DNA from: Torpedo marmorata
Lineage: Eukaryota
DNA: 64,000 nt
NCBI GenBank assembly: GCA_977017645.1
Contig: OZ360230.1
Span: 85,498,001-85,562,000 of the forward strand
Direction of reading: 5' to 3'
A model generated the notes under the pieces. The model did no database searches, was not told the DNA's origin, and saw only the letters and a program-made list of their open reading frames with translations. Of this stretch, positions 1 through 64,000 are shown one piece after another. Each line of letters starts with the position of its first letter. The stretch's first letter is position 1. The translations under genes and the position numbers were made by a program.

Positions 1-1251
1 CTTGCATGTGTCAGTCATGTCCATCCTCACTCCAAACACCAATGGATTCAAGCCAAGTCAGTCCAATTTTTCATCCATTCCAGGTATTAGTTTATTAAAC
101 CATCTCAGAATGACTTTTAATGCATTGACATTCTTCCTTGAATAAGGAAACCAAAGTGTACATAATACCAATGCCCTATATTCCAAGCATAATCTTCTGC
201 TTTTGTCCCCAAGCAATAAACTGATCATTTTCCCATTTGCTTGCTATACCAGCTTACTAAGATTTTGCAAATATCCAACAAAGACACCCCATCTCATCTG
301 CAATCTATCATTTAGATTTAGATTTCCTGCTAAAATGGAAAATTTCACATTATTGTACTCTGTAATTAATTTCCTCATGCAACCTATCTCCATTCCATTG
401 GAGTCCCCTGTTTTCTACCCTGGAAACAAGGCTGTAAGAAAAATTAAACTTGAGCATATATTCAGAGGAAGGATATAGTGTACTGAATTAACATTCAACT
501 GGTTTACAATTACAACTATCAAAACTTAAGGCAAGTGTAAAACCAGTGGATGCTGATGGTATAACAATTTGATTTTCTTTTGCCAAGCTGAAAGCTAATA
601 TCATGCAAGTGATCAAAACACAATGATTGACATTTTAAACTTCCATTTGTCGTTAACTATCACAAGGTCTCTTACCTATTTTTACAGGTGCACCACATAA
701 AGTATCCCATCCAAATGCATCATAGCTTGGTACAGAAACTGCTCTGCCTTGCACAGTTTAACTGTACTTTTACAAAACTCTCCTTCAGACAAGATCAAAA
801 TTTAAAAACCCTGAGCCACTCATATTTTATTCAACTGCTGATAGTTTTCTAGTGGACGAGTACCCACCCAGGTTGCATTGAGACAAATAGGTGTCACAGT
901 TCACATAATGGTTCAACTGCCAATCATCTACACTGACTTTCTACTCTTTGCAAATCAATTCCGGATTGAGGCTAAAGATTTCACTATTTTGGATAAATTG
1001 TTCGTTTCCGATACAGACAATTCAGCTTAGGAACATAACTTGGGCACCCACTGTACTGGGCATGAAACAACTGCAAGATCCAAAACTGTCTCGTTCTGTC
1101 AGCTGGTTAAATCCGATTTGGGGTTCAAGTCAAATTCATTATAGTCAAATGTCTGATGCTCTGACAACTGTGAACTCAATATTTTAACCAAAACAATGTC
1201 ATTTAACATCTTGATCAATGACAGCAAAGAGAATAAACTGCTCGAGAACAA

Positions 1252-1257
1252 TTTATT
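1252..1257 (-). promoter_or_regulatory. Candidate PCCB polyadenylation signal AATAAA
   Basis: tttatt on the + strand about 130 nt downstream of the stop; an alternative lies near 826-831. Confidence 0.5.
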
Positions 1258-1388
1258 TTGTTAATCCTAAAACAAAACTGTGGTTCCTGCTAAGCAGAAT
1301 GAGGATTTCTTTGATTTGTCAACACAATTCAATCTTTTGAAATAGAAAATTTTCCCATGTCATTGTCTTGTAATCCCAAAACTTTGTT

Positions 1389-1510
1389 TCACAAAGGGAT
1401 GTTGCCATGTTTTTTCCAAGGGTTGCTCTGCTTCTTGTTTGCCAACATCTCTAGGTCTCGACAAATGCGCATTCGAGTGGTTGCTGGTTGAATTATATCA
1501 TCAACAAAGC
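1389..1510 (-). CDS. PCCB: PCCB last coding exon, [39 protein letters not shown]
   Basis: catgcAG acceptor; TGA at 1391-1389; canonical KKHGNIPL C-terminus. Confidence 0.97.
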
Positions 1511-2260
1511 CTGCATGGAACACAAGTACATGTAATCGGTCAGTTTTGAAGTTAATATCCGCTTCATTCACAGGAAAAATATTTTTGATGTATTCAGTAC
1601 TTATCCCTTCCCAAGCTTAGGAATGTTAAGAGTTCAAATAACAGTAATTTTCTTCTAGTGAGGAAGGAAATATTGTTTTTCTTCAGAGATGAATGAATCC
1701 TGACTATTCTTCATTTCCTAATGACACAGGCCATTCCACCCTTCATGTTTACAGTTCTATAATTCTATCCCGTTCCCACTTATTTCCCTATAGCATTTTC
1801 TTTCTCATGACCATTAAGTCTTTACCTCCCCTATACACACAGGGGACTATTTACTTTGGACATTTTATCTATTGCCATGTCTTTGCAAAGCAGGAGCACC
1901 TGAGAAAACCCATTTGCAAAGGAAGAACGTGCCGTCTATGTAGATATCATTCAAGGTCAGAACTGAACCTGGGTTGCTGGAACCATTTGGCAGTAACACT
2001 AACTACAGTGCTATTGTGCCATCCCCTACACCACAGTAGGAATAGAATGCATAGAACCTCAAAAAGTTCCACATCTTTTGCAATTTTACAGTTGAGGTTT
2101 AAAGTTGGTCTTGCATTTTATTTTTTTAATTTTCTCAGAAGTGCTCAAATAACTATCCAAGTTCAGTACATATCTCAAACTCAAATACTCTTGTCAACCT
2201 GCTTGCCTGTTAAAATCAATTTTATTGTGCACTTTGCTAAAACTATTGAACACTTACTGA

Positions 2261-2485
2261 GGCGGCACGGTTACCACAACGCTATTACAGCACCAGCGAC
2301 TTGGGTTCAAATCCGGTGCTGTCTGTAAGGAGTTGTACTTTCTCCCCATGACTTCAGTGGGTTTCCTCCAGGTGTTCCATTTCCCTCCCACCCACTAAAA
2401 ACGTACGTGATTTGTAGGTTAATTGGTGTATTTGGGCAACATGGGCTCATGGCCGAGAAGGGCAGGATACCCAGCTGGATCTCAG
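2261..2485 (+). mobile_element. tRNA-derived SINE (HE1/V-SINE-like)
   Basis: B-box-like GGGTTCAAATCC, followed by the ctgtaaggagtt..ttctcccc..gggtttcctcc core; related to the copy at 9941. Confidence 0.75.
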
Positions 2486-2854
2486 GTACAAAGGAAGATA
2501 ATGAGTGAGTGCCTATCAGCCTTACACTCTAGACTGTGAATGCCCCCAAATCATGGTATATCATGTAGCACATTGCTCTTCACTATATGAGATCTTGTGT
2601 TTTAATGAAGATTTATAGCACACAACTTTCTTGTTAAGCAATTTAAAAGATACTCCAGAGGATTTTTTTTCCAATTGCTGATTTTAGCAAGAATAGCACA
2701 CATTATGAAATGCTTTCTCCCTGTTTCAAACATCTGTCTCTTAAACCGTCACAATCAGGGAGCGTTAAAACAATACAATTTTTAACTTGAATGGTAACTT
2801 GGTGGACTGATTTAAGTACATGAAGTAGAAACATTTTAATTACAGTAATTCTGC

Positions 2855-3190
2855 TTAAGTGTCATGAGAAGGGATCTTGTAGAAACAAAATTATGAAAAG
2901 GATACATCGAGGCAGGAAAGTTGTTTCCATTGATAAGGGAGACTAGAAATCAAATTGTTGGGGGGGGGGGGTGGAAAACAGGACGGAGATGAGGAACTGC
3001 TTTTCTCAGAGTAGAGTGAATCTGTGGAATTCTTTGCCAAAGGAAGCTGTAAACACTACCTCATTAAATATATTTAAGATAGAGTTGAGGTTATGTGGAA
3101 AGGCAGGTGGGTGGAGCTGAGTCCACAGCCACGTCAGCCATGGTCTTGTTAAATGGCAAAGCAGGCTTGAATGATTAATGGCCTACTCAC
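2855..3190 (+). mobile_element. CR1 LINE 3' fragment
   Basis: Degenerate match to the CR1 ORF2 end and 3' UTR seen at 36730-37125. Confidence 0.7.
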
Positions 3191-3195
3191 ACATG

Positions 3196-6100
3196 TCAGA
3201 ATCAGAATTTATTGTCATGAACAAGTCACAAAATTCGTTTTTTGCAGCAGCATCACAGTGCAAACATTCATATAAACCACCTTACAAAAAATCAATAAAA
3301 ATAATGCATGAAAAGTCAAAGTAAGGCAGAAGTAAAATGGCCCCTTGCACCGGCGACTCTTTGCGTGCAGCTCTGACGGGAATAATCAAATATTCCCGTT
3401 CAGAACTTCTAAAAATCAGACAAAAAACAAGAAACACAAAAGCAAACTTATCCAACAACGTGGATGTCCAAAGATCGCTGGCAGAACTAGGAATCGGCAC
3501 CGCGGGACCTTTAAACAACTCACGCAAGTACAGCTGCAACACCGCGGGAGTTTTAAACGGCCAGAGAACGGGCCATTTAAACTTCGCGGGAGTCGCAGAC
3601 AGCAGGCGCTCAACACAATTACAAATCGCGCAGGATTTAAAGGGACAGCGCACGGACCGTTTAAACACTGCGGGACCTACCGGCAGTAGACCCACGGGCC
3701 AGGTAAAGAAGTCCCGACCACGTGGACGCAGAGGGGGGCTACAAGTCAAGCTGAGACGCGGGGACCTGAAGCTTCCGCTCCCTACCATCCTCCTGGCCAA
3801 CGTACAATCCTTGGAGAACAAATTTGATGAACTCCAAGCCAGACTTCAACATCAGAGAGTCATCAGGGAGTGCTGTGTGATGTGCTTTACAGAAACGTGG
3901 CTAAACGCGGACATTCCAGACACGGCGCTACAGCCCAAGGGCTACACCCTCCATCGCGCTGACCGAACACCGGCGTCTGGAAAAACCAGGGGAGGCGGCG
4001 TGTGTGTCATCATCAATTCATCGTGGTGCACAGACGTGACGGTCATGTCCCAGTCCTGCTCCCCCGACCTGGAACATCTGGCAATCAAGTGTCGCCCATT
4101 CTATCTGCCGAGGGAGTTCACTGCCATCATCCTGGTCGCAGTGTACATTCCGCCCCAGGCTAACGTCAGGCTGGCACTGGAGGGACTGAGCACTGTGATA
4201 AACAGCCATGAGACAGCACATCCTGATGCCTTCCCGATCATTGTGGGAGACTTCAATCAGGCCAATCTGAAGAAGTCACTGACAAACTACCACCAACACA
4301 TCACTTGCGAGACCAGGGGAACCAACACACTTGACCACTGCTACACCACCGTGAAGAACGCATACCGAGCCATACCACGACCGCACTTCGGCAAGTCTGA
4401 TCACCTGGCTGTACTTCTACTCCCGGCGTACAAGCAGAGACTGAACACCACAGCACCAGTGGAGAGGACGGCGAAAGTGTGGTCGAGGGAGGCGGAGGAG
4501 CGTCTGCAGGACTGCTTTGAATTGGTGGACTGGAACATATTCAAGCACTCAGCCATAGACCTAAATGAATATGCAACAGGTGTCACCGACTTCATCAACA
4601 CCTGCGTGGATGAGTGTGTGCCCATGCGCAAATACCGGGTGTTCCCCAACCAGAAGCCCTGGATGAATCAAAGAATTCGCAACCTACTGAGGACGAGAAC
4701 AGGGGCGTTTAAGGCCGGGGACCGGGATCTTTACAAAAAGTCGAGGCACGACCTGCGGAAGGCCATTTCTGAAGGAAAGTGGCAATTCCGAAGGAAGCTA
4801 GAGACAGAGACAGATACACGCCAGCTATGGCAGGGAGTGCAGGCCATTACAGCCTACAAAGCGAGGGCGAACACTATAGACGGCTGTGATGCTTCACTAC
4901 CCGATGAGCTGAACACCTTCTATGCCCGCTTTGAGAAGAAGAACAAAACAGTGCCTAATAGAATCCCTGAAAAGGCTGAGGACCCTGTGATATCTGTCTC
5001 TGAGGGCGACGTCAGAACATCATTCAAGAGGGTGAACCCTCGCAAGGCATCAGGCCCTGACCGCGTACCTGGCAGGGTATTGAAAATCTGCGCAAACCAA
5101 CTAACCGGAGTGTTCACGGACATTTTCAACCTCTCATTGCGGCAGTCAGAGGTTCCCACCTGCTTCAAATGGGCATCAATCATCCTGGTACCCAAGAAGA
5201 GTAGTGTGAGCTGTCTCAACAACTACCGCCCAGTAGCACTTACTTCTACTGTGATGAAATGCTTTGAGAGGCTGGTCATGGCCAGAATTAACACATACCT
5301 AAGCAAAGATCTGGACCCACTGCAATTCGCCTATCGCCACAATCGCTCCACAGCAGATGCAATATCGCTGGCTCTCCACTCAGCTCTGGATCACCTCGAA
5401 AACAGCAATTCATACATACGGTTGCTCTTCATCGACTACAGCTCGGCCTTCAATACCATTATTCCCTCAGTGCTGGTCGAGAAGCTACAAACTCTAGGCC
5501 TCTGTACCCTTGACTTTCTCATCGAATTGGAAACAACGTCTCCTCCTCACTGATTATCAACACAGGCGCACCCCAAGGATGCGTGCTTAGTCCACTGCTC
5601 TACTCGTTATACACTCATGACTGTGTGGCCAGGCACAATTCCAATGCCATATACAAGTTTGCCGATGACACCACAGTTGTCGGCAGAATCACAAACGGCA
5701 ATGAGGAAGCGTACAGGAGGGAGATAGATCAGCTCGTTGAATGGTGTAATGACAACAACCTTGAGCTCAACGTCAGCAAAATCAAGGAGATGATTGTGGA
5801 CTTCCGGAGGAAGTCAGGGGAACACGACCCAGTCCTCATCGAGGGCTCAGTGGTGGAGAGGGTCAAGAACTTCAAATTCCTGGGTGTCAACATCTCTGAG
5901 GATCTGTCCTGGAGCATCCACGTGGATGCAATCACAAAGAAGGCTCGTCAGCGGCTATACTTTGTGAGGTGTTTGCGGAGATTCGGTATGTCACCAAAGA
6001 CTCTCGTAAACTTCCACAGGTGTACCGTGGAGAGCATTCTGGCTGGTTGCATCACTGCCTGGTATGGTGGCGCCAACTCCCAGGACAAGAGTAAACTCCA

Positions 6101-6655
6101 GAAGGTTGTTAACTCGGCCTGTGACATCACAGGCACCAAACTTCACTCCATCGAGGACACCTACATGAGGCGGTGTCTTAAAAAAGCAGCCTCTATCCTC
6201 AAGGACCCCCACCACCCAGGCCATGCCCTCTTCACTCTGCTTCCATTGGGGAAAAGGTACAGGAGCCTAAAGACGAGCACTCAACGGCACAAGGAAAGCT
6301 TCTTCCCCGCTGCCATCAGTTTCCTGAATAATCAATGAACCATATACTACCTTACTTTTCGTGCTCTATTGTTTATAATTTTTTATAGTAATGTCGTTAG
6401 ATGGTTAATATGAATGTTAATTGCACTATGATGCTGCCGCAAAACACCGAATTTCATGACTTGTTCATGACAATAAATTCTGATTCTGATTCTGTCTTTG
6501 GTTCAGTGATCATTCAGGAAGCTGATGGCAGCGGGAAAGAAGCTGTCTTTGTGCCTTGAGTGCTTGTCTTTTGGCTCCTGTACCTTTTTCCCGATGGTAG
6601 CAGAGTGAAAAGGGCATGGCCTAGGTGGTGGGGGTCTTTGAAGATAGAGGCTGCG
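3196..6655 (-). mobile_element. Older Rex1/Babar 3' fragment split in two (3196-3329 and 6493-~6655)
   Basis: Reverse complement of the Rex1 (ATTCTG)n tail and 3' UTR; continuity aaggcag|tgtctttgg; ORF 6514..6711 matches the C-terminus of ORF 5583..6338. Confidence 0.85.
3330..6492 (+). mobile_element. Near-full-length Rex1/Babar LINE (AP endonuclease + RT), disrupted by small deletions at ~5510-5525
   Basis: ORF 3337..5553 has FTETWL, GGGVC, CRPFYLPREF, GDFN and SDH; ORF 5583..6338 has KFADD; 3' tail is (GATTCT)n. Confidence 0.92.
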
Positions 6656-6953
6656 CTCAAAAGAACCAGAGTCATTTTAAAACCTCCCTGAAGGCCTGCA
6701 AATTCCTTCAATAAGCAGCAGAAGGTCCAATGGTCATTTAATTCCCTTCAAGGGCAGGGGCTACTCTGTGGACAGGTCCAATATAATATTTTTAAGAACA
6801 CGTTTTGTGCAAACAGAAGTTGTGTAAATAGTTTTCCAAAGATTCTTATGTGATCATGCTAATTTAGGTAAATTGCACCAAAGAAAGAAATAAGCAGAAA
6901 TTTTAGGTCAAATACATTTAGAAAATGCATGACATCCTCTCTCTGGTACTTAC

Positions 6954-7053
6954 CTCGGACTGCTGCTGGGAATGGATTTGCAAAGGTCTCTACATATTCT
7001 GCCTCTGCCTTCTCTTCATTTCCCTTCCCTTTGAAGATAATCTGCACAGCACC
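6954..7053 (-). CDS. PCCB: PCCB exon (exon 14 equivalent), [33 protein letters not shown](G)
   Basis: tttaaAG acceptor and GTAAGT donor; 100 nt. Confidence 0.95.
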
Positions 7054-7524
7054 CTTTAAAAGAAGAATGCAGAATTATAAAGACCCAAATTTCCAATAAT
7101 GCTATTGTTTGAACAATGCATAAAGGGAATTTGATAAAGCAAAGAATTTTATTCTGTTGGAGGTAGTCATCCAGTTACTTTTTGACAGCCTTGTACTCAA
7201 ATTTTCAATTCAATAATCAACTTTTGGATAAATGTTATTCCCCCATAATGTACCTTTGTGACCTTTGATTCTTCAAAAATCGCAGAACAGTTTCTCAGCT
7301 CCAGGTAAAAAAATTGCAAACAGTGCATGCTATATATTATGCTAACTGTGCAAGATATCCAATCAACACATTCTTTGGTCAGTTACTCTTTAAATACCAT
7401 TCCCTAACCACGGCATAAAATGCCACTTTGTCTCACAGGACACAAGGTGCCCAAGTTAATACTAACATATCTTATTTAAAAACATGACAAAATTTAAATG
7501 AAAACAAAATTGCTATTACATTTT

Positions 7525-7836
7525 TTTTTTAAAATATTTTATTTAAATTTTTAAATCACAGATTACATAAAATAATTTTGCATATAATTCTTAAAAAATA
7601 CATGTGATTACATTTTCTCCCCCCTTCCCACCCTCCCCTCCCTAGCCCCTATATCCCCCTATTCTAAATTTAAAATTTAAAATAAAATAATAAAAAAAAA
7701 AGAAAAAGAAAAAGAAAAAGAAAAGATAGAAAAATAGAGTGAGGAGCCAATAAACTTAAAAACTAATATACCTTAGAGGTTGTTTCGCCGGCGGATCTGA
7801 TATCCAGAGAATTTACAATGTTAAACCCATAGTCCT
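7525..7836 (-). mobile_element. 5'-truncated L1-type LINE 3' end
   Basis: Poly-T at the left end; perfect TSD caaaattgctattacatttt (7505-7524 and 7837-7856); same 3' UTR and ORF2 end as the L1 at 46508. Confidence 0.85.
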
Positions 7837-8257
7837 CAAAATTGCTATTACATTTTGAAAAGGTAAATGAAGTACAACTGATCCAATGTCGTGAAACCCA
7901 CAGAAGCAGCTTTAATGCATTTTCTGCAAATAATCTAAAAAGTCTGTGGGCTTCAATAGGACTGCAAACATCACTTGGAGTTTGGGTGGCCCTTAAATTG
8001 ATCAAATGCTGATTTCTTCAGCAGGAAAAGAAAAGGAAGAGTAAAAGTGCAAGATATTATAGACATATACCATAAAATGCACTTGCCTCAGGATGAAATG
8101 CAAACTTTGCACCATCAACCTTTACAAATTAGATCTCAAACTCCACAACAGGTTTTATTGCAACCAATTTCCTAATTATCAAAAAACCTGGAGACCAATA
8201 TCCTTAGCAGTCATCTACCTATAGATGCAAGCATGAAACTGCAATGCTGTCACTTGC

Positions 8258-8356
8258 CTTGGCCCCCATAACTGCAACCTCTGCTGTTGGCCAAGCATAG
8301 TTCAAGTCTCCTCTTAAGTGCTTGGAGCTCATCACATCATATGCACCACCGTAAGC
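8258..8356 (-). CDS. PCCB: PCCB exon (exon 13 equivalent), [33 protein letters not shown]; GC donor
   Basis: ttaacAG acceptor; 99 nt; donor reads AAG|GCAAGT (non-canonical GC). Confidence 0.94.
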
Positions 8357-9333
8357 CTGTTAAGGAAAGCACATCTTACATGCAATAATTAATGAAAAAA
8401 ACTCTAAATTACTTCGCTTGGACAATTAAGTGAATTCTCCTAAAATACAGTATACAGAGCGGTATCAAAGTTATTTTAGAACTAAGCTCCAAAAACTGTC
8501 ATTTTGTGATGGCAATGGCCCACCCATCAGATCCTTCATTTGCAGCCTGGCCCTGTACCACAGTGACAGTCCATGAAACAGTTGTCCATTTTTTTTTTGA
8601 AGAGAGTCTGTAAAGCAGTGTAGTGGTTCCTTCCAAACAATTGCTTCGTGCAAACCTGTCTTCACCACTCCCCGGTTGCAGCCTGAACACCAACCAACCA
8701 GTCATTCGTGACCAGCTGGGCAAAAGTTATCATTTCATCTGCCCAAAACTTGTTTTTCCAGTCCACAAGCTGTCCAAGAGCAAATGCTGCAGACTAATAT
8801 ATTTTGAAATCAAGCAATGTACTGAGGGAAGCTTTTTGTAGTAAATATAAAGGCTCTGTGGGGAAAAGACAACAGACTGGAGCGTTTTCTCATATTTCAG
8901 AAATATCAGACTATCCTGATTTAAAGTGTAACCTGCACATAATTGGGCAGAATAGTGTGGCAGTAGTTGTACATGTTGAATAGATTTTTTACTGCATGAA
9001 TGAACAGACTTTCTAAATACACCATATTACTTGATTACTGTTTGGTTAAAAGGACACAGAAATTTGCACTGTATTGGGTGAAATCAAGTTTTAATACCAT
9101 GTTAATTAAGCTTAGAGTTAAACATTATGGGAGAAATATGCAGTAGCTGATCTACATACTATAACAACATTTTATGTATTCAGCGATATGCAAGAAATCC
9201 TTTGGCATCTCTGTCTGGAATAAACCATGACATTATTGTGTGAAATTTCCCAAACATTTTCTGAAGTGGACCTATCTGATTCATGTCCCCCATACAGGCC
9301 ATACTGATTAGGTAGGTATATTTCAGACTTTCA

Positions 9334-9456
<123 letters not shown>

Positions 9457-9940
9457 TCAAGCAAAATACAAAAGGAAGCTTTAACTTTTATAAATCAGAA
9501 ATAAAAACCTAAGTACAGTGGGCCTTTCCATGCACTAGAAGAAAATTACGGCATCAGTGGGAACTAGCAATTCACATTTTCTATGCGCTTTGCTCAGGAA
9601 CATGTATGTGGTGATTACAATCCATTTTGGCATGGTGCCCTCTACAGGCAAGTGCAGGCAGTGCCCAGATTAAATAAGGGTTCCTTTCCTTAGTTAGAAA
9701 CATCTTATTTCTACAGCTACCTGCATTATATCACTCTACACACACTAATAATTTCATTTCATTGAATAATCACCCTAAAACTACCCATAATAAACTCATA
9801 AAATATATACTGTGTCTAGCCATTTATCTGTACTAACAACATTACGCAAATTTCATTTTATTTACAACACGGTAGAAGCTGATTTTGGCCATTTAAACCC
9901 GTGCCTCCCAAATTCTCCCATATGCTCGTAATAAAGGAGA

Positions 9941-10180
9941 AGCATGGTTAGCGTAGCGGTTAGCGCAACACTTACAGCGCAGCGACCGGGACAGGGGTTC
10001 GAATCCTACGCTGTAAGGAGTTTGTACGTTCTCCACATGTCTGCATGGGTTTTCTCTGGTTTCCTCCCACTGTTCAAAAAAAAAAAGTACGGGGGTTGTA
10101 GGTCAATTGGGTGTATTTGGGCGGCATGGGCTCGTGGACCGAAAGGGCCTATTACCGTGCTATATGTCTATATTTAAAAA
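9941..10180 (+). mobile_element. tRNA-derived SINE (HE1/V-SINE-like)
   Basis: A-box-like TAGCGTAGCGG, B-box GGTTCGAATCC, conserved core, A-rich tail. Confidence 0.8.
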
Positions 10181-11319
10181 AAATAATTTAAAGTCAGATT
10201 ACCATAAATTAGATCATTTGTAAGACGAGGAACCCCTGTAATTCTCCATAACTTTGCCCAAATAATATTCAGTCATGTAAAATCTTACAGATGAATGCAA
10301 GTTAAAATATTCCACGGTTAAATAATTAACAGCAAATGAAAGATGAGTTGAAGAGAGAGAGATTGAAACAACAAAAATCATTAAATTTAAAGAATGAAAC
10401 TATATTAATTGAATGATTTTTATGTAACAATTTGTTTGGTAGCAATTATAACTTAAGTCAAAGTATCCTGGCCTCATCCTTTTACCTTCAGGTATAGTGA
10501 ATATTATATTGCAACTTGAACCTGCTTTAATGCCAAATCTTACTAGTATCACATCTTCTGGAGAAGAGGGCTACACTAAGATATAAAGCAACTCTGACAT
10601 CACACTCCTAATTTCCACATTAAATACACATGCAGTCATCACACATTTTGCTGCAATTTACTTTTAAATAATGTTGATTACTACAGACAACCACCATTAC
10701 CTTTCCCTACAAAATCAAGGCCAATGCTTCAGGTAAAATAACTTTCTCAGCTGTGCCTAAAGATTTCACCCAAATACAAATGAGCAAGCAAATAATTTCC
10801 ACATTAATAGGAAACAAAATATTGCAGCAGAAGGGTTCATGTGAATCAGCAATGAAGAGGAGCTTTGTTTGTACATTGTTCAACACACATGCCAACTGAA
10901 CTACCATTGGAATGAAAGCCCTACAATCCAATTAAAAAATTGTGATACCATTGAAATACCACTCCAGGCGGAGAAATACAGCACTGGCGTATGACACTAT
11001 CCAAATTATCTAACAAACTGATAAATAAAACAAGTTATCAACTCTAAATATAACAGGACAGTTTCAAACTAACTACTTGCATTAAAACAAAAAGAGCTGA
11101 AGCTTTTATTTTGGACAATTAAAATCTGGCCCATTGAGTTCAACAAGTGCAAAAATGTTTTTTTTTATTCATCCTAATACACATAGATCCAAAAATTAAG
11201 CTTTAAATCGTGTGGCATAGTATTTGTTTGGCAGTAACAGTTTAAGTGTGATCAATTGAAACCATAGTTGAATGCGAGAATGGAACACAGACTCTCATGG
11301 ATGATGTTATGCTTTTTTA

Positions 11320-11436
<117 letters not shown>

Positions 11437-11696
11437 TTAAAGAAAACAAAAAAACAATTAAACCATGAGTAATGTGAATAAATCTCATTCCTACATTTTT
11501 TTTTCTTAAAAGTGGACAATACCCAGTGAAGGAGATGACATCAATCAAATCAATGAAACAAGGAAATAATTTGGTGGTAACAAGCTTAGAATTTAAAGTC
11601 AAATGACAATATGAAGTAGAGAAACAGAGATATGCCAACTTATATTTCTTGCAACTTAAAATTCAAATAGATTGTTACTGAAAATCAAAATGCTAG

Positions 11697-12583
11697 TGTT
11701 ATGGACCATGACTGACCATTTGGACTGCGGACGGTTAGCAGGAAGGATGAATTCTTTTGGAGTATACACTGGGGCCAGGTACTGAAAGAGTTAACTTCCC
11801 CAGCTACTTGGTGTACCCAGACAAGATACATTGTTGCACTCTTGGTGTACCCAGAGAGAGACCAGAGAAAGAGAGACAGACTGGATAAGATACATTTGTT
11901 TCACTTCTGCAAAAAGCAGGGGCAGATCTCTGCAAAGCAGACACAGTTGTGAGTTGCAAGGCTACAAGACACAGCCAAATCCAGGCGTGTGAAAAAGTCA
12001 AGAGAAAGACTGACAGAATAGCACATGGCCTCCTGTCTCAGAGAGAAATTCTGAGAAAAAGCAACTTCTGTGGAGAACAGGCGTGAGATCAGCGAGACTA
12101 GCTGTGAGATTCAAGCATACGCCTAAATCAGTGGTATACTGATCTGGAACTTGCAATCCTTATGAACCTACAAGAAGGGGACGTCATCAGAGAAGAAAAC
12201 AAGTATTTGTAAGCATAACAGTCATTGTCTCTCTCCAACGTTCATTCAGAAGTACTTCCACCAGACCCAGAGCTGAATTGAAGCCTGAACCTGGAGTGAA
12301 TCTTGTGGACTGAATTATTCTTTTGTTTTTTTGACTGACTTGTTTTTTATGACTGACCTGGGGTTTTTGGGGAAAGTTTTTCCATTTTTACATAAGGGTT
12401 GGGCACAGACTGTAATGGTCTGGGCTTTACACACACCTTTTAGATAAGAATAGAGTTTATAGACGTTTATAGTGGGGTTAATTGTTGTGAAATTATATGT
12501 TTACTTGTGTTTAATAAATAATAATTTCAATTTTACCCCTTTTGCATTGCGTCTTCTGTCGTTGCTGGTTTGATTTTGTAACA
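11697..12583 (+). mobile_element. Solo LTR of the Gmr1-like Gypsy family
   Basis: TGTT...AACA termini; CTAG TSD on both sides; homologous to the LTRs at 56093 and 61922. Confidence 0.93.
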
Positions 12584-13252
12584 CTAGTTCATATCCCAAT
12601 TCAGAAGAACTTCTCATGGTTGAATTCTGGGATTAAAGTTGTATCTTATTATAATTGGGCTTGTATTCATTAGGTGATTTTATAATTTTATTGACACAAG
12701 ATTCACAGATGTATTAAGCAGGTATGGGCCATACCTTTAGAATAATAGAATACCAATAAAATTAAAGATTCTTCATGCTTTGCTCCTAAAAATACAAAAT
12801 GTTTTCCATTCATTTGATTGGGTACCTCAGTGCCGGCTACCAACCTGACAGCTGAGAAACCATGTTGTCCCAGTGGAATGCATGAGAAATCGGATGGAAC
12901 CACAGAAGGGCAGCAGCAGGGGCAGACATAGATGCTGTTCTGCGAGCTTCATGGAGTTTCACTGGAACAGTGCAAGATGTCAAAGACAGGTGGGAGTGGA
13001 TGCTGAATTAAAGTGACAAGCAAAACGAAGTTCAGGGTCACCCTTGTGGTCTGACTGGGGAATTGGCAAAGCAGACATTTCAACTGTGTTTAGTTTTCCT
13101 AATCTTGTAACAACCCAATATGCAAAATACCAAATTTTAAAAAGGTGCACGAATTGCAGTTTAACAACAAGGAGTATTTGGGTTTGTGGACAAGAGGGAG
13201 GAGGTAATGCCATTAAACAATGTATTCTCTGCATCATAAACCTGGTACTCAC

Positions 13253-13376
13253 CTGAAGCCACTTTAGGCTGATTGCCCACAATTCCTACCGTGCATCCAT
13301 TCATTCTGGCAAATCCAATAACAATATTCTTTGCATAATTAGGCATGAGCTCAAAAAAATCCCTTTCATCCACAAT
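13253..13376 (-). CDS. PCCB: PCCB exon (exon 10 equivalent), [41 protein letters not shown](G)
   Basis: ttttAG acceptor and GTGAGT donor; 124 nt; ORF 13161..13373. Confidence 0.96.
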
Positions 13377-14373
13377 CTAAAACAGAATTTCAAAAAGGAG
13401 CTTGTTGAACTGTGGTACATGTTAAAATCAATTCAAACTATGACCAAATCTAAACAAGGCATAGTCCTCAATGGAATTATATTAAACATGCTAGAGTGTA
13501 TTTATGCAAGCGATTGCCAGGAAATTAGTTTACTAGGGTCTGGTTAAACTCCAATTTAAATTAATGTCCAGTTTTCTTCCAGGATTCTCGGACATCGAGG
13601 GACATTGTCGGAGTGGGCTGAGTCAGAGTGGTAAGGCTTTGGCTCAACAGGCTTCGGAGAGAACAGGTAAGAGGCAAGGAATAGTCGGAGTTGAAGTCAG
13701 AAAGGGCCACTCTATTCGAGGAACAAAAAGGATTCAGCAGGTAGACACATTTAAGGGCAGGTTTTTTTGATATCATATATTTTGTTCATCCAGTCATAGA
13801 CAGTGGGAATAGCAGCCAAGGCAGGGGAATGCTCCTCTTGCAAAATGTGGGTCGTCAGGGAAGCCAGCAGTATCCCTGACGACTTCATCTGCGAGAAGTG
13901 CATCCAGCTGCAGCTCCAGACAAGCCGAGTTAAGGAATTGGAGCTGGAGTTTGATGAACTCCGGATCATTCGGGAGGCAGAGGGGGGTGATAGACAGGAG
14001 TTACAGGGACACTATCACACCTGGGAGGCAGGAGGAGAGTAGATGGGTGACAGTTAGGAGAGGGAAAGGGAACAGGTAGGCAGTGCAGGGCACCCCTGTG
14101 GCCGTCCCCCTCAATAACATGTACAGATGCTCCTCGACTTAAGATGGGGTTACATTCCGATAAACCCATCGTAAGTGGAAAAATCGTAAGTCGAAAAAGA
14201 ATTCAATACCGCACCTACCGAACATCATAGCCTACCTTAACCGTGCTCAGAACACTTACCGTAGCCTACAGTTGGGCAAAATCATTAACACAAAGCCTAT
14301 TTTATAATAGTGTTGAATATCTCATGTAATTTATTGAATACTGAAAGAACTTTTGTTCAGCTTAGGCTAGCCC

Positions 14374-14741
14374 TTTTATCTTTTCCGTTTAAAAAAAAAA
14401 AAGATATTTAGTCAAACATGGGTTTATGTGTGATTTTTCACGGAACATGTCAATTAATATGGTGAAAGATACTTTTTTTAAATATAAAGGAATTATTAAT
14501 TTGTCACATTGATTTAGTATTATATTGGGATATATTATGAGCAATGGATTAACCATTAAATATCATAATTTTAGATTTTGACATTTAAAGAAATAACTCA
14601 AACAAACAATTATGGGTATGATTTTGATTTACAGTATGTAAGTGTTACGTGATATATACATGGTAGGATCTGTTCTATGTTATTACTGGATGATTATTAT
14701 GTATTATGATATATATTAAACTCAATAAAAATATTTTTAAA
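14374..14741 (+). mobile_element. AT-rich L1-type 3' UTR fragment
   Basis: 15-bp TSD agcttaggctagccc (14359-14373 and 14742-14756); ends in AATAAA and an A-rich tract. Confidence 0.75.
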
Positions 14742-14780
14742 AGCTTAGGCTAGCCCAGCCCGGGCAAGCCTACCTTAAAT

Positions 14781-17700
14781 AACCATATAACACTTACAGC
14801 ACAGAAACAAGCCAGTTCGGCCCTTCTAGTCCATGCCGAACACCTTATCCCACCTAGTCCCACTGACCCGCACCCGGCCCATAACCCTCCACACCTCTCT
14901 CGTCCATATACCTATCCAACTTTTCCTTAAACATTAAAACTGAACCTGCATCTACCACTTCGGCCAGAAGCTCGTTCCACCCTCCCACCACCCTTTGAGT
15001 GAAGAAATTCCCCCTCATGTTTCCTCTAAACTTTTCCCCCTTCAATCTCAATCCATGCCCTCTTGTTTGAATCTTCCCCACTCTCAATGGAAAAAGCCTG
15101 ACCACGTTGACTCTATCTGTCCCCTTCATAATTTTAAATACCTCTATCAAATCACCCCTCAATCTTCTACGCTCCAGGGAATAAAGTCCCAGCCTGCTCA
15201 ACCTTTCCCTGTAACTCAAACCCAGAAACCCAGGCAACATTCTTGTAAATCTCCTCTGCACTCTCTCTATTCTGTTTATATCCTTCCTATAATTCGGTGA
15301 CCAAAACTGCGCACAACATTCCAAATTTGGCCTCACCAATGCCTTATACAACTTCAACATGACATCCCAACTCCTATATTCAAGACTCTGATTTACGAAG
15401 GCCAACATACCAAATGCTTTCTTCACCACCCTATCTACGTGTGACTCAACTTTCAGGGAATTATGTACCAGAATTCCTAAATCCCTCTGTTCTACTGCAC
15501 TCCTCAATTGTCTTCCATTTAACATGTATGACCTTTGCTGATTAATCCTATCAAAATGTAGCACCTCACATTAATCAGAATTAAACTCCATCTGCCATGT
15601 TTCCGCCCACTCTTCTAACTGTTCTATATCCCCCTGCAAGCTTTGATATCCCTCTTCACTGTCCACAACACCACCAATCTTCGTATCATCTGCATACTTA
15701 CTAATCCAATTTACCACCCTATCATCTCGATCATTAATATATATGACAAACAACAATGGACCCAGTACCGATCCCTGAGGCACTCCACTAGTCACCAGCC
15801 TCCAATTTGACAAACAATTTTCCACCACTACTCTCTGGCATCTCCTAGCCAACCATTGTTGAATCCATTTCACTACTTCAATGTTAATACCTAATGCTTG
15901 AACCTTCCTTATGCGGAACCTTGTCAAATGCCTTACTAAAGTCCACATAGACAACATCCACAGCCTTCCCCTCGTCAACCTTCTTAGTAACCTCATCGAA
16001 AAACTCTGAGATTTGTTAAACACGATCTACCACGAACAAAACCTTGTTGACTACTCCTAATCAATTCTAGTCTTTCCAAATAACTGTATACACCATCTCT
16101 AATAACACTCCATTAATTTACCCACCACCGATGTCAGACTCACAGGCCTATAATTTCCAGGTTTACTTTTGGAGCCCTTCTTAAACAGCGGGATAACATG
16201 AGCTACGTCCAATCCTCCGGCACCTCCCCCGTGGCATTTTAAATATTTCTGTCAGAGCCCCACTATTTGTACACTAACCTCCCTCAGGGTCCTCGGGAAT
16301 ATCATGTCAGGACCTGGAGATTTATCCACCTTTATACTCTTTAAAATAGCCAATACTAACTCCTCATTAATCTTTATATTATCCATGACCTCACTACCAG
16401 ATTTCCTCACTTCACCTAGCTCAATATTCCTTTTCTTTGTAAATACTGAAGAAAAAAATTCATTTAAAATTTCCCCCATCTCCTCTGACTTCTCACATAG
16501 CCTACCTGATCTTCAATGGGCCCAATTTTATCCATCACTATTCTTTTGCTTTTAATATACCTGTAGAAACACTTTGGATTTATTTTTACCTTGCCTGCCA
16601 AAGCAGCCTCATATCTCCTTTTAGCCTTTCTAATTTCTTTCTTAATTTTTTTTTTACACTCCTTATATTCCTCAAGGACCTCATCTATTCCCTGCTGTCT
16701 ATACCTGTTGTACACATCCCTCTTCCTCCGAACCAAATTCCCAATATCCTTTGAAAACCAAGGCTCCCTATATTTTCTAACTCTTCCTTTAATCCTCACA
16801 GGGACGAACCGACTCTGTACTCTCAAAATTTCCCCTTTGAATATCCTCCATTTATCTGAGACATCGTTCCCTGAAAATAAATGATCCCAATCCACACCCT
16901 CTAAATCCTTCCTCATCTCCTCGAAATTTGCCTTATTCCAATCAAGAATCTCAACCTTAGGCCCAGCCCTATCCTTCTCCATTATCAACCTAAAACTAAT
17001 AGTATTATGATCACTCGACCCAAAGTGTTCCCCAACACAAACCTCTGTCACCTGACCTATCTCATTCCCAAATAGGAGATCCAATACTGCCCCCTCTCTA
17101 GTCGGTTCTTCTATATATATTGATTTAGAAAACTTTCCTGAACACATTTGACAAACTCCAACCCATCCAGCCCTATTACAGTATGGGCGTCCCAGTCAAT
17201 GTGTGGAAAGTTAAAATCACCTATAATCACCACCTTATGTTTATTACATATATATTCTATCTCCTTACACTCCCATTAGTGTTTTCATGCCTTTCGCATT
17301 CCTCAATTCCACCCAAATAGCTTCACTGGACGAGCCCTCCAATCTATCCTGCCATAGCACCGCTGTAATGCTTTCTCTAACAAGCAATGTGACTCCTCCA
17401 CCTTTTATCCCCCCCTGTTCTATCACGCCTAAAACAACGGAATCCAGGAATATTTAGCTGCCAATCATGCCCCTCCTGCAACCAAGTTTCACTGATGGCT
17501 ACAATATCATATTTCCATGTATCAATCCATACTCTAAGCTCATCCATCTTTCTTACAATGCTCCTTGCATTGAAATATATACACTTGAGAGAATGTCCCC
17601 CACATACACTTCTTTGATTACCCTCTCCTTCATTAACTTTAACATTCTGGTTCCTCTCTTCCTTCAAATCTAGGTGTTCTTCTACCCTAATCTCCGCATT

Positions 17701-18305
17701 CTCATTCTGATTCCCACCCCCCTGCCAAACTAGTTTAAACCCTCCCCAACAGCTCTCGCAAACCTGCCCGCCAGGATATTGGTCCCCCTCCAGTTCAAGT
17801 GCAGCCCATTCCTTTTGTACAGGTCAGACCTTCCCCAGAAGAGATCCCAATGATCCACAAATGTGAACCCCTGCCCCCAGCACCAACTCTTTAGCTACGC
17901 ATTCTTCCTCCACATCTTCCTTTTCCTACCCTCTCTAGCGCGTGGCACAGGCAGCATTCCAGAGATTACCACCCTCGAGGTCCTGCTTTTTAACTTCCTT
18001 CCTAACTCCTTATATTCTTTCTTCAGGACCTCATCCCCACTTCTTTCTATGTCATTGGTCCCCATGTGGACCACGACATCTGGCTGCTTGCCCTCCCCCT
18101 CCAGAATGCTATGTACTCAATCAGAGACATCCCTGACCCTGGCACCCGGAAGGCAACATACCAACCTGGAGCTCCGATCTCGTCCAGCAAACCTTCTATC
18201 TGTTCCTCTAACCAGCGAGTCCCCAATTACAAAAGCTCTCCTCTTTTCCCCCCTTCCCTTCTGAGCCGAGGGGCCAGCCCCCCTGCCAGAGACCTGATCC
18301 CCGCG
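14781..18305 (-). mobile_element. CR1 LINE (partial ORF1 esterase + ORF2), degenerate
   Basis: ORFs 18117 (VIGDSLVRG), 17377, 16464, 15571 ([12 protein letters not shown]) and 14854. Confidence 0.9.
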
Positions 18306-21300
18306 ACCACTTACCATAGCCTACAGCTGGGCAAATTTATCTAAAACAAAGCCTATTTTATAATTAAATGTTGAATACCTTTTATTTCACACTGAAAAAA
18401 ATAATTTTTAATCATAAAATATAGTGCCAGCCAAAGCATCCATCAGCTGTTGCGCGATAACCAATAACGACAGTCACACCAACACGCGGCGAATTATGAA
18501 ACTACAGTACCAAGTGACTACGTACAGGTATTTTCATTAGAATGCATCTCGCTATCGTACCATCGTAACTTCGAAAAATCTTAAGTCGAATCATAAGTAG
18601 AGGAGCATCTGTATACCATTTTGGATACTGTTGGGTGGGGGGGGGGTGGAAACTACCAGGGACAAGCCACGGAGATCAGGTTTCTGGCACGGAGTCTGGT
18701 CCTGTGGCTAAGAAGGGAAGGGAGGAGAAGAGGCGACAGATAAGAGGTTGTGTGGAAGAGTTGGAGTATCCCGGATGGTATGTTGCCTCCCTGGTGCCAG
18801 GGTCCGAGATATCTCAGATCGAGTTCACGGCATTCTCAGGAGGGAGGGTGAGCAGCCAGATGTTGTGGTCCATGTAGGGACCAATGACGTGGGTAGGAAG
18901 GGTGAGGAGGTCCTGCAAGGAGTCGGAGTTAGGCGCTAGGTTGAAGGACAGGACCTCCAGGGTAGTGATCTCAGGATTGCTACCCGTGCCACGTGCTAGT
19001 GAGGTGAGAAATAGGAGGATAATGCAGCTTAACACGTGGCAAAGACATGGTGCAAGAAGGAGGGATCCAGTTTTCTAGATCATTGGGCTCTCTTCTAGGG
19101 AAGGTGGGACGGACCTGTTCCGACGGGACGGTTTGCATCTGAACTGGAGGGGGACTAATATCCTTGCGGAAAGGTTTGCTAGTGCTGCTCCAGTGGGTTT
19201 AAACTAGAATTGCAGTGGGAGGGGAATCAGAGTGTCAGAGCAGATAGAGGAGTGGAGGAGGGAAAAGATCATTTTAAAATTGCATGCACCGTTAGAAGTC
19301 AACGGGTTGAACGTGGTGGAAATGTTCTCAGGTGCATCTATTTCAATGCAAGGAGTATTGTAGGAAAGGCAGACGAGCTTAGTGCGTGGATTGGCACATG
19401 GAATTATGACATTGTGGCCATTAGTGAAACTTGGTTGCAGGAGGGGCAGGACTGGCAGCTCAATGTTCCGGGCTTCCATTGCTTTAGACGCGATAGAACA
19501 GCCAGGGGGGGGGGGGGCGGTGGTGAAAGGGGGAGGAGTGGCATTGCTCGTCAGGGAAAATATCACAGCTGTGCTCAGGCAGGACAGACCAGAGGGCTCG
19601 TCTACTGAGGCTATATGGGTAGAGCGGAGGAACGGGAAAGGTATGACCACACTCATGGGGTTGTATTATGGACCACCCAATAGTCAGCGAGAATTGGAGG
19701 AGCAAATCTGTAGAGATAGCAGACCGCTGCAGGAAACATAAGGTCGTGATAGTAGGAGATTTTAACTGTCCATATATTGACTGGGACTCCCATACTGTAA
19801 AAGGGCTGGATGGCTTGAAAGTTTTCTAAATCAATATATAGAGGTACCAACTAGAGAGTGCAATATTGGATCTCCTATTAGGGAACGAGACAGGACAGGT
19901 GACAGAAGTATGTGTAGGGGAACATTTTGGGTCCAGTGACCATAATGGCATTAGTTTTACGTTAATTATGGAGAAGGATAGGTCTGGGCCTCAGTTTGAG
20001 ATTCTAAATTGGAGAAAGGCCAATTTTGAGGAAATGAGAAAGGATCTAGAATGCGTGGATTGGGATAAGTTGTTTTTCGTGCAAGGATGTGCGAGGTAAG
20101 TGGAGGACCTTCAAAGGTGAAATTTTGAGAGTATAGTTTGTATGTTCCTGTCAGGATCAAAGGCAAGGTTAGAAGGCATAGGGAACCTTGGTTTTCGAGG
20201 GATATTGGGGATCTGGTTCGGAAGAAGAGAGAGGTGTATAACAGGTATAGGCAACATGGAGCAAATAAGGTACTTGAGGAGTATACAAAATGCAAGAAAA
20301 ACCTCAAGAAAGAAATCAGGAAGGCTAAAAGAAGACATGAGGTTGCTTTGGCAGACAATGTGAAGGAAAATCCTAAGGGTTTCTACATGTATATTAAGAG
20401 CAAAAGGATAGTAAGGGACAAAATCGGTCCCCTTGAATATCAGAGTGGTCGACTTTGAATGGAGCCAAAAGAGATGGGAGAGGTCTTAAATGGTTATTTT
20501 TCATCAGTATTCACTCAGGAAAAGGGCACAGTCGTGGGATGTAAGGAAAACAAGCAGTGAGGTCATGGAACCTATACAGATTAAAGAGGAGGAAGTGCTT
20601 GCTGTCTTAAAGCAAATAAGGATGGATAAATCCCCAGGGCCTGACAACGTATTCCCTCGGATCTTGAGGGAGGCTCGTGTAGAAATTACAGGGGCTCTGG
20701 CAAAAATATTTAAAATGTCCTTCGCCACGGGTGTGGTGCCAGAGGATTGGAGGGTAGCTCACGTTGTTTAAAAAAGGCTCCAAAAGTAACCCCGGAAATT
20801 ATAGGCCGGTGAGCCTGACGTTAGTAGTAGGTAAAATATTGGAAGGTGTTCTAAGAGATCGGATATACAATTATTTGGATAGCCAGGGACTGATTAGGGA
20901 TAGTCAACATGGCTTTGTGAGTGGTAGGTCGTGTTTAACCAATCTTAGAGTTTTTCGAGGAGGTTACCAGGAAAGTTGCTGGTCAGGGAAAATATCACAG
21001 CTGTGCTTAGACACGACAGCCCAGAGGGCTCGTCTACAGAGGCCATATGGGTGGAGCTGAGGAACGGGAAAGGTGTGACTACACTGATAGGGTTGTATTA
21101 TAGACCGCCCAATAGTCAGAGAGAATTAGAGGAGCAAATCTGAAGAGAGATAGCAGACCGATGTAAGAAACAGAAAGTTGTGATAGTAGGAGATTTTAAC
21201 TTTCCACATATTGACTGGGACTCCCATACTATAAAAGGGCTGGATGGCTTGGAGTTTATCAAATGTGTTCAGGAAAGTTTTCTAAATCAATATATAGAGG

Positions 21301-23543
21301 TACCAACGAGAGAGGATGCAATACTGGATGTCCTATTAGGGAACCAGACAGGTCAGGTGACAGAACTATGTGTAGGTGAACATTTTGGGTCCAGTGACCA
21401 TAATGTCATTAGTTTCAAGTTAATTATGGATAAGTATAGGTCTGGTCCTCGAGTTGAGATTCTAAATTGGAGAAATGCCAATTTTGTGGAAATAAGAAAG
21501 GATCTAGGAAGAGTGGATTGGGATAAGTTGTTGTCTGGCAAGGATGTGTTCAGTAAGTGGAAGGCCTTCAAAGGTGAAATTTTGAGAGTGCAGAGTTTGC
21601 ATGTTCCTGTCAGGATTAAAGGCAAAGTTAACAGGCATAGGGAACCTTGGTTTTCAAGGGATATTAGCAATCTGGTAAAGAGGAAGAGAAAGGTGTATAG
21701 CAGGTATAGGCAACAAGGAGCAAATGAGGTACTAGAAGAATATGGAAAATGTAAGAGAATACTTAAGAAGGAAATCAGGAAGGCAAAAAGAAGACATGAG
21801 GTTGCTTTGGCAGATAATGTGAAGGTAAACTCTAAGGGTTTCCACAAGTATGTTAAGATTAAAAGGATAGTAAGGGACAAAATTGGTCCCCTAGAAGATC
21901 ATAGTGGTCATCTATGTGTGGAGCCTCACGAGATGGGGGAGATCTTAAACAGTTTTTTTGCATCAGTATTTACTCAGGAAACTGGCATAGTGTATAAGGA
22001 AGGAAGGGAAACAAGCAGTCGTGGCATGGAACATATAGAGATTAAAGAGGAGGAGGTGCTTGCTGCCTTACAGCGAATAAAGATAGATAAATCCCCCGGG
22101 CCTGACATGATATTCCCTCGGACCTTGAGGGAGACTAGTGTAGAAATTACAGGGGCCCTGGCAGAAATATTTAAAATGTCCTTAGCCACGGGTGAGGTGC
22201 CGGAGGATTGGAGGGTAGCTCATGTTATTCTGTTGTTTAAAAAAGGCTCCAAAAGTAAACCAGGAAATTACAGGCAGGTGAGCCTGACATCAGTCGTGGG
22301 TAAATTATTGGAGGGTGTTCTGAGAGATAGGATATACAAGTATTTGGACAGCCAAGGGCTGACTAAGGATAGTCAGCGTGGCTTTGTGCGTGGTAGGTCG
22401 TGTTTACCAAGAAAGTAGATGAAGGAAAGGCTGTGGATGTTGTCTACATGGACTTTAGTAAGGCCTTTGACAAGGTCCCACATGGGAGGTTAGTTTAGAA
22501 GGTTCAGACACTAGGTATCCATGGAGAGGTTGTAAAATGGATTCAAAATTGGCTGAATGGGAGAAGCCAGAGAGTGGTAGTGGATGATTGCTTCTCAGAC
22601 TGGAGGCCTGTGATTAGTGGTGTGCCTCAGGGATCGGTGTTGGGACCATTGTTGTTTGTTGTCTATATCAATGATCTGGATGATAATGTGGGAAATTGGA
22701 TCAGCAGGTTTGCTGATGACTAAGATTGGAGGCGTTGTGGACAGTGAGGAAGGCTTTCAAAGCTTGCAGAGGGATCTGGACCAACTGGAAAAATGGGCCA
22801 GAAAATGGCAGATGGAATTTAATGCAGACAAGTGTGAGGTGTTGCATTTTGGAAGGACTAACCAAGGTAGGACATACATAGTAAATGGTAGGGCACTGAG
22901 AAGTGCGGAGGAACAAAGGGATCTGGAAATACAGATACATAATTCCCTGGGTTGTAAGAAAGCTTTTGGCATCTTTGCCTTCATAAATCAAAGTATTGAG
23001 TACAGGAGTTGGGATGTTATGGTGAGGTTGTATAAGACATTGGTGAGGCCAAATTTGGAGTATTGTGTGCAGTTCTGGTCAACTAACTACAGGAAGAGAC
23101 AGGAAGGATATCAGTAAGATCGAAAGAGTGCAGAGAAGATTTACTAGGATGTTGCCGGGTCTTCAGGAGTTGAGTTACAGGGAGAGATTAAACAGGTTGG
23201 GACTTTATTCCTTAGAGCATAGAAGAATGAGGGGAGATTTGATAGAGGTTTACAAAATTATGAGGGGAATAGACAGAGTAAATGCGAGTAGGCTCTTTCC
23301 ACTTAGATTAGGAAAGATAAATATGAGAGGACGTGGCTTTAGGGTGAAAGGTTTCGGGGGAACATTAGGGGGAACTTCTTTACTCAGAGAGTGGTGGGAG
23401 TTTAGAACGAGCTGCCATCTGACGTGGTAAATGCGGGCTCACTCTTAAGTTTTAAGAATAAATTGGGTAGATACAAGGATGGGAGTGATCTGGAGGGTTA
23501 TGGAATGGGTGCAGGTCAGTGGGACTCGAGCAATGGGAGGTCA

Positions 23544-23835
23544 GTGGGATTGCTTAAGGTGGTATGTGAGTGGGAATGGAAGGTTGAGAACCACTGCTCT
23601 CGACCCAATTGTTACTGAAATATTTTGCTTGAGAAAAATTGTCATTCGCCCATTTCCTTTGGAGTTATGAAACCGTGCACATAACAAGTCAATTAGGTAC
23701 GATTAAAACAGTGGTTTTCAAACTTTTTCTTTCCATTCACATACCACCTTAAGCAATCCCTTACTAATCACAGAGCACTTATGGCATAGGGATTGCTTAA
23801 GGTGGAATGTGAGTGTAGGGGGCAGTTTGAAAACG
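23544..23835. mobile_element. Composite hAT-like MITE fragment with internal hairpin
   Basis: CAGTGGTT-type ends (gagaaccactg and cagtggttttcaaac); ccaccttaagcaatccct...agggattgcttaaggtgg inverted repeat; second copy at 45540-45720. Confidence 0.65.
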
Positions 23836-24271
23836 AATGGACTGGAGGAATGATGTTACGGCACAGACTAGAAGCGCCAAATGGCCTGTTTTCTATGCTT
23901 CTACAGAAGGAAAGGTTATGGATGTTGTCCACATGGACTTCAGTAAGGCCTTTGACAAGGTACTGCATGGGAGGTTAGTCAGGAGGGTTCAGACGCTAAG
24001 TATTCATGGTGAAGTAGAATTAGAATTTATTGTCATGAACAAGTCATGAAATTCGACAATAGCTGGACGGGAGAAGCCAGAGAGTAATGGTGGATGATTG
24101 CTTCTCAGACTAGAGGCCTGTGACTAGTGGTGTGCCTCAGGGATCGGTGCTGGGACCATTGTTGTTTGTCATCTATATCAATGATCTGGATGATAATGTG
24201 ATAAAAAAACACAAATGCTGGAGAAGCTCAGCAGGTCAAACAGTGTCTTTTATGTAGCAAAGGTAGAAATA

Positions 24272-24312
24272 CATAACCGATGTTTCGGGCTTGAGCCCTT
24301 CATCAAAGTATG
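24272..24312 (-). ncRNA. Minimal hammerhead-ribozyme-like motif in Penelope pLTR (copy A)
   Basis: CAUAC-UUUGAUGA-A-GGGC(UCAA)GCCC-GAAAC-AUC-GGUUAUG. Confidence 0.6.
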
Positions 24313-25535
24313 AGAAAATGCCGGCAGGCGTCCGAACAAAAGAGTGAGGGGGGTGTGGCAAAGGCAGGAGGGGACAGCAGCAAAGATGGGGAGGAGGGAT
24401 GGCTGGGTGGGTGGAAAAAAACTGGAAGGACAGGTAAGGGGGGAGGGGAAGGAAAAGGTGAGCAGGTTTAGTGGAAAGCAGAAAAGTCAATGTTAATGCC
24501 ATCTGGCTGGAGAGTGCCCAGACGGAAAATAAGATGTTGTTCCTCCAATTTGAGGGTAGTCTGGGTGGGATAGTACATAAGGCCATGGACAGACATGTGA
24601 GTGTGGGAGTGTGACTCGGAATTGAAATGGTTGGCTAATGGGAAGTCGCTGTTGTTGCTGACGGAGAGGAGGTGCTCAGCGAAGCGATCTCCCAATCTAC
24701 GACCGGTCTCTCCGATGTAGAGAATGCCACAAAGGGAGCTCTGGATGTACAAGTGAAGTGTTGCTTCACTTGGAAGGCCTGTTTGGGGCCCCGGACCGTG
24801 GTGAGGGGGGGAGGTGTGGGCGCAAGTGTTGCACCTCCTGCGGGCACAGGGGAAGGTGCCGGGGGTGCGATGGGTGGGGAGGGATGAGTGCACGAGGGAA
24901 TCGCGGAGGGAACGGTCCCTGCGGAAGGCAAAGAGGGGAGGAGAAGGAAAAATGTTTCTGGTGGTGGGATCCTGTAATAAGTGCCGGAAATTCCGGAGGA
25001 TAATGTGTTGGATGCAGAGGCTGCTGGGGTGGTAGGTGAGGATGAGGGGAATTCTATGTTTGTTGCGTATGGGGGCAGAGGGGGCCAGGGCAGATGAGCG
25101 GGAAATGGAGGAGATGCGGGTGAGGGCTGAGTTTATGATGGTGGAGGGGAAGCCACGTTTGAGGAAGAAAGCAGACATTTCAGAAGATCTGGACTGGAAG
25201 ACGTCATCTTGGGAACAGATGCGGCGGAGACGGAGAAATTGAGAGAGGCAGGCGTAGCTGGGACCCATGTGGGTACCCATGGCTACACCTTTGATTTGGA
25301 GGAAGTAGGATGAGTTAAAGTAGAAGTTATTGAGAGTGAGGACAAGTTCTGCCAGGCGGAGGAGGGTGGTGGTAGAGGGTGACTGGTCGGGTCGGGTCTC
25401 TGGTCCAGGAAGAAGCAAAGTGCTTTCAGACCTTCTGTGTGGGGGATAGAGGTATAAAGGGAAAAGTAAAAAACACAAATGCTGGAGAAACTCAGCAGGT
25501 CAAACAGTGTCTTTTATGTAGCAAAGGTAGAAATA

Positions 25536-25576
25536 CATAACCGATGTTTCGGGCTTGAGCCCTTCATCAAAGTATG
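25536..25576 (-). ncRNA. Minimal hammerhead-ribozyme-like motif (copy B)
   Basis: Same core and stems as copy A. Confidence 0.6.
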
Positions 25577-27466
25577 GGAAAATGCCGGTAGGCGTTGAAC
25601 AAAAGAGTGAGGGGGAAGGGGGATGGCAAAGGCAGGAGATGATAGGTGGAGAAAGGAGGGAGGGGACATCAGCAAAGAGGGGAAGGAGGGATGGCTAGGT
25701 AGCTGGAGAAAAACAGGAAGGACAGGTGAGGGGGGAGGGGAAGGGAACGACAAGCAGGTTTAGTGGAAAGCAGAAAAGTCAATGTTAATGCCATCTGGCT
25801 GGAGAGTGCCAAGACGGAATATGAGATGTTGTTCCTCCAATTTGCGGGTAGTCTGGGTGGGATAGTACATGAGGCCATGGACAGACATGTGAGTGTGGGA
25901 GTGTGACCCGGAATTGAAATGGTTGGCTACTGGGAGGTCGCTGTTGTTGCGGACGGAGAGGAGGTGCGCAGCAAAGCGGTCTCCCAATCTACGACCGGTC
26001 TCTCCAATGTAGAGAAAGCCACAAAGGGAGCACCGGATGCAGTAAATAAGTTCTCTGGATGTACAATTGAAGTGTAGTTTCACTTGGAAGGCCTGTTTGG
26101 GGCCCTGGACCGTGGTGAGGGGGAGGTGTGGGCGCAGGTGTTGCACCTCCTGCGGGCACAGGGGAAGGTGCCGGGGGTGCGATGGGTGGGGAGGGATGAG
26201 TGCACGAGTGAATCGCGGAGGGAGCGGTCCCTATGGAAGGCCGAGAGGGGAGGAGAAGGAAAAATGTGTCTGGTGGTGGGATCCTGTAGTAAGTGCCGGA
26301 AATTCCGGCGGATAATGTGTTGGATGCGGAGGCTGGTGGGGTGGTAGGTGAGGATGAGGGGGATTCTATGTTTGTTGCATCTGGGGGCAGAGGGGGCCAG
26401 GGCAGATGAGCGTATAAAGGTATAAAGGGATTGGACATCCATAGTGAAGATGATGCAGTCCGTTTCAGGGAATCTGAAGTCATTGAGAGAGATGGAGGGC
26501 ATGTGTGGTGTCGCGGATGTAGGTGAGGAGGGATTGGATCAGGGTTCCAGATAGTTGTGGGAGTTGGAGGGTTTGTCGTAAATGTCAACTCAGCCCTCAC
26601 CCGCATCTCCTCCATTTCCTGCTCATCTGCTCTGGCCCCGTGCCCCCAGACGCAACAAACATAGAATCCCCCTCATCCTCACCTACCACCCCACCAGCCT
26701 CCGCATCCAACACATTATCCGCCAGAATTTCCGGCACTTACTACAGGATCCCACCAGCAGACACATTTTTCCTTCTCCTCCCCTCTCGGCCTTCCGCAGG
26801 GACCGCTCCCTCCGCGATTCCCTCGTGCACTCATCCCTCCCCACCCATCGCACCCCCGGCACCTTCCCCTGTGCCCACAGGAGGTGTAACACTTGCACCC
26901 ACACCTACCCCCCTCACCACGGTCCGGGGCCCCAAACAGGCAGTCCAAGTGAAGCAACACTTCACTTGTACATCCAGAGAACTTATTTACTGCATTCGGT
27001 GCTCCCTTTGTGGCTTTCTCTACATCAGAGAGACCGGTCGTAGATTGGGAGATCGCTTCGCTGAGCACCTCCTCTCTGTCCGCAACAACAACGACCTCCC
27101 AGTAGCCAACCATTTAAATTCCGAGTCACTCTCCCACACTCACATGTCTGTCCATGGCCTTATGTACTATCCCACCCAGACTACCCGCAAATTGCAGGAA
27201 CAACATCTTATATTCCGTCTGGGCACTCTCCAGCCAGATGGCATTAACATTGACTTTTCTGCTTTCCACTAAACCTGCTTGTCGTTCCCTTCCCCTCCCC
27301 CCTCACCTGTCCTTCCAGTTTTTTCCACCCACCCAGCCATCCCTCCTCCCCCTCTTTGCTGCTGTCCCCTCCCTCCTTTCTCCACCTATCATCTCCTGCT
27401 TTTGCCACCCCCCCCCCCCCAACTTCCCCCCTCACTCTTTTGTTCGGACGCCTACTGGCATTTTCT

Positions 27467-27507
27467 CATACTTTGATGAAGGGCTCAAGCCTGAAACGTC
27501 AGTTATG
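27467..27507 (+). ncRNA. Minimal hammerhead-ribozyme-like motif (copy C)
   Basis: UUGAUGA-A-GGGC UCAA GCCU-GAAAC-GUC, with the palindromic ACGU retained. Confidence 0.6.
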
Positions 27508-27516
27508 TATTTCTAC

Positions 27517-28389
27517 TGTTACAAAATCAAACCAGCAACGACAGAAGACGCAATGCAAAAGGGGTAAAATTGAAATTATTATTTATTAAACACAAGTAAA
27601 CATATAATTTCACAACAATTAACCTCACTATAAACGTCTATAAACTCTATTCTTATCTAAAAGGTGTGTGTGTGTGTAAAGCCCAGACCATTATGTAAAA
27701 ATGGAAAAACTTTCCCCAAAAACCCCAGGTCAGTCATTAAAAAAACAAGTCAGTCAAAAAAACAAAAGACTAATTCAGTCCACAAGATTCACTCTCTAAG
27801 TTCAGGCTTCAATTCAGCTCTGGGTCTGGTAGAAGTACTTCTGAATGAACGTTGGAGAGAGACAATGACTGTTATGCTTACAAATACTTGTTTTCTTCTC
27901 TGATGACGCCCCCTTCTTGTAGGTTCATAAGGATTGCAAGTTCCAGATCAGTATACCACTGATTTAGGCGTATGCTTGAATCTCACAGCTAGTCTCGCTG
28001 ATCTCACGCCTGTTCTCCACAGAAGTTGCTTTTCCTCAGAATTTCTCTGAGACAGGAGGCCATGTGCTATTTTGTCAGTCTTTCTCTGACTTTTGCACAC
28101 GCCTGGATTTGGCTGTGTCTTGTAGCCTTGCAACTCACAACTGTGTCTGCTTTGCAGAGATCTGCCCCTGCTTTTTGCAGAAGTGAAACAAATGTATCTT
28201 GTCCAGGCTGTCTCTGTCTCTCTCTCTCTGTCTGGGTACACCAAGAGTGCAACAATGTATCTTGTCTGGGTACACCAAGTAGCTGGGGAAGTTAACTCTT
28301 TCAGTACCTGGCCCCAGTGTATACTCCAAAAGACTTCATCCTTCCTGCTGACCGTCCGCAGTCCAAATGGTCAGTCATGGTCCATAACA
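27517..28389 (-). mobile_element. Solo LTR of the Gmr1-like Gypsy family, inserted into a Penelope pLTR
   Basis: TGTT...AACA termini; CTAC TSD; the Penelope sequence resumes (atttctac|ctttgctac). Confidence 0.93.
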
Positions 28390-30669
28390 CTACCTTTGCT
28401 ACATAAAAGACACTGTCTGACCTGCTGAGCTTCTCCAGCATTTGTGTTTTTTACTTCAACCATGGTGTCTACAGATTTTCGTGATTTACTTCATGACAAT
28501 GTGTTAAATTGGATCAGCAAGTTTGCAGATGACACTAAGATTGGAGGTGTTGTGGACAGCGAAGAAGGTTTTCAAAGCTTGCAGAGGGATCTGGACCAGC
28601 CTGAAAAATGGCAGATGGAATTTAATGCAAACAAGTGTGAGGTGTTGCATTTTGGCAGAACAAACCAAGAAAGGACATACACGGTAAATGGTAGGGCACT
28701 GAGGTGTGCGGTAGAACAGAGGGATCTGGGAATACATATACATAATTCCCTGAAAGTGGTGTCACAGGTGGATAGGGTTGAAAAGAGAGCTTTTGGCATA
28801 TTGGCCTTCATTAATCAAAGTATTGAGTACAGGAGTTGGGATGTTATGTTAAAGTTGTATAAGACATTGGTGAGGCCAAATTTGGAGTATTGTGTGCAGT
28901 TTTGCTCACCTAACTACAGGAAAGATATCAATAAAATAGAAAGAGTGCAGAGAAGATTTACTTGGATGTTGCCCAGACTTCAGGAACTGAGTTACAGGGA
29001 AAGGTTAAACAGGTCAAGACTTTATTCCCTGGAGCGTAGAAGAATGAGGGGAGATTTGATAGAGGTACCTGTATTTAAAATTATGAGGGGGATAGACAGA
29101 GTAAACGTAGGTAGGCTTTTTCCACTGAGGGTAGATGAGATACAAACCAGAGGACATGGGTTAAGAGTGAAAGGGGAAAGTTTAGGGGGAACATGAGGGG
29201 GAACTTCTTCAAACAGAGAGTGGTGGGGGTGTGGAACGAGCTTCCAGCTGAAGTGGTGAATGTGGGCTCAATTTTAACATTTAAGAGGAATTTGGACAAG
29301 TACATGGATGGGAGAGGTATGGAGGGCTATGGACTGGGTGCAGGTCAGTGGGACTCGGCAAAAAAAAAAATGGTTTGGCACAGACTAGAAGGGCCAAAGA
29401 GGCCTGTTTCTGTGCTGTAATGTTCTATGGTTCTATGACCACCCACTACGATCAACATAAATAATTTATCAACTACCCTGGGAAATAGTGACCAGCTCCA
29501 AATATTTAAAATATTTTCTAAGCTGGTAAATAGTGAATAAGCAGAGATTTATGACGGAAGAATTTAAAGCACAAAGCAAGGGAACCAGTACAAAAACAAA
29601 ATTAATGCAAAAGGAACTGTTGGCTTTTTTTTCCCCAAGAGAATAGGAAGTTATGCTGCAGCTGCAGAGATGGTCAGATCCCACCTGGCCTCCTGCAATT
29701 AGTTCTGTACACTGCACCTCAGAATATACTGCTGCGGACCATACAGTACTTTCTCACCAGAATTATATCGCACAAAAGACAGCATTTGAACTTGCGTTTG
29801 TCCTTGCTTTTAAAACAAGTAGTCGAATCACTGCCTTTCTCAGCTCTCTCCAAATAGTCTTGCAAATTCTTATTGAATCTGGTTCCATCACTTTACTTGC
29901 GAGTTTGTTTTATATTCCAAACTGTTGCAGTATTGAGTGAAATGCCTATTAAAAGTCCATTTACACACTGGTTTCACTAGTTAAATTAATCCTTGCATCA
30001 AGGTTAGTCAAATACATTTTTTCCTTAAGTGTACAAAATGTTATTGATTTTTATTGTCTAATTAATTATGTTCCACAATAATGCCAATAAAATGTTCTGA
30101 TTTTTAAGCTAAAGGCCTTTCATTGCCAAGTTTACATTTCACCTGCTCTTTTTGAATGAGAGTCTAATATATGTAATCCTCCAGTTCCATACCCGAAGAA
30201 TTATCAACAAAGCTTCAATTTCAATTTTATTTACCTTAGTAACATTGGATAGATCCCATCCAGATCATGTGCCAGACCTTTGATCTAGTAACTTTAATTA
30301 TTTTTACGATTGCTTCACGTATTTATTTTAAAAATTTTTGGATATGCTATTCTTTTTTAAAAAAAATTTTATGGACTGTCTTTGCCCCTCAAATGACAAC
30401 TGAATTATGAACGCAACATTTAAAACAAAAAATACACCATACAACTCATTAAGATACATATACGATTCACTAAGATCATGGCATCAGTCCATTCATTTTC
30501 ACAACCCATCTCCATATTCGCACAGGTCCAAAACCAATCTGTCTTGAATATGCTCAACTACAGTCACTGTTTGCAGGATAAAGAATTACAATGATTCTTC
30601 ATCCCCCATTGAAGGAATTTCTTCAGAACTCACTTCGAAATGGATGACTCCCCACCAACTCCAAACTCT

Positions 30670-31450
30670 CCAGAAGTTTATCATCTGATTGTACAAGTAC
30701 AACCCAATGAAACAGTGTTCTGTGGTCCTCGGTGCAAAAACGTGCAAACACACATCCAGACAAATGATATATATGCAGTATGTATATACATAAATAAATA
30801 TTGTTTAGTAAATAGTACAGTCTCAGAGGGTTTGTATGAGCAGTCCATTCAGTTGTTCAGCAGTCTCAGTCCATGGGAAGAAGCTGTTTCTCAGCCTGGT
30901 GGTTCTGGCTCTGATACTCCTGTATCTCTTTCCCGACGGGAGTAGCTGAAAGATGCTGTGTGCGGGGTGGTAAGGGTCCTCAACGATTTTGCAAGCCCTC
31001 TTCAAACAATGATCCTAGTAAATCACGTCGATTGGGGTTGGGGGTGGGGGGGGGGGGGAAAGTGAGACCCTAGTGATCCTCTCTAACGCTTTTATGGTCC
31101 TGTGGATTGACCTCCGATCCAATCCTCTGCAGCAACCGTACCACACTGTGATCCAGCCGGCCAAGATTCTCTCGATAGAGCTTCTGTAGAAAGTTGACAG
31201 GATGGTGGTCAGTAGCCTTGCCCGCTCAGGAAGTGCAGTCGCTATTATGCCTTCCTGACAAGTGAAGAGATGTTGTGTGTCCAGGATAGGTCACTTCTTA
31301 AGTGGATTCCAAGGAACTTGGTGCTCTCTACTGTCTCCACCACTGAGCTATTAATGTGTTGTGGAGGGTGGTCGTCCCTGGTCCTCCTGAAGTCCACAAT
31401 CATCTCCTTCATCTTGTCCACATTGAGACTCAGGTTGTTATTCTCGCACT
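30670..31450 (-). mobile_element. Rex1/Babar 3' fragment
   Basis: ORF 30823 has DPYHPAH..LLPSGKRYRS..RLRNSFFP. Confidence 0.85.
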
Positions 31451-32040
31451 ATATCACAAGATATGGGTTATCGAGATATGAGAAGAAATAGGCTCTGAGG
31501 GATTGACAAGCTATGAGCAATTTTGTTTCCATGAGATCACCTGTTGTTCTTGCAAGATTACAATTAAGGCCAACTTTCCAAACATTGTCATCATTACTTG
31601 GGTGTCCTTGCATCTTAATCTTTTGGAACTTGTATACAATATCTCTACATTGCACTGAATACCAACTTTACTTTCAATCTTACCTAAAGAGTTCTACCTT
31701 TCCTGTCAACAGAAGTATTTTCAAATTTTCCCACAATGGACAAGAAGTTCAATTAATTTACATTTTTTGTCCATAGCGATTTATGTTTTTGTTTAAGTCC
31801 CTGGAGGGGTCATTAAACCTACATCTGTGAGAGTGAAGATTGCATGAAGGGTATGAAACCCTCTCCACCATGATTCAGCCTCAGCAGCTTTGATCTGATG
31901 ACTGGACAGAGGCTGGGTTTTCTCACTTATCATACTATGAAGGAAATTAGCCACAGACTTACCCCTTCAGCAAACATGGAAAGATACGTGTGAATAACTG
32001 GACTATATTAATACCAAGATAAAACTAAACAGCTCCTTAC

Positions 32041-32122
32041 CGCATGAATAATATCCAACATGTCATATGCCTTTGTAGATTCAAGGGGAACCAATGTATC
32101 CAAACTTGGTACCAACCGGTCA
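32041..32122 (-). CDS. PCCB: PCCB exon (exon 9 equivalent), [27 protein letters not shown]
   Basis: cgtaaAG acceptor and GTAAGG donor; 82 nt; phase 2 to phase 0 fits. Confidence 0.93.
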
Positions 32123-32449
32123 CTTTACGAACAGAAAAGGGCAAACATTTACTTTCTTATAATTTGTCAATCATTTATGATTATGGTGGTAAATTCATGC
32201 TTCAATCATAGGTATGTCAATGGTCGTGGATAAGCAGCTGAAGTTTTACACAAGGATTATAAAAAAAGAATTGCGTGCATCTACCCAAATTTGCAATTTC
32301 AGAAAGTTATGTCTCTGAACCTAGATTGCTTTCTAACATTTATTCATTTGTTCTTTTAAAAAGTGTTTAACTTCACATTAAATTGCACTTTCACACATGA
32401 ATATCTTTCCTAAATGTTCTCACGGTTGTTCATTCAACTTCCTATTTTT

Positions 32450-32595
32450 GTACAAATAAAAATACTGAAGTTGCTAGAAATCTGAAATAAAACAGAAGAT
32501 GCCAGAAACCCTCAGCAACCAACTGTGGAAAGAGAAATGGTCAGAAACAGCTGCTTGGCCTGCTGAGTTTTTCCAGCACATTTTGTTTTATTTCT
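32450..32595. mobile_element. Short inverted Penelope pLTR remnant
   Basis: ..gatgccagaaaccctcagc..ctgctgagtttttccagcac.., inverted pLTR ends. Confidence 0.5.
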
Positions 32596-33719
32596 TGCTT
32601 GCATTAACAGCAAATTTGGAGACAGACATTATCTGTACCCAAAAAGATCTTTCTACAAGGGATACAAGTGCGTCCAACATTGTATTCCTAAGGCGCACAA
32701 CTGCCAATCCTACCTACCATAATCCTACTTACCATAACACCCTTCACATCATGACCAGCTACACTCCTAGACTTCATACTACACCAGATTCAAATAATTG
32801 TGCCACATTCCAAGTTTTCAAAATAACTTTCTTCAGAACATCAATAAGCTCTGCCTATAAAATGGGTACTTCAAAAATGTTATTAGATCACTCAAACTTT
32901 ATATGGTTACTGCTCTTAACTGACAAATTTCTACAATTGAACAATGGAAACCAAATATTTACCTTCAACAATCCTGTCCCTTTCCAAAACAAAAACAGAC
33001 AAGTCTTTAAAAAATTGGTCCAAGAAAAACCCATTCTTATTTTTCTCACCATAGCCCGCCCCATCTTGTTCTAGCCTTTCATATAGCTACATTCTCGTGC
33101 TCCCATTTTAGACTCAATAAAGGGTCCCGACCAGAATGTTTGTTGGACAAGCCAGTAACTCAACATTTTCAGCAGTATAAACATTAGAATAATTAACTCC
33201 TTGCCCAAAAATATAAAAACACTTGGATTTTGTGTTGTGTTCTGTAACTTAACACTGGTGTTACACGTTGAAAGCAAAGTCTCAATAATTTGGAAACACA
33301 AAACTATAACATGGATTCAAGTTTGTCCAAAATTATTAGCCTGAATAAAAAATTGACCACCATTATATTTTGCAAATTTATTAATATTACTGAGTGAATA
33401 ATTATGCAGCTATAAAACATCAATATTAGACAAATCTTAGTTTTAAAAAAATGGACGATGGTTCGCTGCAACATTTCTTGCCGTTTGGTAAGGGTGCAGA
33501 ATTTAATAATGACCACTGGATGGCAGCCGTTCTTTTAACTGGTGAGAGCACCATATCATCACTTTCTGCAGAAAGTTTGCTTGCAGCCACACGAGGGCAG
33601 AGTTGCACATTTAAAGAGTTCGCATAAATTCAACATGCATGCTTGTGCCACATTAAAGTAAATATTAAATTTTATTGTTTAAACATGAAACTTCAGTAAG
33701 GGAGGGTGAAGTCAGACAG

Positions 33720-36700
33720 TTGGATAGTGTGAGTGGACTCAGTGGTCAGTGGGGGCTGATAGGAAATCTGTGGCTGTAAACGAGACTCCAGGATGGTATG
33801 TTATCTCCTGGGTGCAAGAGTTAAGGATGTCTTGGAGCAACTGCAGGAATTCTGAAATGGGGAGGGTGAACAGGCATATGTCATGGTACATGTAGGTACA
33901 AATGGGATGAAGTCCTCCTACACACTGAATTCAGGAAGTTAGGAGGTAAATTTAAAAAGTAGTACCACAACAGTTGCATTGCTACCTGTACACATGCTAG
34001 TCAGAAGAGGAATAGTAGGATAGTTAAAATGAATACAGTACATGGCTTCTGCAGTGGTGTACGAGGGATTCTGATTCCTGGATCATTGGGGCCAGTTTTA
34101 GGAGAGGTGGGACAGGTAAAAGCCAGATAGTCTAGATCTGGGCAGGGCCAGAATCAATGTCGGGGGGCAGGGTGGGTGTTAGTGCTGCTGGGCAGGCCTT
34201 AAACTAATATGGCAGGGTTATGGGAATCTATGCAGGGAGACAGAGGGATAAGAATGGAGACAGTAGCAATAGTAAGAAAAAAAAAAGTAAAATAGGGCTG
34301 AAAAATCCAAAGCAAGGACCAAAATGGGCCACTTTGCAGTTTAATTCCAAAAAGTCAATGGGTACTTAAAAAAAAAACATGCCTGAAGGTTCTTTGTCTC
34401 AATGCAAGTAGCATTTGCAATATAGTGGTGAACTAACAGCAGATATAGCTGTGAACTGCTATAACAGAATGGAATTAGAGATGAGGCTCCAGGGTGGGGA
34501 ACTTAATATTCAAGGGTACTCAACATTTAGGAAGGATGGACTGAAAGGAAAAGGAAGCGGTGTAGCATTGCTCATTAAAAAGGCCAATGAAACCATAAGG
34601 AAGGACATAAGCTACATCATGTGGAATCAGTACAAGTCAAGTTGTGGAACACCAGAGGGCAGAAAACTAGTGGAGTGGTGTACTGACCACCAGAGTAGTA
34701 GTGAAATTGGGGATGGCATCAAGCAAGCAATAAGAGAAGCATGCAATAAAAGGTACAGCAGTTATCAGGGGTGACTTTAATATGCAAGTAGATTAGGAGG
34801 ACAAAACGTGTAGCAACACAGTAGAGGAGGATTTCCTCCACCAATACGTTGAGGAATCAACTAGAGAGCAGGCAATACTCGACTAGGTGTTGTGCAATGA
34901 GGCAGGGTTAGTTGGCCATCCTGTTGTGGGAGGTCCCTTGGGGAAGAGTGACCACAATATGGTGAAGTTTTTCATTAGGTTGGAGATTGACACCATTAAT
35001 TCAGAGACTTGTGTCCAGAACTGAAAGAAAGGTAACTATGATGATATGAGGCATGAATTGGCCAAGATAGATTGACAAAATACACCTAATGGTTGATGTT
35101 AGACAATGGCAGGTATTAAAGATCATGTGGAGGAATTTCAAAAGTTGTACATCCTTGTTTACTGTAAAAATAAAACAGGGAAGGCAGATCAGCCGTGGCT
35201 AACAAAGGAAATCAGAGATAAAGGTAAAACCAAAGAAAGGTCATATAAATTGGCTATGAAAAGCAACAAACCTTTGGACTGGGGTAAATTTAGAATTCAG
35301 CAGAGGAAGACAAAGATCAACTTAGAAGGGGGAAAAATAAGAGTACGAGGGATACTTGCAGGGAACACAAAATGAGACTGCAAAAGCTTCTATAGAGGTA
35401 TGCAAAAAGAAAGACCTATTAAAGCAAATTAAGGTTGCCTGTCGTCAGAATCAGATTTCATAATGGGAGGCAAGGAAATGGCAAACCAGTTGAATAGCTT
35501 CTTTAGTTCGGTCTTTCCCAAGATTCACGTAACAATCCAGGAATGCTTGGGATCCAAGGAATTGGCAGAAATTGTTATCAGACATGAAATTGAGTTGGGT
35601 AAATTGGTGGTGTTGAAGATCAATAAATCCCTAGGACCTGATACTCTGCATCCCAGAGTACTTAAGGAGGTAGTCCTGGAGATTGTGGATGCACTCGTGA
35701 TAATTTTACAATATTCTCGAAACCCTGGGTCAGTTCCTTTGGATTGAAGGGTAGTCAATGTGTAAACACTTTTTTCAGAAAGGAGGAAGAAATAAATCAG
35801 GAAATTATAGACCAGTTAGCCTGACTTATTTATGGGGAAAATGTTTGAGTAAATTATTAAATATGTAATTGCAGCACATTTGAAGAGTGACAGGATTCGT
35901 CTAAGTCATTATGAAATGGAAATCATGCTTGACAAACCATCTAAACCTTTTTTTCCGAATGCAACTAGTAGAATGGACAATGGTGAACCAGTTGACATGG
36001 TGCATTTAGATTTTCAAAAGGCTCATGATAAGATCTCACAATGGTGTGCAAATTTAGAGAACATTGTGTAGGAGGTAATGTATTGATGTGGATAGAAAAC
36101 TGGTTAGCAGACAGAAAGAAAAGAGTGGTAATAAATGGGTCCTTTTCAGATTGGCATGTGGTTTTACTGGTGGGGTACCACAAGGCTCAATGCAGGGACC
36201 TCAACTATTTACTATACATGTATATATTAATGATCTAGACAACGGAATTGTCTGTAATATCCCAGTTTGCAGATGATACTAAGCTGGATGGCAGAGTGAT
36301 CTGTGAGGAAGACTCCAAGAAACTGCAGGGTGACTTGGACCGATTAGGAGAGTGGGCAGATGCAATATAATGGTGAAAAACTGCAGCATGCTGTTGTGCA
36401 GAAGGACTTGGGAGTGCTTGTGCACGAATCGCAAAAAGTTGGGTTGCAGGTGCAGCAGGTTATTAAGAAGGCAAATGGAATGTTGGCCTTCATCGCTAGA
36501 GGAAATGAATTCAGGAGTAAGGAGGTAATGTTGCAACTGTACAAGGCACTGGTGAGACCGCACCTGGAGTACTGTGTGCAGTTCTGGTCTCCATATTTGA
36601 GGAAGGACATACTGGGCTTGGAGGCAGTCCAGAGGAGGTTTACTTGGTTGATCCCTGAGATGAAGGGGTTGACTTATGATGAAAGATTAAATCGTCTGGG

Positions 36701-37890
36701 ATTATACTCATTTGAGTACAGAAGAATGAGAGGAGATCTTATAGAAACATATAGAATTATGAAGGGGATGGATAGGATAGAGGTAGGAAAGTTTTTTTCA
36801 CTGGCGGGTGAGACCAAAACTAGGGGACACAGCCTCAAGATTCGGGGGAGTAGATTTAGGACAGAGATGAGGAAAAACAGTTTTTCCCAAAGAGTGGTGA
36901 ATTTGTGGAATTCTCTACCCAGGGAAGCGGTTGAGGCTGCTTTATTGAACATATTTAAGGTTCAGTTGGATAGATTTTTACATAAAAAAGGAATTAGGGG
37001 ATATGGGGAAAGGGCAGGTAGGTGGAGTTAGGTCATTGATCAGATCAGCCACGATCTTATTGAATGGCGGAGCAGGCTCGATGGGCCGGTTGGCCTACTC
37101 CTGTTCCTAATTTCTTATGTTCTTATGACAAATGTGAGGTTATCCATTTTGGAGGCAATATCAGTCAGGCAGCGTATTATCTTAATGGTGACAAATTAAG
37201 AAAGGGAGAGGTGTTACAGTGGAGTCATGGTGCACCAGTCTTTGAAGGTTGGAAGGCAGGCAGTGAAGAAAGCAAATGGCATGTTGACCTTTATAGCAAA
37301 AACTTTTGAATATAGAAGCAGAGAGGTCTTAGTGCAGTTATGTAGGGCCTTGGTAAGGCCACACCTTGTGTGAGGTTTTGGTCTCCTCATCTGAGGATAT
37401 TCTTGCTACTGGGGGGAGTGTTGTGAAGGTTCACCAGACAGATTCCTGGGATGGTAGGACTGATATATAAAGGAAAACTGGATGGACCAGGGATGTACCT
37501 ATGGGAATTTAGAAAGAGGATATCTCAGAAACATAACATTCTGTCAGGACTAGACAGGTTAGATGCAGGAAGAAAGTTCCCAATGTTGGGGGAAGTCCAA
37601 ATCCAGGTCGAAGGATAAGGGGTAAGGCATTTAGGACTGAGATGAGGAGAAACATCTTCCTTCACAGCTGTGAATGTGTGGAATTCCCTACCACAGAAGG
37701 TTGTTGAGGCTAGTTCATTGGATATGTTCAAAAGGGAGTTGGATGTGGCCCTTGTGGCTAAAGGGATCAAGGGTCCTGGAGAAAAAGCAGGAATATGGTA
37801 CTGAGGTCACATGATCATCCTTTATCATATTGAATAGTGGTGCAGGCTCAGTGCTGAATGCCTACTCCTGCATCCATTTTCTAGGATTCC
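33720..37890 (+). mobile_element. Old CR1 LINE with a younger CR1 3' fragment nested at ~36365-37126
   Basis: Degenerate ORF1 and ORF2 motifs; ORF 36360..37031; (TTCTTATG)2 tail. Confidence 0.8.
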
Positions 37891-38758
37891 CATGATCTTG
37901 CAAATAGTTTGTTTTAGATGTTGTAATTCTACTGGAAACCATGATATTTCTATTGAGACTATATTTAGTAAGCTTCTATCCAGAAAACACGCAGACAATC
38001 AGCCACATAATAGAATTAATTCAGTCAGCCCTCAAGCTACTCGAGTAGATCCTGGCTAAACAGCTATACTTACAAGTGTTTCCTACTTTTTCTTGTAAGA
38101 AAAACGATCAACTTCTTTCAACAGAGCACAAAAGTGTGATGCCTACTATAAAGAAGATCCAGTCACTACTCAAATGTGTACTTATGTATAGTAGAGTTGC
38201 ATCAAATGGCCTCTGCAGGCACCTTTGATGACAACGACCATTTTATTTTCAGTAGATTTTCTGAAATTCATTTTCTCAACTTGGTCTATCATACTTGGAC
38301 AAAAACCTGAACAGAATGATGAGCAACCTGAGGGCTGCTCCCATTCTAGTTTCACTGCATGTGTCATCTCAAACTTCTCTCAAAACTAGTAAATAATATT
38401 AATATTGTGGAAAATCTCCCATGGTATTTCTCCAATTAACCCTTTCCTATCCACAGACCTGTCCAAATATATTGTAAATGCTGCAATCGTACCTGCTTTT
38501 ACCACTTCCTCTGGCAGCTTGTTCCATACATCTACTATCCTCTGTAAAGAAAAACTTGCTCCTCGGGTCTCCTTTAAATGTTTCCCCTCTCATCTCTATG
38601 CCCTCTAGTTTGACTGTGACTATCTACCTTAGCTATGCATGATCAAGGTCAATAGAGAGATGCAACTAGAATACTGGGAATTTAGTTTTACAAACAAAAC
38701 CAAAAGGGTGCTTCTGCATTAGAGAGCAAGATAGAGAGAGAGGCATGCTTTTACTCAC

Positions 38759-38879
38759 CATGGATCCTGACATTCTCTTATTGGAGCTGCATCTTTGTTA
38801 TTCAGAGGTATATAATTAAAGAACTCTCTTAAATTCAACAAGGCATCAACATCATCTTCAAAAGCCCTGTGTGCAACAC
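38759..38879 (-). CDS. PCCB: PCCB exon (exon 8 equivalent), [39 protein letters not shown]
   Basis: ttgcAG acceptor and GTGAGT donor; 121 nt; phase compatible with neighbours; overlaps ORF 38755..38943. Confidence 0.95.
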
Positions 38880-39649
38880 CTGCAATAAAAACACTTAGCA
38901 TTACTAAAAATGCCATGCTTAAAATGTTCAATAAGATCGTCAAAGATATATAACATAGTACCTGTGATATTTCATAAGGGTTATTATTACATCAAATTCC
39001 AGTTTTATTGTATCCAATAATTCTTTAATCTAACCAATTACAACAAAGCAGAAAAAGGGTTGATACTGTATCAATTGCACATACAAGAGTCTTAAAATTT
39101 GTGGAGAGACATATTATGCATTCTCTGAAGTTGAAAATTCTTAAGCATGTAAAATGCTTCATCAGTTCAACTTGTTATGTCAGGGTATCTTCTAACTCTG
39201 TATGATTGGCAGGCCTGTGAACATACAAAAATAAATACTGGAACTGTTCTTATGGCCAACATAATAAGCCGCAGCAGCCAAGAAGTTTCTACATTTGAAG
39301 GACAGTGTTAAGGTGAAGCATCAAAGATTGGTCAGGGTTGGAATACTGCAGTTTCATTATTTATTTTATTTTATCTATGTTTTCTAACTAAATGGCATTG
39401 GTTTTATTTTTAATTCAAAAACTGAGTAGAGTTTTCTATTAATTATCTAAAACTAGCATTCTGCACCACCAGACATTTACAGGCAGGGTAATAAAACCCA
39501 ATTTAGATACATGTCTGTGAAATTGTTAATTTATTATAATGCCTATTTTTTTCAGTTCCAAGCTAAATCACCCCCTCCCTCCACTCACAGCAAACTACAA
39601 ATATAAATCTAGCCCAAAGTTTTCTCCCTCTCATTAGACCTTTGAAGTG

Positions 39650-42062
39650 TGAGGTAGTGATGGAATCCCAAACTACATGGAGTAGTACTATAGACAGAAC
39701 CTTTCCACTGATGATGCTTATAGCCTTGTCCCTCCACTCCGTCCTGTCCCATCTGGAGAACAAAGCCTTATACGCCAGGCTACTGTTCATTTGACTTCAG
39801 CTCAACGTTTAATACGATCATACGCAAGAGGCTTGTGAAGAAGCTGTCCTCGTTGGGACTCAATACCCCCCTCTCTGTAACTGGATGTCTTAATGGAAAG
39901 ATCACAGTTGACCACTGGCAGCAGAATGTCAAGCACCATCACGCTGAGCAGCAGCACACCTCAGGGCTGTGTGCTCAGCCAGCTCTTGTTCACGCTACTG
40001 ACCCACGACTGCAATGCGAAATCCAGCTCCAACAGATTGAGCAAGTTTGCAGATGACATGACAGTAGTTGGCCTCATCAGCAATAACGATGAGTCGCACT
40101 ACAGAGAAGAGGTGGAAAATCTCGTGAAATGGTGCGAGAATAACAACCTGAGTCACAATGTGGACAAGACGAAGGAGATAAATGTGGACTTCAGGAGGAC
40201 CAGAAATGACCACCCTCCACTACACATTAATAGCTTGGTAGTGGAGAGAGTAGAGGGCACCAAGTTCCTCGGAGTCTACTTAAGAAGTGACCCATCCTGG
40301 ACACACATCTCCTCACTTCCGCTCCACAGATGATGCCATCATTACCACCCCCCACCTAGCCCTCACCCACCTGGAAAATAAGGACGCGTATGCTCGAATG
40401 CTGTTTATTGACTTCAGCTCGGCATTCAACACGATCATACCTCAGTACCTGATAGGGAAGTTGAGGGGGCTGGGCCTAAACTACACCCTCTGTAATTGGA
40501 TCCTAGACTTCCTGATGGGAAGACCTCAGGCAGTCCGGATTGGAAACAGCACTTCCAAAGTCATTACATTGAGCACGGGGGCTCCCCAGGGCTGTGTGCT
40601 TAGTCCATTGCTGTTCACCATGCTGACTCATGACCGCAGCAAAACACAGCTCGAATCACATCATAAAGTTTGCTGATGATACAACCGTGGTGGGCCTTAT
40701 CAGTAAGAATGATGAGTCAGCATACAGAGATGAGGTGCAGTCGCTAATGGAATGGTGCGGAAACAACAACCTGCAGCTGAACGTGAACAAAAGAGTTGGT
40801 TGTCGACTTCAGAAGGGCCCGGGGGGATCATTCTCCTTTGACCATGGACAGCTCTACCGTTGAGGGCGTAAAGAGTACTAAGTTTCTTGGCGTGCACTTG
40901 GCGGAGAGTCTCAGCTGGTCCCTAAACACCAGTTCCATAGTCAAGAAAGCTCAGCAGCGTCTTTACTTCCTGCGAAGACTGAGGAAAGTTCATCTCCCAC
41001 CCCCTATCCTTACTACATTCTACAGGGGATGCATTGAGAGTATTCTGAGCAATTGCATCACTGCTTGGTTTGGAAACTGTACCACCTCGGACCGAAAGAC
41101 CCTGCAGAGGATAGTGAGGGCAGCGGAGAAAATTATTGGAGTCTCTCTCCCCACCATGACAGACATTTACAACACATGATGCATGAGGAAGGCTAAAAAC
41201 ATCGTGAAGGACTTATCACACCCCTTTGGTGAACTGTTTTCCTCTTTGCCATCTGGAAGGAGGTACCGAAGCACTCGGGCTCGTACGTCCAGACTGTGCA
41301 ACAGTTTTTTCCCCCAAGCCATCAGGCTCCTCAATTCCTAGATATATATGTGTATTAGCATGTTATAGTTTTTCTATTGTATTATGATATTTATGTACTC
41401 TACCCATGGTCCTGGAGAAACGCTATCTCGTCTTACTGTGTATATGGTAATGAACGACAAATAAAGGTGACTTGACTTGACTTGACTTGTCAGGAAGGCA
41501 CAACAGCAACTGCACTTCCTGAGAAGACTGAGGCAGTCAAGGCTACAAGCGACCATATGTCAACCTTCTACAGGAGCTCTATCGAGAGCTTCCTGGCTGG
41601 CTGCATCACAGTGCGGTTGCTGTAGAGCATCAGATTGGAGGTCAATCCACAGGACCATAAGGGTGGCAAAGAGGATCACTGGGGTCTCCCCCCTCCCCCA
41701 TTGATGTGATTTACCACGATCATTGTCTAAAGAGAGCTCGCAAAATTCGTGAGGATTCCTACCACACCGCACACATCTTCCAGCTACTCCCGTTGGGAAA
41801 GGGATCCAGGAGTACCAGATTCACCAGGCTGAGAAACAGCTTCTTCCCCGGGCAGTGAGACTGCTGAACAACTGATGAAGTGCTCATACAAACCCTCTGA
41901 GACTCTACTATTTATTTAACTATAATATTTATTGTAATATTTGTATATATATGCTGTGCATATGTATCATTTGTATGTGTGTTTGCAGTGTTTTGCACCG
42001 AGGACCGGAGAACAGTTTCATCAGGTTGTATTTGTACAATGGGATGATAAATAAACTTGAAC
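39650..42062 (+). mobile_element. Rex1/Babar fragment with a second Rex1 subfamily copy nested at ~40319-41487
   Basis: Two KFADD regions; tails (GACTT)n at 41469-41489 and (AACTTG)n at 42054-42063; the host rejoins as ctcactt|gtcaggaagg. Confidence 0.85.
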
Positions 42063-43386
42063 TAGTTACAGACTAAGTATGCACACTGTAAACAAGTTGG
42101 TCAATCTAAGCCAGCACTGGAATCCCTTTTGAAGCAACAGGCCATGAAATTGTTGCAATAAGAACATTGCAACTGGAGTAGGTCACTTGAGCCTGCTTCA
42201 CCATTCATAGGATCATGGTCAATCTGCCCTTAGCCTCAACTCCTCTTCTATGATAGTTTCTCATTTCCTTCCATTCCTTAATCTTTCAAAAATATATCAA
42301 CTTCCACTTTTAATACTCCAAATGATCTTGCCTTCACAATCTCCAGCATAGATAATGAGAGATTCATCACCCTCTGGGAAAAAAACTCTGCAGCTTTAGA
42401 TGACCTTACCCATGTCTTGTAATTACATCTCATTCGAGATTCTCCCACTTGTGGAAAATTTGGCATCTACCCTGTCAGGATCTTGCATGTTTCATTAACA
42501 CTTCATTCTTCTGGACCTGTATTCTTTGAAGCTTAATTTCTTTGCTCAATTCCCCTCATCCTACAAATTGGCACTGACAAATCCCTCTTGGACTGCCTCC
42601 AATGCCATTAAGTCCTTTCTTAAATAATACCAGGTGTGGCCTTGCCAGTATCCAGTACAATTGTAACAATATTTGCCCATTTCTAAACTCCTACCCTCTC
42701 ACAATAAACATAAATACATCTCCTTTCTTCCGAAGCACTTGCTGCACCTGCCAATTAACGTTTTGCAATTCAGGAAAAAGTGCACCAAGATCTTTCTGTT
42801 CTTCACTTACCTACAATTTTATGACATCTGGACAATGAATGGTTTGCCTTCAGCAGATCCCTCTTGCGAAAATGCACAGCTCATACTTTCCCCACAGTAG
42901 GGTTGCAGAACCCTAATAACCTGAATCAAAACTTGCCCTCCTACTATTTTTGTTTCGACAACAAACTTTGAAACTTTACACTCTACAGCCTCTTTCAGGT
43001 CATAACATAAATAAATGGAAAGGCCAAGAAGTCCCAGACTGAAAAAAGACCTGCTTCTTCTAACACTGTAATAACTAATATTTAATCCATGCTAACATAC
43101 ATCCACCAATATCATAGGTTATCTTGTACACAATCCTTTATGCAGAACCTCGTCATATGGCTTGTAGAAATACAATTTCACTACATCTACAGATTGCTCT
43201 CCATCAACTCTACTTGTACATCCTTGATTGTCAAATATGATTTACCTTCTTGATTTGTTTAGAATCAGCTTTTCTAAATGTCTAGCTATTTTTCCCTGGA
43301 TTATAGACTTCAACATTTTGCCCACAAAAGGCAAAAGGCTTTTAGTTACTCACTTTTGTCTTCCTCGCTTAAACAATAGTATCATA

Positions 43387-43973
43387 CCATATATACTCGT
43401 GAAATAGTCGATCCTGTGTAAAAGTCTATCCCCCCCTTTATGGCCCAAAAATCGCATATTTTCCGAATGACCCGTGTAAAAGTCGGCCCCCCTATTTTTG
43501 GCCCAAACCGCCCGCCCATCCAAGCTCCCGACGCCCCAACTGCAAACCCTCGCCTCGGCCGCCTGCCCACTGGAACTCCATACACCCCGCCTGCCCATCC
43601 GAGTTTCCAACGCCCTGACCACCCGCCCACAGGAGCTTCTGATGCGCCGACCGCAGATCCTCGCCCCGGCCGCCCGCCCATCGGAGTTCCCGACGCCCCG
43701 CCACAGACTCTCTTCTGGACCTCAGCCGCCCACCCATCCAAGCGCCTGTCCCGGCCACAATCTCTCTCCAAGGCCCCGGCCGCCCGCTCATCCGAGCTCC
43801 TGACGCCCCGAACACAGACTTGCCACTCGGTCCTGGCCATCCGAGCTCCCAACGCCTTGAACGACGCAGGTACTTACTGCGGTCAAAAGTATGACCCATG
43901 TAAAAGTCGACCCTCCCAAATTTAACCCGAAAAATTGGTCTAAAAAACTCGACTATTACACGAGTATATATGG
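43387..43973. mobile_element. Tc1/mariner-pogo-type non-autonomous element with a GC-rich internal array
   Basis: TIR ccatatatactcgtg(a/t)aatagtcga at both ends; TA TSD; subterminal gaccc(g/a)tgtaaaagtcg motif present three times. Confidence 0.85.
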
Positions 43974-45539
43974 TAGTTGCAGTATTCCATACGAGGAGTA
44001 TTTTCCCCAGACAAGATTGAGTTTTGAAAAACTTCAATCCACTACCTCTACAATCATAGCCATTGACACCTTCTAATGCCGATTATTATGATCTGGTGAC
44101 TTGACTGCCTTTAGTTTCATTAGTTTTTCCAGTGCAATAGTAACTTTCAAAAGTTCTTCCATAGTGTTTGAAACTACCCCTTTGGAATTTTTTGCGCTGT
44201 CTGCAGTGCCCTCCCTCATGAAAACTGAAGCAAACTATTAACCTAACTTATCTGCCATTTGCTTCATTCCCGTTACTAATTCCCCACTCTTGCGCTCTTG
44301 GGGTCCCACACTTGCCCTGCAACACTCTTTCCTTTTAGAAAAATTTCCTGTTTGCTTTAATACATTTTCCATTGTAATCGATTTTCTCTCATTAACATTT
44401 TTAACCTTATACTTCTCCTTCATGTAAAACTTCCTGTCCTCTGGTCTACCACTGGGCCTCACCACCTCATGTGCCCAAGTTTGCAATTCGCATTTTCCTT
44501 GTCCTCCTTTGTTAACCATGATCCATTTCCTGGAATCCTTGTAGACACTGAGGAACCTGCCAGGACAACCTGCAATATACATGATAAGATCTGGAGCAGG
44601 AACAGCAAGTCCATTTACTTGAAAAAAAAAGAAACTGCTACAAAGGATAAAAAAGTAATTTATTTTAATTCAAAATGAACTATGTTTTATTAAATGCTTT
44701 TAATTATTTAAAAGTGTTTTTTAAAATTTAGGTATTTTAATAACTGGTATTTTTAAATTGTTTAACTGGCATTTGATAAATACTTGAATACAATTAAATG
44801 GCAGGAACGTTCAAAAACATTCAGTCTTTGATGATTGAAAATTGGATATACTGAGGGCATGACTGAACTAGATGTCAAAACTGTTCCGTGGACAAGATCT
44901 TTTTATGACCCACACACTTGACAGCATTACATTTTGGAAGGCTCTGCCTCCACAGGTTCTTGCCATTCAATAAGATCACTGCCAATCTGGCCACAGAGTC
45001 AGCTCCACTGACCCACCTGTTCCCCACAACCCTCAAATCCCCTCCTATTCAAATATCTGCATCTTAAATATATTTAACAAAGCTGTCTCTACTGGTTCAT
45101 TGGACAGAGGATTCCTCAAATTCACAACTCAATGGGAAAAGCAGTTCCTCCTCATCTAGGTCTTAAATCTACTCCCCCAAAACTTGAGGCTACATTCCCT
45201 AGTTTTAGTCTCACCTGGCAGTGGAAACAACCTTCCTGATTCTAGCTTATAGATTCCTTTCATAATTGTATACATTTCTATAGATTCCCCCTTATCCTTC
45301 TGAACTACAATGAGTATAGTCCCAATCAACTCAATCTATCCTCCGAAGCTAACCCCCTCATTTCCAGAATCAACCCGGGGAACCTCCTCTGCACTGCCTC
45401 CAAAGCCAGTATATAGTTTCTCATGCAAGGAGACCAGAATTGCATGTGGTACCTCACATTTACAAACATTGTATTCCATCAGGCAGACCCTTGCCCACTC
45501 ACTGAACCTATCAGTATCTCTCTGCAGACTGTATCCTCT

Positions 45540-45720
45540 AAACTCACATTCCACCTTAAGCAATCCCTATGCCATAAGTGCTCTGTGATTAGTAAGGGAT
45601 TGCTCAAGGTGGTATGTGAGTGGAAAGAAAAAGTTTGAAAACCACTATTTTAATTGTACCTAATTGACTCGTTATGTGCACGGTTTCATAACTGCAAAGG
45701 AAATGGGCCAATGACAATTT
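45540..45720. mobile_element. Second copy of the composite hAT-like MITE (reverse orientation)
   Basis: Reverse complement of 23630-23815. Confidence 0.7.
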
Positions 45721-46507
45721 TTATCAACCCTCATAATTTTGTATACCTCTATCAAATCTCTCCTCATTCTTCTGTACTCCAGGGAATAAAGTCTTAACCT
45801 GTTTAACCTTTCCCTGTAACTCAATTCCTCTAGTCTTGGCAAAATCCTTGTAAATCTTCTCTGCACTCTTTCGATATTGATATCTTTCCTGTAGTTAGGT
45901 TACCAAAATTGCACACAATACTCCAAATTTGGCCTCACAAATATCTTATACCACCTCACCATAACATCCCAACTCCAGTACTCAATACTTTGATTTATGA
46001 AGATCAATGTGCCAAAGCTCTCTTTATGACCCTATCTACCTGTGACATCGCTTTCAGGGAATTATGTATCTGTATTCCCAGATCCCTCCGTTCTACGACA
46101 TTCCTCAGTGCCCTACCGTTTACCGTGTATGTCCTACCATGGTTAGTCTTCCCAAAGTGCAACACTGCAGACTTGTCCACATTAAATGCCATCTGCCATT
46201 TTGCAGCCTATTTTTCCAGCTGGTCTAGATCCCAGTGCAAGCATTGAAAGCCTTCTTTGCTGTTCACTATATATACCAAGCTTTGTGTCATCTGCAAACT
46301 TGCTGATACAATTACCACAACATCATCTATATGATTGATTTAGATTACAAACAAAATTGGACCCAGCATGGATCCCTAAGGAACACCACTAGTCGCACGC
46401 CTCCAGCCAGAGAGGTAATCACCAACTACCACTCTCTGGCTTCTCCCACAAAGCCAATGTCTAATCCAATTCACTACCTCATCCTGAATATCAAGCAACT
46501 GAATCTT

Positions 46508-47277
46508 TTTTTAAATTTTATTTAAAATTTTTAAATCACACATTACATAGTTTAAAATGCAAAATTATCAAATTACATGTGATACATTTTCACCCCCTCC
46601 CCTCCCTAGCCCTCCCGAAAAAAAGAGAGGAAAAAGAAAAAGATAAAGTAAGGAGAATGTCACTCTAAACAAAACAACTATAAACTAATTTTATTGTGGA
46701 ACACAGGTTCGCCAGTCAGATCCAATATCCGGAGATCTTCAAATCCTTAAACCGACAGTTTTTATATATGGGCTCCATATTTTCAAGAAGAAATGATATT
46801 TATTACGTAAATTATAAGTAATTTTTTCAAGTGGTATACATGAACGCAATTCTGCATGCCATCTTTCTAACCCTAAATCTCCATCCGATTTCCATGTAAT
46901 AGCAATACATTTCTTAGAAACAGCTAAAGCAATACGTAAAAATTCTGTTTGATACATATTTAATTTCATTTTAACACTGATTCTTTTAATATCTTCAAAC
47001 AAAAATATCATAGGATCCATTGGGAGTGTAATTCTTAATACTTTATCTAAAAACTTTTTAACTTTCAACCAAAAATCATATCTTTGGACAAAACCATGTA
47101 GAATGTACAAAAGAACCTTCCTCTCTATTACATCTAAAACATAAGCCGGATAATGTCGGATTAAATTTCTTTAATTTTTTTGGTGTTAAATATAATTGAT
47201 GAAAAAAATTATATTGCACCAATCTATATCTAACATTAATAATCTTCGTCATACTTTGTTTACATAATTGAATCTTA
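46508..47277 (-). mobile_element. 5'-truncated L1-clade LINE (Cys-rich ORF2 C-terminus)
   Basis: CFRC..H..W.C motif; TSD caactgaatctt (46496-46507 and 47278-47289). Confidence 0.88.
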
Positions 47278-48090
47278 CAACTGAATCTTCTTGACCAACC
47301 TCCCATGCGAGACCTTGTCAAAGGCCTTACTAAAATCCAAGTAGACAACATCCACGGCCTTTCCTTCATCAACTTTCCTGGTAATCTCCTTGAAAAACTC
47401 AAGATTAAACATGACCTACCACACACAAAGCCATGCTGACTATCCCTAATCAGTCCCCGTCTGCCCAAATACTTGTATATCTGATCTCTTAAAATACCTC
47501 CCAACAACTTGCCCACTACTGAAGCAAGGCTCACAGGCCTATAATTTCTGTAGAGCCCTTTTTAAACAACGGAATAATATTCCCTATTCTCCAGCCCCTC
47601 ACCCGTGGCTAAGGACATTTTAAATATATCTGCCAGGGCCCCAGAAATTTCAACATCAGCCTCCCTCAAGGTCAAAGGGAATATCTTGTCAGGCCCTGGG
47701 GATTTATCCACCCTTATTTGCCTCAAGATAGCGAGCACCTCCTCTTTAATCTGTACAGGTTCCATGACCTCACTTCTATTGACTTGTGTCATTCTCCTGA
47801 GTAAATACAGATGCAAAAAAACAATTTAAGATCTCACCGATCTCTTTTGGCTCCAGACATAGCTGTCCATTCTGATCTTCAAAAGGACCAACTTTGTCCC
47901 TTACTATCCTTTTACTCTTAATAGACGCCCTGAGGATTTTCCTTGTCTGCCAAATTAAACTCATGTATTCTTTTAGCCTTCCTGATTTCCTTGTTTTTTC
48001 TTACACCTTTAATACTCAAGTACCTAATTTGCTCCTTATTGCCTGTAGCTGCTATACACCTTTTTCTTCTTAATTGGATCCTCAATATCC

Positions 48091-48226
48091 AAATCTTGAC
48101 GAAGGGCTCAGGCCCAAAACGTTTGTTACCCATAACTTCCTATCGATGTGGCATGACCTGCTGAGTTTCTCCAGTACTTTTGTGCACTGCACTAGTCACA
48201 GCGTCTGCAGACTTTCCTGTTTAACC
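48091..48226 (+). mobile_element. Penelope pLTR remnant with a decayed hammerhead-like motif
   Basis: cttgacgaagggctcaggcccaaaacgt; flanked by caatatcc repeats. Confidence 0.7.
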
Positions 48227-49199
48227 ACAATATCCCTCGACAACCAAGCTTCCCCATGCCTGTTAAAACTTCATCTTTAATCCTGACAAGAACATAAACT
48301 TTGTAATCTCAAAATTTCACCTGTGAACTTCTCCCACCTTTGCCAGAAAACAAGCACACCCTTGCCAGAAAATAACGTCCCAATCCATGCTTACTAAACA
48401 GATACTTTCTCATTTCCTCAGAATTGGCCTTTCTTCAATTTAGAATGCCATCCAAGGACCAAACCTATCCTTATCCATAATTATCTTGAAACTAATGGCA
48501 TAATGATCACTGGACCCAAAGTGTTCCCCTAAATACACTTGCGTCATCTGTCCGTCTCATTCCCTAATAGGAGATCCAGTATTACACTCTCTCTAGTTGA
48601 TACCTCTACATATTGATTTAGAAAACTTGACAGAACACATTTGACAAATTCTAACCCATCCAGCCCTTTTACAGTATGGAAGTCTCAGACAATATGTGGA
48701 AAGTTAAAATCACCTACCATCACAACTTTGTTTCCTGCAGCTATCTGCTTATAGACGACACTTGCCTCACCTTGTCTCCTAATTTCAAAGTATCATCTTC
48801 CAATGCGTGAGCTACGATATTCCGAATTATCATCCCTTTAATCCAATAAATCAAGTTCTGTGGCAGTTACTTTTGTCGTTTTAATTAGTTGATTAAGCGT
48901 ATAAACATTTTACATAGCTTCACAATAGAACTTCCATATAGTTGAATAATAAAGCATTTACGGTATTTAAGAGATACAAAACATTTAAAGAGATGGAAAG
49001 TTCAAAGAAAATATGTCTTGTGCTCACAGATTCTTCACATCTCGTTGAATAATAGCAAAGACTCTAGCCTGGGCGGATATTACGACATATTACATCATAA
49101 TCACTATAGTAACACTGCAAACAATAGTTCCCTTAAAGAGACAGGCATATAATTAACTAAGAGTCAAAACACTAGTTTTAACCTTTACACTGCTATCTC

Positions 49200-49450
49200 T
49201 CTGCAACTTTGCTCCTCCATTTCCTCCTCCTCCCTACTGCATTCCACTAACCACTGATTGCCAATCAGAGAAACACCCATTCACCCCAACTCTCTGCACT
49301 CCATTAATTAATGAATCCTCAACCCATGCATCCTTATCTTTATCTTGATGAAGGGCTCAAGCCCAAAACGTTGGTTATGCATCTTTATCTTTGCTATATA
49401 AAAGTACACTGTTTGACCTGCTAAGTTTCTCCAGCATTGTGCTTTTACAT
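49200..49450 (+). mobile_element. Penelope pLTR remnant with a decayed hammerhead-like motif
   Basis: cttgatgaagggctcaagcccaaaacgttggttatg...gacctgctaagtttctccagca. Confidence 0.7.
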
Positions 49451-51250
49451 CCTTTTCTAATGCAGAACTCTTTTGTGGGTACCTATACGAATACTTTCTG
49501 GAAATCCAAGTATATCACATCCACCTGTTCCCTGCTATCCAGTGTGCTTGTTATATCCTCAAGTAACTCCAGTAAATTAGTTAAATATGACCTGTCCTTC
49601 CTGAATCAATGCTACATATGCCTGATGGAACAATTTCTGTCCAGATGTCCTGCTATTTCCTCTTTAATCACAGCTTCAAGCATTTCCAGACTATGGGCGT
49701 TAAGATAACTCGCCTTACCTCCCATTGCCTCCTTAGCACTTCTCTTTGGCATGTCACCTGTATATTCTGCTTTGACTGACGAAAAATACTTGTTCTTGGC
49801 CATTACAGCATTACCCATTAATTTCCCCTTCTCAAGATGAGAAGAATGTTTACTTCAGCCACTATATACACTTTATTTATTTCTGCAAACTTTTACTATC
49901 CATTTTAATATTTTGAGCTAGTTTACTTGCATAAAATATATTCTTTCTTTATTGATTGGTGTTTTTCGTTGTTGCTTTTTAAGGTTTTGCCAATCTTCTA
50001 GATTCCCACTACTTTTGGCCACTTTGCATGCATTAGCTTCTAACTTGATGCCTTCATTTATTTTCGTAGTTGTCCATGGCTGGCTATCCTTGTTTTTAAC
50101 TGGAATATACTTTTCTTGAGCATTGAAAAATCTCTTTGAAAGTTCTCCATGTTCTTCATCTGTCCCACCACATCACCTGTGCACCATGCTTACATTAGTC
50201 AACTCCTCTCTCATCCAATTTTTGTCTCCTTTGTTTACACACTTGCTTTCTCAATCTCAGTGTTAGAAATTCAACCATACCGCAATCACTCTTTCCATGT
50301 AGATACCTAACTAGGAGTTACCGGTAATTTATTTCACCTGCTCATTACACAGGTCCTGATCTGAAATAACATGTTCTCTTATAACATGTAAAATGCTGTA
50401 AAAGCAAACTATCACAGATGTATTCTATGAACTCCTCCTCAAGGCTGACTTGATTTGACCAATCAACATATAGGTCAAGGTACCCCATGATAACTATCAT
50501 TGCATTCGTACCTTGCATTAGGCCAAGAGTCCCACATCGAAATGCATATAACTGCAAAAGGCAAACTAGAAGGAACAGGTAGTCTTCCCTTACTGCTGTG
50601 TTTTCTAACATGATTAGTGAATACTGTTGTTGGGCAAATGATTGAAAAGATTCAAGGCAGTGATTGATAGGTTCTTTATTAGCCTGGGCATCAAAGGTTA
50701 TGGGGAGAAGGACGGGCAGTGGGTCTGAGTGGGAAAATATATCAGCTCATGATTGAATGGCGGGGCAGACTCGATGGGCTGAATAGCCTATTGCTTCTCC
50801 TATGTCTTATAGTCTGACAAGACCTGGCAAATTTGTCACACACCTTTATTGTGTTCCCCAACTTTCAAAAGAAAATTAGTTAATCAAGCAAGATTACCCT
50901 TGTAGATAACATTGGTTTGCAATATTATGCAAATACACCAAATATTTGACATATTCACAAGCTCTTCATTGATACGCTAGAATCCTAGAACCCTGCTATG
51001 AAAATAGTGTTGCAGTCATCAGTAGCTAAATTTCTCCCCTTCTTCCTGAGATTGTGATAAAACATATTTGAATCAGTCCCAACACCATCCTCCTGCAAAT
51101 TTCATTAATAGTTACTTTTGCATCTCTTTACTATGCCACAGAAGTAATTTCCAAATTTGTCCAAACACTGCTTTAAAAGAAACAGCACTCACACATGGGG
51201 AAAATTAAATAAAAAATCCAATACACAAATGAAATAAATGGTACGTATTA

Positions 51251-52164
51251 GCCCACTGCTCTACTCGTTATACACCAATGACTGTGGCCAGGCACAATTC
51301 CAATGCTATCTACAAGTTTGCCGATGACACCACAGTTGGCGGCAGAATCACAAACGGCAATGAGGAAGCGTACAGGAGGGAGATAGATCAGCTCTTTGAG
51401 TGGTGTCACACCAACAACCTGGCACTCGACGTTAGCAAAACCAAGGAGATGATTGTGGACTTTAGGAGGAAGTCAGGGGAACACGACCCAGTCCTCATCG
51501 AGGGCTCAGTAGTGGAGAGGGTCAAGAACTTCAAATTCCTGGGTGTCAACATCTCCGAGGATCTGTCCTGGAGCCTCCATGTTGATGCAATCACGAAGAA
51601 GGCTCGCCAGCGGCTATACTTTGTGAGGTGTTTGAGGAGATTCGGTATGTCACCGAAGACTCTCGAAAACTTCTACAGGTGTTCCGTGGAGAGCATTCTG
51701 GCTGGTTGCATCACTGTCTGGAATGGAGGTGCCAAATCTCAGGACAAGAAAAAACTCCAGAGGGTTGTTAACTCGGCCTGCGACATCACAGGCACCAGAC
51801 TTCACTCCATCGAGGACATCTACATGAGGCGGTGTCTTAAAAAAGCAGCCTCTATCCTCAAAGACCCCCACCACACAGGCCATGCCCTCTTCACTCTGCT
51901 ACCATCAGGAAAAAGGTACAAGAGCCTAAAGACGAGCACTCAGCGGCACAAGGACAGCTTCTTCCCCGCTGCCATCAGATTCCTGAATAACCAATGAACC
52001 AAAGACACTGCCTTACTTTTCGTGCACTACTATTTCAAAAATTTTTTTTAAAAAAATATATATTATTGACGTAAGATGGTTCATAATATGAATGTTTGCA
52101 CTATGATGCTGCTGCAAAACACCGAATTTCGTGACTTGTTCATGACAATAAATTCTGATTCTGA
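51251..52164 (+). mobile_element. 5'-truncated Rex1/Babar, same family as 3330-6492
   Basis: ORF 51278..51997 is nearly identical to 5583..6338; (ATTCTG)n tail; gtatta repeat on both flanks. Confidence 0.92.
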
Positions 52165-52239
52165 TGTATTAATTCAGCACATTTCAAATGCAAAATATTG
52201 ATTGCTCAATAACATGTACTCTTCTAAAAGTCACCTCAC

Positions 52240-52348
52240 CTGAAACTGCAGTGTGGGTCTTTGCACCACCAAGATCTTCCTGAGTCACATCCTCATTTGT
52301 AACAGATTTCACCACATCTGGGCCAGTAATGAATAAGTAAGAGGTACC
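52240..52348 (-). CDS. PCCB: PCCB exon (human exon 7 equivalent), [36 protein letters not shown](G)
   Basis: Manual translation; ttttgcAG acceptor and GTGAGG donor; 109 nt; carboxyl-transferase motif [10 protein letters not shown]. Upstream exons were not found in the window. Confidence 0.95.
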
Positions 52349-54231
52349 CTGCAAAACCACAACACTGATCTAATTAGGATTAATTCTGATAAAGGAATAA
52401 GCAGCACAAATGTAAGCCTTTTAAGAAAAAGACCAGCTACTTGCAGCACATCTTATACTTCACACATTTTGCTTTGTTTAAAATCAAGTACTCATTTGGC
52501 AACACAAAGCAATCCCGAAAACCAAAAATATCAATCTGACCTGACCACATAACAACACATTAAAGTTTGTGGAAAATTGCACTGAAAGAAAAATAGGAGT
52601 CTCAAAATAAACAGCTGGGTGGACTACTTCACTGAAATACATCAGAGCTAGACACAAGCCCAGATTTTGTTCGTGTACCAAGTCAAATGCTAAACCAAAA
52701 CTTGAAAGGAAAATAACTTTCTCTGATTCCCAAAACCTTCATAAGACAGTGGCAGCACAGATAGCAAGCAGTGTGTCACGATTTCAGAAAATTGTGCATG
52801 ATTGCTCCAAATTCAGTCAGTACGGTTTAATGTCAGTAAGGTAAATGGCCAGCTTTGAAGATGATCCAAGTTCAATCAACACCAAGGAACAAGGAAAGAA
52901 ATACAAGCATTTCTTCTTACAATAGGTTGATGGGGGAGCTCTGTGACAAACAGGCCAAAGGTGGTTCTGACATTTTCACAGCACAACATGCTGAGGATCT
53001 GTGTCAAATCCTCGAGCCTTCCTGTGCTCCATCACAGAATATTTTAGAAGACAGTGATTAAAAAAAATACCAATAAGCACAGAGATGTTGGATGGGGTGA
53101 TCTCATTCAAGCAACATGGGGATTCAATTCACTTGAATCTGGAAGAGTTGCCCTCTCTGATATTGTTCATTCACTCTGTGGAGCCAATTGCCATGTCCAT
53201 TGGGAATGATATTGGTATCTAGGCAACTACCAGGGACAGCGGAGTCACCCAGGTTAGTATCTCCCACACATGCATGGTACCACTACCTTGCTCTCACCAG
53301 TCTTCAGTCCACAACCTTGTGGGCGCCCGTGACCTTGGGAGCAAGAGTAAACTGGAGCAAAGTGAGAACTATATTTTTCTACCTTTCTATCCTTCACCAT
53401 CATATGAAGATAATAAAGATCTCGGTTAGGGTAGGTACACACCAGCACCAAAAATTGGAAAGATTGAGTTACCATGGTCAAACAAACGGTAGTTAGCTGA
53501 ATATCAAGAGCTCATAGGAGGTAAAAAATATATCAGATTTAGGCAAATCCCTCAGAGTACAATTGCAGAAATACACGAGAAAAATCAGGAAGGTAAAAAG
53601 AAGGCATGAGATGTATGTGGCAGGCTGGGTAAAGGAAAATCCCAAGGGAATCTACAGGTATATTAAGAGCAAAAGGATGGTTCTGAAGAGAATTGGTCAC
53701 CTTAAAAATCAGCATGACAGTCTTTGTGTGAGATTTTTAAATGAATATTTCTCATCAGTTTTCACTGTGGAGAACAGCAAGGTGTTATTTTGAATGGAAT
53801 TAAATTCAAGTTTATTTATCATCCAATTGTAACAGTGCAACCCAACGAAACAGCATTCTCCAGTCCACGGTGCAAAAACAGTGCAAACACACATGCAGAC
53901 AAACTATACATATGCACAGATAGACAAAACCTATGTACATGTCTTGTATACGTATATTAAAAATTTAGCAAGGTGTTTAACAAGATCTTGCATGGTAGGC
54001 TAGATCATGTGGAATCCAAGGTGAGCTGGTTAGATGAATTCAAAATTGGCTTGGAAGTAGAAGTCAGAAGGTTGTGGTAGAGGGTTGCTGTTCTGATTGG
54101 AGGCTTGTGTCCAGCGGTGTGCTGCAGAGAATAACAGTGCTGCGTCCACTGTTTGCAACATTAAGTTTGCATAACATCGTAGTTAACAAATTAATAAATT
54201 TGCAGGTGGACAACAAGAAAGGATATTAAAG

Positions 54232-55425
54232 TTTTCTTTTTCAATATTTTTATTGGTTTCATCAAGTAAATGTTACATAGGTACGTAATAATAAAATAAA
54301 GTATTAACAAATTACATATAATAATAAAATTGGTGGTAAGACCTACGTTACATTGAAAAGAAGTAATAAAAACCTGGGAAAAAAAACACTATACTAATTA
54401 TCAATCCCCTCCCTTCAGAGGCTACTGGCTAAACATAAACAGTCCACTACCTAATAATAATAAAAAAATCATGGGGTCAAAAACCAACAGTTAATTAATC
54501 TCACAAATTTTGAAAATAATTAAGAAAAGAACCCCATAAGGAAACAAAGTTAAGATTCATTTCAGTGGTGGAACATCTAATTTTTCCCAAAGTCAAACAT
54601 GCCATCATATCAGACAGCCATTGATTATGAGTGGGAGGGACAGCATCTTTCCATCTCATTAATATGGTCCTTCTAGTGATAAGGGAAGCGAGGGCAACTA
54701 CATGGGATTGTGAAGCAGTCAATATTAGACCCATTGGCTCACATTCCAAAAAAAGCAAGAAAAGGATTTGGAGTCAAATTAATGTTAAGAACTAAAGACA
54801 AGGTACGGAATACACCTTCCCAAAAATTGGAAAGAGGACATAACCAGAACATATGATACAATGTACCTTCTTCAGTTATACATTTATCAGATTTAGAAGA
54901 AAAATCAGAATAGAATTTAGCCAACTGGACTTTGGAATAGTGAACCTGGTGTACTACCTTAAATTGTAATAATGTGTCCAGCACAAAGAGAGGATGAGAA
55001 CACTCGCTTCAAAATAGAGTCCCATGCAGTTTCAGAAATTAATTGTTGAAAATCTTGTTCCCATAGTTTTTTGATTCTATCCAGGGAACTATCCCTGGAA
55101 CTTAAAAGTAGATCATAAAGGACTAATAACATCCGTTTATGATCAGGTTTGAAATTATAAATCTTCCCTATCATATTAGGTTCCAAGTCTTGAGGGAGCC
55201 TCTAAATTAAAGAATTTAAGAAGCTCCTAACCTGTAAATAACAAAAAAAGTGATGTTTAGGTATTATAAATTTAGTAGATAATTGTTCAAAAACAGCAAG
55301 ATTTTGGTCAATAAAAAAATCCAAAAAGGATTGGATACCTAGATTTGACCATTGATGGTAACCGATATCTTGAACCGAAAGTAAAAAGAAGGAATTACCT
55401 AAAATAGGACTAATTAATAAGAATC
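54232..55425 (-). mobile_element. L1-clade LINE 3' fragment within an old CR1
   Basis: ORFs 54959, 54739 (KC..GTLYHMFWLC) and 54501. Confidence 0.8.
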
Positions 55426-55569
55426 TAGGAGTACAGGTGCGTAGCTCCCTAAATGTGACACTCAGGTAGAGTAGTGAAGGTGTTTCGCATGTTTTCTTTC
55501 ATTGGATAGGATACTTGGTGGAAAAGTAAGGAAGTACAAGTTGTTGCTGAAACCACACTTAGAATACTA

Positions 55570-55770
55570 TTAAACAGGAAAGTCTGCAGACACTGTGATT
55601 GTTGTGCAAAACACAAAAGTGCTGGACAAACTCAGCAGGTCACACAGCATCTCCTGGAAGTAAAGGGTAACTAACATTTCAGGCCTGAGCCCTTCAAGGT
55701 ATAAACAAAAAACAGGCAGGCGCCTGCATAAGAAGGTGGGGGGAGGAGAGGAGGGAGGGGATATGAAGGA
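55570..55770 (-). mobile_element. Penelope pLTR remnant
   Basis: gtctgcagacactgtgattg..aactcagcaggtca..ctgagcccttcaagg. Confidence 0.65.
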
Positions 55771-57010
55771 TGTCATAACATTGAAAGGATGCAGAACAGA
55801 TGATGTTCCTGGGACTTGGAGGCTTGATTTATACAGGCTGGATAGGCTAGGTCTTTATTCCCTGGAATGTTGGAGGCAAAGGAACAATCAAAGAGAGGTA
55901 TATAAATCATGAAGGGAATGGATAAAGTGAATGCTCAGTCTTTTTCCCAGGGCAGTTGATTCCAGAACTAGAGGGCATTGGTTTAAGGTGAGAAGGGAGA
56001 GATTTAAGGGGAACTTAAATGGCAACTTTTTCCACTCAGAGGTTAGTCTGTATCTGGAATGAGCTGCCAGAGGAAGCCGTAGAAGAGAATACTGTTAAAA
56101 ATTCAAACCAGCAACGACAGAAGACGCAATGCAAAAGGGGTAAAATTGAAATTACTATTTATTAAAGACAATTAAACATATAATTTCACAATTAACCCCA
56201 CTATAAACGTCTATAAACACTATTCTTATCAAAAAGGTGTGTGTGTGTGTATTAAGCCCAGACCATTACAGTCTGTGCCCAACCCTTATGTAAAAATGGA
56301 AAAACTTTCCCCAAAAACCCCAGGTCAGTCATAAAAAACAAGTCAGTCAAAAAAAAGGATAATACAGTCTACAAAATTCACTCTCTAAGTTCAGGCTTCA
56401 AATTCAGCTCTGTGTCTGGTAGAAGTACTTCTGAATGAACGTTGGAGAGAGACAATGACTGTTTATGCTTACAAATACTTGCTTTCTTCTCTGATGACGT
56501 CCTCTTCTTGTGTGTTCATAAGGATTTAGAGTTCAGATCAGTATACCACTGATTTAGGCGTATGCTTGAATCTCACAGCTAGTCTCGCTGATCTCACTGA
56601 TCTCACGCCTGTTCTCCACAGAAGTTGCTTTTAACTCAGAATTTCTCTGAGACAGGAGGCCATGTGCTATTCTGCCAGTCTTTTCTCTGACTTGCACAAA
56701 CCTGGATTTGGCTGTGTTCTGTAGCCTTTGCAATTTACAACTGTCTGCTTTTCCTGCAGAAATCTGCACCTGCTTTTTGCAAAAGTGAAACAAATGTATC
56801 TTGTCCACAGTCTCTCTGGTCTCTCTCTGTCTGGGTACACCAAAAGTGCAACAATGTATCTTGTCCACAACTTGTCTCTCTCTCTGTCTGGGTACACCAA
56901 GTCCTGGGGAAGTTAACTCTTTCAGTACCTGGCCCCAGTGTATACTCCAAAAGACTTCATCCTTCCTGCTGACCGTCCGCAGTCCAAATGGTCAGTCATG
57001 GTCCATAACA

Positions 57011-57020
57011 CCTCCCACCC
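57011..57020 (-). promoter_or_regulatory. Polypurine tract
   Basis: GGGTGGGAGG abutting the 3' LTR. Confidence 0.8.
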
Positions 57021-57142
57021 ACAAAGGAAATTTTGGTCTGCAAGAACAAAATTTAGGAAAGTAATTGAGGTGTCAGAATATAAACAAAATCTACAATGTT
57101 CATCCACAAATACAAAATATGAACTATTTTCATTGATAAAGC

Positions 57143-60100
57143 TTAACATCTAGAAAGACAATCAGCAATTACATTATCTTTCCCTTTTATATGAGTGATT
57201 ACCAAATTATATTCTTGCAAAATTAGACTCCAATTCAACAACCGTCGATTCTTATTTTTCATTTTACAAAGAAAAACCAATGGATTATGGTCAGTATACA
57301 CTATGAGTGGTTTTTGAGCTGTACAGATATACACATCAAAGTGTTGTAGAGCCAACACAAGAGCCAACAACTCTTTTTCCATGGTTGAATAATTCCTTTG
57401 ATGATCATTGAACTTCTTCGAGAAGTAGGATACCGGATGGTCAATGTCCTCTTCGTTCTTCTTCTGTAACAGCACCGCACCCACAGCTTCATCGCTGGCA
57501 TCCACGGCTAAAGAAAACGACTCTTCTAAATTAGGTGACTTAAGCACAGGTTGGTGGCATAACATGGCTTTCAATTTGACAAATGCTTCCTGACAACCTG
57601 TTGACCATACAAATTTTTCTTTCTTTCTAAGCAAATTTGTGAGAGGGAGCGCAAGATCAGCAAAGTTTTTACAGAACTTGCGGTAGTAGCCAATCACTCC
57701 CAGGAACCTCCTCAGAGTTTTCTTACCAGTTAGAACAGGGAACTCAGAAATAGCGACAACCTTTGCCTCTACTGGTGCCAACTGCCCCTGTCCTACTACA
57801 TAACCCAGATAAATAACAGTAGCATGTCCAAACTCACTTTTACTTAAATAAACTGTGAGTTTTGCTTTGGACGGTCGTTCGAACAATTGTTTTAGCTCAA
57901 AGACATGCTCTTGCCAGGTCTCACTACTTACAATTAAATCATCAATGTAAGCACCTGTGTTTTTCAACCCTTGAATCACTGAATTAATCATTCTCTGAAA
58001 TGCTCCTGGAGCATTCTTCATACCAAAAGGCATAACATTATACTCATACAGCCCAAAAGGTGTTACGAATGCAGAAATCTCCCTAGCCCTTTTTGTCAAA
58101 GGAACACACCAGTATCCTTTTAATAAGTCAATTTTTGTAAGAAATTTGGCCTTCCCAACCTTGTCTATACAATCGTCTATTCTAGGAATAGGATCAGCAT
58201 CTGTCTTGGTTACAGCATTTACTTTCCTATAATCAGTACAAAACCTAACCGTTCCATCAGGCTTCGGCACTAGAACACAAGGGGAACTCCAATTGGAAGT
58301 AGACTTTCGAATGATATTGTTCTTTACCATGTAGTCAATTTCCTGATCTACCAGTTTGCACTTTTCCGCATTGATTCGATAGGGATGCTGTTTTATCGGT
58401 CTTGCATCTCCTACATCCACATCATGATAAGCGATGGAAATTTTCTGAGGCACATCAGGAAATAAACTTATAAACTTTAAAAATAACTGATTCATCTCTT
58501 CCTTTTCTGAAGTTTTCAGATGAGCCAACTTTGTCTCCAGATTGCGCAAAATCGTGGAATTTTCCAACCTCGGGCTTATCAATTTCTGTGTCCCATGACC
58601 CTCTCTGAAACTGGTTTCATCTGTCTTCTCCTTACCCTGATCAATAACCAGTACCTCTGGTAAATTTTCAGTCCCTTTGTGTGGCACCTGTTCAAAATAT
58701 GGCTTAATCATATTCACATGACAGACCTGTGTGTCTCGTCTGCGATTAGGTGTTTCTATGACATAGGTGACATCATTAATTTTTGACTTAACTCTATAGG
58801 GTCCTGAAAATCTAGCCCTAAGAGGATTTGAATGGATGGGAAACAGAACTAATACATTCTCACCAGGTTTAAAAGTACTCATCTTCGCCTTTCGATCATA
58901 CCAAACCTTCATTCTCCGTTGAGTGGCCTTTAAATTCTCCTTTGCCATCTCACAAGCCGTATGTAATCGATCCTTAAATTTGGAAACATAATCTAACAGA
59001 TTTAAATGCACATCATGATTAATCCACTGTTCTTTTAATAATCTTAAAGGACCTCTCACCTCATGTCCGAAAACTAACTCGAATGGACTAAAACCAAGTG
59101 AGTCTTGGACAGACTCCCTCGCTGCAAATAACAACAAATGAACCCCCTCATCCCAATCCTTTTCCTTCTCACAACAATAGGTTCTAATCATGGTTTTCAA
59201 AGTCGAATGGAACCTCTCCAAGGCCCCTTGACTTTCTGGATGGTACGCAGAGGATACAATCTGTTTAACTCCTAGTCCATCAACCACTTATTGGAAAACG
59301 CCTGACATGAAATTACTGCCCTGATCTGATTGAATTTCCCTTGGCAAACCTACCAAGGTGAAAAACTTTACCATAGCCTTTACAATTGACTTTTCTTTTA
59401 TGTTTCTCAGAGGAATGGCCTCTGGAAATCTGGTGGCTGCACACATAATTGTTAACAAATACTCATTCCCCGCTTTGGTTTTGGGCAATGGGCCAACACA
59501 GTCCACAATTACTCTCGAGAAAGGCTCACTGAAAGCAGGGATAGGTTGCAAGGGTGCCACTGGGGGACCCTGATTAGGTTTACCCACCACCTGACAAGTG
59601 TGACAGGCCCGGAAAAAGCTTACAACCTCCCTTCTTAAACTGGGCCAATAAAATTGTTTCATTATCTTCCGTATAGTTTTCTTCACCCCAAGGTGACCAC
59701 CTCAGGGTGTACTATGAGCCAAAGTTATTATTGCATCCCTATATACTTTAGGGATCACAACCTGCTGCACTACTGCCCATTCTTCATTGGCAGGAACATC
59801 ACGTGGTCTCTACTTTCTCATCAACACCCCATCTTTTTCATAATAATCCACTGGCACCTTTTTAATCTCCTCTTCAGAGAGAACCTTATCCGTCACCTCA
59901 GCAAGATCAGGATCGTCCTTTTGCCTTGCTATTAACTCCTGTCGGGATAGTGACAAATCTGTGCCTTTAGGTGTCTTATCAGTGGATGGGTGTAACATAG
60001 GAGATAGCTCAACCTTTTCCAGGTTTTCTTGATTATCAGTGTCTTTTTCTTTGACCAAGTTATTTTCCACTGCCTTCTCTACAGTGACATTTTTCTTCGA

Positions 60101-61815
60101 CATGGCCCTGGTTATGGCACATGCCGGATAAATATCAGAGTCTTTCTCTGACTTATCAATGACTGGCTTAGTGGTCATTCGCACTGCAGGAACTACTTTA
60201 CCCTTGGCCAAGTCATTGCCTAACAACAGTGAGACTCCTACTGGCAACTCTGATCTCACTCCTATTATAACTGGTCCTTCCACCAAGTCTGAGTCCAATA
60301 CTATTTTGTGCAAAGGAATGGACTCAACCTCACCACCAATTCCTTTAATTAAATTTATGTCACCGGTGTCAGTAGCTTCACAAAATTCCAAGACACTATC
60401 TAACACAAGTGACTGAGCAGCTCCAGTATCTCGCAATATTTTCACTGGAACTTGCTTTGATCCTGCCTTAACTGAAACAAAATCATCAGTCACAAAAGGT
60501 TTAAATACATCTTTAACTTTGTCAGTAAATTTATCTCCTTCCTGGGTGTTATACATCTTCTCACTCTGAATACAAGCATTAGGTGTTGCATCCTTTTCTC
60601 TCTTCTTTTTCAACACTGGACAGCTTGCTAGCATATAACCAGCCTTCCGACAGTAGTGGCAAATGGGACCCGAATTGTTTTCCCTTTTCCACTTTCCTTC
60701 ATCCCTTTCCTTAACACCACTTCCAAATTAACTTTCCACTTGCTTCTGATTATCCACCATGACCTTTTGGAAAATTCTACCTGACGTCCACTTAGGCTTG
60801 TGGGTTAAAGCATATTCATCTGCTAACTTAGCTGAATTTTGCCAAGTTTTCACCTCCTTTTCATCTAAGTATGCCTTAATATCTTCAGGAACACACCTTT
60901 TTATCTCCTCGATTATTATCAATTCTCTCAATTGATTGTAATCATTGTTTACTGCCTTAGATTTGCACCACCTGTCAAAACACACAACCTTTTCATAGGC
61001 AAACTCTGTGTAAGATTGGGTTGCTGATCTTTTTAAATTTCTAAACTTTTTTCTATAAGCCTCTGGAACTAACTCATGAGCCTGGAGTATAGCCTTTTTC
61101 ACCGTTTCATAATCAGCAGCTTGCTCCGTGGTAAGAGTAGAATAAGTTTGCTGAGCTTTTCCTTTTATTACACTTTGTAACATAAGAGACCATTGGTCTT
61201 GTGGCCATTTTAATTTCACAGCCACTTTCTCAAAATGTTGGAAGTACTTATCTATTTCTGCCTCCTCAAATGGAGGAACCAACCTAACTTCTCTACTAGC
61301 CAAAAACCCCTCAGCAGGATGACGAATTTGATCTTGGCGCTCTTCTTGTCTCCTCTCATTTTCCAACCTCATCTTTTCCAGCTCATATCTCCTATTTTTC
61401 TCATCGTTCTCTAAGTCTAATCTCTTTTGTTCCAATTCCGTGTCTAATTTCTTTTGTACCCTGGCTGCCTCCAATTCTAATTTCCTTTGTTCCAATTCCC
61501 TGTTCTTTTGTTCCCTGTCTGCCTCCAATTTCTTTTGTTCCAATTCCAATTTCTTTATTTCCAATTGTATGTTTTCAGAAGGTTTACCCTTGGGAAACTG
61601 CTCTAACACGCTCTCCTCCAATTTTTTTCTTTTATATAGTATTTGACAATTTTTCTCCCAATCTCAGCCTTTTTCATAGATGCTTTTACAGAAGCAATGC
61701 CCAGCTTTATTGCTATAACCACTAACTGTTCCTTTTTTGCCTTTTTTAAAGTATCAGGTTCAGGTGATTCCAAGAAATTTTCTACATCCATTGTTGCTGG
61801 TTTTTCGTTACACAC
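57143..61815 (-). pseudogene. gag-pol polyprotein, single frame with in-frame stops (60728, 59810, 59702, 59288) and one frameshift near 61620
   Basis: SCAN-like capsid; knuckle CHYC..GY...C; protease DTG; integrase HHCC, D-D-E and GPY; RT AYIDD; RNase H VDAS..TDH. Confidence 0.92.
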
Positions 61816-61895
61816 ACACTAGCTTTTAATTAGCTTTACAAAAGGAATGCCTTAAACCAAACTGGGATTCCTTCAATTACCAAGATGGATTTTGA

Positions 61896-61918
61896 TTCAA
61901 ATCCCGGACGAGCCCCCA
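61896..61918 (-). promoter_or_regulatory. Primer binding site, tRNA-Pro
   Basis: TGGGGGCTCGTCCGGGAT(TTGAA), complementary to the 3' end of tRNA-Pro, 3 nt from the 5' LTR. Confidence 0.9.
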
Positions 61919-63031
61919 ATTTGTTACAAATTCAAACCAGCAACGACAGAAGACGCAATGCAAAAGGGGTAAAATTGAAATTATTATTTATTAAACACAA
62001 GTAAACATATAATTTCACAACAATTAACCCCACTATAAACGTCTATAAACACTATTCTTATCAAAAAGGTGTGTGTGTGTGTGTAAAGCCCAGACCATTA
62101 CAGTCTGTGCCCAACCCTTATGTAAAAATGGAAAAACTTTCCCCAAAAACCCCAGGTCAGTCATAAAAAACAAGTCAGTCAAAAAAAAAAAGGATAATAC
62201 AGTCTACAAAATTCACTCTCTAAGTTCAGGCTTCAAATTCAGCTCTGTGTCTGGTAGAAGTACTTCTGAATGAACGTTGGAGAGAGACAATGACTGTTTA
62301 TGCTTACAAATACTTGATTTCTTCTATGATGACGTCCCCTTCTTGTGTGTTCATAAGGATTTCGAGTTCAGATCAGTATACCACTGATTTAGGCATATGC
62401 TTGAATCTCACAGCTAGTCTCGCTGATCTCACGCCTGTTCTCCACAGAAGTTGCTTTTAACTCAGAATTTCTCTGAGACAGGAGGCCATGTGTTATTCTG
62501 CCAGTCTTTTCTCTGACTTGCACCAACCTGGATTTGGCTGTGTTCTGTAGCCTTTGCAACTTACAACTGTCTGCTTTTCCTGCAGAAATCTGCACCTGCT
62601 TTTTGCAAAAGTGAAACAAATGTATCTTGTCCAGTCTCTCTCTCTCTGGTCTCTCTCTGTCTGGGTACACCAAAAGTGCAACAATGTATCTTGTCCATAA
62701 CTTGTCTCTCTCTCTCTGTCTGGTTACACCAAGTTCTGGGGAAGTTAACTCTTTCAGTACCTGGCCCCAGTGTATACTCCACAAGACTTCATCCTTCCTG
62801 CTGACCGTCCGCAGTCCAAATGGACAGTCATTGTCCATAACAATACAAATTCAAAATTTAAATGACATTTGGACCAATATATGGAATAAGGGTTTAAAAG
62901 GATACAGGCAGACAGATGGGACTAGCTCAGAAGGCTAACTTGGTTGGCTGAGACAATTTGAGCCAAATTGTCTGTTCTGTATGGCTCTGTGACATCCAAT
63001 ATTATGATTCTTCATTGTAGAACATGGACAC

Positions 63032-63670
63032 AAGTCAAGTCAAGTTTATTATCATCTGATTGCACAAGTAAAACCTGATGAAACAACATTCTCTGGTCCT
63101 CAATGCAAAACATGCAGACACACAACCAGACCTAACACACATACAGACAACAATATATACACAGGCAAGTATTCATATGTACAAATAAATAAATATTGTT
63201 TTGTGAATATGAGAGTCTCGGATGGTTAGTGTGAGCGGTTCCTTTGGTCATTCAGCATTCTCACTGCCCGTGGGAAGAAGCTGTTTCTCAGCCTGGTGGT
63301 GCTGTCTCTAATACTCCTGAATCTCTTTCCTGATGGGAGCAGCTGAAAGATGCTGTGTGCAGGGTGGAAAGGGTCCTCAATGATTTTGCACTCCCTCTTC
63401 AGACAACAATCCCAGTAGATCACGTCGATGGAAGGGGGGGTGGGTGGGGAGAGGGAGACTCCAGTGATCCTCTCTGCCACTCTTATGGTCCTGTGGATTC
63501 CCCTCCGATCCATTTCTCCGCAGCAACCGTACCACACTGTGATGCAGCCGGCCAGGACGCTCTCGATAGAGCTCCTGTAGAAGGATGACATGATGGTGGC
63601 CGGTAGCCTTGCCCGCTTCAGCCTTCTCAGGAAGTGCAGTCCGGTTGCACCTTACTGACTAGTGAGGAAT
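63032..63670 (-). mobile_element. Rex1/Babar 3' fragment
   Basis: ORF 63226..63591; (GACTT)n-type tail reversed at 63032. Confidence 0.85.
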
Positions 63671-64000
63671 TACAACCTGGTACAGGCCCTTCAGCCCACG
63701 ATGTTGTGCCGAACTATGGAAACCTAGCCCTCAACAATCTAATTTTTCCCTACTTCACACCCATAGCTCTCTGTTTTTCTTGGAGAGTCCAAGAGTCTTT
63801 TGAATATCTCTATTGTACCAGCCTCCACCACCACCCCAGCAATGCATTCCATGCAGCCACCACTCGGAGTAAAAAAACATGCAGTACCTCTGACATCCCC
63901 TAAACGTTCCTCCACTCACCTTAAACCTATATCCTCTGGTATTTGCTATTGTTGCCCCAGGAAAAAGTTCCTTATAATCTCATACACTTCTATTCTACTT
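63670..64000 (-). mobile_element. CR1 3' fragment
   Basis: Reversed CR1 3' UTR (ggcccttcagcccacg..., ccaccactc). Confidence 0.6.

Follow-up and report, generated by a model that had tools for sequence, protein, structure and literature searches.

Golem is a Tigger transposon described from mammals only, as a 3 kb element without an intact ORF. Its published ORF (positions 463-2307, 615 codons) carries CENP-B_N, HTH_Tc5 and DDE domains, and several internally deleted non-autonomous derivatives are known. The published distribution takes in primates, squirrel and other rodents, and horse; additionally, a 'marsupial Tigger3' is named in one paper, its ends resembling those of an anole MITE. Hellen and Brookfield (PMC3268980, PMC3525145) found it patchily distributed, with ancestor dates that predate the host range, and an extra-mammalian origin is among the possibilities they named.

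The survey of Zhang et al. (2020, PMC7070016) covers events of the kind considered here and counts 975 transfers, 24 of which involve mammals or birds; of three cartilaginous genera checked in its genome list, Callorhinchus and Rhincodon are in and Leucoraja is out. Diaby et al. (2022, PMC9219625) likewise read Tiggers common to mammals and cartilaginous fish as transfers. However, their mammal-shark pairs have other TIRs and lie at distances of 0.65-0.70, against 0.19 for the lineage described below, which was measured differently, in amino-acid changes per site. The TIR and peptide motifs of that lineage are absent from the available part of their supplement, as are the names Golem and Tigger3 from the available text, and their rodent 'TigA3' clade was rejected as the counterpart of our Glires matches, given its different TIR motif and the absence of the peptide motifs. 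The MER6 MITE, which carries a fish V-SINE domain (PMC6887750), is also a TA-flanked, patchily distributed mammalian MITE with a non-amniote source, but it belongs to another family and is a chimera of a turtle Mariner and a bony-fish SINE. Whole pogo transposase ORFs have also been kept in host genes, namely TIGD2-7, JRK, CENPB and CENPBD1 (PMC7386202). This report concerns a Tigger family of the ray Torpedo marmorata, the transposase of which is as similar to rabbit's as rabbit's is to squirrel's. Judged from its sequence, the family has probably passed horizontally between lineages of mammals and of cartilaginous fishes, whether straight from one to the other or by way of a third host.

An interrupted MITE in a PCCB intron

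The window, i.e. the whole stretch of 64,000 nucleotides analysed, contains an inert non-autonomous pogo/Tigger copy (a MITE) that is split by two LINE insertions. It lies in the intron upstream of a PCCB exon (13254..13376, minus strand) encoding residues 323-363 of mitochondrial PCCB, with 35/41 residues identical. The initial annotation's TA-flanked TIRs were borne out. Read in the direction of the parent's transposase gene, the left TIR (14124..14145, plus strand) forms the 3' end, the right TIR (18590..18611, minus strand) emerged from an inverted-repeat search, and the unstranded TA target-site duplications at 14122..14123 and 18612..18613 are given by the sequence and by empty-site reconstruction. 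Taken with the TA on each side, the arms (14122-14145 and 18590-18613) are 24 nt long, i.e. 22 bp plus TA, and 92% complementary.

Three plus-strand pieces, proposed earlier, proved collinear in alignment with an intact copy on another contig (L006); only the start of the right-hand piece had to be moved, from 18309 to 18305. Piece 1 (14124..14373; 91% to L006) holds the TIR, subterminal short repeats with a 15-bp tandem at 14168-14198, and the first copy of an internal duplication of ~100 bp. Piece 2 spans 14757..14780; the region 14742-14797 is 86% identical to L006, with the element part stopping at ~14780. Piece 3 (18305..18611; 94% to L006) has the second copy of the internal duplication, a subfamily-specific middle and subterminal repeats. 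Rejoined, the MITE is ~590 bp long and non-coding. Between pieces 1 and 2 sits the 3' end of a LINE (14374..14741, plus strand), of putative L1/Tx1 type, that is AT-rich with a poly(A) signal and an A-rich tail, and is bordered by a 15-bp duplication (14359-14373 and 14742-14756). It has 529 candidate relatives in the genome, and in longer copies (L147, L150) the sequence further upstream reads as an ORF2-like C-terminus that includes a Cys/His knuckle. The second insertion (14781..18304, minus strand) is a 5'-truncated CR1-type LINE of ~3.5 kb with a broken reverse transcriptase (RVT_1 at 15574-16026); ~7 bp of the MITE are missing at its junction and a clear duplication is absent.

The MITE itself entered another CR1, the left flank of which (13839..14121, plus strand, start approximate) belongs to the ORF1 region and is 94% identical to a CR1 copy in L008; the right flank (18614..20093 at least, plus strand) is 87% identical to L008 over 1568 columns, and an endonuclease frame follows further along at 21144-22415. 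Excising the MITE and one TA in silico restores the ORF1 reading, and the junction matches other CR1 copies. The nesting put forward initially therefore stands, since the junction rejoins ORF1, but the host CR1 is readable in patches only, with stops and frameshifts. The accompanying age argument, by which the MITE would not be ancient, carries little weight given the slow and uncertain rates of elasmobranchs; by published shark rates, the burst could date from anywhere between ~30 and ~250 Myr.

The MITE family and its parent transposon

About a thousand candidate relatives of the MITE are present in the genome. The left end gave 936 first-look candidates, of which 40 were scored (39 non-self, at 86-93%), and the right end gave 1328. 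Both termini were present in 24/29 non-self loci fetched, and 21 of those 24 had TA on both sides. The family is thus short, non-coding and of many copies, as is usual for MITEs, and has its ends in common with an autonomous element. Subtypes of ~590 and ~650 bp are specific to the ray, and the 650-bp form carries the first codons of the parent transposase.

The initial annotation had called for an autonomous transposase copy to be sought, and a parent element of ~2.27 kb, with 1194 candidates in the genome, was found. Aligning 11 of 21 fetched long copies gave an open 603-codon consensus transposase, from which ten of the 11 lie at K2P 0.031-0.046 (3-5%), figures that lean low since the best-matching copies were used. 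Parent and MITE ends are alike, at ~84% over the left 90 bp and ~90% over the right 60 bp. The transposase has CENP-B_N, HTH_Tnp_Tc5 and DDE_1 domains (P0001 and P0002 score above curated cut-offs) and a DD32D catalytic triad, the second Asp being separated from the third by 32 residues; pogo/Tigger triads range over DD29-56D (PMC7386202). Together with the TA duplication and short TIRs, the three domains and the DDxD triad are those of a pogo/Tigger element. A second, diverged ray lineage, L130, lies at dS 0.24 from the consensus. L130, conceivably a domesticated ray gene, still has a TIR and TA.

Going by pogo biology, the parent transposase would act on the MITE in trans, binding its TIRs and subterminal repeats, excising it and pasting it into a TA, here within the CR1 in the PCCB intron. 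The two LINEs would have inserted afterwards, leaving the copy immobile in practice.

Relatives of the family in skates and mammals

The protein searches see predicted proteins only, and the best 120 of 1398 and the best 120 of 278 matches were listed. Among the matches listed, the closest were rabbit (81%), Fukomys and Octodon (78%), squirrels and skates (69-78%), with the next at <=66%; shorter matches add lemur, monkeys and apes, and a frog fragment reaches 73% over 171 aa. Named matches at >=74% among these predicted proteins belong to Euarchontoglires and skates only. No close match in Narcine or Mobula, where dead copies would be missed by such a search, and no close horse protein was among the matches listed. 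Patchiness is therefore only a tentative reading, as the survey covers predicted proteins and listed matches and misses dead copies. A 50%-cluster protein library yielded no closer full-length relative. A search of sequencing runs found 33-41% of words in 9/22 runs from three organisms, one possibly the source sample; the other 13 runs (four organisms), at 6-7% of words, were counted as no evidence. Viral, genome and metagenome contigs scanned for exact motifs gave zero matches, blastn against plasmids and phages gave none, and none of 597 pattern matches in a protein-guided metagenome scan was confirmed.

On 490 shared columns, ray and rabbit transposases are 84.5% identical, compared with 84.7% for both rabbit-squirrel and rabbit-Fukomys, 82.4% for ray-skate, and only 60-65% for catfish, alligator and Narcine paralogues. 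RAG2 gives the host background, with ray identities of 94% to Narcine, 85% to Mobula, 82% to Amblyraja, 73-81% to sharks and 51-53% to mammals, and by this gene the host places as an electric-ray-like batoid. Transposase tree distances are 0.19 for ray-rabbit and 0.21-0.41 for ray-skate, whereas those of RAG2 are 1.04-1.11 for ray-mammal and 0.21 for ray-skate. In the transposase tree, whose mammal and skate rows represent captured or decayed copies rather than active elements, ray, skates and mammals form a 100/100 clade that excludes the nearest rows found from bony fish, turtle and crocodilians. In a 30-row tree the stems from the skate and mammal ancestors total ~0.04 changes per site; support for the deep forks of this tree drops to 81-85.

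The likeness continues outside the coding region. Primate-type protein records with read-through peptides were back-translated and compared with ray DNA at fixed bases; agreement was 76/93 and 34/40 for the ray leader and 39/41 for the trailer region, a range of 82-95% that is inflated by gapped local alignment. Alignment scores were 42-77, versus shuffle maxima of 24-29 (40 shuffles each). In each of five translated tests, 0/200 shuffles reached the observed score, two of the five being marginal (27.8 vs 24.4 bits; 27.0 vs 26.5 bits). These matches fall in parts of the family that are absent from the window copy, and the two large MITE pieces of the window matched none of 579 proteins compared. 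Because the similarity extends into the non-coding leader and trailer, confinement to the TIRs, named initially as a finding that would speak against transfer, does not hold for the family.

Apparently retained transposase ORFs occur at CMC2 in Glires, PTRH2 in primates and SNRPG in skates. They are not among the 12 domesticated genes named in the available portion of PMC7386202, and neither the rabbit accession nor 'COX assembly' occurs in what was available of its eight supplementary files.

A probable transfer, its route and rival explanations

The transposase identities and tree set against RAG2, together with the non-coding leader and trailer match, make horizontal transfer likely. Probably, the lineage entered batoids and the primate-rodent-rabbit branch by transfer rather than by descent from a common ancestor. 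Zhang et al. (2020, PMC7070016) found DNA transposons to evolve neutrally inside genomes, with purging at transfer alone; with near-equal transposases in lineages split for ~470 Myr, at least one transfer would be needed. The element is closer than host genes when compared with RAG2, as it is in short non-coding stretches, but not when compared with PCCB exons, and its tree departs from that of the hosts. The transfer first suggested on a presumed block-for-block resemblance to the human Tigger3a/MER7A consensus thus gains from the clade, the ray-rabbit closeness and the leader and trailer, but little from the age argument.

The route is harder to fix. A direct passage between batoids and early placentals, with no intermediate host, is rather unlikely, although such a jump may have occurred; it is the same explanation with the route specified. 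Mammalian rows nest among batoid rows, as sisters to skates at 96/92 in a 20-row tree, and L130 suggests more depth in batoids. However, the nesting is nonsignificant, as a batoid-only clade remains compatible with the AU test (p 0.055), and in the 30-row tree close relatives (P0569, P0484, P0455) lie in the clade or at its base. We know of no ecological contact between batoids and early placentals, which also counts against direct passage. The most likely route would be repeated invasion from one circulating lineage, with P0569, a 600-aa intact relative, branching at the base of the clade.

The family is probably Golem/Tigger3 of mammals, to which it is likened by published description. The name, which we take to be Tigger3/Golem (Tigger3a/MER7A), is consistent with the published features, and the Tigger3 ends as we presume them to be agree with the ray element and were not counted as evidence. 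A transfer in which the mammalian partner was a sister Tigger family, so that the name would be wrong, is quite unlikely. In its favour, no close horse protein was among the matches listed despite full-length Golem being abundant in horse. Against this, domain order is as given for Golem (an order common to all Tiggers), ORF size is close (590-603 aa here), and the relatives found fall in primates, squirrels and other Glires, where Golem and its deletion products have been reported. Unlike Golem, the ray parent is 2.27 kb with an open consensus ORF, and the family has its own MITEs. Six element motifs did not occur in the full texts of papers, PMC7325037 has no mention of Golem or Tigger3, and PMC1914374 gave nothing relevant; no report of the ray-mammal pair or of the CMC2/PTRH2 ORFs was found in literature exclusive of subscription journals, Repbase Reports and Dfam notes.

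Under vertical descent, a single strongly constrained Tigger lineage would have remained active from the jawed-vertebrate ancestor onward, with a slow chondrichthyan clock and loss in most other lineages; we regard this as very unlikely. Descent alone could still account for 84% identity in a constrained protein, since PCCB exons hold 85-97% at such distance (36/37 and 35/41 residues identical to the solved mammalian enzyme). Published shark rates are low, batoid monophyly is not rejected, and absence elsewhere was judged from predicted proteins only. Yet the transposase distance from ray to rabbit equals that from ray to skate, while those for RAG2 differ five-fold, and the leader and trailer are conserved despite being non-coding. 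Furthermore, ray copies decay near-neutrally (pooled pN/pS 0.71, 15 copies), as is general for DNA transposons within genomes (Zhang et al. 2020, PMC7070016), and Golem was not found in opossum or wallaby. Finally, human DNA contamination, to which human repeats commonly give rise, or misassembly can practically be discounted, given that the copies are spread over many chromosome-scale contigs, where they are bounded by TA duplications of their own and by ray LINE sequence, that they form ray-specific subtypes and yield an open consensus ORF, and that skate RefSeq proteins belong to the same lineage.

Within the transfer reading, a fuller course of events is offered tentatively. Golem/Tigger3 may have come from or through cartilaginous fishes, with skates, electric rays and early Euarchontoglires invaded in roughly the same era and the transposase later retained, each time independently, as coding sequence of the host in Glires (CMC2), primates (PTRH2, catalytic domain deleted) and skates (an SNRPG fusion). 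Transfers reaching mammals are rare in the events surveyed (PMC7070016). Most human DNA-transposon families have no known source, and for one Tigger family of primates and Glires the close relative seen in rays and skates, which has an open consensus transposase, would point to a source lineage outside mammals. It would also answer the puzzle of Hellen and Brookfield (PMC3268980, PMC3525145). The work also points to three candidate domesticated genes, of which no description was found in the literature searched, and the shared element may serve as a calibration point for the disputed neutral rate of batoids.

The window copy and its setting in PCCB

The element at 14124-18611 is a real, dead MITE. 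As the initial annotation had described, it is bounded by terminal inverted repeats (TIRs) flanked by TA, with arms at 14122-14145 and 18590-18613 of 24 nt including the TA and 92 % complementary. Its three pieces (14124-14373, 14757-14780 and 18305-18611) are collinear with an intact 592-bp copy on another contig, aligning at 91, 86 and 94 %, respectively; the join first proposed thus stands, except that the third piece begins at 18305 and not at 18309. An outer CR1 was entered by the MITE, which then received two LINEs. One, 368 bp long and accompanied by a 15-bp duplication, is probably the 3' end of an L1/Tx1-type LINE; the other is a 5'-truncated, 3.5-kb CR1 on the minus strand. ORF1 of the outer CR1 is rejoined once the element and one TA are removed, although the reading frame, previously called still readable, is so only in patches. 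On another contig (L008:1501-2100, G000:C2), a MITE of this type occupies the corresponding TA in a CR1 of the subfamily found at 14122-18613, in opposite orientation. The two copies either hit a favoured site independently or arose by duplication and inversion; genome-wide, this junction pattern occurs at two such sites, plus one doubtful match.

The MITE lies in an intron of PCCB, as minus-strand Carboxyl_trans exons on either side (52229-52363, 13245-13385, 11320-11442, 9346-9453 and 8252-8368) match mitochondrial PCCB structures; the gene extends past the window. Elsewhere, minus-strand LTR-retroelement frames at 57143-61663 encode reverse transcriptase and RNase H, the upstream frame containing a SCAN domain. 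Repeats of ~920 bp (56093-57010 and 61922-62842) flank these frames, and two relatives of the repeats, at 11694-12587 and 27513-28392, resemble solo LTRs.

The MITE family and its parent transposon

In the ray's own 6.2-Gb genome, candidate left ends number 936 and candidate right ends 1328, both being lower bounds rather than copy numbers, and the non-self copies among 40 left ends scored are 86-93 % identical. Both ends are present in 24 of 29 non-self loci fetched, 21 of these 24 having TA on both sides, and flanks at 22 insertion sites lean towards purine-T-A-pyrimidine. Two length classes make up the complete loci: nine copies of ~590 bp, to which class the window copy belongs, and 12 of ~650 bp. 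With three deleted or mixed copies excluded, leave-one-out K2P is 0.022-0.052 for the former, 0.033-0.067 for the latter and 0.033 for the window copy, values that lean low, since the copies sampled are those closest to the query.

An autonomous-type parent was found, as the initial annotation had proposed to look for. One of 30 DDE_1 loci fetched (L051) has both ends in common with the MITE, its transposase frame being opposite in orientation to the window copy, and its 5' part has 1194 candidates in the genome. A 2.27-kb consensus from 11 near-complete copies (21 long copies examined) has an open 603-codon frame with CENP-B_N, HTH_Tnp_Tc5 and DDE_1 domains and DD32D spacing. Ten of the 11 lie at K2P 0.031-0.046 from this consensus, of which every copy is itself part, the eleventh being without one end. 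The 650-bp type contains the leader and first codons of the parent transposase gene, which ties the MITEs to the parent; however, little of the left block of the window copy is present in the parent copies seen, and the exact ancestor would therefore be a longer variant, not found here. Pooled pN/pS for 15 transposase copies against the consensus is 0.71, and these copies decay close to neutrally, given selection for long frames. Pogo transposases supplied in trans bind TIRs and subterminal repeats and insert at TA; by analogy, the parent transposase would have bound those of the MITE, which would then have inserted at TA.

Other members were also observed. A diverged one (L130:193-2154, G000:C49; dS 0.24 and dN/dS 0.33 against the consensus) has an uninterrupted 653-residue frame and one recognizable TIR with TA, and is either a second subfamily or a retained gene. 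At three loci (L108, L109 and L098), a 27-bp unit of the transposase C-terminal coding region has grown into arrays with tens of repeats. Long open frames also occur in at least six further pogo/Tigger families of this genome, certain of which exist as near-identical copies on many small contigs (494-495 aa) and are possibly recent.

Relatives in skates and mammals

When a natural ray copy (P0002) was searched against 5.8 billion proteins, the best 120 of 1398 matches were headed by rabbit (81 %), Fukomys and Octodon (78 %) and cluster representatives with squirrel and skate members, followed by skates (69-75 %) and then by named matches at ≤66 %. Shorter relatives of the rabbit protein occur in lemur, capuchin, colobines and apes (best 120 of 278). 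Across 490 gap-free columns, identity of the ray consensus is 84.5 % with rabbit, 82.4 % with the nearest of the skates and 60-65 % with lineages further out; rabbit itself shares 84.7 % with both squirrel and Fukomys.

Similarity also extends beyond TIRs and coding sequence for the family, in regions absent from the window copy. As a stand-in for mammalian repeat DNA, predicted proteins that extend into the leader or beyond the stop were back-translated, the fixed-base figures being inflated by gapped local alignment. Non-transposase parts of primate type (P0515, P0561 and P0554, whose transposase part is 94-98 % identical to named primate proteins) agree with the leader of the ray 650-bp type in 76/93 and 34/40 fixed bases and with the gene end plus trailer in 39/41, with ~50 of 67 nt past the stop; in another record (P0484), 60/68 agree. 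These alignments scored 42-77, the highest shuffle scores being 24-29, and in five translated tests the observed score was reached by 0/200 shuffles each, two narrowly. The possibility that similarity might be confined to the TIRs is thus not borne out for the family. Pieces of the window copy, which presumably resemble Tigger3a/MER7A block for block, as the initial annotation proposed, matched none of 579 collected proteins.

Several transposase ORFs of this type have apparently been retained by their hosts. An intact ~590-aa ORF found in rabbit, squirrels, marmot, mole-rat and degu and annotated as a CMC2 isoform (P0004, P0008, P0009 and P0131-P0134) retains the catalytic Asp triad, has a common three-residue deletion and is likely a domesticated gene of Glires. 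An internally deleted ~321-aa form (P0422, P0540-P0547, P0190 and P0441), with DNA-binding domains kept and DDE lost, is open from lemur to apes and annotated as a PTRH2 isoform in several species; one ape-like variant (P0435) has a frameshift. Skate proteins from Leucoraja as well as Amblyraja (P0143 and P0144) fuse the SNRPG LSM domain to this transposase.

Probable horizontal transfer and its timing

The proposed horizontal transfer is favoured by the trees, with reservations. Rows from ray, skates and mammals group together (100/100) in 20- and 30-row trees, in agreement with a 50-row quick tree, and the ray-rabbit transposase distance is 0.19 (ray-skate 0.21-0.41), whereas RAG2 gives 1.04-1.11 for ray-mammal and 0.21 for ray-skate. 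By its RAG2, a single match, the host is an electric-ray-like batoid: identity falls from 94 % with Narcine through 85 % with Mobula and 82 % with Amblyraja to 73-81 % with sharks and 51-53 % with mammals. However, PCCB exons are also highly conserved between ray and mammalian enzyme (36/37 and 35/41 residues), so protein identity alone is no proof of transfer. Mammals are sister to skates (96/92) in the 20-row tree, deep forks reach only 81-85 in the 30-row tree, and a batoid-only clade is not rejected by the AU test (p 0.055).

Per-generation rates and generation times in the available part of PMC9826928, where no batoid rate was found, give ~1.6e-10 to 1.1e-9 per site per year; the 3-4 % divergence of ray copies therefore corresponds to ~30 to 250 Myr, and the element, although little diverged, can be called 'not ancient' only loosely. 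The mammalian insertions are older than the rabbit-rodent split, because all Glires rows have the three-residue deletion and the CMC2 annotation extends to six named species, and older than the lemur-ape split, because the internal deletion is common to both. The date ranges overlap, the ray dating being too loose to order events; Zhang et al. (PMC7070016) work with a tree that places the chondrichthyan-bony vertebrate split at ~473 Myr.

Golem, the Tigger3 of Repbase (PMC5753468), has been reported, patchily, from placental mammals only (PMC3268980), and the same authors consider that families whose dates exceed the age of their host range may, among other explanations, have arisen outside mammals (PMC3525145). 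Mammal-shark Tigger transfers claimed in the accessible part of PMC9219625 involve much more distant pairs than the present one, and this ray-mammal pair is not reported in the literature searched, Repbase, Dfam and subscription journals lying outside its reach. An intact 600-aa relative (P0569), 82 % identical to the ray consensus, branches at the clade base, and a circulating Tigger lineage with further hosts is therefore more likely than a direct ray-mammal jump. The ray-mammal pair is likely a new instance, well supported, of horizontal transfer, itself a known type of event.
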